DNA of 64,000 nucleotides, taken from positions 425,856 through 489,855 of the forward strand of contig NMRA01000246.1 of assembly GCA_002633005.1 (NCBI GenBank), written 5' to 3'. Origin of the DNA: Phoronis australis (lineage: Eukaryota > Animalia > Phoronida). Positions 1 to 64,000 of the stretch are shown here, piece by piece; the first letter of the stretch is position 1, and the number at the start of each line of letters is the position of its first letter. The notes beneath the pieces were generated by a model, which did not search any database, was not told the DNA's origin, and was given only the letters and a program-made list of their open reading frames with translations. The position numbers and the translations under genes were made by a program.

Positions 1-821
1 ACAGCCATTCTAAGACAAAAGGAACCAAAAAATCACGCTAGGGTCATATTTCAGATTCACTTTAAACTTTGAGAATGTAACGATGCTGTGACTTGGATAA
101 TAAAATCACGAATTTTTCATCTTATTGCTCTTTAACTTTTGACCTATAGGCCTTTAAAAATACTTTCGACAAATATGCCTCGTTTTTTGCATATGAAAAA
201 CAACAATTTGCACGTATCAAAAAGAGTTACAGTGCATGCAATGAGAGGAAAGAATGCAGGTATTTAGAAGGACTCCCAAATAAAATTGCAATTAAAAATT
301 TTGTACATTCTTCATGTGACACGGGAGAAAAATCTGAAGGCACTTTTTGAACAGTTCAAAATGAGTGTCACTCTAGTGATTCTTCAAGTAAAAATATAAA
401 TGCAGGGATATGCACAATAAAAGAATTTCAAATAGATAGTTATTTGATGTGTGAACCAATTTATAAAATCTGTTGAATGCCCTATATTTTGCTAAAAATT
501 ATCCCAATATCGCGCATTTTACACTATTTCAATATTTTTTTTGCAAATTCATAATGCTTTTTGAAGCAGAAATTATGAGTAATGATCTTCATTTTAGAGA
601 CTGCAATGATGTCTGACATTTCACAAAATCCCTGGACAATGTTCAGGTGACACTGGTTCTCGAATAGAAGCTTGTTCGACAAAATTCACGAAGTTTTGTC
701 AAAAAGAGTTCGATGTAAAACCAACTTTGTAGAATATATTGGTGTTGTTTCTGTTCTAAGAAGATTTCAAAAACGTCTGCTTTAAAGTAAATTTAAAAGT
801 GTTAATGTCTACTGTCCTTGC

Positions 822-1430
822 ATGACTTTAGTAACTACTCACTTAAGGAAAGATTTGAAGGGTTGTAGACGTATTTGTTCAGCCTTTAATGACGTTAAGA
901 AGTATAAATGGGAAATAGAGTTAGGAGATAGTTTAGATTGGAAGAAAATATATTCATTGCCTGATGAAATTACAAAGGATCACAATATTAGATGGTTCCA
1001 ATTTAGAATACTACACAGTATCATTGCAACAGATACCTTTTTAGTCAAAATCCGTGTTCGGGATTCTAATTTTTGTTCCTTTTGTAATAAAGGTCCAGAG
1101 ACGCTGTCGCACCTTTTTCGGGGAATGTCGCCTTGTACAAGATTTCTGGAAGGAATTCGGAAAGCTACTTCAAAAGTGTCTCATTCAGCTTCCCAACTGT
1201 CTCTCTTACGAACGTGTTATTCTTGGACTTTATGAGACGCGAGATTTTCTATTTAACATTTTGTTTCTACTAGCTAAACCAGTAAATTTACAAGGAGAGA
1301 TGTTACAAAAATATACCCAATTTTCAAAAAAGTTTGTTACATATACTTATGAGTACTATAATGCTGAAAATTAATTGCATATAAAAACTTTGCATATGAC
1401 AGCTTCTCTGTGAAATGGGGAAATTTTATT
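822..1430 (+). mobile_element. 3' fragment of an L1/Tx1-clade LINE ORF2 (zf-RVT-like C-terminal region), frameshifted
   Basis: ORF 822-1235 has KWEIELG..DWKKIY..IRWFQFRILHSIIATD..CSFCNKGPETLSHLF, continuing after a frameshift as ECRLVQDFW..ILG. The same motif order occurs at the 3' end of the LINE at 48400-48950. Confidence 0.8.
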
Positions 1431-3949
1431 ATTCCCGTTAACTCCATGCAGCAGTTGTTTACTTTATACGAGATACGAGAATGGTCTCTCCTGAGGTGTG
1501 CATGCGTGAATGAATGGATGTACTTTTTGTTTGTTTTTTGTACTTGTTTATAAATGATAATTAATGCCTGAAAAAAGAGTTTGTCAAAAAGCTTACGAGT
1601 TATAAAAACAGGTGCCAAGAACTAAAATTGCTCAAGGAGATCCAAAAGTTATCAAATACGTCTAGAAATCAACGCCGAGAATTTTTGTGAATATGGAAGC
1701 AAATTTGTTTTATAATGATGAGGCGTTTATGAGATACAATGTACCGTTGTCAAACAGTGAAAAAATAAAACAAAAAGTCCATTTTTAATTCGACGATTTT
1801 CTTTGTTATACAGTAAATTGATGGAAAATTGACTGAAATTCGAGAACAAAAATTAAAATATACCAAATTTTGGTGCTCTACCAAAGGTTAACAGTGATCT
1901 CCTTGGCAAAGTAAAAACTTTTTTCTTATAGAGAGGTTCAGTGTCTACTCATACATTATACACTGAATCTAGCCTAACCGACGCAAAAGTGATTCATTCT
2001 ACATGTAGTGCTAAAATGTTCATGATGTGTAAAAGGGTAATTATACCAAAAATCTAAAATTCATATTTTCAACGCATCTCACCAAAGTGTATGAACACAC
2101 GAATTTTTTGAAGAAATGAGTCGGTGATTCCAAAAACCAGAGGTCATTATTTTTTACATGGTGTTAGTTAGTTCTCATAATAAATGTTTTCCCATTTTTA
2201 TTTCTGGTAACGAGCTTGTGAAACACGTTTCTGTTACCGTTGTACATGCATGTGTCGACCATAAATGGTATTTCACTCGTGAAAACATATTTTGTGAGCA
2301 TAAGGGCCCATCGTATCTTGTGTTTCCATTTTTCCTCATTTCGGACCGGTCCGACAATTAATTTGTGCCAGGCTGATTGTTACGTGTCTATAGGTATTTT
2401 CTTTGTTTGTATCCGCTCGTGTTTCAGTTCAATTTTTGTGTCAGCTGCACAGACGTACAGTACATGTCCAAACATTCTTCAGTTTTATCCACCCATTACC
2501 TTCCCTCACTTTTGGCACCTTCTTGTACCTCTGTGTTGCGCTTTTTCATTGCCCATCTTACCGGAGATTATTATTTTTACACATTGCATTTCATTCTCAT
2601 TCCTATTTCTTGTACTTGTATTCTGTCAATAGAAATAACCTTGTTTCGCAAACCTCGGTAGTTGGTGCATATGTCGACCATACATGTAAGATGTGTGTGT
2701 CGAACAGTACATTTGTTAACTGCGAAGTGAGATAAAACATTATTTGCATTTTCCTAGATGTGGGTGTCTTTAAGATGTGTTGCTGGCTGCATATTGTAGG
2801 AAAATCCGATCTATGTGATTGATAGAAAATTGATACCGCAAAAATGAATGAGTTACTGGTTATGCTTGAACATATAAAAGACTTTTCAACGTGTTTGGAT
2901 AAAATGTTGTCACAAAGCAGAAGCGTTTTCTGTTTTCTATGCAAATTGGTTCTTTGTGAGCAAAAATGTTTACGTAATTGTTAACATTTCTACATTTCTT
3001 CTTCTGTATTTTCTAAATTTGCTCACTTATGAAACTCCGAAAGTAATATGTCAAATGGTAAATGTGACAGCATAGGAGTTTTGCAAAACATAATTAGCGA
3101 GAGTAATGCATCAGGGTACGGACTTGATGTACCTGTACTGGGTATGTCATTTTTGGACTAAGCGAAGGACACCTAAACCTACATACATGTACATGTATAA
3201 CTACGCCAGTGCATCTGTGCGTTTTAGTATTTATTGCCAAGCGTATTGATTTGGATGCCAAGGAGGGTTGTGCATTAGTGTTTAATTTGATATAAAAAGG
3301 TGTGCATTTCAGTCTTATCTATCATCCGCAAAGAGTTGAAAATCACGGGTCGTCTAGTGTCCTGCCTTTAAGTTGACCTACGTGTGCATGATCACCATGT
3401 AAGCTTTCACATACAGGTAGGGATGAACTGCCGTCTAGATGGAATGGCCGATTCAACAAACTACGAGTTGGGATAAGTACACTTAGGTCTATACTTGCCC
3501 TGGGCCGTAGCTTGATGAGTATATTTATGGATTAGCAAAAGTCAGAAATTATAACGCTGGATATTAGATAGTCAAGTTTTGTTTGTCTTCGTTTCCGCTT
3601 TTTGTTACGCCGAATTACTTGCTCTATTACGTCATCTCGGTAATTCGCACAAAAGTTGCCAAAACAGTCATATTTTGTCTTTCTAAGGCTGACTGCCGTG
3701 CTGCAAAAATAGGTGTTTCGTCAAATATTGCTTTATGGCATCTACACTGTACAAATCAAGCTAACACTAAACTTTAAAAATCGTAGGCTTCGTTAGTGTG
3801 GAAAATTTTGGCAACTTTAAACTTCAATTGTAAAGTAGTGTGCAAAATAGGCGATGATTTACCGTTGAATAATGAAAAATATAATGGTTGCCCTTCTATC
3901 CATTTCATTCCACACGAAGTGAGACTTATTGAATGCAAGCATTACTTAC

Positions 3950-4285
3950 ATGGGAAATCATGGGTAAGTTCCAGGAAGCGGCAATAGTGGCTTCAATATA
4001 ACAAGAATCTTCGGGTCCTATGAAAGCCACTGCTCCTGCTTTCCAAAGCTGCGTCAAAGCGCCCACGCTTGTTAGAATGTCTGCCCCATTGTCCATATAC
4101 ATGAGCTCAAATGTAACATTCGGCAAAACTGTGGGATCGTTGTTGACCTCGTAGATAGCGTTACTGATAGCGCCGGATATTGTTCCACCCTCCTTAGCCA
4201 TGGCCGGCAAATAAGCTATTTTTAAAATTTTGCAATCTGCCACGAAAATGATTAGAATCAAGATGTGAAAAAACAAAATGGTCAT
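3950..4285 (-). CDS. First coding exon of a receptor-type guanylate cyclase (ANF-receptor ligand-binding domain; Gyc32E/speract-receptor-like). Downstream exons not found in the window.
   Basis: ATG at 4285, hydrophobic signal peptide MTILFFHILILIIFVADC, then GAISNAIYEVNNDPTVLPNVTFEL..GAVAFIGPEDSCYIEATIAASWNLPMISH and a CAT|GTAAGT donor at 3949. Motifs are typical of the N-terminus of membrane guanylate cyclases. Confidence 0.8.
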
Positions 4286-5329
4286 TTTCGTCAGATAAGT
4301 CAAAAACGATCCTCGACTGATAATCTCTTCGGCTCAGCTATGAAGCGCCTTGCCAACTACAGTGTACATTCGAACTGAAGTGACTTTTCAAAGAAATCTG
4401 TATCACACAGAAGTGGTGTGAGCTGCAAAGTGTTCCACCTCTGTCGACTCCGTCAGTTTATCTGGGAGAAGTTGCCAAAGCGGTGATATTTTCATTCAGT
4501 ATGTGAAACGTTAATTGACGTCCGGAGCACTCAACGCCTAGAAGTGCACCTCCTGCGGTGGTTTTCCTGTCGATTTGCTGTCAAGTAGTAAATGCAATCA
4601 CTATCTTTCAACATGACACATTTTAAGCGGAAAAACATCATCTAGCGTCAGTATCGCCTTGGAAACCCCATGTTGTCTCATGTTTTGTTATGTACATTTT
4701 GTGTTTTCCCAAGTCGATGCTAAATAATGTGCTCATATAGTAATGCATCGCAATTAATAGTTTGTATTTAACATGGTGATGGATTTGTTCTTTTAGTGAA
4801 CATTTACGTTTTACATGTGAAACTTGTTTCTAAAAGCGACAATCTGTATCGCACCATCATTTTGGGTTTTTTTCTTTTGGATATTTTGTTCAATCTAAAA
4901 CTAACTATTAGTCCAATTATGTTGCACAAATCGTCAAATGGGATGGTATATATTTCCGGAGATATTGCGCCTTCATATAAAGTCGTAACTTTTGCTGCTA
5001 CGCCCTTTGAATCGTAAATGGAAGGATCTTATCAGGCAAATCCACATGTAATAAGTACAAACGTCGTCGTCGTCGCTGTCGATGTAGCATTCGTTGCCGT
5101 CGAGCCATCAGCGTCATTACTGACCGTTACTGTTTTGATGCTTTTTAACTTTAAGTCTTGACCTCAGTATTTCCTTCAGAAAACGTTCATGAAATAAAAT
5201 ACGCTGAGTTTTAGCGAGCTCGCTCTCCATTTATAAGACCATGGAAGTACTGCTTTTTCGGATTCGTTTCTCTTCAAAAATTATGGTTCATTTTCTGTAT
5301 CAAAATCGAGCGAGAATTTTTCTTAGATA

Positions 5330-6727
5330 CAGGTGTCTCCCACACTACAGCTTCGTTTTGAACACAGGATAAGTTTCGTCTCTTGAAAGATATTACTAAA
5401 CTACGAAAATTTCATAACTTTGAGTCTGTGTGTGCCCTATTTTAGTGTTAAATACATTGTAAAATGTAAAAAGTCCGGGGTTTCCACAGAAACCTCTTTT
5501 AAACGCAATGTAAAAATATTGAATGCACACAATACGATTTCTGTCTTTTCATGCACTTGGGCTCACTGGCTTTAAAATCGATAATTTGGTGCATTTTGAT
5601 GTCGGGCAAGTCTACATGTAGATCACATGCCTGTCAAAGGAGATGCAAAGTCCAGGTACGACTATGCCTGCACACGGGCTAAGGAGGTGTGGCGCAGTTT
5701 TGAGAAGAGCTGCATGCACGTAAGACATATGAATATTAGCTTTACTTCAAATAAAATATTGACTAATTTGAAACAGTTGATTCTTCGTGAATGTTTGTTA
5801 CTATAGCAGACGACATCACATTCGCAGGAGAATAGGCATAAACAGCAATGTAAACATTTTATTTTTTTTAATTCGCGGTAAAATTGAAATTTTGAATTTC
5901 TCGCCTTTGTTTCATCAACTGAGCCTATTTCACAATCTCAACATTATACCACAACGCCTGTCTAATGAGAAGCTACCGGCATTCGCGATCTTGATGATTG
6001 CGCGTTTTTGAGGACAACTAGCACATTCAACTGTGACGCTGTTTGACGTAAAAATGCAAAAATTTGGTAGCACCATTCTTTTCATTTTTCATATCAAACA
6101 CAAGGGACATCAAATTACAACAACAAATGACGAAATTCAAAGGCCTATTTTTTGCACAAAAGAAAAACGCTAAATTTGGAGGTAATCAAAACGCGCTGAC
6201 GTAAGGAAACCAGTGAAATATGAAATAATTAACCCTCTACAAGATTATGTGATGAATTTTTTTTTTAATCAATAGTTTACAGTAATTAGATGAGGCTGTT
6301 CAGTTAACTGTGTAAATTTAGTGTCTTTGTGTAGGCGGTTGTCATGGAAAATTAATGCGGTGTAACGGATTAGCAGTTCCTAAATACGAAGAAAAACATC
6401 AAAATTTGAATGCAATTCAACGATAAATTCCTAATCCACTTATAGCGAACGTACGAGTGAGGCCAAACCATTGTCCCCACGGATTCTGCCTCCAAGTTGT
6501 AGCCTGCTAATTCGTCTGGTTCATCTGAAGTTTCAGTGCTATTCGTGAGTTGAACCTTTACATAACCTTGTGAAAAATACGCCTCGGAGACTCACAAAAC
6601 TACAGGATTGTTGAATGATGGAAAATATGTCCAATGATGGAATCAATAAAAATTAACCACTTTTAATAATATAATACTGAGTAATGTACATCGCCGAAAA
6701 CTAGTCGCCAACTTATGAGACACCCTG
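5330..6727. mobile_element. Possible non-autonomous Tc1/mariner-like element
   Basis: Left end TA-CAGGTGTCTC versus right end GAGACACCCTG-TA. The inverted termini are short and imperfect. Confidence 0.3.
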
Positions 6728-7894
6728 TACACTACGGCCGCGACTGCATAACAGTGGGAAGACACTAACAGGAAATGACAGGTGACAAATCAATGATTTT
6801 TACTACTTTTCGGAAGCAATTGCAAATTACTGCTTGACTGAGATGAAAACAACCCATGCCACTAGAATGAGCGATCATTTGTCCACAGAATGCAGCTCTA
6901 TAAAGCCGTCATGTGTTCCTATCATCTTAATCAGCAGTAGCAGACGACAGAAAACGGAATACATAGTCCTTTCAACTCGAGAATCCTTGTGTTTTATAGA
7001 AATGGTGTTGCCATGATCTGCGCTCTGTATTTATTTAAAACATTGAGGATCATGCTGTCAAAATGCAGTTTAACCATATTCCACATGGTCGCAGCGTGCA
7101 AAATAATTACTTTAATTTCGGTAACGTCATTTTTTTTCAATTGTAACTTAAGAATATCTTCAATGTAAAATGATATAACAATAAATTGTGATTTTATGAG
7201 GCATAATCCGCCGAAAAGCTTCCGGCGTATGAATCGCCAATAGGAGCTTCACCGTCTGTACATAAAGTTTAACTAGAGACGGTGGTCTCAGTCTACATGT
7301 AACATAGGCCGCAAAAAAATAAAACAGCAAGAGCGTAGGGAAATGTTGAGTTTATTAATTAACCCCGGTAATTCAAATTATACGGCTGAAACAAGATATA
7401 AATGTGTGCAGTTTTAGTGTTGGGGGGGGGGCTCAGATCCAATTTCTAGAACACGGCGCAATCGTAATGGAACTACGGCTAAGTATGGGCTCTCCCGCGA
7501 CCGGCAGTGGCGCTAGGCACTACGACTCCGTTTCCGTCGTCTGCTCCACTGTGCAATGAAGAAAATCACTTCATTTTTTAAAGAAAATGGAATCTGAGTG
7601 ATGATAAAAAAACAGAAGCTGCTGGTAAGATGTCAATTTTAATCGAAGCCTTAGTGAATCATTCAGAAAGTCATAATTCTCTCTTTGTCAAACCTTAACT
7701 ACAGACGATTTCCAAAGCATTCGCGTTATTATTGCCAACACAAAAACGGATTTGGTCTTTTGGGCAATTGAAGACTATTTTAAATACAACTAATTTGTTA
7801 CGAACTGATTGCAAAAATATAAAACATGTAATATGCATTACAAAAAGAAGGAGGTTTCGCGCGCAAACGCTGTGGACCATAAACAAGTAGGTAA

Positions 7895-7960
7895 ATCGTG
7901 GTGGTGCAGTGGTAAAGCCCGCGCGCTCTTTCTGCCAGGTCTATGTTCGAGTCTATGGCG
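7895..7960 (+). repeat. tRNA-derived (SINE-like) head with Pol III A and B boxes
   Basis: TGGTGCAGTGG (7902-7912) and GTTCGAGTC (7945-7953) at tRNA-like spacing, but no intact cloverleaf. Confidence 0.45.
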
Positions 7961-8699
7961 TTTGCAGTTTTTTGCCTATTTTTGTTGGATAATACTTCGG
8001 GAATCAAGGAAAATGCTTGATTTTGATTTTTAGAGGAAAAAACCAAAAAAAAACTCCTGGGCTTGAGGGGGATGAACCCCCTCCCAACCTCCCCCCATTC
8101 GATGCTATGCGTATCTAAAATCGTGCTTTGAGCAAATGTTTACAGACAAAATGTTGCCCCCCTTGTGATATCCTAGATCCGCCACTGTGCACGCGTGGTG
8201 TCGTGCCAACTAGCGGTACAGCTCAGTTTAAAACAACGCAACGAAAAAGCGAAGGTACGAAACAAGCTTGTTAATCTGTGATAGGGCATCAATTGAAAAT
8301 TATCAAGATTGCTCAGCCATCGGATATCAAAGTGACCACCCACTGTCAGCAAATTCGCCCACGCAGTCTACTTTAAGTGAAAGTAGTCGAGAGGAATTAA
8401 GATGTACCCGGCAGGCTGATTGTGAGATTACCAAAGTCCAGTGGAATCGCAACAGGTAGTAAAAGAGACTCGCGCAGGAAATCGGCACTAATGCAAGAGC
8501 TGCAGCACAAAATTGCGAAACTGAAAAAAATGACTGCACAAAACAATCTAACAGAAAGCTGAACAGAAATAAATGCGACACTGCCACAAAATAGGCTCCA
8601 AACAATGGATGAGATTAACTCTGTGGTTGCAACGAACCTGCCCGGTAAAAAGGAGACTATAAAAGTAAAAATGTTGCTCAGTAACATCGTTCTTGAAGA

Positions 8700-8940
8700 A
8701 GACAAATTTGCAATGTCATCAAACCAGTTCCAAACCTTAAAGAAGGCTGTCTTTGTATCGGCAACCTACGGCCAGAACTGGCTGGTGGGGATGAAGTCAT
8801 AGAAAAGGATCTTGTTGACGAAGAAGTCAAGATCAGCTTCATGATTACAGGTAAAAGGCTCTGCTCAAATGGCCGTCTCCTCACTACGTGATGTGGATTT
8901 CCGTTTCTTGCATTTTATCCAAAGTTCATCCACTACAGGC
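8700..8940 (+). pseudogene. Degenerate coding relic, probably transposon-associated (SH3/Tudor-like module)
   Basis: Across frameshifts reads KAVFVSATYGQNWLVG/EVIEKDLVDEEVKISFM../KWPSP, a pattern I recall from DNA-transposon protein C-termini. Not confirmed by search. Confidence 0.3.
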
Positions 8941-9783
8941 TCCAGGGAAATCACAATTTTTATAGAGAGGTCATTGAAAGTTTAATTATAATTGGGTCTT
9001 TAATTAAGTGAACAGCGTCTTATCATATGTCATTGACGATAGGTAGATTTGTTTTGCTGAAGTCATCTAGTTCTAAGATGTAAGTATTACTTTACGCTAT
9101 TGATATGATTAGCTGTTACATTCCTTGTCAACTGAGATGCTTACGTTACTCGCAAGGTTTACGTTATGGTGTAGTGTATTTAATCACTGCATTTTTACTC
9201 GATTCGCTTTTTTCACAAGTCTGTGATTTTATAAGCAGCTCATACCTTTCATAATCAATAGAGAACCACGTGTAACAGTTGCTTGCCAGATTCTTGTAAT
9301 GATAGATGTATGCGGGACTGAAGGAGCTACTCGAAAAAACGAAAACAACAATTTTATTTTAGATTGTGTCTCTTTAAATGCCCTGTCACATTGAATTTTA
9401 TGGATATATGCTCAAGCAGACCAGCTGACACCAAGCCGAACACATGTTGCGAATCCACTCACATCCAAAAAATGTTCCATACACGGTGGCCAAACGCGAG
9501 TCCCAAAAATCTAACTCCAGTCCTGAGGAAGAGTCCAGATGTCTTGATTTCCCAAAAAACACCTGGCCATGTTGTATGCAAATCTCTCTACCCCTGAGGG
9601 CGAAAATGAATAGACATTCTTGTCTAAGCAGTGATGTCAAAAGCGACATGCAAGGGTGGTCTCCAACTCCTGGTAGTCCATCTTGATCTCCCATGTTTGG
9701 AAATATTAGTGACGTCATTCTAATTGCCTTCTGTGGTTCTCACCTTGATTCCATCATCGTCTCAGTCACCAATACAGACTAAA

Positions 9784-9935
9784 CATAGGCTATCCAGGGG
9801 GTCAAGAGGGTTCCTTGACTTTAGTGGTATCAAATCAAAATATTTCAAAAATTGTTTTCTTGTTTTATTGGACGTCCCTCTTCTAAAAAAATCCTTGATC
9901 CGTACCCCCTTTTAAAAATCCTGGATCCGCCCATG
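9784..9935. mobile_element. Short MITE with CA(T/G)GGGCGGATCCAGG-type termini (hAT-like family)
   Basis: CATAGGCTATCCAGG ... CCTGGATCCGCCCATG. Related termini at ~8170-8187 and 53490-53814. No clear TSD. Confidence 0.55.
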
Positions 9936-10899
9936 CCAAACGATCTCAAAAACCTTTCTGCCGATGCTGCTACCCATTTTCGTACGTTGACTAGCTACCG
10001 AAAAAATCTTGCTCGCACGGCAATCAGTAACTGAGTCTGAAGACCTTTCCAAATGTTAAGAATTACGAATTATGTTCAAGCGGCATTAAAACCATGCTTT
10101 CTGTCAACAAACTAGTAAGTGACATCATGTAAACGTTTCCAAAACCACGTTATTACCGTGTTGTTATACGTCAGAAGTGAAATTGGTTACAATAATTCGC
10201 CGAAGAGTAAGAGTAACTTAATGAATTGAATGTTCAAATTCCATGGTAAGGGATGTGTGCCAGGGGGTAAGAGTTTTTGCGATATACATGTATGTATAGT
10301 ATCGGCACAACTATTCAAAATGGCCCAAAATTCTCACTACGCTGTAACAATGGAATACTCGAAATGTTTTACTTAAGAGGAACCGTACAGCATATGAGTC
10401 TTAAATTGATGATGGCTGTTTGAGATTATTTCGCATCCAGGTCTAAACATTACTGTTACGAAACTTCCTACAATCGCGCTCCCACGAAGTGTACGCCCGT
10501 CGCAGTATTTTCTGACACAGTGGGCACGTTTAAGGTAATCGCATGTTAATTGTATATGGTAAATACGGAACTGCGCCAATACAAAGGACAAAATGCCAGG
10601 TAAAATTTCCTCAGAAAAAATAGTGGTGCTTTATGGCGCTCCTTAAACCATTGAATAAGAATCTAATAGATCACGCTTCGCCACGGCTTACACGCTCTAA
10701 TACTGTTCCGCTAGCAGCATTTCATCTCAAAGTGATATACTGCCCGCTGTGGCACGGATACCCTATGCCAATGGTGGGATTTCAAACAAAACTAAGAATT
10801 ATTTCTGAAATGTGCCGAGGTTTTGCAATTTCTCTTCATTTCTTTAATCAGAATATTTAAGAAAACACATTTTCAGAAACGTTCACGTGTCAGTGTCTC

Positions 10900-12855
10900 G
10901 ACACTCTAGTCTTTGCCTGACTTTCTGTTGGCCAAGTTTGTGAAGACCTACAACGTCAGTTTGGTCAATGGAATCATCCCTAACATCAAGACAGATGCCT
11001 ACTTAAGTCCTCGGCCCCAACCTGGAAAGGACCGCTGCACTCTCAAGGAATATCGTATCATAGTCATACAGCACAACATTGGAAAAATCTCTGAAAATAT
11101 CATGGCGCGAAGAATCACGAAGTTCATCGAACAGGTAGGTCAATGCTTCTGTAGCAGATGAGATATGGCAACATTTTGAACAGCTGGCGATGCACGTGGC
11201 ATTCAAATTGGGTATCTGTCAACACAGACTTGCCTCAAGGTTCACTTCTGTGCCCAGTGCTGTTCAACATCTACACCCTACTACTCGCCAGACTGAACCG
11301 CACGACTGCCGACTTCGTACCTTCGTAGACGATATGCTGCTGCCATCACAAGGACAACGACACCACGAGATTCTCCACAAAGCGCAGTCTACACTGATGG
11401 AAATCTGCGAGTATTGAGCTACCAGTGGAATGAGCTGCAATGGGAATAAATGCGAAGCTCTCTTTTGTACACTAGACAATCGCCTTGTCCTACCTACGAT
11501 GGGACGAGGATTGCAACATCTGACAAGATGCGTCACTTGGGTGCAGAACTCGACCGCAGGCTGAACTTCACAGCTCCAGTTAACAGTATGATCAGCCTTG
11601 CTAAGAGAGAAATCAACCCCCTTAGGGCTGTGGCCTGTCGGAAGGCGGAGAAAAAGAACCTCGTCATGCTTTATAAACCCCTCGTCACTTCAGTCTTTGA
11701 CTACACGTTCTCCTCATGATCACTGCCAGAAAAAAATCAAATCAACAGGCTTGAGATACTCCAAAACATCAGTCTTTGCGTCATCACTAAATGTGCAAGA
11801 TCGACTTCAGTAACAGCATTACGCTACCTTGTCGGTGTTCACAGCATTGCAGACAGACAGTCTCTTCTACAAGGTATCACTGTAGCCAAGACTCTTCAAA
11901 ACCCCTTTCACCCTTTACACAGTCAAGTGAAGACTGCAAATGACAGATGCTTGAACCCTGTCCCTTCAATAGCAGCCTACCGACTTCGCCCTAGACCTTT
12001 ACGCAGTGTGTCCTACCAAAGACTTGGCAGATGCTCGTGGGCTGTCGCTGCTGTACATGTAAACGTAACCATGGACATCATGGGCTAACACATGATGGAA
12101 AAAGATGCTGCTTGGCTGTACCATCGCTTTCAATAGGGAAGTTAGGGAATGGTCCCCTGGAGTAGCCCAAGTATTGTGCCAGAAGCTATGGTGTGACCTT
12201 GGCAATATTGATGCCATCATAATAGCAACAGATGGATCCTTCGATGCTCGAACTAACCGTGCGGGATGAGACTACCAAATACTTTTTGTTGACAAAGTCA
12301 TTGCGGAAGGCAGTGGCTGCCACCATGTATACACAAGTAGTGCATTGATGTAGTTTCAGGTTATACAACGTGCCCTATCTAAGCTATCATACCTAGACCA
12401 GGAGAACCACACCATAATCATTGCCACCGATTCCATAGCCGCGTTGATGAAAGTTCGGTCTGGTAATCTCCCAGCCAACCGGGGTGTCTTCCGATCACGC
12501 CATCCTCATCATACAGTGACCTGGTACGTGTTTCGTACCTGGCCACACTAGTGTCTTGATTACTGAGCGCTCAAATTACATCGCTGGCTCGTGCACCACC
12601 AAACAACCACTCTGCTTATACTCGGCTGATGTTCAGCTGCTAGCTCACCGACGCACCTTCGAGCAGACCTTGTCCCAACTGGCCGAGTTCAACCATGGTA
12701 ACCAACTGCTCGAAGCTTTTAAAAGTCCCAAGAAGAGCTGTGCCCAAGTATTGTCCAATCAGATGCTGGCAGGCAACGCCAGTCCTGGAGTTCTGCGCCT
12801 TCCGCTATCACGAGAATTGTCTGGGAAGGGAATTAATGCACCAGCGTATCCCTAA
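10900..12855 (+). mobile_element. Decayed LINE with reverse transcriptase and RNase H (I-group-like)
   Basis: Fragments PQPGKD..EYRIIVIQHNIGKISENIMARRI, LPQGSLLCPVLFNIY, TFVDD, RHLGAELDRRLNF..MLYKPLVTSVFDY, and RNase H-like IATDGS and IATDS. Multiple stops and frameshifts. Confidence 0.8.
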
Positions 12856-13070
12856 TGATCCTGTCCGTGACAGGCATTACAGGTATTAAACGCAGTTTTT
12901 TAATTCAAAAACGTGACTGCACACACCTGTTGACAACTGCTACATGTGCGTGGTGACGGTTTTTATTGCAAAATCAGTAAACTTTTTCGTGTAACTTTTG
13001 AACAGACGCCGATTAATGAAAATGGAAATTATACTGTAGGAATTCGTTTACTCAAGGTAAGCACCTGCTC

Positions 13071-13290
13071 TATACACAACATGCTTGCATAGTGTATATA
13101 AATTGATAACGCGTTATAATTACTCTATACACAACATGCTTGCATAGTGTATATAAATTGATAACGCGTTATAATTACTTTATACACAACATGCTTGCAT
13201 AGTGTATATAAATTGATAACGCGTTATAATTACTTTATACACAACATGCTTGCATAGTGTATATAAATTGATAACGCGTTATAATTACTT
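13071..13290. repeat. Minisatellite, 4 x 55 bp, near-identical units
   Basis: Unit TATACACAACATGCTTGCATAGTGTATATAAATTGATAACGCGTTATAATTACT(C/T) starts at 13071, 13126, 13181 and 13236. Confidence 0.97.
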
Positions 13291-13681
13291 TCTAACATCG
13301 GGCACAGGGCGATTTCACATTATATGTCTCTTCCGTTACTGCAAAGATCTCGAGTAATCGCGTATCCGTTCAATTTGTTGGAATGGTTGACTCTACAATT
13401 TGATGTCGCCTTATGGTAAAGTTATGAAGGTATTATAAGGTTAGCAGATATTATTTCCGAGATAGGGCCAATTTTTTGCCTAAAGAAGAGGACAACTGTG
13501 AAATCACCTTCTACACACAAATGATCTCATAAGCTTATTCTAAATTCTACTATATTTCACTATAGAGGACATTATCGTATTCCAGGGGCCGATTCGGTCT
13601 GGAATTCGTGAATTGCGTTTGCGCTCAACAACAATATACTTGCTTGCCAAATAATAAACCATAATTACAGTTACATCGAAG

Positions 13682-16600
13682 TTAAAGTTCTTCTTTCTTG
13701 ATCTTTTTGTCGTAGTTCGGATACTTCTTAATATACCCCATAATGAAGTCAGAGAAAGCTGTAAGGGTTCTTTCGCTTTTGTAGTCCTCTAGAAAATAGC
13801 CGCTTCTATAAATTCGCAAAGTGGGAAACCCCCAAGCCTGTAAAAGACGTAACTTTATCAATATCACACAGACGTGTTATTATTTTCAAATGTGAAGAGC
13901 CAGTCGTGTAAATTCTTTACTTCGACTGTTTCTTCTGACAAACGCATGCGCAGAATTATCAAAAGATTCACGACTGAAACATAAACAGGCACCCGTGTCT
14001 CGACCTAATAGTTCAGTAAATTATGAGCAGAGGATCTGCAAGGGTCAGTCTCGTTCGTAGTTTTCGTTATGTACTTAGCAAATCAATCAAAACAGACTTT
14101 CACAATAACATCTCATTTTGTATCTAATCGTGAGTAATTACTGGTACCTTGTATTCGATGGTCAAAACTCCTTTGAGATGAGCTCAAAACAAGAAAAACA
14201 CCGGCGATTTTATGAAAGTAGTTGGCTGGAAAGAGTGATAAGGTTAATTGCCAATTAGCTAGTTGCTGTGGTTACACTTACGCTATGCTCTGTGCCACAG
14301 AAGTCTTTGTCTTCTCCTGAACAATCGATCTGAGCCACCTTTACTTTCTTGTAAGGTTTGAACTGTTTGGCCAAGTCCGCCCAGGTTGGTTTCATTCGAG
14401 TACAAAATCCACACCTTCGAACGACAAGATACGTGTCAACAGCACACAAACCTAATTATGTTTTCCAATCCAACTTCTAGTGCGTCGCGCACATTTTTAT
14501 GACAAAGCAGTCATATTGGTACAAAGCCAGAAGCCAGTAGACTTATACGTTAGTAGTGTCCCGACAATGAATTTCTTTCGCAAACACATTTGATTTCTTG
14601 CAGATAACGAAATTGATCAATTATATTATTTTTCGAATAGTTTTCTAGGTGTAAACGTTCCTCTGAACAATTCATTTCCATTGAAGTACATGCAACCATG
14701 CCTACAAACTTCTGATTGTGTTGATCGGTAAGTCTGTATCCTAATTTTTTATATGTCATTTTGTTCATACAATCATGCAAACGTTTGCAGAGCACTGATC
14801 GTGTAAATATACGCATCAGGAATCACTTCATCACTTTTCGGTTTAGAAAATGGAAGCCTGCTGTGGAATTTTGCAGAAGCAAATTGTAAACCCATAACCT
14901 CGATATTTTGACATGACAACAGCCACACACTACAAACTTCGTAGCACCTTCTATCGAGTATCATGCACAATTGTGTACACAGGGGGTATTTGAAGTATCC
15001 TCCTATTCCTGTCAACAAGCGAACTTTGGTGATGGAGGATTGCTGGTCGACATTATTAGTTACACAGTGGTGAAATTCAATATAATATAATATAATATAA
15101 TATAATATAATATAATATAATATAATAAAGTTCTGTAAGAGGTAAGAGAAAAAGAAGCTTACACCTAAACAGTGCACAACAACAACAGTATTTAGCATCT
15201 TTGGTTTCGAAACCAGCCTCAGTACCTACAGCCGTGAATTGTCTTCTTTCATATACTTTAAAACTTTAACTTTGTTTAAGTACTACTAGGCTAATGCCGA
15301 TCGCGTTTATTTCAGAGGTCATTTGCGGTACATGGCGCCCGTGTACAAACTGCTAACCTCGTGAAAAATCCATACTTACGTTGGTGAGTAGAACATAACA
15401 AAGACCAGCCTGTTCTTCACGAGTTTGTCGAATGTTTTCGATGTCAGCTCCATGATGTCTGACTGCCAAACAATTGAAAACAACAAGCATTTCACGAGTA
15501 TTCGGACATTTAATGATCAGCCACTATAACTAAAGATTTAGACCCTCAAATGAAATAGAAATGCAGCCACATCACCGCTTTGCAGCTTTTGGATTTTAAC
15601 GGAAACCACGGGACTATTATCACTTCAAATTTTTGTGTTTATGTAAATGTGTGCTCCGACATCGGTTGCATCCATAGTATGCTCGCGGGGCCACAGCCAG
15701 ACAATACATGTGCATGTAATTTTCGAAGTCCTTATAAACTGCGAGCGCAACGTATGTCTGCCATAAATGTTACTCTTGTTTTTAATTTTAGCATTTTAAT
15801 TTTACTTGACTGCTTCCAAAACCGTCGAAATGACGTCATACTAAAAAACGAATTGCATGACCACGTCACGTTTTAGATAAATTGCTTTCATGTGTCAATT
15901 TCTGTTGTACTGTATATGGCGTGTATTTAGGCATTTTGATCTATGTGCGATACTGAGCCTCTATCACGAATTAGGCGCACGCGCCTAGATGTGAAACTCT
16001 AATGAGTAATATTATGCGAGTGAAACTTGACTTACCCAAAACAATATTATTAGACCGTGACGTGAATTAAACTGTTGAATCAAACCCGCGTTCCGTTGAA
16101 CTTTGGAAACACTACACTTTGACGACTTAAAGCTGTAAAATTTGCCTCAATCTTTTTACTTTTTCGAATGAAAAGTGGTTTCATAGATTTCAAAGAATTA
16201 GGAGTCATTATTTCTTGAGACCACCTTCGGCGTATTGATACGATGTGTCGTGAATACTAAATCCAGTTGTAGAGTCTGGATGCCAGCAATAACGAACTTT
16301 TTTCGAGTTAAGGACATCTTCTCAAATTTGACTAAGGAACACTTTGAGAACAGTTTCATAACGGTGAACGGTATAACTAAAATTTGTTTCGAGACGGAAA
16401 GCCGGCTATGTTAAACGAAAACTATTTAAAACGGTCAAAAATACGTACAAAGACCATTTAATCCAATAACTATTTTGACGGTAATTGGTATGAAACTGTT
16501 AGCAAAAGTTCGCGCTAGGAAGCGAAATTCATTGTGCGGATTTACTTGTGTGTTTGCAAGATTGCTTCTTTGGTTCTTAATTGTAAATAGATGTTCGTTA

Positions 16601-19600
16601 AGCTCAGACAGGCATTTGTGGCTCTACACGATAACTCAATAAACGCCTCCTTATCCATAAAATATTAGACTTAAACCTCATACAGTATGCAGTCACAACT
16701 AGTACGGTCTGTCGTTCTTAGAAAAGAAAAAGACACGATCAAATTGCAAACTGTACCGAATGGCTGATACTAAATACATGACTAAAACTTTTACCTCCCG
16801 GAACATTTACAAGTTACATGACACAGAACTGCTATCTCACTTTATTAGACTAAATTCTTCAGGGTCTAGTTTTGTTTCTCAATCACCATAACAACACGGC
16901 AACAGATTGTTCTTAGTCGCCGGGTTCTGTAATTTTTAGGTTATGCCGACGTAGTAAAATATTACTGTGTGAGATATTGAAATGAACGTCCAGTCAATGA
17001 AATATTACCTTCTTTTTAGGAAACGATTTCTTTGCTTTCATCTTCCTGATGTATGTCTCCAAGTTGTCTTCCGAGCGGCTTCCTTCATATTTGTCTACCT
17101 ATTGAAACACACAGCAGCAGTGAAGGTGAAGCAAGAATGTTCGCAAACAGGGTTGCGCCAAGCACAGACGGAAGACTGCAGAGCCCGAAAACGCAAGATC
17201 ACACACTCTTCGCCAGATACCATCATGCATTAGCTCAACCTCTGGCATGGGGCGATATCCAATTTCCGACTTTGAGCTACAAGAACATTAAGTAGCCAAG
17301 TAGGGTTCTTAAATGTTCTCTCATTCTTCATGAACTAGGGATAGGTTACAAATTGGTGCATTTTGCTGCTTGAGTAACATGTACAGTTGCACGGATGAGT
17401 TGAGTTTCTGCTCGATGTCAAGGAACGTTGGAGCTAGGCAAATTTGAGATTCGTGTATAAAATCAGCGATACTTTCGAGAGGACAGCATGGAATTCAAAG
17501 CATAGCTTGAACTTGATTTGTTTTTGTGGATTAAATTCTAGTCGAACTCAAGCCTGCAATTCAGCTGCTGAATGTTGTTTTCTCTAAACACTCGTCAAGT
17601 TAAAGTAAAGTCAGGGTTTGTGTGCAATTAGTGATAAACTATCTTTCCTCCAAGACGAGTGTTGAGAAAAGACAACTGGTACACTTGTAAGATGTTAGGC
17701 TCCATATGCATTTGCAAGCGTTGCAAACTCTCATGTGGCCACTGCCTTATTGTGGCAGTTATGCAACATCTTGGCGGTGACCTTCATGTAATTGTGTTTT
17801 GTATATCAAATATCCAGGTGAAATCTAAAACACACGACCCAAAAGTATTTCTAAGACTGCTTTAGTTCCCTGTTTCTTCATTTTCAGTCAAAATCGAGTT
17901 TCAATGCCATTAAAATGTCACCCATTGAAATCAAAGGTGTTAGCCTTAGGTCGGGATTGTCACCATATTCGTCTCTTCAAAAACACATACTTATTCTCAT
18001 TCCTAACACCAATGTGAATGAACAGCATTACAGACACATTAAGCAAATCAAAATAAATTTATTCTGATTTGAATTTTGCCGCAACTGGATGAGTATCATA
18101 CATTCTATTTTCTTTACATAAACTAATCTAATAAACCTTTCTTGAACAACACAGCGACCAGCTACAAATTTCAGTTACTCGACCAGAGGCACCATTTTGT
18201 TGTGGTGACATTTTTATATGAGATAAATTTCCTGGCCTCCCTAAATCAGCTTCTGCTTACAATGGAATTGAAACTGAATCAAGGGGGAACTGCGACGCCG
18301 TCTTTAGTTTGTCCAGAGATCACGTCTTGCGACGGAAACCATGAAACAGCTCAAATCAAAATGATAGTACATGTACACTCGCGTCGACCATCTAATCAAG
18401 AAATCATGCCAACTTGCCTGTTTACCATTGAAGAACCAGAGTAGCGTTGGGTAACCTTGAATGCCATATTCAGCACAAGTGTTGGTGTCTTTTGTGCAGT
18501 CTACCTGTAAACAGATATTCTTACCGCTTTATTTGTTAATCTATACTTCACACATATACTGTATTTACTAAGTTGTATTCTGGATCAACACCTTGACTTC
18601 GAAGAAAATTTGAATACGTTTTTTATCTGAAGCTTCTAGTAGAGCGTTAGGGAAGATATACTCAACATTCCGTATTAACAAGAATCTAGGATTAGAAACA
18701 TTTAAAACTTTATTTAATTCATGTGTAGCACCAATTTTGGATTACAGATCATCTGTTTGGGGTTACAAAAATTTTGGTAATGATGAAAATATCCAAAAAA
18801 GATATGCCTTTTTATCTAGGGGTCAACCAATTTAAAGCCACTCATGTTGTTAGTGGTGACATGGGGTGGGACTCGACCGGAAACATGTTGGGGATTTCTA
18901 TGGGAGTACTCTGTTGGTAGAAACGGTTGGATAGACGGAATCAAACTTCGTTTAACATAACTGGCATGCAATCATGTTTTCAAAATTTGACTGCTTGTAA
19001 CATAGTAGATGCTTGAAACAAACTATTCGAATACTCGAAACTTGTTTGGACTGAGTCTGTTGTAACAAAACCCAAGTTAAGATCCTGTATTTTATTTAAG
19101 CACCGGTTTTTAATTGAACCGCATGTGAAGCTTAAGTTATCTCGTTCTGAGCGATCTCTTTTGGCTCAGTTTAGAGCAGGACATCTCCCATTGTACTTGG
19201 AAACTAGTCGGTATGTAAACACTCTTGTAAGTGAAAGACTTTGTTTGTGTTGTGATACTCATTCTGTGGATGATGAGCTATATTTTGTGTTTAATTTTTC
19301 TCTTTGTAAATCACGGAGGTCTATTCTGTTTCACAATGTTTCACTTCAAGTCCCGAACTTTGCAGATTTCAGAAGATTAGATACGTTGAAACTACTGTTT
19401 CAGTATTTCCCTAGGCAATTCGCCAAATATATCAAGTCTGGTTTTTAACTCAGAAACCGTCGCATTTCTGGTACATCTTAATTGTGTGGTTGAAGTGACT
19501 AGTAAGCCCAAATGGGCTGGGTACTTATTTTTCTTAGGAATGTTATATCTATAACTGTTTGAATTAATTATAATTAATAAATACAAAACAAAACAATACA

Positions 19601-22600
19601 ATATAATACAATACAATACATTACAATACAACACATACGTACGTTCATACACACATACATACAAACAAGCATACTACAAACATACATACATGTACATGCA
19701 TCCATACATACATTAATCAATGGTATTAAAATGACTAGATTATCAATTGCTATTCACCACTGACTGTATGATTAACTCAGGGCTTATCAAGTATTAAGTG
19801 GAGTATCACTTGTTTCCGGTATACCTACCTGGGCGATTGTTACTCCTTTAAGATTGAAAGTTTCCGCCAGATGCACCCACAATGGCGCCAAATGTTTACA
19901 GTGTCCACACCAGGGGGCGTAAAACTTGATGAAGAAGTGGCCAGACGAAGCACCTGGAAAGTTGTCCGCAGTGAGTTTTACGACTGCTTCTTCTATTTCT
20001 TCTTCTACATAGTTGTCTTCCTCCTCTTCTACGTCCTCTTCTCCTTCGTCTACTTCTCCTTTTTCTTCGTCCTCTCCGTTGCCGATCTTCCAAGAGAAAT
20101 TCAATAGTTCACCAGTATAAAGATAGCCAAGAACAATACCCATGCTATGCGGTTATTTACATTGATGCAATTCATGAGCATTTGCACTTTTAGGCCTACA
20201 TACTCATGTGTCTGTTTAAGCACCATAGGTAATTTGGTAGATAAAACTTTTCAGTGAAATAAAACATAATACATAATTCATTTCACCAGTGATGATGCTC
20301 TGTTGTTGTCAGCAGCAACAATTTTGCACTTTGCTTTGCACCTTTTTAAGTTGTTCTGTCAAGAATGTTTCCAACTCCTCTGAAGTCCTCTCGCCGTCAA
20401 ACAGCACGCTCTCACTCTTGTCATCGGAAAAGAATTTAATTCTGTAAGTTTGGAAACATGTGATTATTGACCACCCGCCATTTCAATGCCTGTTGGTCCT
20501 CAAAAATGATGGATCGTCTATCGGGAAGTTCAACTTAGTTGTTGAAGGACAGTCGGTGGGTACAATAAGTGATATTCATAACATTAATAACAAAATTAAT
20601 TTGATCACTTAAACGCCATCCTGTCACACTTATTCATCGAGGTAATTAATACAACAGCAAAACTTACCCAATAAATTTAAATCCGTTTTGTTCACAAAAC
20701 GTCGTCTCTTCTTCACAGTTTACCTGTTGGCAAAATAAACGTCACTATTTAACGATGTCTCGGTTTTAACAATAACGACATTATTATACAGCAGATATTG
20801 GCCAATCCCGATCATGTTATCTGGTCATAAGGCCGGACTGAGGGTGAACAATGTTGCCCTAGTCCGATGGCTGAGTACTTCCCCGGGGTATCCCTATGAC
20901 ATGATATGGCCGAGTGATTGGTCTATATTTGTTTTATTGTACCAACACTGGTGCTTCTTTGATCTGATTGGTTGTTCCTTATTAGATGGGCATTATTTGT
21001 TGCATGATCATCGTCTGCTCGTTTTGTTTACGTGATCAGGGGTCTATGATTTCTGCACCCAGAAATAGGTGAGATAACAAATACATCTGACTTCCGGTCG
21101 GCATGAATGAAAAGTGATCCCACGGCTATCTGGTCAACATTCGCAACAGCAGTTTTTGTTACTGAGTTGTAGCCAATCAGAGGACAGAAACTATGAATGC
21201 CATTCGCGTTGTTTGAAATACGTGTGAAGGTAGCGATATTCACGGCGGTGGCGATGATGACGATGGCGTCCATGATGATGATTGTAATGAGATGGACGAT
21301 GATTTTTTGTTTGGGAAGAACATGGTGAAGAAAATTATATCAATGATTATGACGAAGATGGAACTGGTGTCCACGAAAGTTAGCAAGATGACGGTGACGT
21401 TAATGGCAGCGATTACGGTGAAGAGTAAAATTTAGACTTAAAAGCACTAACCTTAACTATCTGCACCTTGGCTGATTCCTCATCGTTGTAATAGAAAGCC
21501 AAGTCATTCCAGATAGGAGCAAATTTCTTATAATGTCCACTCCTAAAAGAACAAAGCGAAAATGCTACACTACAAAAACATAAATCTGTTTTTTGTCACT
21601 TGTTTTTTACTTCAACTTCAAAAATACTGGTTGTACTGTGAAAACTGTTGGTCACCTACAGCACACACTGGGAGTTCAGTGCCATGCTGAACAGAACGTC
21701 ACTCATGGGATTGGTTCAATTCACGCGTCGGTGATATTTTACGATGTGCGAAACAAAGGAGTGTGTTAATTTTCAACGAGTTAAAACAGGTGATTGATCC
21801 AGCATGACTTCACGTGTCAGCGTGATTGTCACAGTAGGTTCCCTGGACATGTGCTCGTTGTCTTACAAATCTTTGTTACTGTTCAATGCGAACAAGTGTG
21901 TGCTCTTTAGTCTTACGCATTTTTAATTGCAGAGTTACATGTAACAAAACTCCTCGATTACCACCACAAAAACTGGACAAGAATGTCAAAATACACAGCT
22001 CTGCCCAAGTGGATTGTTTCGGTTGCATAATGTTTTTTGCAATAATCATAATTTTCCATCTGAACATTAGACAAACAAACTCAGGGTGCTATTTATACAC
22101 TTTACCTCAGTCGAAAGTGCATATTGTCTTATTTGCATGTAGACAATCTATGGTTATAAAACTTTTATAAATGAATACATGCATAGTTGGCTGTGCATGA
22201 TTGGGATACTCTGAAATGAATGTACAAAATGTCTTGGTTTTATTTTAAGAGCTACAAACGATTTATACCTCAAAATTTAAAGATATATTTTCACTATCAC
22301 GACAAATTATAAAACGAAATTTAAAGCAAACCAACTTACTCATAATCATTTCAAAATAATCCTCTTATTCAGCATGACGTTGTGTTTAAACAATTGAAAC
22401 AAAATGCAGGAAAGCATCCGTAGACTCAGTTTCTTGCGAGAAAAGCAAGAGACTTCTCAAAATCATGTGAGTGAAAAAGGAGCGTTTCATGAGTGTGTTC
22501 TACTGTTTACTAGCCTGGCTTAGCAAGGGGACCATTGAAGTGAATGGTCGGCAAGACAGGAGTGTGGAATTGTGGGATGAAATGCGGTGTTTCCGTTTCA

Positions 22601-23385
22601 TAATTCAAGATGTTCACTGCGAGTGCCTACTAATGTGTTGGTGTCGTTGCAATTCAAATTAAGTTCTCTTTTGATGCTTTCCATCAATATAAAAACTTTA
22701 AATTTCTGATGGCACATCCTCGAAATTACCGCCACAATTGAATGACACGGAAATTTTATGACTTCATGAAATCGACAATTAAGAAAGCAGAACAGGCTAG
22801 CGCTGTAATTAACAGATCAAAATGCTGATGTTTTAGCCATACACATTCAAGATGTTTTGAACTACAGTACCAATGTGACGTTATATAATGGATAGTGAAT
22901 CTTTAAAACGAGTAATGATAACGCAGTACTTGCTTTAATCATAGCGTTTGGAAATTAGTTCACTTCTTGGATAATTAGAAATGTCAACCATGTGAGACTA
23001 AAACAAGAAATACATGGCCAGGAGGTTACCTGAATTTTGCGGTATGAGGTGGCTCAATAAATCATGGCATTACAAACTTGGAGGGTCTAGTTCTTGCTAC
23101 AATCAGTTTTGAATGATGTTGCGGAATTTTACAAAATCTAAGCAATTGTATTAACTTGAAGAATGCTTTGCAATAGCTTTTTAAATTTTATGTGACGCGA
23201 GACATTAAATTATGCGTAATGTAAACTTACCAAGGTGCGTAAAACAGGACCAGATGTGGCGTCTCTTCAATAGCTTTAGACAGCTCTACTTCAGTGAGAG
23301 TTAAAGCGTTTGGCGCCAAATCCTCTGATTTGACCGTCCAAATAACTGTCGTGTAAAATATAAAAAAGAATGTCGGCTTCATCAT
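13682..23385 (-). CDS. Divergent TXNDC5/ERp46-like PDI-family paralog, 10 exons, ~402 aa (signal peptide, Trx[SGHY], acidic linker, Trx[CGHC], basic linker, Trx[CGFC], KEEL)
   Basis: Exons (minus): 23385-23231, 21542-21452, 20723-20668, 20441-20342, 20086-19829, 18504-18418, 17098-17009, 15462-15380, 14414-14282, 13837-13682. They sum to 1209 nt, are open throughout, and intron phases match TXNDC5. Intron 6 has a GC donor, the exon 4 donor (GTGCAA) is weak, and two acceptors are AAG. Confidence 0.85.
15080..15128. repeat. (TATAA)n microsatellite
   Basis: About 10 tandem pentamers in intron 8 of the paralog. Confidence 0.95.
18570..19450 (+). mobile_element. 3' fragment of a CR1/L2-group LINE, antisense within intron 5 of the paralog
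   Basis: [17 protein letters not shown], then ORF 19125-19448 [40 protein letters not shown], typical of CR1/L2-type ORF2 C-termini. Confidence 0.75.
19580..19712. repeat. Compound (ATACA)n/(ATAC)n microsatellite
   Basis: Imperfect tandem penta- and tetranucleotide units. Confidence 0.85.
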
Positions 23386-24864
23386 TCTGTCCACGTCAAC
23401 ACCACTAAGATGGTGGCTATGAAAAGGATGACGTGTAATTCGACACTGCTATTTATGCCGTTTAGGTAGCCACCTGATTCTCACTCGGCGGTTCAATACC
23501 CCGTTGAGTAACTTAAGGTATATCGGCATAACGGCGGTATATAACACGTGTGTCGTATTGCACTACCGCTATGATTTTTTATTGAGTAGTAATGCAAGAA
23601 CCCGACGCTCACGGTGGGCGACTTACGCTTAATAGATCGTGAATATTTATGCTGTATTCACGAAGACGTGGACCATTTACAAGAAGGCATACAGGAAGAG
23701 CGATTAAAAAGAAAATAATGCGCCGTAAGATCACCACTGGTGACAAGAGCCTTTAACTCGAAGTTACGTCATCGAAATTAAAGCAGATCTCTTGTCTGGT
23801 CGGTTGTGTCAAAAAATATGAAGGTAGATCCGACGTTCGCATTTGAATTGTTCACATAGCGATCACGAGTTCGATCTCTCGTGATTGGGCGGCAAGTGAA
23901 CGCTAGCTTAAATTACAACTAATATCGACCCAAATTGAAAAAGCTTATGTACAAAATGCTAAAGGATTATCTTGGATCACCTTTTAAGGGACAGTTGTTA
24001 AACTGCCTCTAATTTAAAAATGCTGAAAATATAACACTCAGGGCCATTTTTCCAGCACGTTCACACTAAAATTTATTTTCTGGGTCAAATGTTTACACGA
24101 TTAATTTAATGCACCTACACATGCAATGATGTCGCAAGTTTCAGTTATGTGACCTTGATTGGAGTTGTGAAAATTGTGGCAATCAGGGAAATTGTGTCAA
24201 ACTGGTGGAATAAAAAACCGTGGAGAAATTGAGCGAAATTGTGACGACAGGGTTCAAATTACCGTGAAAACCCAAACATCCTAAGGCCGCCACCATACTC
24301 ACGGCCATCACCAGTGAAAGTAGTCACTGAATGGCCGGGTTCACTAGCGATAATGCGAAATGATCCAGCACTGAAACATTCATAAGACAATGAAAACAAC
24401 CTACCATTTTGCCAGCTACAGCTCAGAATCAACTTAGAACCGGTATGCTACGGTCCATTTACTATACATACAGAAATAAAAATAACAAGATGTCACGAGG
24501 TTTATTTTTGATTTTTGAGTCATCTTCACTGACGCGGTGCTTGCGAAGACCAACGAGGAGTCTGGCCTTAATGTGGATAGTCAAGTTTTGTAGTTCCGGA
24601 AAAAGCCCAATAAGTCCAAAATGTTGAGTATTTTCACTGCCGTATTTTCATAATCGGTATTTTTGGAATGGAACGTGAACATCATTTTGTTCAAAATACC
24701 AATACGGCGTATATGTAGCCTAAATCTCAATCGGCAAAATCTGTCCCAAAGCCGGCCTTTTGATTCCGAACTCCACTCCTTATGATCAGAGACGGGAAGG
24801 TAGCTAGCAAAATATCATAGTTACAATTTGTCAATTTTTATCCTTGGGCAATTTTTAAAGCATC

Positions 24865-25880
24865 GTAAAATATGAAAAATATCAAAGCGCCGGATCCTGA
24901 TGCATTCTCAGTAGAATTCCTTAGATTTTTGGGGTGATCTGTCAGTCATCATCATAAGATCGTTCGTTTAATTATACAGCTGGCTCCCTACAGGCCAGTC
25001 AAAACCAGGGCCGTATTGCTCTCATTCCTAAGGGGAATAATTCTAGAGAACACCTGGTGAACTGTGCAAGATTGCATGAAATATTCCCAAATAGGAACTC
25101 AAGTAAGTCCTCTAAATATTTCAATTATGCCGCGTATTTGTGTCGTTCTTTACTCACAGATCCAATCTTTTTCTGTGATTTCATCTTTATTATGAGCGCC
25201 TCCTAATTTTCCAATATTGTTGATTCGATGTAGAGTTCATTCTCGATTTCTACTAAAGCAAAAATTGACTTAGTTTTGAATCCAAAACAACACAAAAGGA
25301 CAATCACCATTTATACCCACGCAGTAGATTTAAGGATCTTAGTCGAGTCCCTGTTTATGAATTTAATGCAACAAGCATCGGAGAGTTACCTTATTTCGTT
25401 GCTCAATGTGTCTTACAAAATATTATCGAGTTCTGTTGCTCGCTGTATTAAAAATACCTGTGATTCTTTTATTAACAAGACTCAGACAGCATTTATAAAA
25501 GGAAGATTTATAGATGAAAACACCAGGACTACATGTATTTGCGATCTCATGCATTACCGACAGCCGTAACGTCCCAGCTCTGCTGGTCTTTGTAGACTCT
25601 CATAAAGCCTTTAATTCTGTGTCCCGTGATTTCGTCTGCAACGCTTTAGCTTTTTCAATTTTGGACACAATTTGTCCGTAAACTCGAACCAAATCAGCAT
25701 GAATTCACCTACGAATATTTTCCTTTAAGTCGAAGATGTCGTTACGGTGAGCCAGTGTCGTCATACAAGTAGTTATTTATTGTGTGTGTGGATAGATCAT
25801 GTCTTTTATATATCAAGAAACGACAGGAATCTGAAGGGTGTCAAATTCGGTAACAAAGAACTCAAAATTATCAAATATTT
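24865..25880 (+). mobile_element. Decayed L1/Tx1-clade RT fragment, interrupted by an ~320 bp insertion (~25065-25380)
   Basis: KAPDPDAFSVEF, LIPKGNNSREHL, then ISLLNVSYKILSSSVARCIK..QTAFIKGRFIDENTRT..CDLM, colinear with the RT at 46600-46950. Confidence 0.75.
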
Positions 25881-28117
25881 TCTCAGTGACTATTCCAGAA
25901 GAAATCCTTGAGACCACTACACAGAGGTCATTCCACTGGGATAAACATGTACCATTAGCGCAGCGAGTGAACAACCGAGTTCAATGTGACTAATTTCTCT
26001 AGCTTATAGGGGATAAGGACATACTGTACATGTACAGTCACGCTGAAAGCGCAAAAATGCGATTTGGGGGGCGCCAAAGAATGGAATAGAAAATAACAAA
26101 AAGGCCACTGAGGTGGCGCAAAATGCGCCAATTCTGTCCGAAAATACCTGTAAGGCGTCATATTTACCACATTCTATAAAAATTACTCAGGAACTCTCAG
26201 ATACAGAGGCAAACGAGAAAAATACAATTGACATAGGCCTGCTGTGTACAGTGGACACAGCCGTAGTCAGATCAGTAGATCCAAAAAGAAGCTGCCACGC
26301 TCGTTAACTTCACAGCAACACATCAGCGAAATATCACAAAACCACTTCAAAGGGTTTAGGAGATACAGCACTACGCACAAATATCGAATGAGGCAATTTA
26401 CATTTCCACACATTCAGTGCTTCTAATACAAACATGAAGTGATGCAGGTGAGACTTTGGCATGATTACTGCCCGGCTCTGAGCTGATAAAGGTTTGAAGC
26501 TCCAATATCAATGATCGCAGTCTTAGGTACTTGAGATGGGGACAATTAGCCCCAGATTCGGACAAAAATTACGAAAAATGGCGCAACACAAGAAAAACTT
26601 CAGGAAACGCAATCAACAACGGTAAATCATACGACAAATCAAGCCACAAAATCAGACAGGGTCAATCAATTTACCGTTTCCCGTAGGTTACAACTTTCAA
26701 GTTGACAATCCCATGGGTATACAGTAGGCCTACAGATTGCAGTAAAGCGGGTCGACAAGCACTTTAATGGGACATCAATAGAAAACGTTCCTCAAGGTTT
26801 GTGTACTAGTGAGCCGAGGGTCTACAAAAAAGCTCCTAAGGGGAAGTTCCAGCAGAATGAGATAGATCACTGTTTAACTTACCTTTTTTGGTATTTACTA
26901 CTCTCATCCTCCATCAATGTGGGTTCCAAACATTCAGTCTGAGACTGCCAGGTACACGATTATTTTTGGAGTCAAATTCTTGTCTTTGTGCCACAAGCAC
27001 CGATTTAGTGAAAAGTGGCGTCAACACTAGCGTGGTGAAGTGTCCAATTTCATCCGTGTTGTTCCAAAATTTTTCCCCAGGTCTGATGTCTACACCACCA
27101 CAAAAAACATGGAGACAGAAAACAGAGTGTTTTTTGGTCTCACTCAGTTAATGGTTTTATTTTTAAAACTGTTATATGTACACGAAATTAAAAATTATCC
27201 TTGGTAATGTATATATTGCACACAGAAAAAACCACAATATGACAGTCACAGTCACAGTCGACACTAGAAATAAAATCTTTATTGACGAATCTTTCAAACT
27301 GCTACAAAAGTCCTGTAAACATGTAAATTACATCCAAATAGTAAAATTATATAGTCTGAATCTTGATAAAANAGTTTGAAACCCAAACCCCCCCCCCCCC
27401 CCCCGGCCCAACACCTACAAAAAACAGCACAGACAAAGAAAGTATTCATGTAGCAGTCTGCATATACATAATGTGTTACTTAAAATGTCAACTGTCTCAT
27501 TAACACTATTTTCCACAGGAGCTGGGTAATAGCTATTCCACAATGATACAGGCAATCAACACTCGGTTTTCAGTACATAAGCCCTACAATGTATTTACTG
27601 TCAATTTAAATTGAAAGCAGTGCCAGTAGACTTAGAGATAAAACATTGGTGAACATATGGTACGAGTTTGCATTTTCATGGTGTAATATTTATGGAGTCA
27701 AATGTTTTTCTAGTAATCAATGCCATTCTTCACAAAAATTATACATTGACTAGTCTGTTAATTCCATTTAAAGTGCTGTCTTCTTACAGCATACTACTTC
27801 TGAACAAAATACTCAATGTTGCGCTATGCCATTAAACAAAAATCTTTGCAAGGTAGCTGTTCAAGAAAAAATATCGAATGTCAGAAAATTCCAGCAAAAG
27901 AACCACAGAGCAATGTTTGCCAGAGCACTGTGATAAGATTGCTCTTTTGATGATCAGAACCTACATGTAGCGTAGAGACATTAATCTTTAACTGCACATA
28001 ATTATACCTTAAGCTGGGATGAGTATCCTTAAGAAATACGAGTAACTAGGTGGTTGTTCGACAAGGCCACGTCTAAGGTGTCCCAGACAAGAAACTGTCT
28101 ACACTACTGCTCAGGGT

Positions 28118-31100
28118 TCAAAGTTCATCATGAGGCAGATTGTCCATGATAAACTGGTGCAGCTCTTCAAAGTCTCTGCTTCCTGAATACTCCTGCACAT
28201 ACTGACCGTCCTTATATAAGAATAGCGTGGGATAGCCTTGAATCTGATAAAACAAATATCATGGGTACATGAAGGAGGACTAACAGCTATAATTAAAACA
28301 GTGTCACACATGCGTTGACAAAAGAATGATAAAAATAATGATTATAATAATAATAATAACAAAAACACTAATAATAATATTAACAATTATTAGTAAATAA
28401 TGATTTTGATACTGACAAAAATCCATGAAGAAAAAGAAGAGCAATAAGAATTAATGGCAGAAGTAGACAAAGATAAATGAAGAATTAAAGTGGCATAGAA
28501 CATGTCAAACAGACATTATTCAAAATAGTGTTCTACCATTAAAACAGAAGTCAAACTGTTCACCAAGTATTTTTATAGTTTGTTTGCCGAGGTCAAAGCA
28601 TCTTTCCTTTAGTTTCAAATTTCAAAAAATAAAATCTCAACTGTTCGTCAATTCATGGATTTTTGCAACTCGCCTAAAGCGTAGGTCACACTTACGAGGT
28701 TGGCACAACTTGTAAGGAGTTTTCAAACTTGAATATTTACATGTATAAGTTAAGCCCAAGTGCTGCAAATACAAACTACTTACATTCTGTTCCCTGCAGA
28801 AGAATTTATAGTCATCACAGTCTAAATGAGCTATCTTCACAATGGTTTTTACGCCCAGTTTGTTGGCTAGCTCCTCCCAAGTTGGGGCTAGTCTCTTGCA
28901 ATGACCACACCTGTAAAGTTCACACAACTGTCATGTACTTGAAGAATGGGTTAAATTTAAAGAATTGGGAAACCAAACAAACTTGACGTATACATTACAT
29001 GCATTTAATGACCCACATCATGCTACTTAAATAAAGCCAAAATAGCATACATTGAAACTGGGATGTCACATTAGGTCGAGTGAATCCTGCCATTGAAGAA
29101 AAGGATATTCCGTCCACTGTTTTATGATGTGTACAGTATAATTAAGAGTGTTAACTTGCTGTATCAAAAACATATCGAAGGATTACAACCAAAACAAGAC
29201 CCAAGACAATGGTTTTCAAAGATTTAAAGGGGTTATGAACTCGCCTTGCCTCACACATCAAACTTTTGATTTAGTCAACTTACCCTTGTGAAATTGGTCT
29301 CAAATTGCTTTTTGGTTAAAATGGATGTGCTTAGTGGACTTGGATAGAATTGACAGTTTGTTATAGCTCCAGACATGTCTCTAAAGTTGGCGTGTTATTC
29401 TACTCACTTAGCATGTAATGAACTGTCCATTATTTGTACGACAAAATTAAATTACTTCTCACCTGTACAAGGAACCAGTTGAGACCAATTATTATAAACA
29501 GTAGATTGTCTAACTTATAAGTTTCTTCAATGGAATACAGGTTTATATTAGCCACTTTAAGGAAATGTTATAAGTTAAGGTATCAAAGAAATAACTTATA
29601 ATATGTGAGTATTGCATTTTTTAAAAGAAGGCCACAAAGCTCATAACGCCCTCCCCCCAAATTACAGTCTAACGCTCTCCTGCGGAGCTAAATCTCACTT
29701 GGTAGACGGTAGAGTATTTGAAGCAAATTGAAGCACATTTAACTGGTAAAGTCACTGGCCTTGAATTCAGAAAATGTCTGGCAGACAACAGCACGTAACG
29801 AGAATTGCCATTTCTAATAGAATCACAAAAACCAGGGGTTTTGTCATTTTATAGCCTTCATCAAAGCTAATAACTTAAAGATTAGTCTTTTCTATCCAAC
29901 AATCGTCTCAACTTTAACGTGAAATAAAGAATTAGGATCCATGACAACAAACAATGTAGAGATTTACAAAAGGATTGACTGTACTGTCACACGACTCACC
30001 ATGGTGCGTAGAATTTGACGAAAGTTATTCCAGTAGCTATGACATCACTGAATGTCTCGTCAGTTAGCTTAATGACATTAGACTCAGCTTTGACAGGCTC
30101 TTCAGTGCGCTGAAATACAAAAATATTTTATTGGGGGTCTCAGTATAGTATTCCTTGATAGCTTGTCTTATTAACAGATACTAAAAACGACTTTCCCATC
30201 CAGTTCTCTGAAACAAAATAATGTTGTGTAACCCTCAACAACACTCAATACTTTGGAGGAAAATTTGAAAACTCCTCTCACCTAAGCTAAATGGACAAGC
30301 TTGCCTTACGCTGTTAGCAAATTACACACCAACTGCGGAAAAAGACCACCCACCAAGGACCGCAATAACCAATTTGTGAGACAGGGAGACTGTTTTTAGT
30401 TGATTGCTGCCTTTATATTTCATGATAAATGGCAATGATGCATTGGCAGGAGACTGAACGAAGATTGGTTGAAATCATCAAAACAGGCTTTAGTAACCTT
30501 TTAAATTATATCATAAACTTTACTTCAAAAGGCAAACAACTTGTTATAGCGGAACACAGCACGTAATGAACATGGAGTTTCATATGAAGCCAGCCATCCA
30601 TTTCTGAAATACAGTGGTCTGAACTTTGCCAAATTTGGACATTTTTGGTAAATACATTGGGGCTTTAAAAGAATTGTGACGTGTTTTTAAACAGAATTGA
30701 CGACAGTCAGCACTTGTTCTACTTATCCTCACAGGCTGGACCTTCATGTCTTGAGTCAAAGAAATGCAAAGTTGACAGTAAAAGGGCTTATATCAGGACA
30801 CCCAACCGAGAATTTTAAATAATTTTTTATGTACATAATCATAATTATAGAACCATATTTTATAAAGAATCATCGGTAACCACAAGTGGAAAAAATCTAC
30901 CATAAAGGAAATGCAATTTAACGAAATCATGAAATGTTAGTCTGTCATCAATTTGGACTTTTAACGGCCTTTTTGCGAGATAAAAGCAATTTGAGTTGAA
31001 CTTTTGTCCCACTTCTCTTGGAATTACAGGGCCAGACTTGTGCTTGTTTTCCATGTAAAAGGTAATAGATCTCACAAGAAGTTACGCAACAAGGTGTCAA

Positions 31101-34100
31101 TATTATCAAAGCACAAGTGGTCACTATTAAGTACAGCCCTCCTGACCAGTAAAAACACTTATACCTCCGGTATTTGCTCATCTGTCCTGCGTACATTGGC
31201 ATCCTGTTGTTCCATCATGTTAGACACGTATGACTTGAGAGCATCAATATCTCTTCCACCTTTATACTTGTCCACCTGAGAAGATAAAATAAGGTCATGT
31301 TTTGATACAATGCTGGTAATAGACAGGTGTAATGTGCCCACATTTTGAGAAACACCTTTTCCACTAACTAACAGGCATCAAACTGGTTCACAAAACATTG
31401 GCACACTATGTCCGACTACTTTGTGTTAAACAAATTAAGAACTGTAGGAAATCAGTATCAGTATATAAGCACATAAACATTGGACTTAATTCAACATTCT
31501 GGCATTGCTAATGTTATTTGAAGATTTCATTAACTTCTGCAAGCCTCTAATTCACTGTTCAAAGACACGGGGCAGTTAAACGTATGTTGCTTGATATGCA
31601 AAGAGTCACAGACATCAGCAATTAGTTCAAGATGTGGACGCAACATTGTGAATCAGATGAAGCAAGTTCTGCTGTATTTAGCAAATTTGACTAAGCATGC
31701 TGACAAGCCACCTTTTAACATCAAATGTAAAGCTTGAATTATCTAACACTTTTTAGTAACCATAGCTCAGTAAACTCTAGTAATACTAGCCAAGCCTGGA
31801 TATTTGGCAATATTGAATAATGCATAACATTACTTTTGCCTAAACACAGGTTGCCATCAACTTCTGCCAGCTTTCAATGACACCCTTGATTAACTAAATT
31901 TTATTGATTTGTATTCCTATTGACTATCAAAATCGTATACTCTGTAAACAATATGGCATGCTCACACTATCCATTACACCACACACAGCCAAAACTGAAA
32001 TGCTTCAGAACACTGGGAAATGAGACAACATGAAAATCACAAAAATGCGAACTGTTAATGACCATTCATGAATCCTATGTTCAACAAAGTATTGTCATGG
32101 TGAAATGCTTTTGAGATTGTCCAGTCAAAATCAACTGCAACAAAGAGAAAAGCCATGCTCACCAAAGGCTTCAACACGCTAGTCGACAATATCAAAGAGA
32201 AGAACAGTGTGACACAATAGTGTTGAGCCATGTGTCTCCTCTATTGTATTTTGGAACTAGTTTCTATGTAAATAATAAAGCAACTTATTTGCTATCAGAA
32301 AGAAAAAATTTTGCAAATCAAGTCTTTGCTCAATTACGAGCCATTCAAATAAACCACCATATGTACCAAAGAAGTTAAGTATAACTTTAAAAGACAACAT
32401 ATATCCAAAACACTAAAATCATCTACACTCCCCCCCATCCCCTTCAGAAATTCCTATTTCAAATGTCGATGTTTTACATGCATTTTTTCATTAAAATTTG
32501 CGAAAGAACCAAAGTGTCACATTTCTTATGAAAATATTATTTTAAGTTGCCCAGAGTCATACAGCTTGACTTTATTGCAAAAAAATATGTTTTACCATAC
32601 AATAAACAAAATATTAAAGTTTGTTGCATTATCTGTACATAACTGATAGTCATTCCAGAATAAGAAAAGCAGAATAGATTTTCAAGATGAATAAACATTT
32701 ACACATGGCATTTGGGTCACATTAGTTTTGTTAATTAAAACCAATTTGAATGTACTAAAAATGAACACAAAACACTTCTAACGCCTTAACACCAACATGC
32801 TTAAATCTTTTGGTGGCTAAGGTACTCCACAATTTTTACATTGAAATTTAAAAATTACAATGCAGCGTGTGATACAAAATCAACATCCTGTAACACACCG
32901 TAAAGGGAAATGGAACCAATGGGACATTTCTCAGTAATCATTGACGAAACTGGCACTGGGGAAAACAATAACAAAAAATCAAAAACTGCATGCATTACAG
33001 AGACTTTTAATGAACAGTACAATAAAACTGTAACAAAAACTAATCATTACAACACGCCAGCAGGCATACCTAATTAATGTAATATCATAATTACTAACTG
33101 GTTGTCCATTGGTGAAGAACAGCAACGTTGGGTATCCCTTGACTTCATACAGGTCACACAGTGGCTTCTGCTGAGTGCAGTCCACCTGAAAATCACCATT
33201 ATACTATTTTGTACTCTATGTCAAAACATTGACTTCTTGTAAGCCAAACTCAGAATTTGCAATTAAAACTGCAATTAAAATATATCAAAATTTTGTTCTT
33301 ATGAAAATCTGAAAATGAGGAATTTCACTGCAAACCCTTGCTCCAGTGAGAAAGGTTTTGGGTGATTTTGAGAATAAAACTCAAAACCCAAATGCAACGC
33401 TGTGTCCTCGTCATTGCTCTTACCACTTCAAACTTGTGTTTCAAAAAATCCACTTACTTTTGATATGTGCACGTTTTCTGTATGTTGGAAAGTTTCCGCT
33501 AGTTGATCCCAGACGGGTGAAAGTTTCTGGCAGTGTCCGCACCATGGTGCATAGAACTTGATGAAGTTGTGGCCAAACTTGGTGTTGGCGTCAAAGTTCT
33601 CTGTAGTCAGCTCCACAAGAGATTTCTTAGGTTCAGGTGGTTGAGGATTTTCGGCTTCTGCCTAAAATAGCAAAATTGTCATCAGTAGAGAAACCATTAT
33701 GTTGACATGTCCAGTTTCTTGCACAATATGTAGAGCTCCTTATTAAATACAATGCAGAGATTCTTCACTCAATTAGATATGTGATTGTTCAAAAACAACG
33801 ATAAAAAATTTCTGAATAATTAATATTTTGTGGCGGCTGAACAGGTATGGATAAGGCATTAAAACTGCTTTCACCCAGTTAAGCTGGGTAAGAAACGAGA
33901 ACCGAATTAGGCCTTTTACTCTCATAAGATGAGTCTCATAATATGGTACTCCTCGGCGTGATAGTATTACCATTACCAACAAGAAAATCAACACCATCAA
34001 CTCGACAAAAAAGCTTAATAATCAGAACTAAACGGGAATACCTAACCTTAAAAAAGCAAATTCAAGAGTGGTACAGGGCAAAATAAAGCTTTAAATGAAA

Positions 34101-37100
34101 ACATGATGTTTTCAATGGTTATTTTCATTGAAAAATAAAATGCATTAGAACTATTGCAAATGAATGCATCACCATGTCAATTAGCCCTAAAGAGAAAATG
34201 AAAAGACAATGGAAGAAATGAGATACTGGGAAAACATTTACTTCCACATATCTTAAGTAAAAAATATTCATCATTAAGAAGGCAATCTAAAGATTCTGTC
34301 CAAAGTTGCTGTCAGCATGACAGAATGTAAAAGTATTACAAAATTTCAAAGTAACAGTACCAAAGTTAAGAAGTCAGTCCTTACCTCAGTTTTGAGTTGT
34401 TTTTGGATGAACTCTTCAAACAACGCGATGGTTCTCTGGCCCTTGAATTTAACCCCGTCATCAGAACCTTGCTGAAAGAACTTCAACCTGAATGAAAAAC
34501 ATACCAAAAACGCTGGATTGGTAAGCCAGAATTTAATACTTAGCAATTGTTGAGGCAAGGGGCTTTTTTGCAGAACAGAAGTTGCAGCAAACAGCTAAGA
34601 GTGGAAAGCAGTTAAACATTGAGACACTGAAAACAAGTTCTGCCATCAATCTAGAATGGAAGTATTAGGAAACTATAAGTGATGTGTAGCTACAGATTAC
34701 AACATCTTAAAGTGTCCATCTAGGGCAGTGAAACAGCCCACCTGACAAAATGTAATCTGTGGTGAATGGCTGTAAAACCATAAAGTTTCCAACTTCCATA
34801 ATACATGTATGGGACCATAAATGCCTGATAACAGGATGATTACACTGTCAAATGTAGATGGGTGGATTCAGGCAGTGTTTCTCAAGACTGAACTCTGAAC
34901 TTTTATAGTAAATGGATCAATATTTTACTATGTGACGTGGCACTGGCTTAATTCCTTAATCAAAATTGAAACCACAAGATTATCTACAGCTGGTACATTT
35001 TGGATTAGTAAATAAAATTCAGCTACAAACATTCATCAATGTAACATGAGCACAAAGAGTGGGTCTGCCTGTAAATTCACATAAAATCGGAATGCAACTA
35101 CTCAAAAAATAATAAATTAAAGACTTTGCACTAAGTTAAGTAATCAAACCCATAATGTTAAAAAACATAACTAACACTTCGATGATCACAATAAATTTAA
35201 AGACCCCGTTCATTAATGATTTAAACTATTTGATGTTGTATTCAGTTGCTATAAAGAAAAAGTCCTCTTTTGTATTTTTTCTGTTTTGATCAAGATACGG
35301 AACATTTGTGAAAGTTTTCTTTTGATACATACGTTGGATAACCAGTGACACCATGTGCTGAACAAAGTGGGGTCTCTGTAGTGCAGTCAACCTGAAGAAT
35401 ATGGAGAGCCAGATGAACACGTTGTTTAAAAAACTACATGAACATAAACACATGAAAACACCACTTTAAACTTGACCAATGTCAAAAATATGCAGAACAG
35501 TGAATGTTAAAGGTGGGACTTTAATCCACATATAACGCATAAAAGCAAAAAAGAATTATGAAAGTACGACACATATTGGTGTAAGAAAATTCAAAATTTG
35601 AATGAACTGCCTATTCAGACATAGCACGGAAACCAAATAACAAAAAATTGTTACCCGTAAGGTGCAAAATATTACTGTGAAATCACCCAGCAACAAACTT
35701 TCGTAACCAATGACATTATCACTACAAGTCATTAAAAAATATCCAAGAATAAAATCTGCACAAAAATATCTAGGGCATGCTGTGATCTATTGAGTAATCA
35801 GACCCCAAAAAATTATAATCCAAAATGATTTACCATCTAAACTTGAATACCACCTTTTGTCTCCGTAAGTAATGCCTGAAAAGACTACAATTCTTACTTA
35901 CCGCAGGGCCTTCATCCACATGTCATGAGAATGGTTACACATTACTAGAAGCATAAAACACCACAAAACATCATTAAGAGTCGGATAAAATATTGAAGTG
36001 AAAACAACTAAACACTGGACTATTCTTACCTTTCCTATTTTCACTTTGGAGTCCTTCTTGTCTACATTATATATCTTAGCTAGTTCATCCCATGTAGGAG
36101 CTAGAGCTTGACAGTGGCCACACCTGTATGGAATGAGAAGAGCTCATGCACTTTCAAATTTACCTGAGCCAAGAAGTGCTTACTGGCACAGCCACTAGGC
36201 AAAATCATCAATCATTTAATATTAATGGTAAAATTTTGCATAAATGAGTTGTTAATAGAAGCCCGGTCTTCATTAATATCACTTAAATATCCTCCACAGA
36301 CCTGACTTCAACAGGGGATTGTCAGAATTCAGAGACCTAACGGTTATTACTTAGGGCACAAATGAAATAACATTAAGAGATCAGATGCTAATAATTTCAC
36401 CAATTTGTTCTCCACAACTCAAAACGCTTCTGGAATTATAAAATTCATGTCCTCAGTACATTTTCGAAAGTCCATGTCCATAGCAAGGGGAAACTGAGTT
36501 TGTTAAGTTTTGGAGTACTTAGAAAATGAATTGAACAGGTTCCAAAGGTCCACAATGTCCTTATTCGTTGCAGAAACTACTGATCTGCCACAACATAAAA
36601 CTTGATGCACAGGTTTTCAAACTCGAAGCAAGTAAGCCAAATTCGTCGAGGCAATATTCAAACGCCACATAGCAACAAGTCATGACAGGTTGTGCTCACG
36701 GGAAATGGTCATTGTAGTACCACACGGTCAATACATTTTGGAATGGTCCTTGTATGCCATTCCACAACCTTTATTCACCTGAGGAAAAGTGCCTGTGCCT
36801 ACTGAGGGGAATATTTTGGGTAAGGGGAATATTCTACCGCACCTGCTCAGCATCAATAGCACCCCCTCCCCTTTCACTAGCCTTCATAGGGTCTGCCTCA
36901 AATAGCCAAAATTACCATTTTGTGCTGTTTCAAATCATTGCCTGTGTGAGAATACAAGTGATTTGACCCTTGAGATTTTTTATCACTAAGACGGAAGGTT
37001 TTGGGCCTCATGGGTGGAATTTTGTGTGATTTTTAAATATTTTTTCAAAGGAAAATCGAGGGATTGAGGGCCCTGCTTTCCAGGGTTGTCTACTCCAATA

Positions 37101-38384
37101 AAATCTACAATTTTCATAACAACTTGAGTTTTGTGTTATTCTCGATAACACAAAATAAGTCCTGCCATGGTAGGGGAAATTTTAGACCCGTTTTATGGCT
37201 CAGTAAAAGGTCCAATTAAATTTTCTCTTTTTAGCCAGCAACATGAGACAAACAGCTTTAACTTTAGCAAAAAAATGGGTGCAAATTTCATGGTGGCACG
37301 TCTTAGTTAATCAAATTCCAGTTACGATACTATAAACTCAATGTCATGACGGTGTTCTGTCGTTCAGCAACTTTTCCAGACATGAGGGGTTCTGAACGTG
37401 CGATAACATCTGGCTCCTTTGTTCCCAGCACAGTCTTTTGTCCCGTATGACAACAAGCAGGCCAATTATCTCCCAGGTTTCAAAGGGTTACTGAAACCTG
37501 GCAGAATGGATTGTCTTAACTTCTGTTGCAGTTGGGCGATTTTGGTGATTCAAAAACTAAACATGATCGGCATTTGACAAGGAATTCAAAAATGTTATTG
37601 GTTTACGTTCAGATATGTTATCATTTAACTTTCATTTTTAGCAGCACAGCCCAGTCATGCAGGATAGATACGATCTGATCAAAGATTAGAGCAATTATCG
37701 AACACTAAAGAGAGCCAGTCCTCCAACCATCAATGCCAGAATGGAGTTAATCAGTCATGTAAGATATTGGCTACAGGGGTAATCTTCCCAACTTGTTGTT
37801 GGGCTATAGAATCGAGCAAGTTGGGAGCAACGGGAAAATGCTGTAATGGTCCCAGGTATCCACTCCCAAACCACAAGTAGTTGCATGGTCCTCAGACTTC
37901 TGGTGACTTGTCTCCCAACAGTTGCTTGGTGTCACTGGATGGGGGCATTTTGGACCCTTTTTTAGTTTAGGCCGCGCGGATTCACCGGGAATGGGAATTG
38001 TACGGATATGTATCACGGCGGGTTTAGAGTTTAGGGGATAGTACACGTAGCTTGAATTTAGATGTGCAGCCATGGAATGGAATCGTTAACACCCCCTACA
38101 AGTACTGACTAACCAAATACAACTAAGTCTAATTCTCCGATTAATGTATACAGGTCCACAGCCACAGCACAGGGCCATTTCAGACGTGCACTGGTCTGAT
38201 GTAGCGGTCCTGTCTCACCTTCGTCTACGTACCATGGAGCAAAAAACATAACGAAATTAGCAGAGTCAGAAAGATGGGTCTCGAAATCACCACTTGTGTA
38301 ACTTGGCACGTTTTCACCATGGTCGTCTTGAGCAAGCACTTGTAAAGAGAAACAAAGAAGGGTAACAGCACCAAGAGGCGTCAT
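28118..38384 (-). CDS. TXNDC5: Thioredoxin domain-containing protein 5 (ERp46), 10 exons, 390 aa, three CGHC domains, C-terminal HDEL
   Basis: Exons (minus): 38384-38233, 36123-36030, 35391-35333, 34487-34385, 33661-33458, 33185-33099, 31275-31165, 30109-30000, 28910-28784, 28243-28118 (1173 nt, all GT-AG). Signal peptide, three F(F/Y)APWCGHC motifs, three GYPTL cis-Pro loops, ends NLPHDEL*. AATAAA signals near 27280 and 27160. Confidence 0.95.
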
Positions 38385-38765
38385 CTTTCTGGAAGCGGTT
38401 ACTTACTGCTTACGTGTGTCGCACAGGGACTAACAAGTTCGGCAAGATTCGAGAAGTTAGGTGATAGATAGTCTCGATTTCAGGCACTTCATAGCCGTCT
38501 GGGGGAAATATGTGAGTCTAGGGTTGTGAACGCCTAAATGCATTTAAAGTTCTGGGATTTGTATCCAGCCTGTATTAGTATTCTAATCACGGACAAGAGC
38601 TATATGCTGCCGTGAAGTCTGGAATCCCTTGGCAGGAAATATCACGAGCAGTACAAAGTTCGGCAAAACTCGCATGGATGGATACTATTTGGAATAATTC
38701 GGGTATTTCCGTAACCCGCATCTCCGACAATATTCGCTAATTTCCGGCTTCCAACTTCCTCTTCG
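38385..38765. promoter_or_regulatory. Bidirectional TXNDC5/RPLP1 promoter region with a TCT/5'TOP pyrimidine initiator
   Basis: The two ATGs diverge 491 bp apart. CTTCCTCTTC at 38755-38764, preceded by ETS-like TTCCGG, matches ribosomal-protein TCT starts. Confidence 0.7.
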
Positions 38766-38783
38766 TCCATAGTGGTTTTGAGA

Positions 38784-38830
38784 AGTACACTGTTCTCATC
38801 TGAGCTAAGGCCAATCCGGCGACGTGTACT
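38784..38830 (+). other. Structured RNA element (three-way junction) in the RPLP1 5'UTR
   Basis: AGUACAC/GUGUACU stem, bulged U, GUU/GAC stem, CUC-AUCU-GAG hairpin, CUAAG linker, GCC-AAUCC-GGC hairpin. Confidence 0.65.
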
Positions 38831-38875
38831 GTTAATCATATCCATCCAAGGAATTTGAAACATTCAACTAATAAA

Positions 38876-41800
38876 ATGGCTTCTACTGATGAACTGGCTT
38901 GCACTTATGCCGCGCTCATTTTGGCTGACGACGATATTGCCATTACCGTAAGTTAACATGTTCTCTCATTTTCTGTTGCTGTGTTGGTGATGTAAAGATA
39001 GTTGATACTGTACACTGCTGACTTGGGGTAGGGTGACCTTCGTGTGCATCTAACCAAACCATAGTTCTCGCTGGGAACTACCAATTTATTTTGAGTGAAA
39101 TAATCACAGAAAGCCCTGTTACTAACCTTGGCCTAGTCTTATTGGGCCTTTCACTATTCAGTTAAGGCTAAATGTCCCTTGCATTCCACAGGCGTCCTTA
39201 ACTTCCGATCATCCTCAATACACACTATACGATACCACAGGCATCCTCAGCTTCTGATCGTCCCCAACACACTATATAATACTACAACAAGGTATGACAC
39301 GCTGCCTCTGAACTTGAAATTCCACTTCATCCGTCCATAGCAAACACAAAACTCAGTAAATTTACACAAAACAGACGTTCAACAAACCATGAGGAATTTT
39401 TCTTACTCCCAATACCATTTACGGTGTCGTGCTTCACTGAGTTCGCAAGAAATTCGCGGTCAAAGCACAAAAATCTTCCCAAAAAGCCTGTCCGGAGCAA
39501 CTGCTTGGTGCCGCGAAGGTCAAGGATAATACGGAATTATCCGATGAGTTACGGATGAATGGCAGTTGCTGATCTGTCACGGAAAATTATGAAATCGAGA
39601 CAAATCAGCTACTGCCGTTCATCCGTAACTCATGGTCTCCAGACTTATTTTTTCGCGGAAATGCGGATTTCCGCTTTTTTTCAAATGTGCTTTCCGCTTT
39701 TTTATAATATTTCCGCGTAAAAAGTCAGATTTGATGTAAAATTTCTGCGGCAAATTCCTTTCTTACCGCGGCGTTGCAGACGACGTTCACCTTGAAAAGC
39801 GGAAGTTGGTCTTTATGTTTCGGAGGAACGTAAATTGTCAACATTGCCAGGGCATCTGGGACAGCGTGGTGGGATTTTCAATGGCGTCTCGTGTTGTTAA
39901 GCGCGGCGACAAATACTACCGCTCTGCAGCCAAAAATGTGTGGGTTGGGAGTGGACGGGCGAGCTGAAAGGATGCAGACGCATGCTACTGATGGTGGTAA
40001 CGATTTTTGTCGGGGAAAGGTTCACATTGACCATTTCAAGGCTGGTTATCGGGCAGGATTTGGGCCGTAAAAGTTTCAAAGTTTCCGCGTTTTTTGTCAT
40101 TGGTCATTCCAAGGCCTGGTTAATTATATCTCCATGGGCATATATGCATGTTTCATTTGATTTTATTTACTGTAACTTTTTGTGGGGATGTACTATCACC
40201 CCTGGAGACCGCAGGCATACAGATGTAATTGCCTAAGGGCTGTTCCAGTAAAATCCGTGTGGGAGGGAGGGGGGGACGGCAGTAGAAATAAAAATTCATG
40301 GGTGGTGGTCTTCAGAAAAAATCTCAAATTATGGGTGGTCGTTCCTGTAAGAAGTGATGCATTAAAAATGGGTGGTATTTTTTGACCTGTTAATGTCGAC
40401 AGGTTGGTTACTTCAGCCGAACACATCTCCAAAGAAATCAAAACTCAATAAAATGCAATTGGCTAATATCCTAACTTATCCCAATACAAAAAAGCCCATA
40501 TTGCCAGTGAACAGAGTGCAATATGTTCACCAAGCCATTAATCAAGTCATGGGCAACTTGGTTTGAGCCAATTGTTTGTCTGCAGTCCTATTGAATTGAA
40601 AAGTTATGCAACACTAAACTGGTGTTAACACATATAAGAAAACTTATGATTTTTAAATAAAAAGTCTGAGGAGTAAGATGAACAAGTTCCAATATTCACT
40701 TGACATAGAAGTATAAAAGAGTTCGTGGAGACAGTTTGAGATTCATAGATCCTTATAATTGAAAAAATGTTCATTGAAATTATAGACACATGGTGAACAG
40801 AGACACCTGGTGGCTGCCAAAAGTTTTGCTCACAGGCTACTTTAGTTTTTGACAATATTGGAAAAGACAACTAGTTCTTGTCTGTCAATCATCTAAGTTC
40901 TTAATAGGTCCTCCTGGAGGCAATTTTTTGCAAGTGTTGGATTTTATATTTTAACCTATTAAAAATAATTAAAAAATTATGGGTCATGGGTTGGAGAAAT
41001 AAATGAAAAATATGGGCGGTGGGTACGAAATAAAAGTGCCTTCCCCCCCTCCCATACAGATTTTGCTGGAACAGCCCTAAGTCCGATTTGGCGAGTACCA
41101 GCTCGCATTTTACGAGCTGAAATTGCCATTGGCGACCTAAGATCGAGGCTTACTCGCCAAACGTGACGTCATTTAGAACACTTGCAAAACTGATCAACTA
41201 ACCAACACTCAGTAACAGAACAGCAACAAAGAACAATTGCTCACGGTTTGTTCCAAAAGAACTCATTTGCAATAAATATACCAACCACCAAGTGGTCTTC
41301 TTAAGTTGTGATTAGGCAAAGTATTTCAACATACTTTGCCAACTTGAACAAAAGTGCTGCTTTCACTCCTACTGAATACAAAATGATTTATTGCTTGAAC
41401 AGTCCTGATAAAATTGTTTTTGTTTTGTAGGCAGACAAACTATCCAAAATCTTGGGCGCTGCTGGCGTATCTGTTGAACCCTTCTGGCCAGGTAAGTATT
41501 ACTAGTGCTTTTCACTTGATGGAGTAGTATTTGACTTTGCTGTGATTTCCTTATCTGTCAATCACATTTTCAACTTGAAATGGTCAGTTTCTATTAAGGA
41601 AATAGTGGATTCAACACATTGTATGCCACCATGAATTTGAATGAAGTATGCCTTGAACTAACATCCAAGTACTTTTAATTTTAGCTTTATCAGCATTATT
41701 GTGTTGCGAAGCTGGTGTACACAGGCCTCTCCAAATAGACTGTGTTGTTAAATTGACCTATCTCAAGCTCTGCCCCCTTGCGAAAAGTTGACAACCAAAC

Positions 41801-44153
41801 AACAAGGTATCAGAACACAAGTATGAGCTAAATGTTACATGTGATATTAAACTTTCAGGTCTGTTTGCCAAGGCTCTCTCTAACCTCAAGGTAAAGGATC
41901 TGCTCACCAGTGTTGGTTCGGGTGTTGGTGCTGCCCCTGCAGCTGGAGGTGCCCCAGGTGGTGATGCCCCTGCTGCAGCTAAAGGTTTGTACCTTCATGG
42001 GTGTCTTGCCATTGGTAACTGTGGTTTGCAGTGGGGAGTCTTTCTCCACAGCTGTCCATTCCTCACCCAAAAACAAAAACGGGTCGAAAAATCGGGACCA
42101 AATTTTCATTTAGACCACTTTATGTTTGAAAATCAGTTTCTTTTTTCCTTGCTCAAAGTTTGAAAAGAACGAGCAGATGGCACCCATTACGTCGTCGTAG
42201 TAGGTTGGATTGTTTTACCAAGGCCACATGGCCATCAAGGTAATTCAACTCAATGTTGTGAGTAATTTCAACTCGAGCAAAGGATAAAAACAATGACCTT
42301 GCTTTGCTAGAAAAAGTAGTCCTTTGAAGAAAGTAGTTTTTTTACGCCAGTGCATGCTTTATGTATTAAAATGTTGATTTTATTTTGGTAGAGTTGTGTA
42401 TTTTCAGAAAGTAGGACGTGTGTAGAATCTGATGTTTTACCAAACTGCCATTATTAGGTCACGTGATCATGTCTTATTAAGTTAGCAAAAGAAAAAAGTA
42501 ACAAGTATTGAAAAACAATAGTATCAATGATGTGACCAAATTTCATTTGATATAAGTGTTCATAAAGTTCAAAAACCTTATTACACTTTTCTGAATTTTA
42601 TTATTCTACTTAATTTTTTTTTTTTGAAATTCATCAGTGTCTTTGCTCCTCATGCTAAATTGGGACACTTTAAAACGTCTTAAAGAGGCCTGGAACGGAA
42701 TAAAGAGACAAAATTGCAATATTGAAAGTGGTTCTCTGCCACTGAAACAGAATTCATCCTGCTCACCAGGTATTTTAAGGATGGATCGGCCAATTTTTGA
42801 GGTATGGTGTTCCAAAATTAGCCAATGTTGGACACTTCTGGGGTCCCGCGTTACCTTGATCAAGGTTTCTGATTTACTAAACACTAATAGGTGTTTGAAC
42901 TTGTTCCAAACTTATGAGAGTTAATGCAGAAAAACATTTACTTTTTCTAGAAAAGTTTTACAAAAAAAAATCTCATGTGCCATACTGTGTGTGAAATAGC
43001 TGAGGATTGCATGCAGTCAGTGATTAAGTTAAAATGCATTAATGTCTCTCGGGTATATGTTGGACACTGTAATGCATTTGCCTCGTGGGGTTATCGGCAC
43101 TGCTTTTCTCTGCTTACAGAGGAAAAGGAGGAGGCTAAGAAGGAAGAGTCAGAAGAGTCTGATGATGACATGGGATTCGGTAAGTTTTATTTCTCTTCGT
43201 GCTATTGGATCTATTGTTGCAAACAATAGGGCAAAGTATTGTTAGCGTGTACAGTAAAACTCGTGTAATAAGTGCATCTTGAGTGGAAAACTATGGCATG
43301 GCACTGGGTTCTGAATTTAGTAAAGATTCGACTTGTAACACTTGTATTGACAGACTTTAAGGTGGAATCCAACTTGTCTCAAGGACCAAGTGCCCAAACT
43401 AAAACCACTGTTATGTTGTACTTAGTGTGAGTAAAAGGGAAATCTGACTTATCCATCTCCAACTTGAGTTCCATTGTACTTTTATGCAAGTTGGTGGAAA
43501 TGCTGTCTATATTTAGCTTGACATTTAGTCTATGATTTTTCATAGCAAGAATTTCTGATAGTAAGCATTATGGCATATATTCGGAGAGCATCGTTTGAAA
43601 TACAAGGTGACCCAGGGCCATTGTTTTTGCCCACAGGCCAGTAACTTTGAGATATAGGCCCCTATGTGGATGTGGTCTCATTCAATTAGTTCAAAAAAAG
43701 GTCTATTGACTAATTTTGTTTGCCTCTCACTCTTGAATGCAAAGTAAATAATGTTCATTGAGTGTGAATGGAAAAGATTGAGAAAAACATGGTTTGGATG
43801 TTAAAAGCTTGGCCAGCAACTTGCAGTTAGGCCAGTAACTTTTCAGATTAACTGGCATGACGGGCCAGCTTATTTATTTGCTGAAGTTCGAACACTGTCG
43901 GAAAATGGCATGATTTTACCTTTCTTGTGGAAATCCCACATGTTACATAAAACTTAATTGTGGCTCTGAGTGTAGGCCTATTGTGGTGCCCCCTGTTGGT
44001 TGGTGAAATACATGTACCCCTTCTATCCCCAGAGGTGTTGTTTTGAGAGATATTGAGAAACATGTTAACAGTCCTCATAGAAATGATTAAGGCTGCATAT
44101 AACCTTTTCTTGGATTAATTTTTTTTCTTTTAATTTCAGGTCTGTTTGACTAA
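38876..44153 (+). CDS. RPLP1: 60S acidic ribosomal protein P1, 5 exons, 110 aa
   Basis: Exons 38876-38947, 41431-41491, 41859-41984, 43120-43179, 44140-44153 (333 nt) give [51 protein letters not shown]...EESEESDDDMGFGLFD*. Confidence 0.97.
39186..39285. repeat. Diverged tandem duplication of ~49 bp
   Basis: CCACAGGCGTCCTTAACTTCCGATCATCCTCAATACACACTATACGATA followed by CCACAGGCATCCTCAGCTTCTGATCGTCCCCAACACACTATATAATA. Confidence 0.75.
39544..39633. repeat. Inverted repeat with 35 bp arms and a 20 nt loop
   Basis: ATGAGTTACGGATGAATGGCAGTTGCTGATCTGTC versus GACAAATCAGCTACTGCCGTTCATCCGTAACTCAT, 3 differences. Confidence 0.9.
39645..40085 (+). repeat. Dispersed repeat, copy 1 (second copy at ~50000-50385)
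   Basis: Shared colinear blocks TTTTTCGCGGAA..GCGGATTTC.GCTTTTTT, GAAAAGCGGAA, TCAATGGCGTCT and CTGC(A/G)GCCAAAAA. Confidence 0.65.
40113..40233 (+). repeat. Dispersed repeat with an inverted copy at ~57756-57898
   Basis: GTTAATTATATCTCCATGGGCATATATGCATGTTTCATTTGATTTTATTT..GTAACTTTTTGT..GATGTAATTGCC matches the reverse complement of 57756-57898. Confidence 0.75.
40237..41077. mobile_element. PIF/Harbinger-like MITE (841 bp) in RPLP1 intron 1
   Basis: TAA|GGGCTGTTCCAGTAAAATCCGTGTGGGAGGG ... CCCTCCCATACAGATTTTGCTGGAACAGCCC|TAA: ~30 bp TIRs, GGG termini and a TAA target-site duplication. Confidence 0.8.
43252..43476. mobile_element. pogo/Tigger-like MITE in RPLP1 intron 4
   Basis: TA|CAGTAAAACTC ... 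GAGTTCCATTG|TA, imperfect TIRs with a TA duplication. Confidence 0.5.
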
Positions 44154-44220
44154 GGTGCAGGACATTCTGAAGTCTTGGATATCATGAAATTGCCGTGGGA
44201 CATCTGTACAGTTAAGAGCT

Positions 44221-44226
44221 AATAAA
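44221..44226 (+). terminator. RPLP1 polyadenylation signal
   Basis: AATAAA 67 nt after the RPLP1 stop codon. Confidence 0.75.
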
Positions 44227-46071
44227 GATCTTGCTCGTATACAAATCTTTACATTGTTACTTCTCTCACATGACTTTTGACACAGATAGGCCTGTTAAAA
44301 TATATACATATACATCATAATCTCCTGGAAACAAGGCCACCCCCACTATAAATGTGCCTGCTAGAGCATGGCGCCTAGTTGTCAGTAATCCCCTTTGGTT
44401 TGCTACTTGTGGGCATTTATACTTGTAGGGTACCATAAATATGAATGTCAAGCACAAGCTTTCCAGTCTCGCTGTGTCCCAACATCACAAATACCCAGAA
44501 TACCTTGCTGCGAACCTCGCCAACATGACCAACAGCACACTTGGGCGGTTAATATAAGCAACGTGCTCTGTCCAAAAAGGAAAATTTTGATCTGTATGAT
44601 TTCAGGGTTGCAAAGGACAAACAGTTCGGTACTCGTTGAGAACTCACTCGTAGGATAACGTGATATTCCGTGACGAGCCAGCTGGTAGATCTCAAGCAAA
44701 AATGAACAGTCATTTTTCTTAGCCTAGGGACCATCTCCAACTGAGCAAGGAAATTTTTGAAACGAAATTCATAACGGTGTCTGAGATGGAAGTTGTTTTT
44801 GTGATGGAAGACCGATTTATATTTTTATACATTTAACTGGAATTAAGAATTGGACAATTTATACAAGATAAAGATATTTCCTTCCATCCACGGATTCATG
44901 TTTTGTAAAGCACGCGTCTCTTTCAATGATCCTTTTTTTCATCTGAAGTATCTTGGTATGAAACAATTAACTTCAAGTACAACTAACGAACGAAGCAGGT
45001 TGCAAAATTTGATCAACTGTTGATAAATGCGAGATATTCAACCATTGTGAACCAGTACGCTTACTATGAGTGTTATCCGTACTGCTCTACACCAGAGTAA
45101 AGAACACCTGTATTCACTAGCGTGAAAGAGTTCATAACATACAGCCACAAACTCCCGAAACATCTGGCAAGACTGGGGATTCACTCTGATACTTTTCTCG
45201 TGAGTTTTAAATCGGGTGTTTTGTGGAATGGACCAGACCTATGTGGCCTGCGCACATCCGATGCTATTAAGGTATCGAACCGCCTGCAATGTTTTATTCT
45301 GGCAAAACCTATTTTTAAAAAGCGTCTTACACGTAATTTATCCTGGGAGCATTTTTATCCAGTTGACCCAATTTTCTTGACCCAGGTTAAATCTAAAGAT
45401 GGTCGGTTGTTCGTAGCCAAAGCTACAAGTGCAACCCGGCCTTAAAAGTGTTCGGCTGTCAATATTTTTTTTTAAATTCTCAACCGATGGGCTTTGTGCA
45501 TAAAATAATTGCCAAGCTTATAGGAATCTTGAATGTTTGGTCAATTAGCCGGCCGGGGAATTCAAGTCGGTACCTGGCAACTAATGCGTGCATGAAGTAT
45601 TCCCGCAATTTTATGATTGGCGAACGTCGACAAACTCTGTACAGGTATAGGTTTCTCGAGTCGTTAATAGTTACGATTTTTTGTTGGTAACAGAAATGAA
45701 GTCCTAACATGGTTAGGAAATTTTGAATTCTAAGAGACAAAGGCCTCATTCCATTTTGGCTTCAGTGAAGGCGAAATGGATCGGCTTTGTTGGTAGGATT
45801 TAAAAACTTAGTGGAGTGTGTATTTCAAGCAATGTCGTTTTAAACAGTTGATATATGCTCAGAGCCACTTATCTCCGAAAAGCACGTTAATTCCAGTGGA
45901 GGTCAGTTGCAATCCAATTTCTGCAACCTCACGTCACCGAGCTATCCAAAGTTTTACAGGAACAACCGTTGTTTTCCTTACCGATCTTAGCTCCTCATTA
46001 CTTCAAGCACCAACGTCTTTCAATGCCACAGCGGCGAAAAGTCAAGACAGTGTCTTCACTTATAGACCAAG

Positions 46072-49000
46072 AAGTTTAATTCCCACCTTGCGCGCGCTCT
46101 GATCTGATGTCCTCTCATAATGTAATCTCTACAGTCTTCCAAATCCCTCATTTTTTGTTCTAAAATAGTATCGAATAAGCCAGATGTAGATTCGTCTGCT
46201 AATTTTACAAGATAAGATATTTGATTTTCAAGAAACTTTACTTTTTTCCGTGTTTCAGATTGTTTCTTTTTAGAATACAATATAGTTTGGGATCTGATCC
46301 TCAATAACCTTCAAAATATTTTGCCAATTTGGAAAAAAGAAATTATGTTAATAAAAATGTTACTAAATTAGTTATAGACACTCACAACAATACTGCAATC
46401 ACCGAGCAAAGTGCACTTCTACATAACATTCGCGATTTTTATAAATCTCTCTATGCATGTAAAGATAATCTCCTTGATGACGTTAATTTGAACGCTCTGT
46501 TCCCGCCGTCACTACATGTTCCGCGATTAACCAATGACGATAGTAAGCGTTTAGACGGCGAGATCACAGTGTCCGAAGCACTCAATGTGATCAAATTGAT
46601 GAAAAACGATAAGTCCCCTGGCCCTGGTGGTTTTAGTGTGGAATTCTTTAATTTTTTTGGAATGATTTACCTGTATTTTTTGGTTAATTCATTTAATAAC
46701 AGTTTTGCTCGTGGTTCCATGCCCCCAAGTCAAATTCAGAGCGTGATCACTATTATTCCAAAAGGTAAAAAGCCGCGTGAATTCTTGAGCAATTGGCGCC
46801 CCATTTCTCTCTTAAATACAAGTTATAAAGTTTTATCGGGTTGTATTGCACATCGTATTGAAAGCGTCATTACCAAAATCATTCATGAAAATCAGAAAGG
46901 CTTTATCAAGGGGAGGTTTATTGGTGAAAATATTAGAACCGTCTAATTGCTCAGAAGAATATGACATACCCGGTCTGATAGTTCAAATTGACTTTGAGAA
47001 AGCCTTCGATTCCATTTCGTGGAAAATGATCTACAAAACCCTACCTTTTTTCAACTTTGGTAAAAACCTCATTGATTGGGTGCGCTTACTAAATTCAAAC
47101 GCTACACTTTGTGTGATCCAGCACGGCATAACTTCAGAATACTTCAAAATTGGTCGCGGATGTAAACAAAGTGATCCTGTGTCCCCCTATCTTTTTATCA
47201 TTAATTTTGTGTTGAAATAATGGCCATCATGTTTCGTGAAAATAAAAATATAAAAGGTATTGACATCCCAGATGCAATATGCAGATGACACGGCTTTGTT
47301 TTTAGATGGTACAACAGAATCCTTAAAATACTCGCTTGATCTCCTGGACCAATTTCACAAATTAGCTGGTCTGAGACCAAATGTAGAAAAAACTCATTGT
47401 ATTTGGATAGGTCGGATGAAGGGAAGTGAATTGCGCTTGTGTCCAGAATTAAATTTATCTTGGCAAAAACAAAAATTCTCAATTCTGGGAGTCACATTTA
47501 GCACAAATTTATCAGAAATTCCAGACTTAATTTACAATGTCAAAATACAAGAGATTTACAGAGATTTGACTTATTGGTCCAGGAGATCGCTCACTTCGCT
47601 AGGAAAAATAACCGTAGTTAAATCGTTTGTTTTGCCTAAATTAACGCACCTCTTGTTGTCATTACCTTCTCCATCAGACAAAGTTGTTGACTCTTTAGAA
47701 AAACATGTTTTTAAATTTATTTGGCAAAACAAAAATGACAGGATAGGTAGAAATATTATTATCCAAGGTTTTTCCAACGGAGGCTGTAAAATGGTCCATT
47801 TAAAAAGTTATATTAAGTCGTTAAAATTTACATGGTTCGTGAGACTTGTGATGGCCAATCAATCTTCCTGGAAATTGATTGTTATGAAAAACCGTTTTTT
47901 AGCTGGAAAAAACCTTCTTCATGTTGGGGCCAAATTTTATAGTCAATGCCCGGGAATTTTTAAGAATGTCTTTTGGAAAGAAGTATTTTTAGTTGTTGGG
48001 GAAGTACTCTCTAGTATCTCAGATTATCACATTAAAGAGGAATTTTATTACGAACCACTCTGGTATAATTAACATATTTTGATTGATAAAAAGTCTGTTT
48101 TCTACAATGACTGGTATAAAAGAGGGATAATTTTTATCCACGATTTGTTGAACCATAATGGTTATTTTATGTCTTACCAATGTTTTTGTGAAAGATACAG
48201 GTTTTCTCCATCATTTACATCTTTTTGGGGTATTCGAAGTGCAATTTGTCAAACTATTTGACATTGATTTCTCAAATTAGGCCATGTAGTGAAATTGAGA
48301 TAACCTTGCCTTTTTGCACAACATTTAATTCTATTCTTATATCGAGACAAAAAGTCAATAAACAAAATTATACCCACTTGATACAAAAACTATATAAAAA
48401 ACCCAAATTTGAGGAAAATTGGGAAAAACAGTTGAATACCGTAATTCCCCGTGAGTGGTGGAGAAAAGCTTATTCTTATTCTATCAACTTTTCTTGTGAT
48501 GTCCAGCTTAAATGGTTTTAAATACGTTTAACTCACAGACTACTCGGAACCAATAAGTTTTTGAGTAAGATTGGTGTTAGAAATTCAGATAGTTGTACTT
48601 TTTGTAATTCTCATTCTGAAGACCTTTTTCACTTGTATTGGTCTTGTTTACGTGTCCAAAGTTTTTGGAAAACTGTTGAAAACTGGATAAAAAACCTCTG
48701 CTGAATTGATATGAAACTTGATCATTTTGACGTAATTTTTGGCTCCTTTAATGGACCAAAAATCATAAATCTACTTTTATGTTTAGGCGAGTACCACATA
48801 CACAAGCGAAGACTTCAGAATGTAGAACCATGTTTTGCACTTTTTAAACATTTTGTTTTTGATTACTACAAAGTAGAAAAGGTTATGTACTATAACCAGT
48901 GCAGGTATCTCGACTTCGAGGAACGCTGGGCCCCTCTAGCACCTTTATTTTAATTTATACTACATACAACCAATGGCCCCCTGTGTATAAATGTGAGCGT

Positions 49001-49090
49001 GACTGTGCGCGCGAATGTTTATACTGTTTGGCTTTATTGTATTTGCATTACAATAACAATAAAACTTTTTCAAAAAAAAAGTTTAATTCC
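46072..49090 (+). mobile_element. 5'-truncated, 5'-inverted L1/Tx1-clade LINE with poly(A) tail and target-site duplication
   Basis: RT motifs KSPGPGGF, NWRPISLLNTSYKVL, IDFEKAFDSI, GCKQSDPVSPYLF, QYADD, plus a C-terminal CTFC..HL zinc region, with several frameshifts and deletions. Inverted ORF2 piece at 46084-46304. AATAAA at 49058-49063, A9 tail, and TSD AAGTTTAATTCC at 46072-46083 and 49079-49090. Confidence 0.92.
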
Positions 49091-49999
49091 TCGTAAAAGT
49101 TACCTTGTAGAAATTTTTGCGATTGCGATTGTTTTTAAATCTTTCCAAGATTTTCCCGAATCGGAATATTCCGATTTGGGCCGAATTCCAATACGGGCCG
49201 GAACAGATGAGGTTCCGAAAACCGTTTGAATGAGTTGGTCATATGGTGTCGGTGAGCTAACTGAACAATAATGGAAACGACTGACGCTTGCGTTTGCTGC
49301 CACGAAATTCCGCAGGTGAAACGCTTTCTTGAAGAAGCGCAGATATATGTCTCACGGACCATCCTGTCAGTTTTGCACCGCGGCATCTAAACAGAGGTGT
49401 GCTTACGACGCTTTTTCAGAGGGCGTTGAGAAAAAGAACTGGCGAAAACATCCTACACCCAAAGGACCAAACAGAAGCCTTACGCGAACGGCAGTCATCA
49501 AAAAGGTTTTATAAAACGTCATGTTCTTACGCCTTGAATTAATTGTAATTGTTTATGTTTTCTGATGGCCAACTACAATTCTCCATAATCAAAAATTGGT
49601 CGAAATTGACGAAATGTCAGGCCACTACTGACACTAGACACGGCGAAATTTCATGCCTTCCGTAGGAGTACTTTTCCTTCTTCACAACCGCGAGCCACTG
49701 ACTTCCGAAGCATTATGGGCTTTCGAGGAAATCGGAAAAATCCTGTATCCGCTTTCCTCGCAGCTTCATAGTTCGCACAAGCGGGAACAGGCGATACACC
49801 ACACCATAGCGGCACTCAAACGTCGCTGCCGGCGTCGTTTGTCACCTTCCTCACAGGTTAACGCGACACCTCTCGGCGAGATAAGATCGGCCGTATAAGA
49901 GGTGATGTGGATATACACCAATTAGACGGTAAAAAAATCGGGTGGCATTCTCCTTTAGACTACAGCCATCACGAGTCAAGTTCATGGATTCAAGGCTTG

Positions 50000-50385
50000 C
50001 ATTTTTTCGCGGAAGCGCGGATTTCTGCTTTTTTTCTCGTGTTCCCTTCCCCCCTTTTTGTTATATCTCCGCGGTAAAAATCGGGTTTGCCAAACGAAAT
50101 TTCCTCGGCAAATTACTTCAAACCGGCGACTCGAAAAGCGGAAACTGCTCTTTGTATGTCATGGAGAAACGAAAATCGTAATTACCGTGGACCTGGGATA
50201 GCGCGGTTCGTCAATGGCGTCTGCATAATTGTGGTATTAAATCGCGATGACAAAGAGTGCGATTCTGCGGCCAAAAAGAGAGGAGCTTGGACTAGACAGA
50301 ATATTTCGTGAAAGAAGTGGATAAAAGAAACTGTCACTGTGTTCGCAAACAACAAAAATCAGGGTTTGCGCTCTGAAAACTTTGA
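50000..50385 (+). repeat. Dispersed repeat, copy 2 (see 39645-40085)
   Basis: Same colinear motif blocks as copy 1. Confidence 0.6.
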
Positions 50386-52120
50386 CAGAGGGACAATTTA
50401 CGGCGTGCGTGGCCAAATCGTGTGGAGTTGGAGGACCACCTGAAAACGATGAAACCCAAGAGAGAAAAAGGCTTTCTGATAGGAAATTCAGCCGTAACTA
50501 GTAATTCGTTGGATTTAGAATGTAATAGCATTGGAATCGTGAGATGTGAGTGATGTATGAAATTCTTTTGTATGATCCCACGTGCCGTGCCAGTCAAAGT
50601 TGGCTGCAAGGCCGATTCCGATTTTCTACTTGCCGTCGAAACTGAATACAAAGTGCAAATATGTTTTAAGTTGGCGTTAATGTATTCCAATTTATTTTGA
50701 CATTTTTCATATTTTATTTTGTTAAAAAGTCTTGTTTTGACCGATTCGAGTTTTGCAGTTCTAGAGAGAAGAGGTCACGTGACCGGTCCTGAGTGATTAA
50801 TTGGTCTAATCCATTGTTTACAAATTCTGCCAACCTATTTTCAGGATCCTGGTATTTATTTCTTGTGAAAAATGAGTCACATAGTTAGTTCTACACCAGC
50901 GTGGCTTATGAACTGAACAATAAACTCCTGTAATTACTGCACGTTTGGCCAACTTAAGATTGTGATTGATGTATTCTATAGTTTAAAGTATGTTGTTTTA
51001 CGACTTTCATTTTTCCATGCTAACAGTTGCGGAATGAGCCACAGGTTTTCGTCTTGACTTTTCCCATTTGCGGTGGAGATAATTTTTTGTTGGAATTAAA
51101 TGTGTATGGATTTCAGGCTTTCCAGATAATCTCTGGATCGATTTTCCAAATATTTTTTTATAATTTTGTATCGGAATTATATGAACTGAAAATAATTTTA
51201 TGGGTCTCTCTGCAGAAAATCGAGAACAAGCTTCTGAGACTCACACTGCAAATGTTGCTTCATTATTTTTGTTTTAATTTTAAAAAATCTTTTGTTGAAT
51301 CTAATTGCCTTCATAATTGTTGTTGAAATAGATGTCAGGTACTGCTACAATCCTCCCCCCGCACTAAAGATGAGTGCGTTTTACCAACATGAACAGTTAC
51401 ATGACATCTTGTGATACTAATGTTTACTTTTGACCTGCTGAGGTATGATTGTTTAGATTGCAATGTGTATTTGGGGCAGTAAAAAAATTTCCACTTTTTT
51501 GTCATGTGTCATTCCAAGACATGTAGACTGTGAGTGAATTAAAATCGAAGATACGATCGTCTTAGCTAGGGCATCAGAAACGAAACGGGTCCCTGGTTCC
51601 GTGACATGGACTCTTTGCATGATGTTTTGCGAAGAATGGAGAGTAGTGTAAATAGTCGTATATGCTTAAATAGTGAATAATGAGCCTCAGCAACTGTGCA
51701 AGTACATACAGGACTACAATATTCTAATCGCTATACTGTGCGTACATATAGATGTGATGGTTGTGACGTATTCAACTGTTTAGGTTTAAAAGGGACTATT
51801 GGTAACGCGGACTCTCGAAGAAAGGCTTTCAATTGCTTTTCTGTCGCGCAGCTCCAATGAGAACAGCATCGACGTCAGGATGGATAATTCGCTCGCGAGC
51901 GCCCTCGTTGTTACTTTGTTGCTGGGTTTTTGCTCTTCTAACTGCTAGACAAGTGCGCGCCCATATTTACTGATACTGAACTGGTGGGTTTTCGATTAGT
52001 AATTCAAAACAAAGCGATGGTATCGAACCCTTGTTTATACCCAAAATTCAAACCAAGCTATCTACATGCGTCAGAGATTGCCAGTGTGCCAGAGGGAAAC
52101 GTTTCTCAGATGTACAGTCA

Positions 52121-55100
52121 TTACTTTCCTTTCTTTTTCCTTGCCACCATCGCCGCTCTTATCTTTTCTTTTTCTATATCGGAGTAATCGAATATTTGAA
52201 TGATTGCCCTCAAGTGCTCGTCTCTGTCTTTAGCGTCTGTTAAGTAGTGGAGCATGGCATCTTTAAGAAACGACAGCGTGACTTCTGGCTCGGTTTTCGG
52301 CAACTCGAATGATTGGTAGGATTCGTCTCTCTTGATTGTTTGCCATTTTTCCAGTTCATGTTCGGTATTCATGAGTTTCTCTAGTAGTTCTCTGACAGTC
52401 ACACTCTGTGGATTGCGCGAGGCAAGTCTTTCAAGCTGAAACATAAGGATATCTTAAACACAAATGCCAGGGAGATTCAACAAAGATATTAGATCGTTGG
52501 CCGCTAGTGACTTGGGTAATTAAATATGCCGTTTTTCTGTTTTGTAATTTAAAATGGTTGGTCGTTCATTACGGCTCCAGGGATAACTACATTCTGCACA
52601 ACAGAGCTGGCTGATAGTCTTTTGCTAAAGATGCATGCTACATAAACCCGCCAAAAATGAGTAATTTGAATTAGACTGTTAACTCTTCGTTATAGTTAGA
52701 TTGTTCCTTAGTCAGTGCCTTGGGCAACTCGTTATTTCTTGTCTAGCCAGGCCGGGCTGATTAAGACCGTTTTCACTTACAATTAAACTATCATAGTTAA
52801 CCAGAAATCAGTTGAAAAAACATACGTACTGAAGCAAGGTTGTGGACAATATGTCCATGCCACGCGGCCATTAACGCCACAAGTTTGTGAAAAATAAGAA
52901 TCAAATAAGCTGACGTACTTGTACATAAAAACAACGTAATCAACCATCTGAAGGCTGCCATCTTGTGACTACAATAACCAGCTAGTTCGCCATTATAATC
53001 TGGCCATAGTCAAACTACAAGGTCATTGGTTCGACCATTTTGGTCGACTGCATGAGTTCATGATTACTTGGAACTCTGGTGATCAAAGTTCGAACTATTG
53101 TTTCACCTGAGAATGGCCTAAGTTGACTCGTCTACCTGGCTCGTCATTTGATATCCCAGGTATTGATTGAAGGTTTGTTTACAGTTTCAATACTAAGTCA
53201 AATTTTGCCTTTATTACAAATCGAGAGTGAACTTGATCTACATTGAATTTTCAGCGTTATCGAAAATAAAAGGGGTCGTTTCATGCAACGCCCCTAATTG
53301 AAGAACTAAGTCCTTATTTGTTTTCCATGAAATCAGGGCTCAGGTTTTAGTAATATTATTAGAAAATGTCATTAGTCAAAGAGGAGCTCATGATGGAACG
53401 ATAGAAAAAGATTACATATGTCAGCAAAGGAAGACACAGATAGGCAAAAGATTTAGGGAACTTAGTGGAGTTCCTATTTGGGACTATTTTAGTGGCGGAT
53501 TTAGGGGGGGGGCAAGAGGGCCATGTCCCCTCCCCTAAAATTCTCCCAGATACCATTTGGCAATTCGGGTGCGAATTGCTGACTAGCATATGCGTGCACC
53601 CAGGGGGGGGGGCTCGGGGGGCGAATGCACGCTGCATAGGCCTTGAAGAAACCCCGTTTACCGTGTTTTTTTTCTTTTTTGGTAATAAGGTCCACAAACC
53701 CAGACATTCGAGACCCCTGCATGAATACATTTTAGGCTGGACGCGCGCATATGACAAAATTCTGGTTATTCCTGTTGCCCTGCCCCCCAACTCAAAATCC
53801 TGGATCCGCCCTTGTATTTCATGCAACTGGGCACTGAGGTCTGTTTGCATGGCTAGTAAATTTTCAGTGCGAATCATAACTTTCGGTTTTGTTTTTGGAA
53901 AATCCCATTGCATTATATAATTAATTATCATTTTATAGTAGCCCTCACTTCTTCCATTCGTTCAAAGTTGGCAGCATTCTTTCCTTTTAAGTACATTTCT
54001 AGGTAGAGTTGCTGATGCTGTTTCTCCTTTTTGTCAATTTCTTCCTGAAATAGAGATAACACGTGACCCGTTCAAGTAACCTTTTAAGTCTTGACGAAGG
54101 ATTATTCAGAAATTGTTGCACTTGGGTTTCCGACCATGCTAATATAAGGTTTCAGATTGACATTTTTGTATTCGAATATCCAATATAAAAGTGAGCAGAT
54201 GTTCTATCGGCTCCTGGCAGACTGCACACGCACAACTTTAGTCACTGTTTACATAGAGCTCGGAATAAAACAAATACTTTTTGCTATCTTGGGGCCAACC
54301 GAGTAGCGATTAATTGTAAACCGGCTATAAAAAAAATATGTTCAATGGAACATGGTAGTAAAAAGATGTGCACGATATCTTTGGGACTGTTTTGATACCC
54401 ATTGTTACACTCAAATACTTCGCAAAAACTATTAAGCCGGCGACCACAGAGCCATTTACAAACATTGCCGCAGGCGTGCATTCCACACGATCTGATGTTG
54501 TACATGTATTTTAATGTTGAATAAATGTTGGTACATGGTTGAGCTCTTCATTGCTTGCTTAGTAACATTGCCGGTTAAATATATAAAGCATGGCTGTAGG
54601 CAGAAACTTTACTTGAGGCCAGTAAAGTATAATGGGTTCTGGTCGCAATTTTTTGAAAATCGAATCGGTAGTGCGATATTTTTAGTTGCTCATTTTTTTC
54701 AAAAATGAAAATTCACCTGAGGCCACAAAGCTTTGACTTATTTTGATGTGGGTGTACGTTTTTTAGTCAGTGAGCGTAGCTCTCAAAATGAATCGGGTAA
54801 AGACAGGGACCAACTTTTTGGCCTTATCAAGTCACAGCATGTTTATAAACTGAGTTATTTTCTTCCGAATTAGAAACTTGACGACAAGCCAAATGTCAGA
54901 AAATCACGAGAACAGTCGAAGACATCGACATCAATCATTGGTTAATCAGTTTCTTAAATAAGTGCATAATCAGGTGTTTGTACGAAAAATCAATTGGCGT
55001 GCAAAAATGCAGCCGGCCTAAGCCTTTCTCTCTATAATAAAGTTAATAGGCTTACGCCATAAAGAGTGTACAGAGGGTGACCGGTGATAAAGTGAATTTT

Positions 55101-55972
55101 GTCAGGGCGTGAATTGGGTCTAGCTGTGGTGTCGTAGTCATAAAGAACGTACATACATGACAACCGTTTTTGACTGATAAAAAGGCAACTTTTCAAAAAT
55201 ATTTCACTCAGATGATTTGTTCTTCAGGCAGTCAGTTTGAAAATCTCAGTACTTTATCAATTATCCAACACTCTCCTCTATTTATTGTCTGCAACTCCTG
55301 TAAGACGGGTGATTACATTCCTACCTGTAGTTTCTTAATTGTGAGATGTAGGCACGCGATGGTCTCACGAGTTTCTTCTGCACCTTCGCAGCCATCTTTC
55401 AAATTCAAGCGAAGTGCCTCTATCTCTGTTGTCAGCTGCTCAACTCGTTCTCTGTTTTCACGTAGCTCTTGTTCTGTGTCGTGTTGCTTCTTGTCCAGCT
55501 GTTCCTGGCACCACGACTCCTTTTGTTCTACAACCTTTTGCAGGTCACGGACTTGGGCTTTTAGTTCTTTAATTTGCTGCTCTTTTCTCTGTAAAGGTGT
55601 AACATAGTCAACTGCGTTGTGCGCACCACCCTCGCATAAGCCGTGTACGAGGCTATAACGCTTCTTGCTCGCTATTGTGTCTTTGACAATCGGCCCGGAT
55701 GAGTTGCCTCCGTTACACTCCTGTATCACTTCCGGAGTTTCGTTGCAGTCAGAGGCGTCGCCTTCCAAGCTGTCTGCGGGAGGAGTGACGACCGAATCAT
55801 TGACTTCTGACCCAAACGAGCGTGGGCGGGGAAGCTTGGATACGAACGATTTCTTTGACTTAACTGTTTCTGGGCTCTCACCATCGCAGTTCGTTACCTT
55901 AGCTTTAGAGTTCAATTGTTCATCCTTCATAAGAGACCCGGAAGTTTGCGTGTTCTCGTCTTTTCCACTCAT
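52121..55972 (-). CDS. Coiled-coil protein with C-terminal GRIP-like domain (quick-to-court-like), 3 coding exons, ~352 aa
   Basis: Exons 55972-55325, 54044-53949, 52435-52121 (1059 nt, phase 0, GT-AG). Disordered N-terminus, coiled coil (YVTPLQRKEQQIKELK), LYLEMYLKGKNAANFE, GRIP-like EPEVTLSFLKDAMLHYLTD..HLRAIIQIFDYS. An in-frame TGA lies just upstream of the ATG. Confidence 0.8.
53490..53814. mobile_element. G/C-run-rich MITE(s) with (C/T)AG(G/T)GGCGGAT termini, intronic
   Basis: TAGTGGCGGATTTAGGGGGGG ... AAAATCCTGGATCCGCCCTTG, same terminal family as 9784-9935. Confidence 0.65.
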
Positions 55973-57986
55973 TTTAGGTCATGGTCGCCTATTCGCTGTA
56001 AAAGTATACGCGGTCGGTCAATATCGGGTTTTGTTTAATAAATGTTTTTTCTTGGGGATATGTTGCAACGTGGCAGACGTAGATTAGACCAGGTGTTGCG
56101 ACAGCGTACAACAGCTGATATGTTATTTGAAGATACTACATGAAAGAAACACACGAAACCGTGCACCTGTATTGTGAAAAAGTGTCGTGAACTTGTCAAT
56201 TCCTGTTATTGTTGCTGTCATATGACTCACAACTAATGTGACTATTTTAAGTATATATAGTAAGCAAACATGTCTCGCTCTGTTTACTTTCAATGTTTTG
56301 TAACAAAAATAGAGGACACTTAGCTTGCCCAGTGTTACCAACCTGGCTGTTTAAGTATAAGTTTCCACGATCGATTTTATAATTGTAACATCGCATTTTT
56401 CAGTAATAAATAATTTACATTTAAACCGGGTGTAAACGAGTCACGTACGTTGCTCATTGTCTGCTGGTACAGTGTACCTGGTGAATAATACTGGCTGACA
56501 CTATATAGCCTGAAATGGGCTCGGTGCGGTGTGCTGTGACAATATGTATATACGAATGTCTCGAGGACTGGTGCAGCTATGCAAAGGAGATATAGCCAAC
56601 ATAAACTGAGTTACTTGACTTATAGAATCTTCCTTCGTGTTTTCATGCAGCAAGTGCAATGGATGCAAAATAATTCCTAAACATTTTGATTATATGAACA
56701 CGTTTGCCAATGACTCGAGTGCTTTTAAATCATGTTTTGCCTGAAATCCTTCACTGATATTGGGACAATTTTTACCGCATGCACAAATTAATGCATCCGC
56801 TTTCAGACTAAACGGCGACCCTGTTTCTGATAAAATATATTCGTGTACAGTAAAAACACACTGAACTGATAACAGGTGACCCAGCCAAAATCGATATTCA
56901 AGAGAGTTATACGTTACATTCCATGCCAGACTCTAATTTAAGTATAGACCTACGTTGAAAACCCGACATATGCGTAACTAAAAATCCTGCTTCAAAATTA
57001 AAGTAGATCTTCAACACTTCACATCTGTTACAAACAATTACAAATAGGCTTACAAGGTATATATGAATGCTTACAATGAAGTGCTTGCCAAACCTCGTCT
57101 AGTAGACTGTCGAGGCGCTTAATCCACCAAGAAGCTATTTCCGCTGCAGCAACGCCACTTCGAAACAGCTGTTGTACTTGATTTTATAAACGGGTCGATT
57201 GATCGTTATTAAAATATTCTCGTATCTGTTGCCCAGAGCGGTCGAGCCAATATCTTAGTGGTCGAACCGAGGAGTGAACAGCGCGCGTAGTATAACTATA
57301 ACTTTACATGAGTGACAACATATGCCAAGAAGCGGGACAATATTCGCAGTCGATGCATCGAACACAGTCTAGTCGCGGGCAACGAGACGGCGTTCGCGGC
57401 ATATCGGGTATGCACCTGATACGAGGGAGAGACAATATTTGTTGAGTATGACAATATGTGCCAGATTATCATCACTTCTGGCACATATCATCTCGCTCCC
57501 TCTCTCTTTAGCGAAACTGCATGGCTCTACTCTAGGGGCTATCGGCGATGTAATCGCATGGGCAAATTCCGGACAATTACTGATGAGGAACTCTCCCGCT
57601 AGATGAGATTGGTGAGGCGGGTATATTGCCGATCCAGTGTTAGAGCAAAGGAGCTACCGAAAGCTGGGTGGAGTAAATAAAACAATTACTGAAGTACGCC
57701 AAATGTCCCTGGTTGTAAAGTCAACTTGCCCATAATAGAGGCTGGGATCAGGCAAGGCAATTACATCGCCCTGGATACACGCATACCTAGGGCGATAACC
57801 GTGTAAGCCTACAACCCAACAAAAAGTTACGAATTTCAAAATACATGAAATAAAATCAAATAAAACATGCATATATGCACATGGAGTTATAATTAACACA
57901 TACCATTAGTCTGGGTGAGACGAATCAGTCAAATAATTTTAACAAATAGATGAAAATCTGTCGCGGTTTGCTCGAGTTTCACCTAC

Positions 57987-58302
57987 CGGATGCCATTTTG
58001 AAGAAGTTATGTGAAATCGCGCATGTTGACGAATAAAATGTCCAAGGGACACAAATCTTACAAATTTCACCGGAAACCTTCCCATGCTCTTTTGCAAGTG
58101 TCACGCGCCATCTTCACGCGATTCGCCGAGACTCGCGCTAGCCTTTGCCTAACTCACGTGACTCAGTTGAAATACATGTACTTTGTGGTTATTGCGCGCG
58201 TCGGGAAAAAGTTAACGGTGACCAAAAAGTGGAGTCGGAATTCTTCGCCAGAAGTCACCTTATTGTCGTTACTAAGCTTCGAAGATAAGACCACTGAAGA
58301 AA
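57987..58302. promoter_or_regulatory. Candidate CpG-rich bidirectional promoter with divergent first exons
   Basis: CG-rich patch with YY1-like CGCCATCTT (58106-58114). Minus-strand donor CCG|GTAGGT at 57986 points toward the GRIP gene and a plus-strand donor AAA|GTAAGC lies at 58303. Confidence 0.4.
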
Positions 58303-59845
58303 GTAAGCGCTTTTTAAATGATAGATTAAAGTGTAGAATGTATTTTTGACGAGGTGAAAACTCTTAATCGGTGGCCGGATTTGGCCTACCGCCCGTTTAA
58401 AATACACGGGACGAAATTCGTACAGAAAGCGATGGGAAGTATTGTAGCCCCTAACCGGCCAACCGAGGGGCTACGTATTGCCTAGGATCAGGCGTGGTTA
58501 ACATCATTGCCAACTGAACCATGACCACTCCCAGGTCTCAGATTCAACTTGCAACAACCTTTTTGAGCTTTATTGCAATTTACTGAGCCCTTGCTGTCTC
58601 TCAGTGAATCAGCCTATGTGCCAAAAACTCTGGATTAGCAGATTGGACACGTACTTTTTCAACACAGCTGGGAAGGGGGGTGGGCGACGTTATGTGCCGG
58701 TGTTCACCGCACACAAGCATTGTCCGACGCACGCCGGTAACAGACATGCTGTCTGTTGCCCGAGTCGCGACGATATGTGCCGATTATGAAATGTTGGCGG
58801 TTTATGTCGCACTGTCGTACGATAACGATGACATTGTGATCTGTGGAAATCAGTCATGTGCAATACCCGCTTCCAGCCTGTTTCCGTGTTGATTTTCTAG
58901 TACATTCACTATTGTTTGTGCTGTAGATTTTGCATTCTCGAGACAAGCTCACCATTAATACATCTGAGCAAGAATAATAGAGCATGCGAAAGAAAAACCA
59001 TCACCCTTTACCAAATCCTTTATTCTTCAACTATACCCTTGGTCAGCACATTTTAAGTTCTAGACGCTTCACTCCTTTTCATTCCTTTCATTCCTGTTTT
59101 ACATACCCCGTTCTTTCTACTTCGGCCAAGACAGCCTCACAATGCACTTTAAGCTCACTAGAACTCTTGAAACAATAGAATGTAGAAGAGATGTACAAGG
59201 TTAATTATTATTGTAAGCAGCAATATAATGACGTCATTGGCCTATGTCAGTTTCCAACATTTTTGTTCACATGTAGTTCAGACAGTGTCCTTCAAACATG
59301 TCAATGGAACCAAATGCAGAAACAAGCTGAAGGAAACTGACATGCACCAACTGTGCCACTCCTGGAATGTGTGCTTGCTTTGTTAATTAGGGTATCACAG
59401 AACAGAATTAGCATTAGCATTGAAATGTGTCAAGGATTACAGGCAAATTTTACTGAAAACATTACTAGGCCACCAGAGTCAACATATTCAGAATGTTTTG
59501 GATTCAAGGATTAATTTGGGTCCACAGAACATAAAATCAACAAAAAATAGAAATTCACAAACCAAGAAAACACGATCCCACGACCATATGTCTAAAATCC
59601 AAGACAAAATTACAGACTTAAAAAATGGTGAAATTTCACTGTCAAAGATCCCAGTTACAATCAATTTGCCACTGATATAAATTAATCTGTAAAATATTAA
59701 CAGAGCGAAGACAAGTTTCATCAATTAAGGAACATGCATAGCTAGGGTGTGGAAACAGCTTGTCAGAATGCATGTAAAGATGGTGTCAACTATACAGTTA
59801 AAGAGACAACTCATCCGATTTCAGTGACAAAAATATCACTTTTTG

Positions 59846-60103
59846 AATTAGACCAATTGCCGCTATAAAACTAGTCTCAAAATATTCCTTACCAAGAACG
59901 ATCCCTCGGCTTCAGAAGGACTGATAATACATAACTTCTAAGTTGTTGCTGTTGCATCGCAAGAAAGTGAGTGTACATTGTCAAATTATCGATTTCAGTT
60001 CTTAAAACTTGCGTACTGTCAGTTCTTCTGAAATCCAGGGTTCTCTTCTAATCTTGTTACGGAACAGTTTGAGACTAGTTTTATAGCGGCAAGTGGTCTA
60101 ATT
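59846..60103. mobile_element. MITE with ~36 bp terminal inverted repeats
   Basis: AATTAGACCAATTGCCGCTATAAAACTAGTCTCAAA ... TTTGAGACTAGTTTTATAGCGGCAAGTGGTCTAATT, one mismatch. Confidence 0.85.
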
Positions 60104-61981
60104 GATATTTTTGATGCCCGGCCGAAACCTGGTGGATATACAGCAAAATATTCTACCACTAAATGGCAGTCAGGCACCGTTTCAAATAAGACGTGCCGGT
60201 TTGTTTAAAAAACAATTTAAAGTTTTTCAATTGATCGTGTGGATAATTTACAGAAGGATAACAGGGACAACGTCAAACTGATCGGTTGTTTCTGCAATCA
60301 GATAGTCCACTGCGAACGTGTGTTACAACAGTTTGAAGTTCGTTGATGTTAACAAACTTCACGGCACTGTACATGTATGTCCCTCTAAGTACTGGAACAT
60401 GAACTCACCAGTTACTGTGTTTGCAAGCTCCAGCTTGGCAAGACTTGCTTTTGCTTTTCAGCCCCAGCCTGTGTTTTGGGGCCGGTCTTCCATGCCCAGT
60501 TAAATTTCATGACAATCAACTATGTACACTTCAACATCAACAATAGTTTGTCATTGGCAACTTTGGTTTTCTCTTAGCAAACCTCATAAAATGAAACTGT
60601 CCCAAATTCTTTTTCATCATGCAAAAATGTAAGGTGCCAGCCTGCAAATTTTGCTCCAATTTGAGCTTCCAGTGGGTTGTCACATAAACACAAAACTGCG
60701 AGTTTCAAGCTGGTGCTCATCATTTGTTAAATTAGCTCATTACTTTACGAGTCGGTGTTTTGGAATGATGAAAAATGTCGAGTAAAGCTATCAAGGTAAG
60801 GTAATTCAAACCAATTGATTCACTGGTGCTTTAAGCCGACTTCTTTCCCATGAAAAAGTGGTCTCGTCTCAGAACTAGCCTAATTGAGTCATAATTTATG
60901 CTATGTATTTAAAGGGAATTCCATTTTTGGAGGTTTCAGCCTATTAACAGTAATTTAACATTGTTATAGATAATACTGTGAGTCGAGTTTTGATATGTAC
61001 TGTAACTGTTCGGGTTAATTTCCACCCTTGAATTTTAAGAAATTTCACTTTTAACTTCCCACGTTTTGTTGCTTGCGGTCTGACGACCACCCCTTGACTT
61101 TTTGACTTTCTCCAATAGCGCCCTGGACGTTAATCAAAACGGGTATGGTATACATTCATATACTGGACAAACACAAACCAGCTTTGCTTTGAGCGAGGAA
61201 TCGAAGATTCAATTTCTCACCTACGTACATGTAGGTCTTGAATCTCCTCTATCGAAAACAACGGGATCAGTGGCATGTCAACTCATGTCATCTTCTCTAC
61301 TGTTGTTACACAGCCATCCGATCAGTAACTTGCGCTGAGCCGATCTTGTTCCTTTGCGAGCCCATCCACTGAGTCCTACGTGCAGAGTGGCTAGGGCATT
61401 AAATACTTCCTGTTCAAAAGATAAAACGACAAAAGCAGTACAAAATACTAACGCTCTATTTATTCAAAAATTGATCCAAACGAATTTATATCATAGGAGA
61501 TCGACCCGTGTCAACTTATTTCCATGTCCGCGGTCATCTCCAAAACTGGCGCAAGACGTAAGTTGGTTCCATGGAACGGATTTATTCCTTAGTAATGTCT
61601 TTCAAACATTATTTCGTTGAACGTAATCTCTCGGTCCCAACCGATGTGAGCGAGTAAAACAAGAAGTGACACATGAATTCGGCCAAAGGAGTAATCATGT
61701 AATGCTAAGTTTGACTGCTATAATTAAAAAAAATCATGATTTAAATTACAGTTTTCAAAGCTGGCAATGTGTGTGGCCCAGAGTTTCCTATCAAGTCTTA
61801 CCTGATCAATGTCTTGAAGCAGATGGCTTCGATCAAGGATGAGTTCATAGTGAATTCGGTGTCTGAGTGGGGTGAGTCAAGTTGAGCGGAGTTGGTGTTC
61901 ACCATGGAAAGGTTGAGGCTGAGACTGGAGGTGTATCATCCTCACTGAAGCTTTTTTGTCTTCCGAAGGGTTGTCACACCG

Positions 61982-62071
61982 TCATCGTCAAACCGATTCT
62001 CATTGTCAACCCGATTCTCATCGTCTAACCGACTCTCGTCGTCAAACCGACTCTCGTCGTCAAACTGATGA
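61982..62071. repeat. 18 bp minisatellite (5 clear units, more degenerate copies to ~62128)
   Basis: Consensus TCRTCGTCAAACCGA(C/T)TC. On the minus strand each unit reads as RFDDES-like hexapeptides. Confidence 0.85.
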
Positions 62072-64000
62072 GTCTCATCATTTGTCAAAACGGCTTTCTT
62101 GGTCAAACCCACTCGCATCGTTAAACCGGCAAGGAATCTTACGTCTATAATTTAAAGAATAACAATGCCAACGGAAGTAAAATGGATAATGGATCGCACA
62201 AACACCTTCTCATACTCTATCAGTTGTTTATATTGGACCATGGGTTTTACAAATTGGGCATGTACAGCGCTATTTCACTGCAACTGATGTCGGATGGAGA
62301 CATTTTTCATAAACAGTGCATGATCAAGGATTTTTTAAGATTTCCTTATCTTTTTAAAATTGCCATTTATTGAACACCATTTACAATTATTCGTGACGTG
62401 TAAAATTGTGAAACATTTTGCCGTATTCGATCCTGCAGTTCAATTTATCTAGTGAAAATACTACGGATATACATGGATGTGACAGATTAACCTTGATGAA
62501 CAATAAAAAGAAATAGTGGTTGGAACATATCTGGTCCTGGTCCAGCAGTGAAAAGTCAGCATATGGTGGTATACTGGCTTGCCAGCAATAGGCCGGTGCC
62601 CGGCGTTTAGCAGGTACAGATAGTTTTGTTGATAAGCCGATACCAAAAAGCTGGCACTGGGCCAATGTCAAAAACCCGGCTCAAATCCGGTACTGTATTG
62701 CCAGTACTGTTACTGGTATCAGTCCAGCGCAGGTCAACAGGTACCCGGTACAAACGGTATAAAACATTACAAAACCAGCAACGGCCAGGTACACACTGGG
62801 AGCAAGAAAAAGAACAAATATTTTGGCGCCCGCACCAATTAAAACTATTTAGGCGGATTTAACTAGGAGACCCCGCATTGTGAGATCTATACCCGACGCC
62901 GGGCGTTTCTAAAATTCTGTCCACTGACAGGGAAGGGGCCAAGTAATTAAGTTGTCGAAGCACCAATTAAAGTGCTTATAACAGGTGTATAGCAGTGCTC
63001 ACCGGCTTAATTTTGGTTCACAGTCACGAGCCATACAGGTTCAATCACATATCCTAGCTAGTCTGACAGCTTTTTGTGAGGCATGTGAAAGACTAGGCCC
63101 GCGGCTAAATTAACATAGACCGAAGTGTACTGGAAATTCCATGAGCATAAATTTTATCAGAAATACAGTGCGCAAGATTACCTGCACGTTAGGACCTCTA
63201 GCTGCAGTTAGCAGTTCAGAACCTGCTCTTGGCTGATCGACTGAGACACGGAAATCATCCAAGGAAGGAATGTTAACTTAGCACTAATCCTGTTATTTGG
63301 CCTTAGAATCGCTCATTGAATCGGAACAATGGTGCTGATCAGGCAGTCTGCTTTCTGGTACGAGTTGGATTGCGTCACCACTCACACATCGGCAGAGGCG
63401 GAGTCACCGTGTGAGTGATGGACAGGCCCGGAATCGGGCAGTTTGTTTGTGGTTATTTTTGTGAATTGCATAGCACTGAAACTAGACAAAAGTTCAAGAA
63501 TTTTCAATTCAAACTGAGTTTTGATTGCTTCCACAAACACGTTTCATGAATTGACATGGTTGGTGAATAACTTTCAAACTTTCCTCGGTACACTGATTAC
63601 GTCTTGTCGATAGTATAGGCTCCCCCTGCATGCACGCGATTTTCCTTTCACTGAAGTTGTGCGGTAAGTTTCAATTGAGCGTCAGATTCGTTTCGATGAA
63701 TAACCTACACAAATTTCTAATGATTTCAATTTTAACCTTCTTAATTATTTGCCAAATTCAGTCCAATGCCTGGCCGCGTGACCAGCAAACATTAGCTTTA
63801 TGTGACTTTTCCATTACTTGCACTCTGAGTACTGGCTCCCGGGGCTACTTAGAATCGCCTGTGGTCAGTCTAATTATGTGTTTTGCCATTTTGAATCTGT
63901 TGTTGCTGTCTATATTGCATGAACTTGAAGTCATGAGAGAATGAAAAACCCAAAACAAATCATCGTGTGCCAACGCAGGACGAGTCAATAAGTCGGCTTA

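Follow-up and report, generated by a model that had tools for sequence, protein, structure and literature searches.

To our knowledge, TXNDC5 alone among PDIs has been described as a protein of three equivalent, independent catalytic domains. In the 64-kb window, by which we mean the whole stretch of DNA analyzed, a canonical TXNDC5 gene has beside it a diverged copy with three unequal domains. This raises the question of whether the copy is a working gene and, if it is, what such a protein might do.

Origin, expression, and constraint of the duplicate

The duplicate occupies ten exons on the minus strand, from 23385 to 13682 (window positions). Its coding exons sum to 1209 nt, which encode 402 amino acids plus a stop, with no internal stops; the 403 open codons counted in the initial annotation were borne out and include the stop. 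Eight introns are GT-AG, intron 6 is GC-AG, and the intron phases are 2,0,2,0,0,0,0,2,0. The duplicate is transcribed and spliced as modeled: all nine predicted joints were present in 4/4 RNA runs, and a single 1696-nt RNA contig spans the entire model. The joint from exon 6, at the GC-AG intron, was covered by 10/39/29 reads, and a minor out-of-frame form that skips exon 8 was covered by 2/5/2. RNA extends the 3' UTR (13306..13681, minus strand) at least to 13306, and no poly(A) hexamer was found at 13001-13700. The 5' UTR is short (23386..23411, minus strand), with the farthest 5' ends at 23409-23411; the contig reaches 23411, and six molecules end at 23409 (X3). The ratios of duplicate to parent joint reads were 0.31, 2.32, and 0.83 in three runs (joint counts are not independent reads), with expression of the duplicate equal to or above that of the parent in some runs. 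The differences among these ratios could have an individual or technical cause.

Comparison with the adjacent gene showed that the duplicate arose by duplication of the whole ten-exon gene. This canonical TXNDC5, the parent (28118..38384, minus strand), has ten exons, encodes 390 aa with three W-CGHC sites and an HDEL end, and has all nine joints in 4/4 RNA runs. It stands head-to-head with RPLP1, and 4.7 kb lies between its stop codon and the ATG of the duplicate. All nine intron phases are common to both genes, in agreement with the initial annotation. Seven of the nine introns occupy homologous codons that can be aligned; the other two, introns 4 and 7, sit in gapped linkers of the alignment, so that their phase alone is comparable. 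The absence of intron similarity also held, with paired introns matching at chance level only (the best, at the 3' end of intron 5, is 77% over 35 nt with E 0.001). Gene-to-gene blastn (E<=0.01) returned a single match, which lies in exon 5 (94 nt, 74%). The proteins match at E 3e-86 by BLASTP and share 143/370 residues (38.6%) in a global alignment, and the duplicate's domains score best against the same-numbered parent domain, domain 1 nearly so (200 versus 119 and 139). No third TXNDC5 copy was found in the 64-kb window by tblastn.

The duplicate is old, as had been proposed: synonymous sites between it and the parent are saturated (pS 0.77), and 19/55 four-fold sites are identical, versus about 26% by chance. 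The proposal that it has been kept under selection was confirmed as well. pN is 0.39 against the saturated pS, and the 11 allelic coding differences listed comprise 8 synonymous and 3 non-synonymous ones (pN/pS about 0.09; binomial p 2e-4). The duplicate is under purifying selection. Its branch is three to four times as long as that of the parent (2.41 versus 0.65 in a 41-row tree and 2.29 versus 0.80 in a 30-row tree), a length that is also compatible with long relaxed constraint.

Among 272 proteins compared, the best 12 by score to the duplicate are TXNDC5-type, and its best solved-structure match is human TXNDC5 (8eky_M, E 2e-35). We found no ortholog of the duplicate with exon 5 as query (58 matches of 65 candidates), among the best 120 of 517 matches to a profile of the ten exons (3739 candidates), or with exon 10 (32 matches among 1.84 billion representatives). 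None of the 272 proteins that aligned over more than 200 residues scored the duplicate above the parent, and none of 28 further proteins favors the duplicate at any length, the exceptions being one tie and P0289, which matches over a short 106 residues. This negative result is weak evidence because the queries were single exons and the parent itself has no relative above 49.6% in these protein sets, which contain no close relative of the source organism; TXNDC5 of Owenia and that of Lingula match the parent best (49-50%). In the 41-row tree, duplicate and parent grouped at 48/80. In the 30-row tree, which has more spiralians, the duplicate had Owenia as its neighbor in 747/1000 bootstraps and the parent in 54, and an AU test did not reject the grouping of duplicate and parent (p 0.289). 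The rows of both trees were hand-picked from 175 TXNDC5 proteins, and the trees neither date the duplication nor settle the origin of the duplicate.

The start of the duplicate carries two putative UPR-element-like sites, each a motif match. TGACGTGG (23391..23398, minus strand), an exact match to the UPR-element consensus as given in PMC8301375, lies within the 5' UTR, and TGACGTGT (23429..23436, plus strand) lies upstream of the transcript, about 20 bp from its farthest 5' end. Two of the six TGACGTGK sites in the window fall within 50 bp of the duplicate's ATG and none at the parent's start, a pairing that was noticed post hoc and that includes the site inside the 5' UTR. The window count of 6, versus 3.06 expected, was reached in 6/100 shuffles and is not clearly above chance. 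No ERSE motif was found in the 64-kb window.

Three unequal thioredoxin domains

The duplicate has three thioredoxin-fold domains in tandem and lacks any intervening b-type domain, and the family-domain HMM matched residues 28-132 (77.5 bits), 169-269 (120.5 bits), and 282-384 (93.8 bits). The initial annotation described these domains as dead, canonical, and variant. Their sites (SGHY, CGHC, and CGFC) agree with this description, and the dead domain has lost its cis-proline loop as well.

Domain 1 begins in exon 1 (23231..23385, minus strand, as are all exons here), which also holds the start and a likely signal peptide and is joined to exon 2 in 4/4 runs. Exon 2 (21452..21542) carries the dead site W-SGHY, in which both catalytic cysteines are gone. 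Exon 3 (20668..20723) retains the structural cysteine pair and has lost the cis-proline loop, where it is one residue shorter, and the domain ends in exon 4 (20342..20441). For DsbA, PMC13269488 describes turnover as abolished on substitution of the cis-proline. Domain 1 retains 17/29 family-conserved positions versus 4/37 variable ones (Fisher p 5e-5). Of the 12 conserved positions lost, 8 are accounted for by the two catalytic cysteines, a residue that follows them three positions on, and the five residues of the cis-Pro loop. It is hydrophobic at 28/30 core positions. Domain 1 probably retains its fold, judging from these residues, and the retained fold might serve as a spacer only, without binding anything.

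Domain 2 is preceded in exon 5 (19829..20086; PF00085 E 1.4e-11) by a 34-residue acidic linker and has the canonical W-CGHC in the same exon. Its structural cysteines and cis-Pro are in exon 6 (18418..18504), and exon 7 (17009..17098) holds the domain end and a short basic linker. It retains 36/39 conserved positions. Domain 3 starts in exon 8 (15380..15462), has its variant site T-CGFC in exon 9 (14282..14414; PF00085 E 1.8e-5), and has its cis-Pro in the coding part of exon 10 (13682..13837), followed by an extended basic tail, KEEL, and the stop. It retains 23/35 conserved positions, with CxxC, cis-Pro, and core intact. The 12/35 losses cluster as changed residues around the retained CxxC, and only 2/175 family members have lost as many. 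Net charges in the duplicate are -12 in domain 1, -19 in the first linker, and +4 in domain 3; those of the parent domains are -5, -3, and -4.

The duplicate likely carries a signal peptide, judged by hydropathy: the best 10-residue value of its N-terminal hydrophobic stretch is 2.17, and that of the parent is 2.22. We found no transmembrane segment (best internal 19-residue hydropathy 0.99) and no N-glycosylation site in the protein. The KEEL end seen at the outset is present, and 3/175 TXNDC5 proteins share it.

Among the 175 full-length TXNDC5 proteins, 153 have CGHC in all three domains, and none has the pattern of SGHY without cis-Pro, CGHC, and T-CGFC. The cis-proline is present in domains 1, 2, and 3 of 174, 175, and 173 members, respectively; the duplicate keeps it in domains 2 and 3 only. 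A first-site cysteine is missing or displaced in the alignment in 3/175 members (P0095, P0111, and P0127), and domain 3 of P0227 carries CGHS. Because its sites are SGHY, CGHC, and CGFC instead of CGHC in each domain, the duplicate is, on its predicted protein, a derived TXNDC5 paralog and not a canonical family member. We found no TXNDC5 paralog of this kind in the literature by title or abstract.

A proposed function and its alternatives

With one domain dead with its core kept, one normal, and one altered, the duplicate is likely a specialized folding helper for particular secreted proteins. Our main reading, with a probability of roughly 0.55, is that this expressed, constrained tandem paralog acts as a likely ER-retained, client-specialized oxidative foldase with two working redox sites and a noncatalytic docking domain. 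From PDI chemistry, domain 1 would perform no thiol-disulfide exchange, domain 2 would be a normal disulfide-introducing site, and domain 3 would continue disulfide exchange, its reactivity or choice of partner being changed. The protein would be sent back to the ER by KEEL. More speculatively, the acidic domain 1 and acidic linker might bind basic, cysteine-rich clients, as PDI b-type domains do, and the duplicate's own promoter might permit higher expression in cells that are secretory or under ER stress, with the parent remaining bound to the RPLP1 housekeeping promoter. A bolder version is tentative: that a TXNDC5 copy convergently rebuilt the classical PDI division of labor (a noncatalytic client-binding domain, an oxidizing site, and a re-tuned isomerase/reductase site), came under its own UPR-type control, and folds lineage-specific basic, disulfide-rich secretions, as a TXNDC5-derived counterpart of the cone-snail csPDIs and a new PDI subfamily within an invertebrate clade not yet sampled.

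It is doubtful that the duplicate is instead a subfunctionalized copy or a back-up, in which case it would be a general TXNDC5 that uses two working sites on the parent's clients, has domain 1 as a folded spacer, and is kept for dosage or a different expression pattern only. Mammalian TXNDC5 domains are described as acting independently, without cooperation (PMC11049379), and therefore one site could be lost cheaply; the family members with a missing or displaced first-site cysteine, the CGHS of P0227, and the varying expression ratios all fit such a copy. However, the changes in domain 3 are numerous and clustered around a retained CxxC, the linker charges were remodeled in opposite directions (the first acidic, the second basic), and the duplicate's branch exceeds the parent's three- to fourfold. 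An unlikely explanation is that of a dedicated partner that provides a different ER enzyme, such as an EDEM-type mannosidase in glycoprotein degradation, with a fixed redox subunit, bonded via domain 2 and docked by domain 1. A stable ERp46-EDEM3 bond is reported in mammals (PMC7563561), and homology models and mutants indicate the 217-CGHC-220 site for it (bioRxiv 10.1101/2025.01.29.635535), which by alignment falls in the middle domain, the sole site intact in the duplicate. TXNDC11, another EDEM partner, carries CGFC as its Trx5 motif (PMC12781119, PMC7563561), and a UPR-element-like promoter would suit such a subunit. Yet the parent has the same middle site and could serve in this way, and the CGFC match may be one-residue convergence.

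We consider a secreted or cell-surface role, as an extracellular thiol isomerase or ligand with leaky ER retention, to be very improbable. Several PDIs, including ERp46, are described as active at cell surfaces (PMC12781119), and the duplicate's tail is extended and basic, with KEEL in place of HDEL; but KEEL is the end of human PDIA2, PDIA4, PDIA5, PDILT, and ERp29 (PMC12781119) as well as of the few TXNDC5 proteins noted above, it was retained along a very long branch, and the protein has neither a transmembrane segment nor an N-glycosylation site. That the locus is a transcribed pseudogene or decaying copy is scarcely credible and already largely refuted. The catalytically dead domain and the minor exon 8 skip would fit decay, but the 402-codon frame is open although synonymous sites are saturated and introns are unalignable, every splice site is used, the allelic pN/pS is low among the 11 listed differences, and expression reaches or exceeds the parent's in some runs.

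The duplicate beside its unmodified parent is a natural pair in which to study how catalytic thioredoxin domains become binding domains and how clients are chosen. If the proposed client-specialized foldase serves a particular secretion, it would be a pointer to that secretion and possibly a useful foldase for disulfide-rich products.

Comparison with known PDI systems

It is well known that duplicated PDI genes can come to encode paralogs whose active sites are dead or altered, and the duplicate is a further variation on this theme. It does not have the a-b-b'-a' architecture of PDIA1-type PDIs, having three a-type domains only. PDILT, ERp27, and ERp29, which are described as redox impaired, resemble it in having lost active-site cysteines and retained an ER-retrieval end; they have no complete CxxC, whereas the duplicate keeps two. 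TXNDC11 shares CGFC in its last thioredoxin domain, but it is a 985-aa membrane protein with five thioredoxin-like domains and a transmembrane segment, whereas the duplicate appears to be a soluble 402-aa TXNDC5 derivative. PDIA5/PDIr likewise has a noncatalytic domain followed by catalytic ones with unequal motifs (CSMC, CGHC, and CPHC) and a KEEL end (PMC12781119). However, PDIA5 belongs to a separate four-domain family with b-a-a-a architecture, whereas the duplicate has three domains, other motifs, and TXNDC5 introns, and its noncatalytic domain is a converted catalytic one.

Cone-snail csPDI is also an invertebrate PDI paralog born by duplication; it is specialized for secreted disulfide-rich clients and is reported to fold conotoxins better (PMC6275033). 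It differs in deriving from a PDIA1-type PDI and keeping two redox sites; the duplicate is TXNDC5 derived, has one dead domain, and is a single copy in the window. A last comparison is with TXNDC5/ERp46/PDIA15 itself, in which disulfide introduction is described as fast, with reoxidation by peroxiredoxin 4 (PMC11049379). The human gene, like the duplicate, has ten exons and nine introns (human count from PMC11049379), and both proteins have three thioredoxin domains without b domains and, probably, a signal peptide and an ER-retrieval end. The duplicate differs in its altered sites, its long acidic first linker, and its basic second linker and tail.

Gene structures and transcripts

Both genes were reconstructed from the window through their splice signals. 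The duplicate (23385-13682, minus strand) has ten exons, 402 codons plus a stop, no internal stops, and intron phases 2,0,2,0,0,0,0,2,0; its intron 6 is GC-AG. The parent, canonical TXNDC5 (38384-28118, minus strand), encodes 390 amino acids with three W-CGHC sites and an HDEL end, has identical intron phases, and ends 4.7 kb from the start of the duplicate. The two proteins align with an E value of 3e-86 and are identical at 143/370 positions (38.6%). Thus, the open ten-exon gene with TXNDC5 phases that the initial annotation placed beside TXNDC5 is present as described, and its statement that the introns share no similarity also held, as paired introns match at chance level only. That the genes are adjacent and have their introns in common shows that the duplicate arose by tandem duplication. 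We found no third TXNDC5 copy by tblastn within the window.

The parent is head-to-head with RPLP1 (60S acidic ribosomal protein P1; 38877-44153, plus strand; five coding exons; PF00428, E = 2e-5), with about 490 bp between the start codons, and the two likely share a promoter. Downstream of the duplicate, an exon encoding an ANF_receptor ligand-binding domain (3929-4333, minus strand; PF01094, E = 4e-9) probably opens a gene of the receptor guanylyl cyclase type. A coiled-coil protein gene with two long open exons (52124-52453 and 55316-55978, minus strand) gave only subthreshold Pfam matches; its last exon may be GRIP-domain-like. A degenerate LINE-like retroelement lies at 46308-48950 on the plus strand (reverse-transcriptase matches to PF00078, E = 1.5e-7 and 2.5e-4). 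Fragments resembling it, with no Pfam match where tested, occur at about 700-1450, 10900-12100, 18560-19470 (within the duplicate's intron 5), and 25200-25900. A tandem repeat (13071-13291; 55-bp unit, 4 copies, 99% matches) sits directly past the duplicate's 3' UTR as mapped.

Each gene was covered by four runs from one organism: three raw RNA-seq runs from a single study and one set of spliced contigs from another study, for which an RNA origin is presumed. The initial annotation had proposed RNA-seq junctions as a check, and all nine joints of the duplicate were found in all four runs, as were all nine of the parent, with all joint reads on the same strand. One contig of 1696 nt spans the entire duplicate (13306-23411), and splicing of the GC-AG intron is backed by 10, 39, and 29 joint reads. 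Exon 8 is skipped in a minor form (14412-17007; 2, 5, and 2 reads in the three raw-read runs), which is out of frame ahead of the third active site. Summed joint reads for duplicate and parent, which are not independent, were 54/176, 232/100, and 286/344 (ratios 0.31, 2.32, and 0.83), and the fourth run gave contig depths of 708 versus 52, a quantity that reflects expression poorly. Therefore, the duplicate is expressed at a level comparable to that of the parent, and the balance between them varies across runs. In the contigs of the fourth run (X1), 17 of about 530 letters at 13306-13836 and 31 of about 500 at 27500-28002 do not match the window; the mismatch in both 3' regions exceeds that of the raw-read runs, and this run may stem from a distant population or from a close relative.

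The window has six occurrences of the motif TGACGTGK, against an expectation of 3.06; a count of six was reached in 6 of 100 shuffles. Two of the six sites, at 23391-23398 and 23429-23436, flank the farthest 5' ends of the duplicate (23409-23411); the chance that a specified stretch of 100 bp would contain two of the six is about 4e-5, but here the interval was picked after the sites were noticed. There is no TGACGTGK at the start of the parent. TGACGTGG/A is described as the UPR element bound by XBP1s (PMC8301375), and mammalian TXNDC5 is a reported target of XBP1 and ATF6 (PMC11049379). The UPR-element-like sites of the duplicate are a lead only.

Age, constraint, and descent

Between duplicate and parent, pS is 0.77 (saturated) and pN is 0.39 (dN 0.56), and the two genes agree at 19 of 55 four-fold sites, versus about 26% by chance. 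Reads differ from the window at no fewer than 11 positions in the coding sequence of the duplicate, 8 of them synonymous and 3 non-synonymous among the differences listed; the difference table holds 111 further rows. Over 239 synonymous and 967 non-synonymous sites, the 11 listed differences give a pN/pS of about 0.09 (binomial p = 2e-4). Saturated pS and low pN/pS mean, therefore, that the duplicate is old and constrained at the protein level, which agrees with the initial annotation of an old copy kept under selection.

The closest relatives of the parent (Owenia and Lingula) are only 49-50% identical. The clade of this organism is therefore unsampled, and the lack of an ortholog in searches using parts of the duplicate says little. 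Duplicate and parent were sisters in a 41-row tree (support 48/80; branches 2.41 and 0.65). With more spiralians included, a tree of 30 rows paired the duplicate with Owenia in 747 of 1000 bootstraps and with the parent in 54; an AU test did not reject the grouping of duplicate and parent (p = 0.289).

Domain anatomy and proposed function

We compared the duplicate with 175 fetched full-length three-domain TXNDC5 proteins, a fish-heavy sample (about 30 effective after weighting) in which 153 members carry W-CGHC three times, or 154 when the parent is counted. The dead, canonical, and variant domains claimed at the outset were recovered as W-SGHY, W-CGHC, and T-CGFC, a pattern found in 0 of the 175. 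Domain 1 is without both cysteines and without the cis-proline, which 174/175 members keep. The two cysteines, the residue three beyond them, and the five-residue cis-Pro loop account for eight of the 12 conserved positions that it has lost. It retains the structural cysteine pair, 17/29 conserved positions versus 4/37 variable ones (p = 5e-5), a hydrophobic core at 28/30 positions, and a family domain HMM score of 77.5 bits. Judged by sequence, its loss is concentrated on the catalytic face. In domain 2, 36/39 conserved positions persist, inside the normal family range. Domain 3 retains its CxxC, cis-Pro, and 28/29 core positions but only 23/35 conserved positions, and residues near the site have changed; equal loss occurs in 2/175 members. 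Predicted charges of domain 1, the first linker (34 residues), the second linker, and domain 3 are -12, -19, +5, and +4, versus -5, -1, -3, and -4 in the parent.

Loss of an active site appears rare in the family and not unique, because first-site cysteines are lost or shifted in a few TXNDC5 proteins, arthropod or from unnamed assemblies (P0095, P0111, and P0127). Because six TXNDC5-type proteins (P0095, P0111, P0112, P0114, P0127, and P0227) bear lost or unusual motifs (such as FSTC; CEYC/CSHC/CIHC; CQQC; CGYC with CGHS), repeated and independent change of active sites is suggested. The number of thioredoxin domains varies too, as TXNDC5-like P0001, P0002, P0059, P0180, and P0283 have four or five (Styela, for instance, with five CGHC, and Mytilus, 517 aa).

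A thioredoxin-type domain without cysteines cannot exchange disulfides. The cis-proline is reported to be required for turnover (PMC13269488), non-catalytic b-type domains are described as functioning in client binding, and KEEL, the end that the initial annotation read in the duplicate, is that of several human ER PDIs (both PMC12781119). From this chemistry we favor, at a probability of roughly 0.55, a protein of the ER lumen in which a folded acidic domain 1 and the acidic linker would hold clients, the middle domain would introduce disulfides as the parent does, and domain 3 would exchange disulfides with altered reactivity or partners.

A two-site back-up enzyme in which domain 1 is only a spacer is a tentative, rather unlikely alternative. 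More doubtful is a fixed partner subunit, for example an EDEM cofactor, to which two reports lend something: the middle site of mammalian ERp46 has been modelled as bonding EDEM3 (bioRxiv 10.1101/2025.01.29.635535), and the EDEM partner TXNDC11 has CGFC (PMC7563561). We consider a secreted role improbable. Decay is scarcely credible, since the duplicate is expressed and constrained as a protein.

Relation to known PDI systems

The duplicate belongs to the TXNDC5 lineage by descent, and its best solved-structure match is human TXNDC5, whose gene likewise has ten exons (PMC11049379). However, because it is without three CGHC sites, the defining trait of TXNDC5, its sequence marks it as a derived paralog and not a canonical member. 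A Conus survey, in its available text, has TXNDC5 only with three CGHC (PMC4747531), and the available text of PMC7449970 describes a triple mutant only, with individual domains not separated. A search of titles and abstract openings turned up no TXNDC5 paralog of such a pattern. In working logic, the duplicate resembles two systems and is a member of neither. One is the cone-snail csPDIs, duplicates reported to have specialised in clients that are secreted (PMC6275033); the other is PDIA5, which combines a non-catalytic domain with active sites that differ from one another (PMC12781119). The duplicate is a real gene, both expressed and constrained, whose domain pattern is unseen elsewhere in the family sample. 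It carries a known theme, PDI duplication followed by active-site change, over to the TXNDC5 branch.

What the first reader, a model, noticed from the sequence alone, without database searches (positions are those of the whole stretch)
38784..38830. RPLP1 5'UTR folds into a mimic of the 28S rRNA stalk-binding site: a candidate eukaryotic L10-leader-like autoregulatory switch
Seen: 47 nt form a tight three-way junction. P1 is AGUACAC(38784-90)/GUGUACU(38824-30), then a bulged U and GUU/GAC. P2 is CUC-AUCU-GAG. The linker is CUAAG (38805-09). P3 is GCC-AAUCC-GGC. There are no other junction nucleotides. Established: the H42/H43/H44 junction of the GTPase-associated centre has this topology, and its H43-H44 linker (E. 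coli 1082-1086) reads G-CUAAG-G in eukaryotic 28S. uL10 (P0), which anchors P1/P2, binds this region, and bacterial rplJL leaders mimic it for feedback control. From memory and unverified: the human RPLP1 5'UTR reads GGUGCU-C-GGUC-CUUCC-GA-GGAAG-CUAAG-GCUG...CGGC-GACU-AGCACC, the same fold with compensatory changes and an invariant GCUAAGGC..CGGCGAC core. Inference: a conserved animal rRNA-mimic element through which P0 or the P0-P1/P2 complex sets P1 synthesis. I do not know of a description of it, but could not check the literature.
Basis: partly seen in the sequence, partly recalled or inferred. Interest (0 to 1): 0.88.

Follow-up and report, generated by a model that had tools for sequence, protein, structure and literature searches.

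The report
rRNA-like junction in stalk-protein mRNA leaders
The leader of the animal message for ribosomal stalk protein P1 holds a small sequence whose paired letters change together across species and fold it into a three-way junction resembling part of the ribosomal RNA where the stalk docks, and it likely lets spare stalk complex turn down production of its own parts, which is untested.

Summary
The 47-nt element lies in the transcribed 5' UTR of an expressed RPLP1 gene. It is the ancient conserved element of Davies et al. 2015 (PMC4613772), so its conservation is known; that paper found no structure (p=0.47) and never mentions rRNA. The fold is real. The linker's closing pair swaps C-G/U-A (CUAAG/UUAAA, 30:4 of 34), as between archaeal/eukaryotic and E. 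coli rRNA. Two RPLP2 mRNAs fold on the same plan with the AUG inside the junction. But it is not an L10 leader: the kink-turn that L10 binding needs is absent (0 of 34), and the G-C receptor pair is U-A. The same triloop junction also occurs in a picornavirus IRES. No 'switch' is shown. Best reading: a K-turn-less copy of the stalk-site junction, likely bound by uL10/P-complex to limit P1/P2 synthesis (about 0.5). No earlier scan note on other DNA was found.

The parts
38755..38764 (+). Likely transcription start with 5' terminal oligopyrimidine tract (C then pyrimidines)
   Evidence: Sequence; most upstream pile of read 5' ends at 38755 in runs X6, X7, X8; TOP label from general knowledge
38784..38790 (+). 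P1a 5' strand (pairs with 38824-38830)
   Evidence: p>0.9 in ensemble; both-side changes in homologues
38791..38791 (+). Bulged U; replaced by a 2x2 UU/UU loop in most homologues fetched
38792..38794 (+). P1b 5' strand GUU (pairs with GAC 38821-38823); position of distal H42
   Evidence: 34 of 34 paired at all three pairs; G-C swaps to C-G and A-U once each
38795..38804 (+). P2 hairpin CUC-AUCU-GAG; position of the base of H43; loop length 3-30 nt in homologues
   Evidence: only change in close relatives is T38799A in the loop
38805..38809 (+). CUAAG linker: predicted lone-pair triloop C-G closing UAA (rRNA 1082-1086)
   Evidence: UAA 34/34; closing pair C-G 30, U-A 4; rRNA motif
38810..38820 (+). 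P3 hairpin GCC-AAUCC-GGC; position of the base of H44
   Evidence: Covarying pairs, tree-aware E 0.003-0.07
38821..38830 (+). 3' strands of P1b and P1a; element ends 45 nt before the AUG
38876..38947 (+). RPLP1 coding exon 1
41431..41491 (+). RPLP1 exon 2
41859..41984 (+). RPLP1 exon 3
   Evidence: (PF00428)
43120..43179 (+). RPLP1 exon 4
44140..44239 (+). RPLP1 exon 5: stop at 44153, 3' UTR, poly(A) after about 44239

Best explanation
The RPLP1 leader carries a covarying three-way junction that is predicted to fold like the H42/H43/H44 junction of 28S rRNA, and it likely binds spare uL10(P1-P2)2 stalk complex, which would slow scanning to the AUG and cut P1 synthesis. Shown: the pairing, the invariant UAA, the C-G/U-A swap of its closing pair, its place in the mature mRNA, and a sister fold in two RPLP2 mRNAs whose AUG lies inside the junction. 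Inferred: the lone-pair triloop docks its two adenines in the P1b minor groove as in rRNA; the UU/UU loop or bulge stands where rRNA has the helix leading to the kink-turn, so binding would be weaker than to 28S; complex not taken up by new 60S subunits would bind both leaders and repress P1 and P2 together.
For: RNAalifold on a sequence-only alignment of 28 protein-selected homologues gives the fold, 9 of 13 pairs with both-side changes; 94.6% cells paired, slid controls at most 42%. In a tree-aware test the top 4 of 1552 column pairs are P3 (E 0.003, 0.033, 0.073) and the lone pair. Davies suppl. 3, read by eye: 134 of 136 core cells paired in 17 species. Junction letters C1057-G1081, CUAAG, G1087-C1102 are the same as in eukaryotic 28S. 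The closing pair takes both rRNA forms, U1082-A1086 and C1186-G1190, and human P-complex works on E. coli 50S cores. The two genes carrying the fold are the two partners of uL10; RPLP2 loci L094 and L096 fold on the same plan as MFE, with UUAAA, G-C at 1055-1104 and no H44, like the E. coli rplJ leader. Precedent: L10(L12)4 feedback through an rRNA mimic.
Against: No kink-turn: 0 of 34 RPLP1 elements in register, at most 1 of 34 at any shift, while 28S, 23S and the E. coli leader show it; none in the 2 RPLP2 either. The K-turn is critical for bacterial L10 binding and archaeal L10 contacts it. Pair 1055-1104 is G-C in 28S, 23S and the rplJ leader but U-A in 34 of 34 RPLP1 elements; 1056.1103 is a mismatch in those three but paired here. 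The model does not hit 28S, 23S, the rplJ leader or RPLP2 even with filters off. The UUAAA triloop junction also organises HAV IRES domain V, so likeness does not name the ligand. The lone-pair covariation is 2-3 events, E 0.26-0.35. Rplp1 heterozygous mice are haploinsufficient and P1/P2 levels are usually explained by mutual protein stabilisation. No binding or reporter data.
Confidence: 0.5

Rival explanations
1. Same fold, different ligand: the junction is a generic lone-pair-triloop platform read by another protein (an initiation factor such as eIF4G, Mrt4, or an unknown RNA-binding protein) that co-regulates P1 and P2, possibly as an activator or developmental control.
For: HAV dV and EMCV J-K use the same A-rich junction to pre-organise eIF4G binding. 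Shared P1/P2 features (U.R junction pair, U-A second pair of P2, UU/UU loop) differ from 28S. No K-turn. The Drosophila RPLP2 5'UTR confers embryonic translational control (as cited).
Against: The only two mRNAs known to carry it encode the partners of the protein that binds the rRNA version; junction letters match 28S.
Confidence: 0.3
2. A ligand-free structural attenuator or stability element that fixes P1 and P2 output by slowing scanning or hiding the P2 AUG.
For: Position between cap and AUG; RPLP2 AUG inside the fold.
Against: Weak stability (z -1.96; RPLP2 z -0.2 to -1.1); invariant unpaired UAA and fixed junction geometry are not needed for a plain barrier.
Confidence: 0.12
3. A two-state switch between the junction and the alternative GUUC/GAGC hairpin that this copy prefers when folded alone.
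For: Alternative register is MFE in the window and outweighs the junction in 10 of 28 homologues.
Against: Its four pairs show no both-side change and 8 broken cells; by eye broken in 5 of 17 species; probability near 0 in many homologues.
Confidence: 0.05
4. A DNA-level downstream promoter element; the fold is incidental.
For: Lies 29-75 nt after the likely start site.
Against: Compensatory changes; kept next to the AUG in loci whose 5' end is a shared, likely trans-spliced leader (L025 vs L026).
Confidence: 0.03

Closest known systems
RPLP1 and RPLP2 5'UTR conserved non-coding elements (Davies et al. 2015, PMC4613772)
   Same: Same element: its three motifs are the 5' strand, the linker and the 3' strand of this fold; reported in 33 of 38 animals.
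   Different: Described as sequence motifs only; structure index not significant (p 0.466 RPLP1, 0.062 RPLP2); words rRNA, mimic, feedback, junction absent from the main text.
Bacterial L10(L12)4 leader (rplJL; PMC4538822, PMC3616713)
   Same: Leader of stalk-protein mRNA; unpaired UAA after a hairpin at the H43 position; RPLP2 form also lacks H44.
   Different: No kink-turn, no bulged C; RPLP1 keeps an H44-like stem and has U-A at 1055-1104; on P1/P2 mRNAs rather than the uL10 mRNA; cap-dependent host.
H42/H43/H44 junction of LSU rRNA (GTPase-associated centre; RF02543, PMC2952862)
   Same: Perfect three-way junction with a 5-nt linker; C1057-G1081, CUAAG, G1087-C1102 identical in most RPLP1 copies; same C-G/U-A swap.
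   Different: H43 and H44 cut to 3-bp stubs with free loops, no A1088, so no uL11 site is expected; no Kt-42; first two H42 pairs differ.
A-rich lone-pair-triloop junction of picornaviral IRES (HAV domain V, EMCV J-K; PMC6689051)
   Same: 5-nt UUAAA linker as the only junction strand, A-minor docking.
   Different: Part of a large IRES, linked to eIF4G; no sequence kinship tested.

Membership tests
Bacterial L10(L12)4 leader | Kink-turn in Kt-42 register | tested here: not met
   0 of 34 RPLP1 and 0 of 2 RPLP2; present in 28S, 23S, E. coli leader
Bacterial L10(L12)4 leader | Unpaired UAA / two adenosines at the junction | tested here: met
   UAA 34 of 34; 15 of 17
Bacterial L10(L12)4 leader | G-C pair at 1055-1104 and bulged C in the non-canonical stem | tested here: not met
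   U-A in 34 of 34 RPLP1; G-C in 2 of 2 RPLP2; no K-turn stem
Bacterial L10(L12)4 leader | Rfam match | tested here: not met
   No hit at gathering or to any leader or rRNA family at E<=10; note the E. coli rplJ leader itself hit no L10 family, so this test is weak
Bacterial L10(L12)4 leader | Binds uL10 complex and represses | not testable with these tools
   Needs EMSA and reporters
Family C three-way junction with lone-pair triloop | Three helices, one 5-nt linker, no other junction nucleotides | tested here: met
Family C three-way junction with lone-pair triloop | Closing lone pair covaries | tested here: inconclusive
   C-G 30, U-A 4, none broken in 34; 2-3 events, E 0.26-0.35; C.A in 3 degenerate copies of one lineage
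Family C three-way junction with lone-pair triloop | A-minor docking and coaxial stack in 3D | not testable with these tools
   No RNA 3D tool
Davies 2015 RPLP1 CNE | Three motifs within 150 nt of the AUG of animal RPLP1 | tested here: met

The most novel reading that the evidence does not exclude
The two oldest known animal conserved non-coding elements, in the RPLP1 and RPLP2 leaders, are one family of kink-turn-less copies of the 28S stalk-docking junction through which free uL10(P1-P2)2 represses both mRNAs: an animal-wide re-invention of bacterial L10-leader feedback that sets stalk stoichiometry.
Probability: 0.45. Interest if true: 0.92.

Novelty: new variant of a known kind. Interest (0 to 1): 0.77.

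Why it matters
It gives a fold and a testable mechanism to elements conserved for about 700 million years and left unexplained in 2015. How animals match P1 and P2 supply to uL10 and 60S is open, and the stalk feeds GCN2 signalling, neural development and virus translation. rRNA-mimic control at the translation step through a 5'UTR would be a bacterial-style circuit in animals, human included. Even if the ligand is not uL10, a shared structured element on both partner mRNAs, absent from Rfam, is a new cis-regulatory RNA family.

Tried and rejected
No whole genome is held, so this animal's own 28S, RPLP2 and RPLP0 were not read; 28S came from two unrelated eukaryotic fragments and the Rfam consensus. 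Rfam: nothing at gathering, only chance-level hits at E<=10. Wrong-frame PDB search gave collagen noise, discarded. A loose junction descriptor also fired in non-animal loci and mis-set several registers; not used as evidence. The P1 protein tree is poorly resolved (5 of 46 branches starred), so event counts are rough. Luan 2022 (PMC9262593) knocked down P0, P1 and P2 with ribosome profiling, but its supplement has no per-gene table. Iben & Draper 2008, Uchiumi & Kominami 1997 and Campos 2017 were not held; what the eukaryotic P-complex needs on 28S was therefore not checked. RPLP2 pattern: 7 viral hits and 4 of 6 genome hits are not RPLP2. PMC8157167 and PMC11965781 passages had nothing on leaders. 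Small-share runs X1-X5 were used only for relatives' letters, not for habitat. RPLP0 and RPL12 leaders were not examined.

Full report
1. Observation. They lie in exon 1 of RPLP1: five exons with GT-AG ends give a 110-aa P1 (PDB P1 E 8e-5; PF00428). Raw RNA reads of the same species label show all four introns and 5' ends at 38755, 38772 and 38775. So the element is transcribed, about 29 nt from a TOP-like start and 45 nt before the AUG, with no upstream AUG. The closest named P1 among 120 listed is from Phoronis (79% identity). Folded alone, this copy prefers a shifted P2 (p 0.57, z -1.96), and the proposed core pairs have p about 0.1.

2. Already in print. A paper search found Davies et al. 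2015 (PMC4613772; I saw the abstract, sections 8 and 11, passages of 10 and 22, supplements 3 and 4 whole, and rows of supplement 2). It reports conserved elements in the 5'UTRs of RPLP1 (33 of 38 animals) and RPLP2 (23 of 38) as the oldest known animal CNEs. It gives no fold for them (structure p 0.466 and 0.062), and rRNA, mimic, feedback, 28S and junction occur 0 times in its text. Its three RPLP1 motifs are this element's 5' strand, linker and 3' strand. I found no description of the fold or of rRNA likeness in eight searches (listings only). The term '5 UTR' failed to match, and subscription journals and figures are not searched.

3. Structure test. One metagenome scan with a P1 protein alignment gave 217 relatives, of which the best 80 were kept. 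I aligned the window and 27 loci by sequence alone, one or two per lineage, leaving out long-insert and duplicate loci. With the lone pair added, 94.6% of 386 cells pair, 0 of 500 shuffles reach that, and slid controls reach at most 42%. The window's MFE register shows no both-side change and 8 broken cells. My own R-scape-like test (27 rows, L030 dropped, 1552 column pairs, two trees) ranks the three P3 pairs and the lone pair first: E 0.003, 0.033, 0.073, 0.35 on the protein tree, and 0.000, 0.027, 0.050, 0.26 on the element tree. P1b and P2 are too invariant to score. In 34 lineage-level copies UAA is invariant, the closing pair is C-G 30 times and U-A 4 times, and the first P3 pair is G-C 25, U-A 8, C-G 1.

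4. Distribution. The covariance model hit the window and 55 of 80 loci at E<=1, always on the sense strand upstream of P1; 27 of these were training rows, and held-out lineages include L003, L032, L045, L046, L066, L070 and L074. Of the 25 misses, 3 show weak hits in the right place (L028, L036, L039). Fourteen look non-animal (L058 groups with a fungus; 12 ciliate-like by my reading; L033 unplaced). Eight animal-like loci lack it: two have little upstream DNA, one has stops, and L006, L010, L021, L035 and L055 are unexplained.

5. Comparison with rRNA. The Rfam eukaryotic LSU consensus has C1057..G1081, C<UAA>G, G1087..C1102, the same nine letters as most RPLP1 junctions. The linker is a lone-pair mini-hairpin with A-minor docking, U1082-A1086 in E. 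coli and C1186-G1190 in Haloarcula (PMC2952862, passages); RPLP1 uses both forms. The differences are as fixed as the likeness. H43 and H44 are stubs with no A1088. Pair 1055-1104 is G-C in 28S, 23S and the E. coli rplJ leader but U-A in 34 of 34. The kink-turn is absent: 0 of 34 in register, at most 1 at any shift, while the three reference RNAs show it. K-turn and adenines are both reported critical for L10(L12)4 binding (PMC4538822 and PMC3616713, passages). The model does not hit the rRNAs or the leader. The same UUAAA junction occurs in HAV IRES domain V (PMC6689051, passages).

6. Sister element. The RPLP2 motifs of Davies supplement 4 read as a GUC/GAC hairpin followed by UUAAA. A pattern scan gave 6 hits in genome records, 2 of them short RPLP2 cDNA contigs (L094, L096). 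In both, the MFE is: outer stem, 2x2 UU/UU loop, 3-bp stem with junction U.G, hairpin, UUAAA, then 3-4 nt in place of P3. This is the plan of the common RPLP1 form, with H44 dropped as in the E. coli leader, and the start codon straddles the junction. It rests on two sequences, weak z-scores (-0.2 to -1.1) and a 3' strand that is also coding; no covariation was tested.

7. Mechanism. Shown: fold, invariant UAA, place in the mRNA. Inferred: tertiary fold as in rRNA (about 0.85). Inferred and untested: the ligand. I commit to free uL10(P1-P2)2 as a repressor of P1 and P2 synthesis (0.5). The fold sits on both partners of uL10, keeps rRNA junction letters, and tolerates the swap that the human P-complex tolerates on E. 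coli cores (PMC9122527, passages). Against: no K-turn, a changed receptor pair, a generic motif, haploinsufficiency of Rplp1 in mice and protein-level P1/P2 coupling (PMC4069005 and PMC11834158, passages). Another protein ligand is the main rival (0.3).

8. Verdict. A real, covarying, animal-wide RNA structure absent from Rfam, explaining a published sequence element. It works plausibly like an L10 leader but fails membership. New variant of a known kind; interest 0.77.

Noticed in passing
L094:477-520 (-) and L096:272-312 (-): RPLP2 5' ends fold on the same plan as the RPLP1 element, with UUAAA, no P3 and the AUG inside the junction; in most animals an intron follows UUAAA, so the fold would form only after splicing.
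   Followed up: partly
L094, L096 (whole contigs): Short contigs in two bacterial genome records are animal RPLP2 cDNA, i.e. contamination.
   Followed up: yes
L009, L012, L013, L025, L029 upstream of the element; L026:915: Several loci share one 25-nt sequence just 5' of the element, while L026 (same element as L025) has an intron-like acceptor there: likely spliced-leader trans-splicing that keeps the element 10-18 nt from the AUG.
   Followed up: no
L030, L031, L038, L041, L048, L049, L052, L053, L056, L067: Many intronless P1 copies of one lineage with unrelated flanks, likely processed pseudogenes; non-compensated breaks of the lone pair or stems occur in these.
   Followed up: no
L003, L028, L036, L045 P3; L032 P2 and P3: P2 and P3 can grow by 20-30 nt without changing the junction; L028 and L036 have C.A at the junction pair.
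   Followed up: partly
window 39180-41120, 41700-41800, 42650-42800: Multi-copy repeats in RPLP1 introns: divergent reads on both strands lay there.
   Followed up: no
window 46308-48521 (+): Frameshifted ORFs that read like a LINE reverse transcriptase by eye; not scanned against Pfam.
   Followed up: no
L006:1-916: Nematode-like P1 locus with long upstream DNA but no element, although Davies lists C. elegans and Loa as carrying it.
   Followed up: partly
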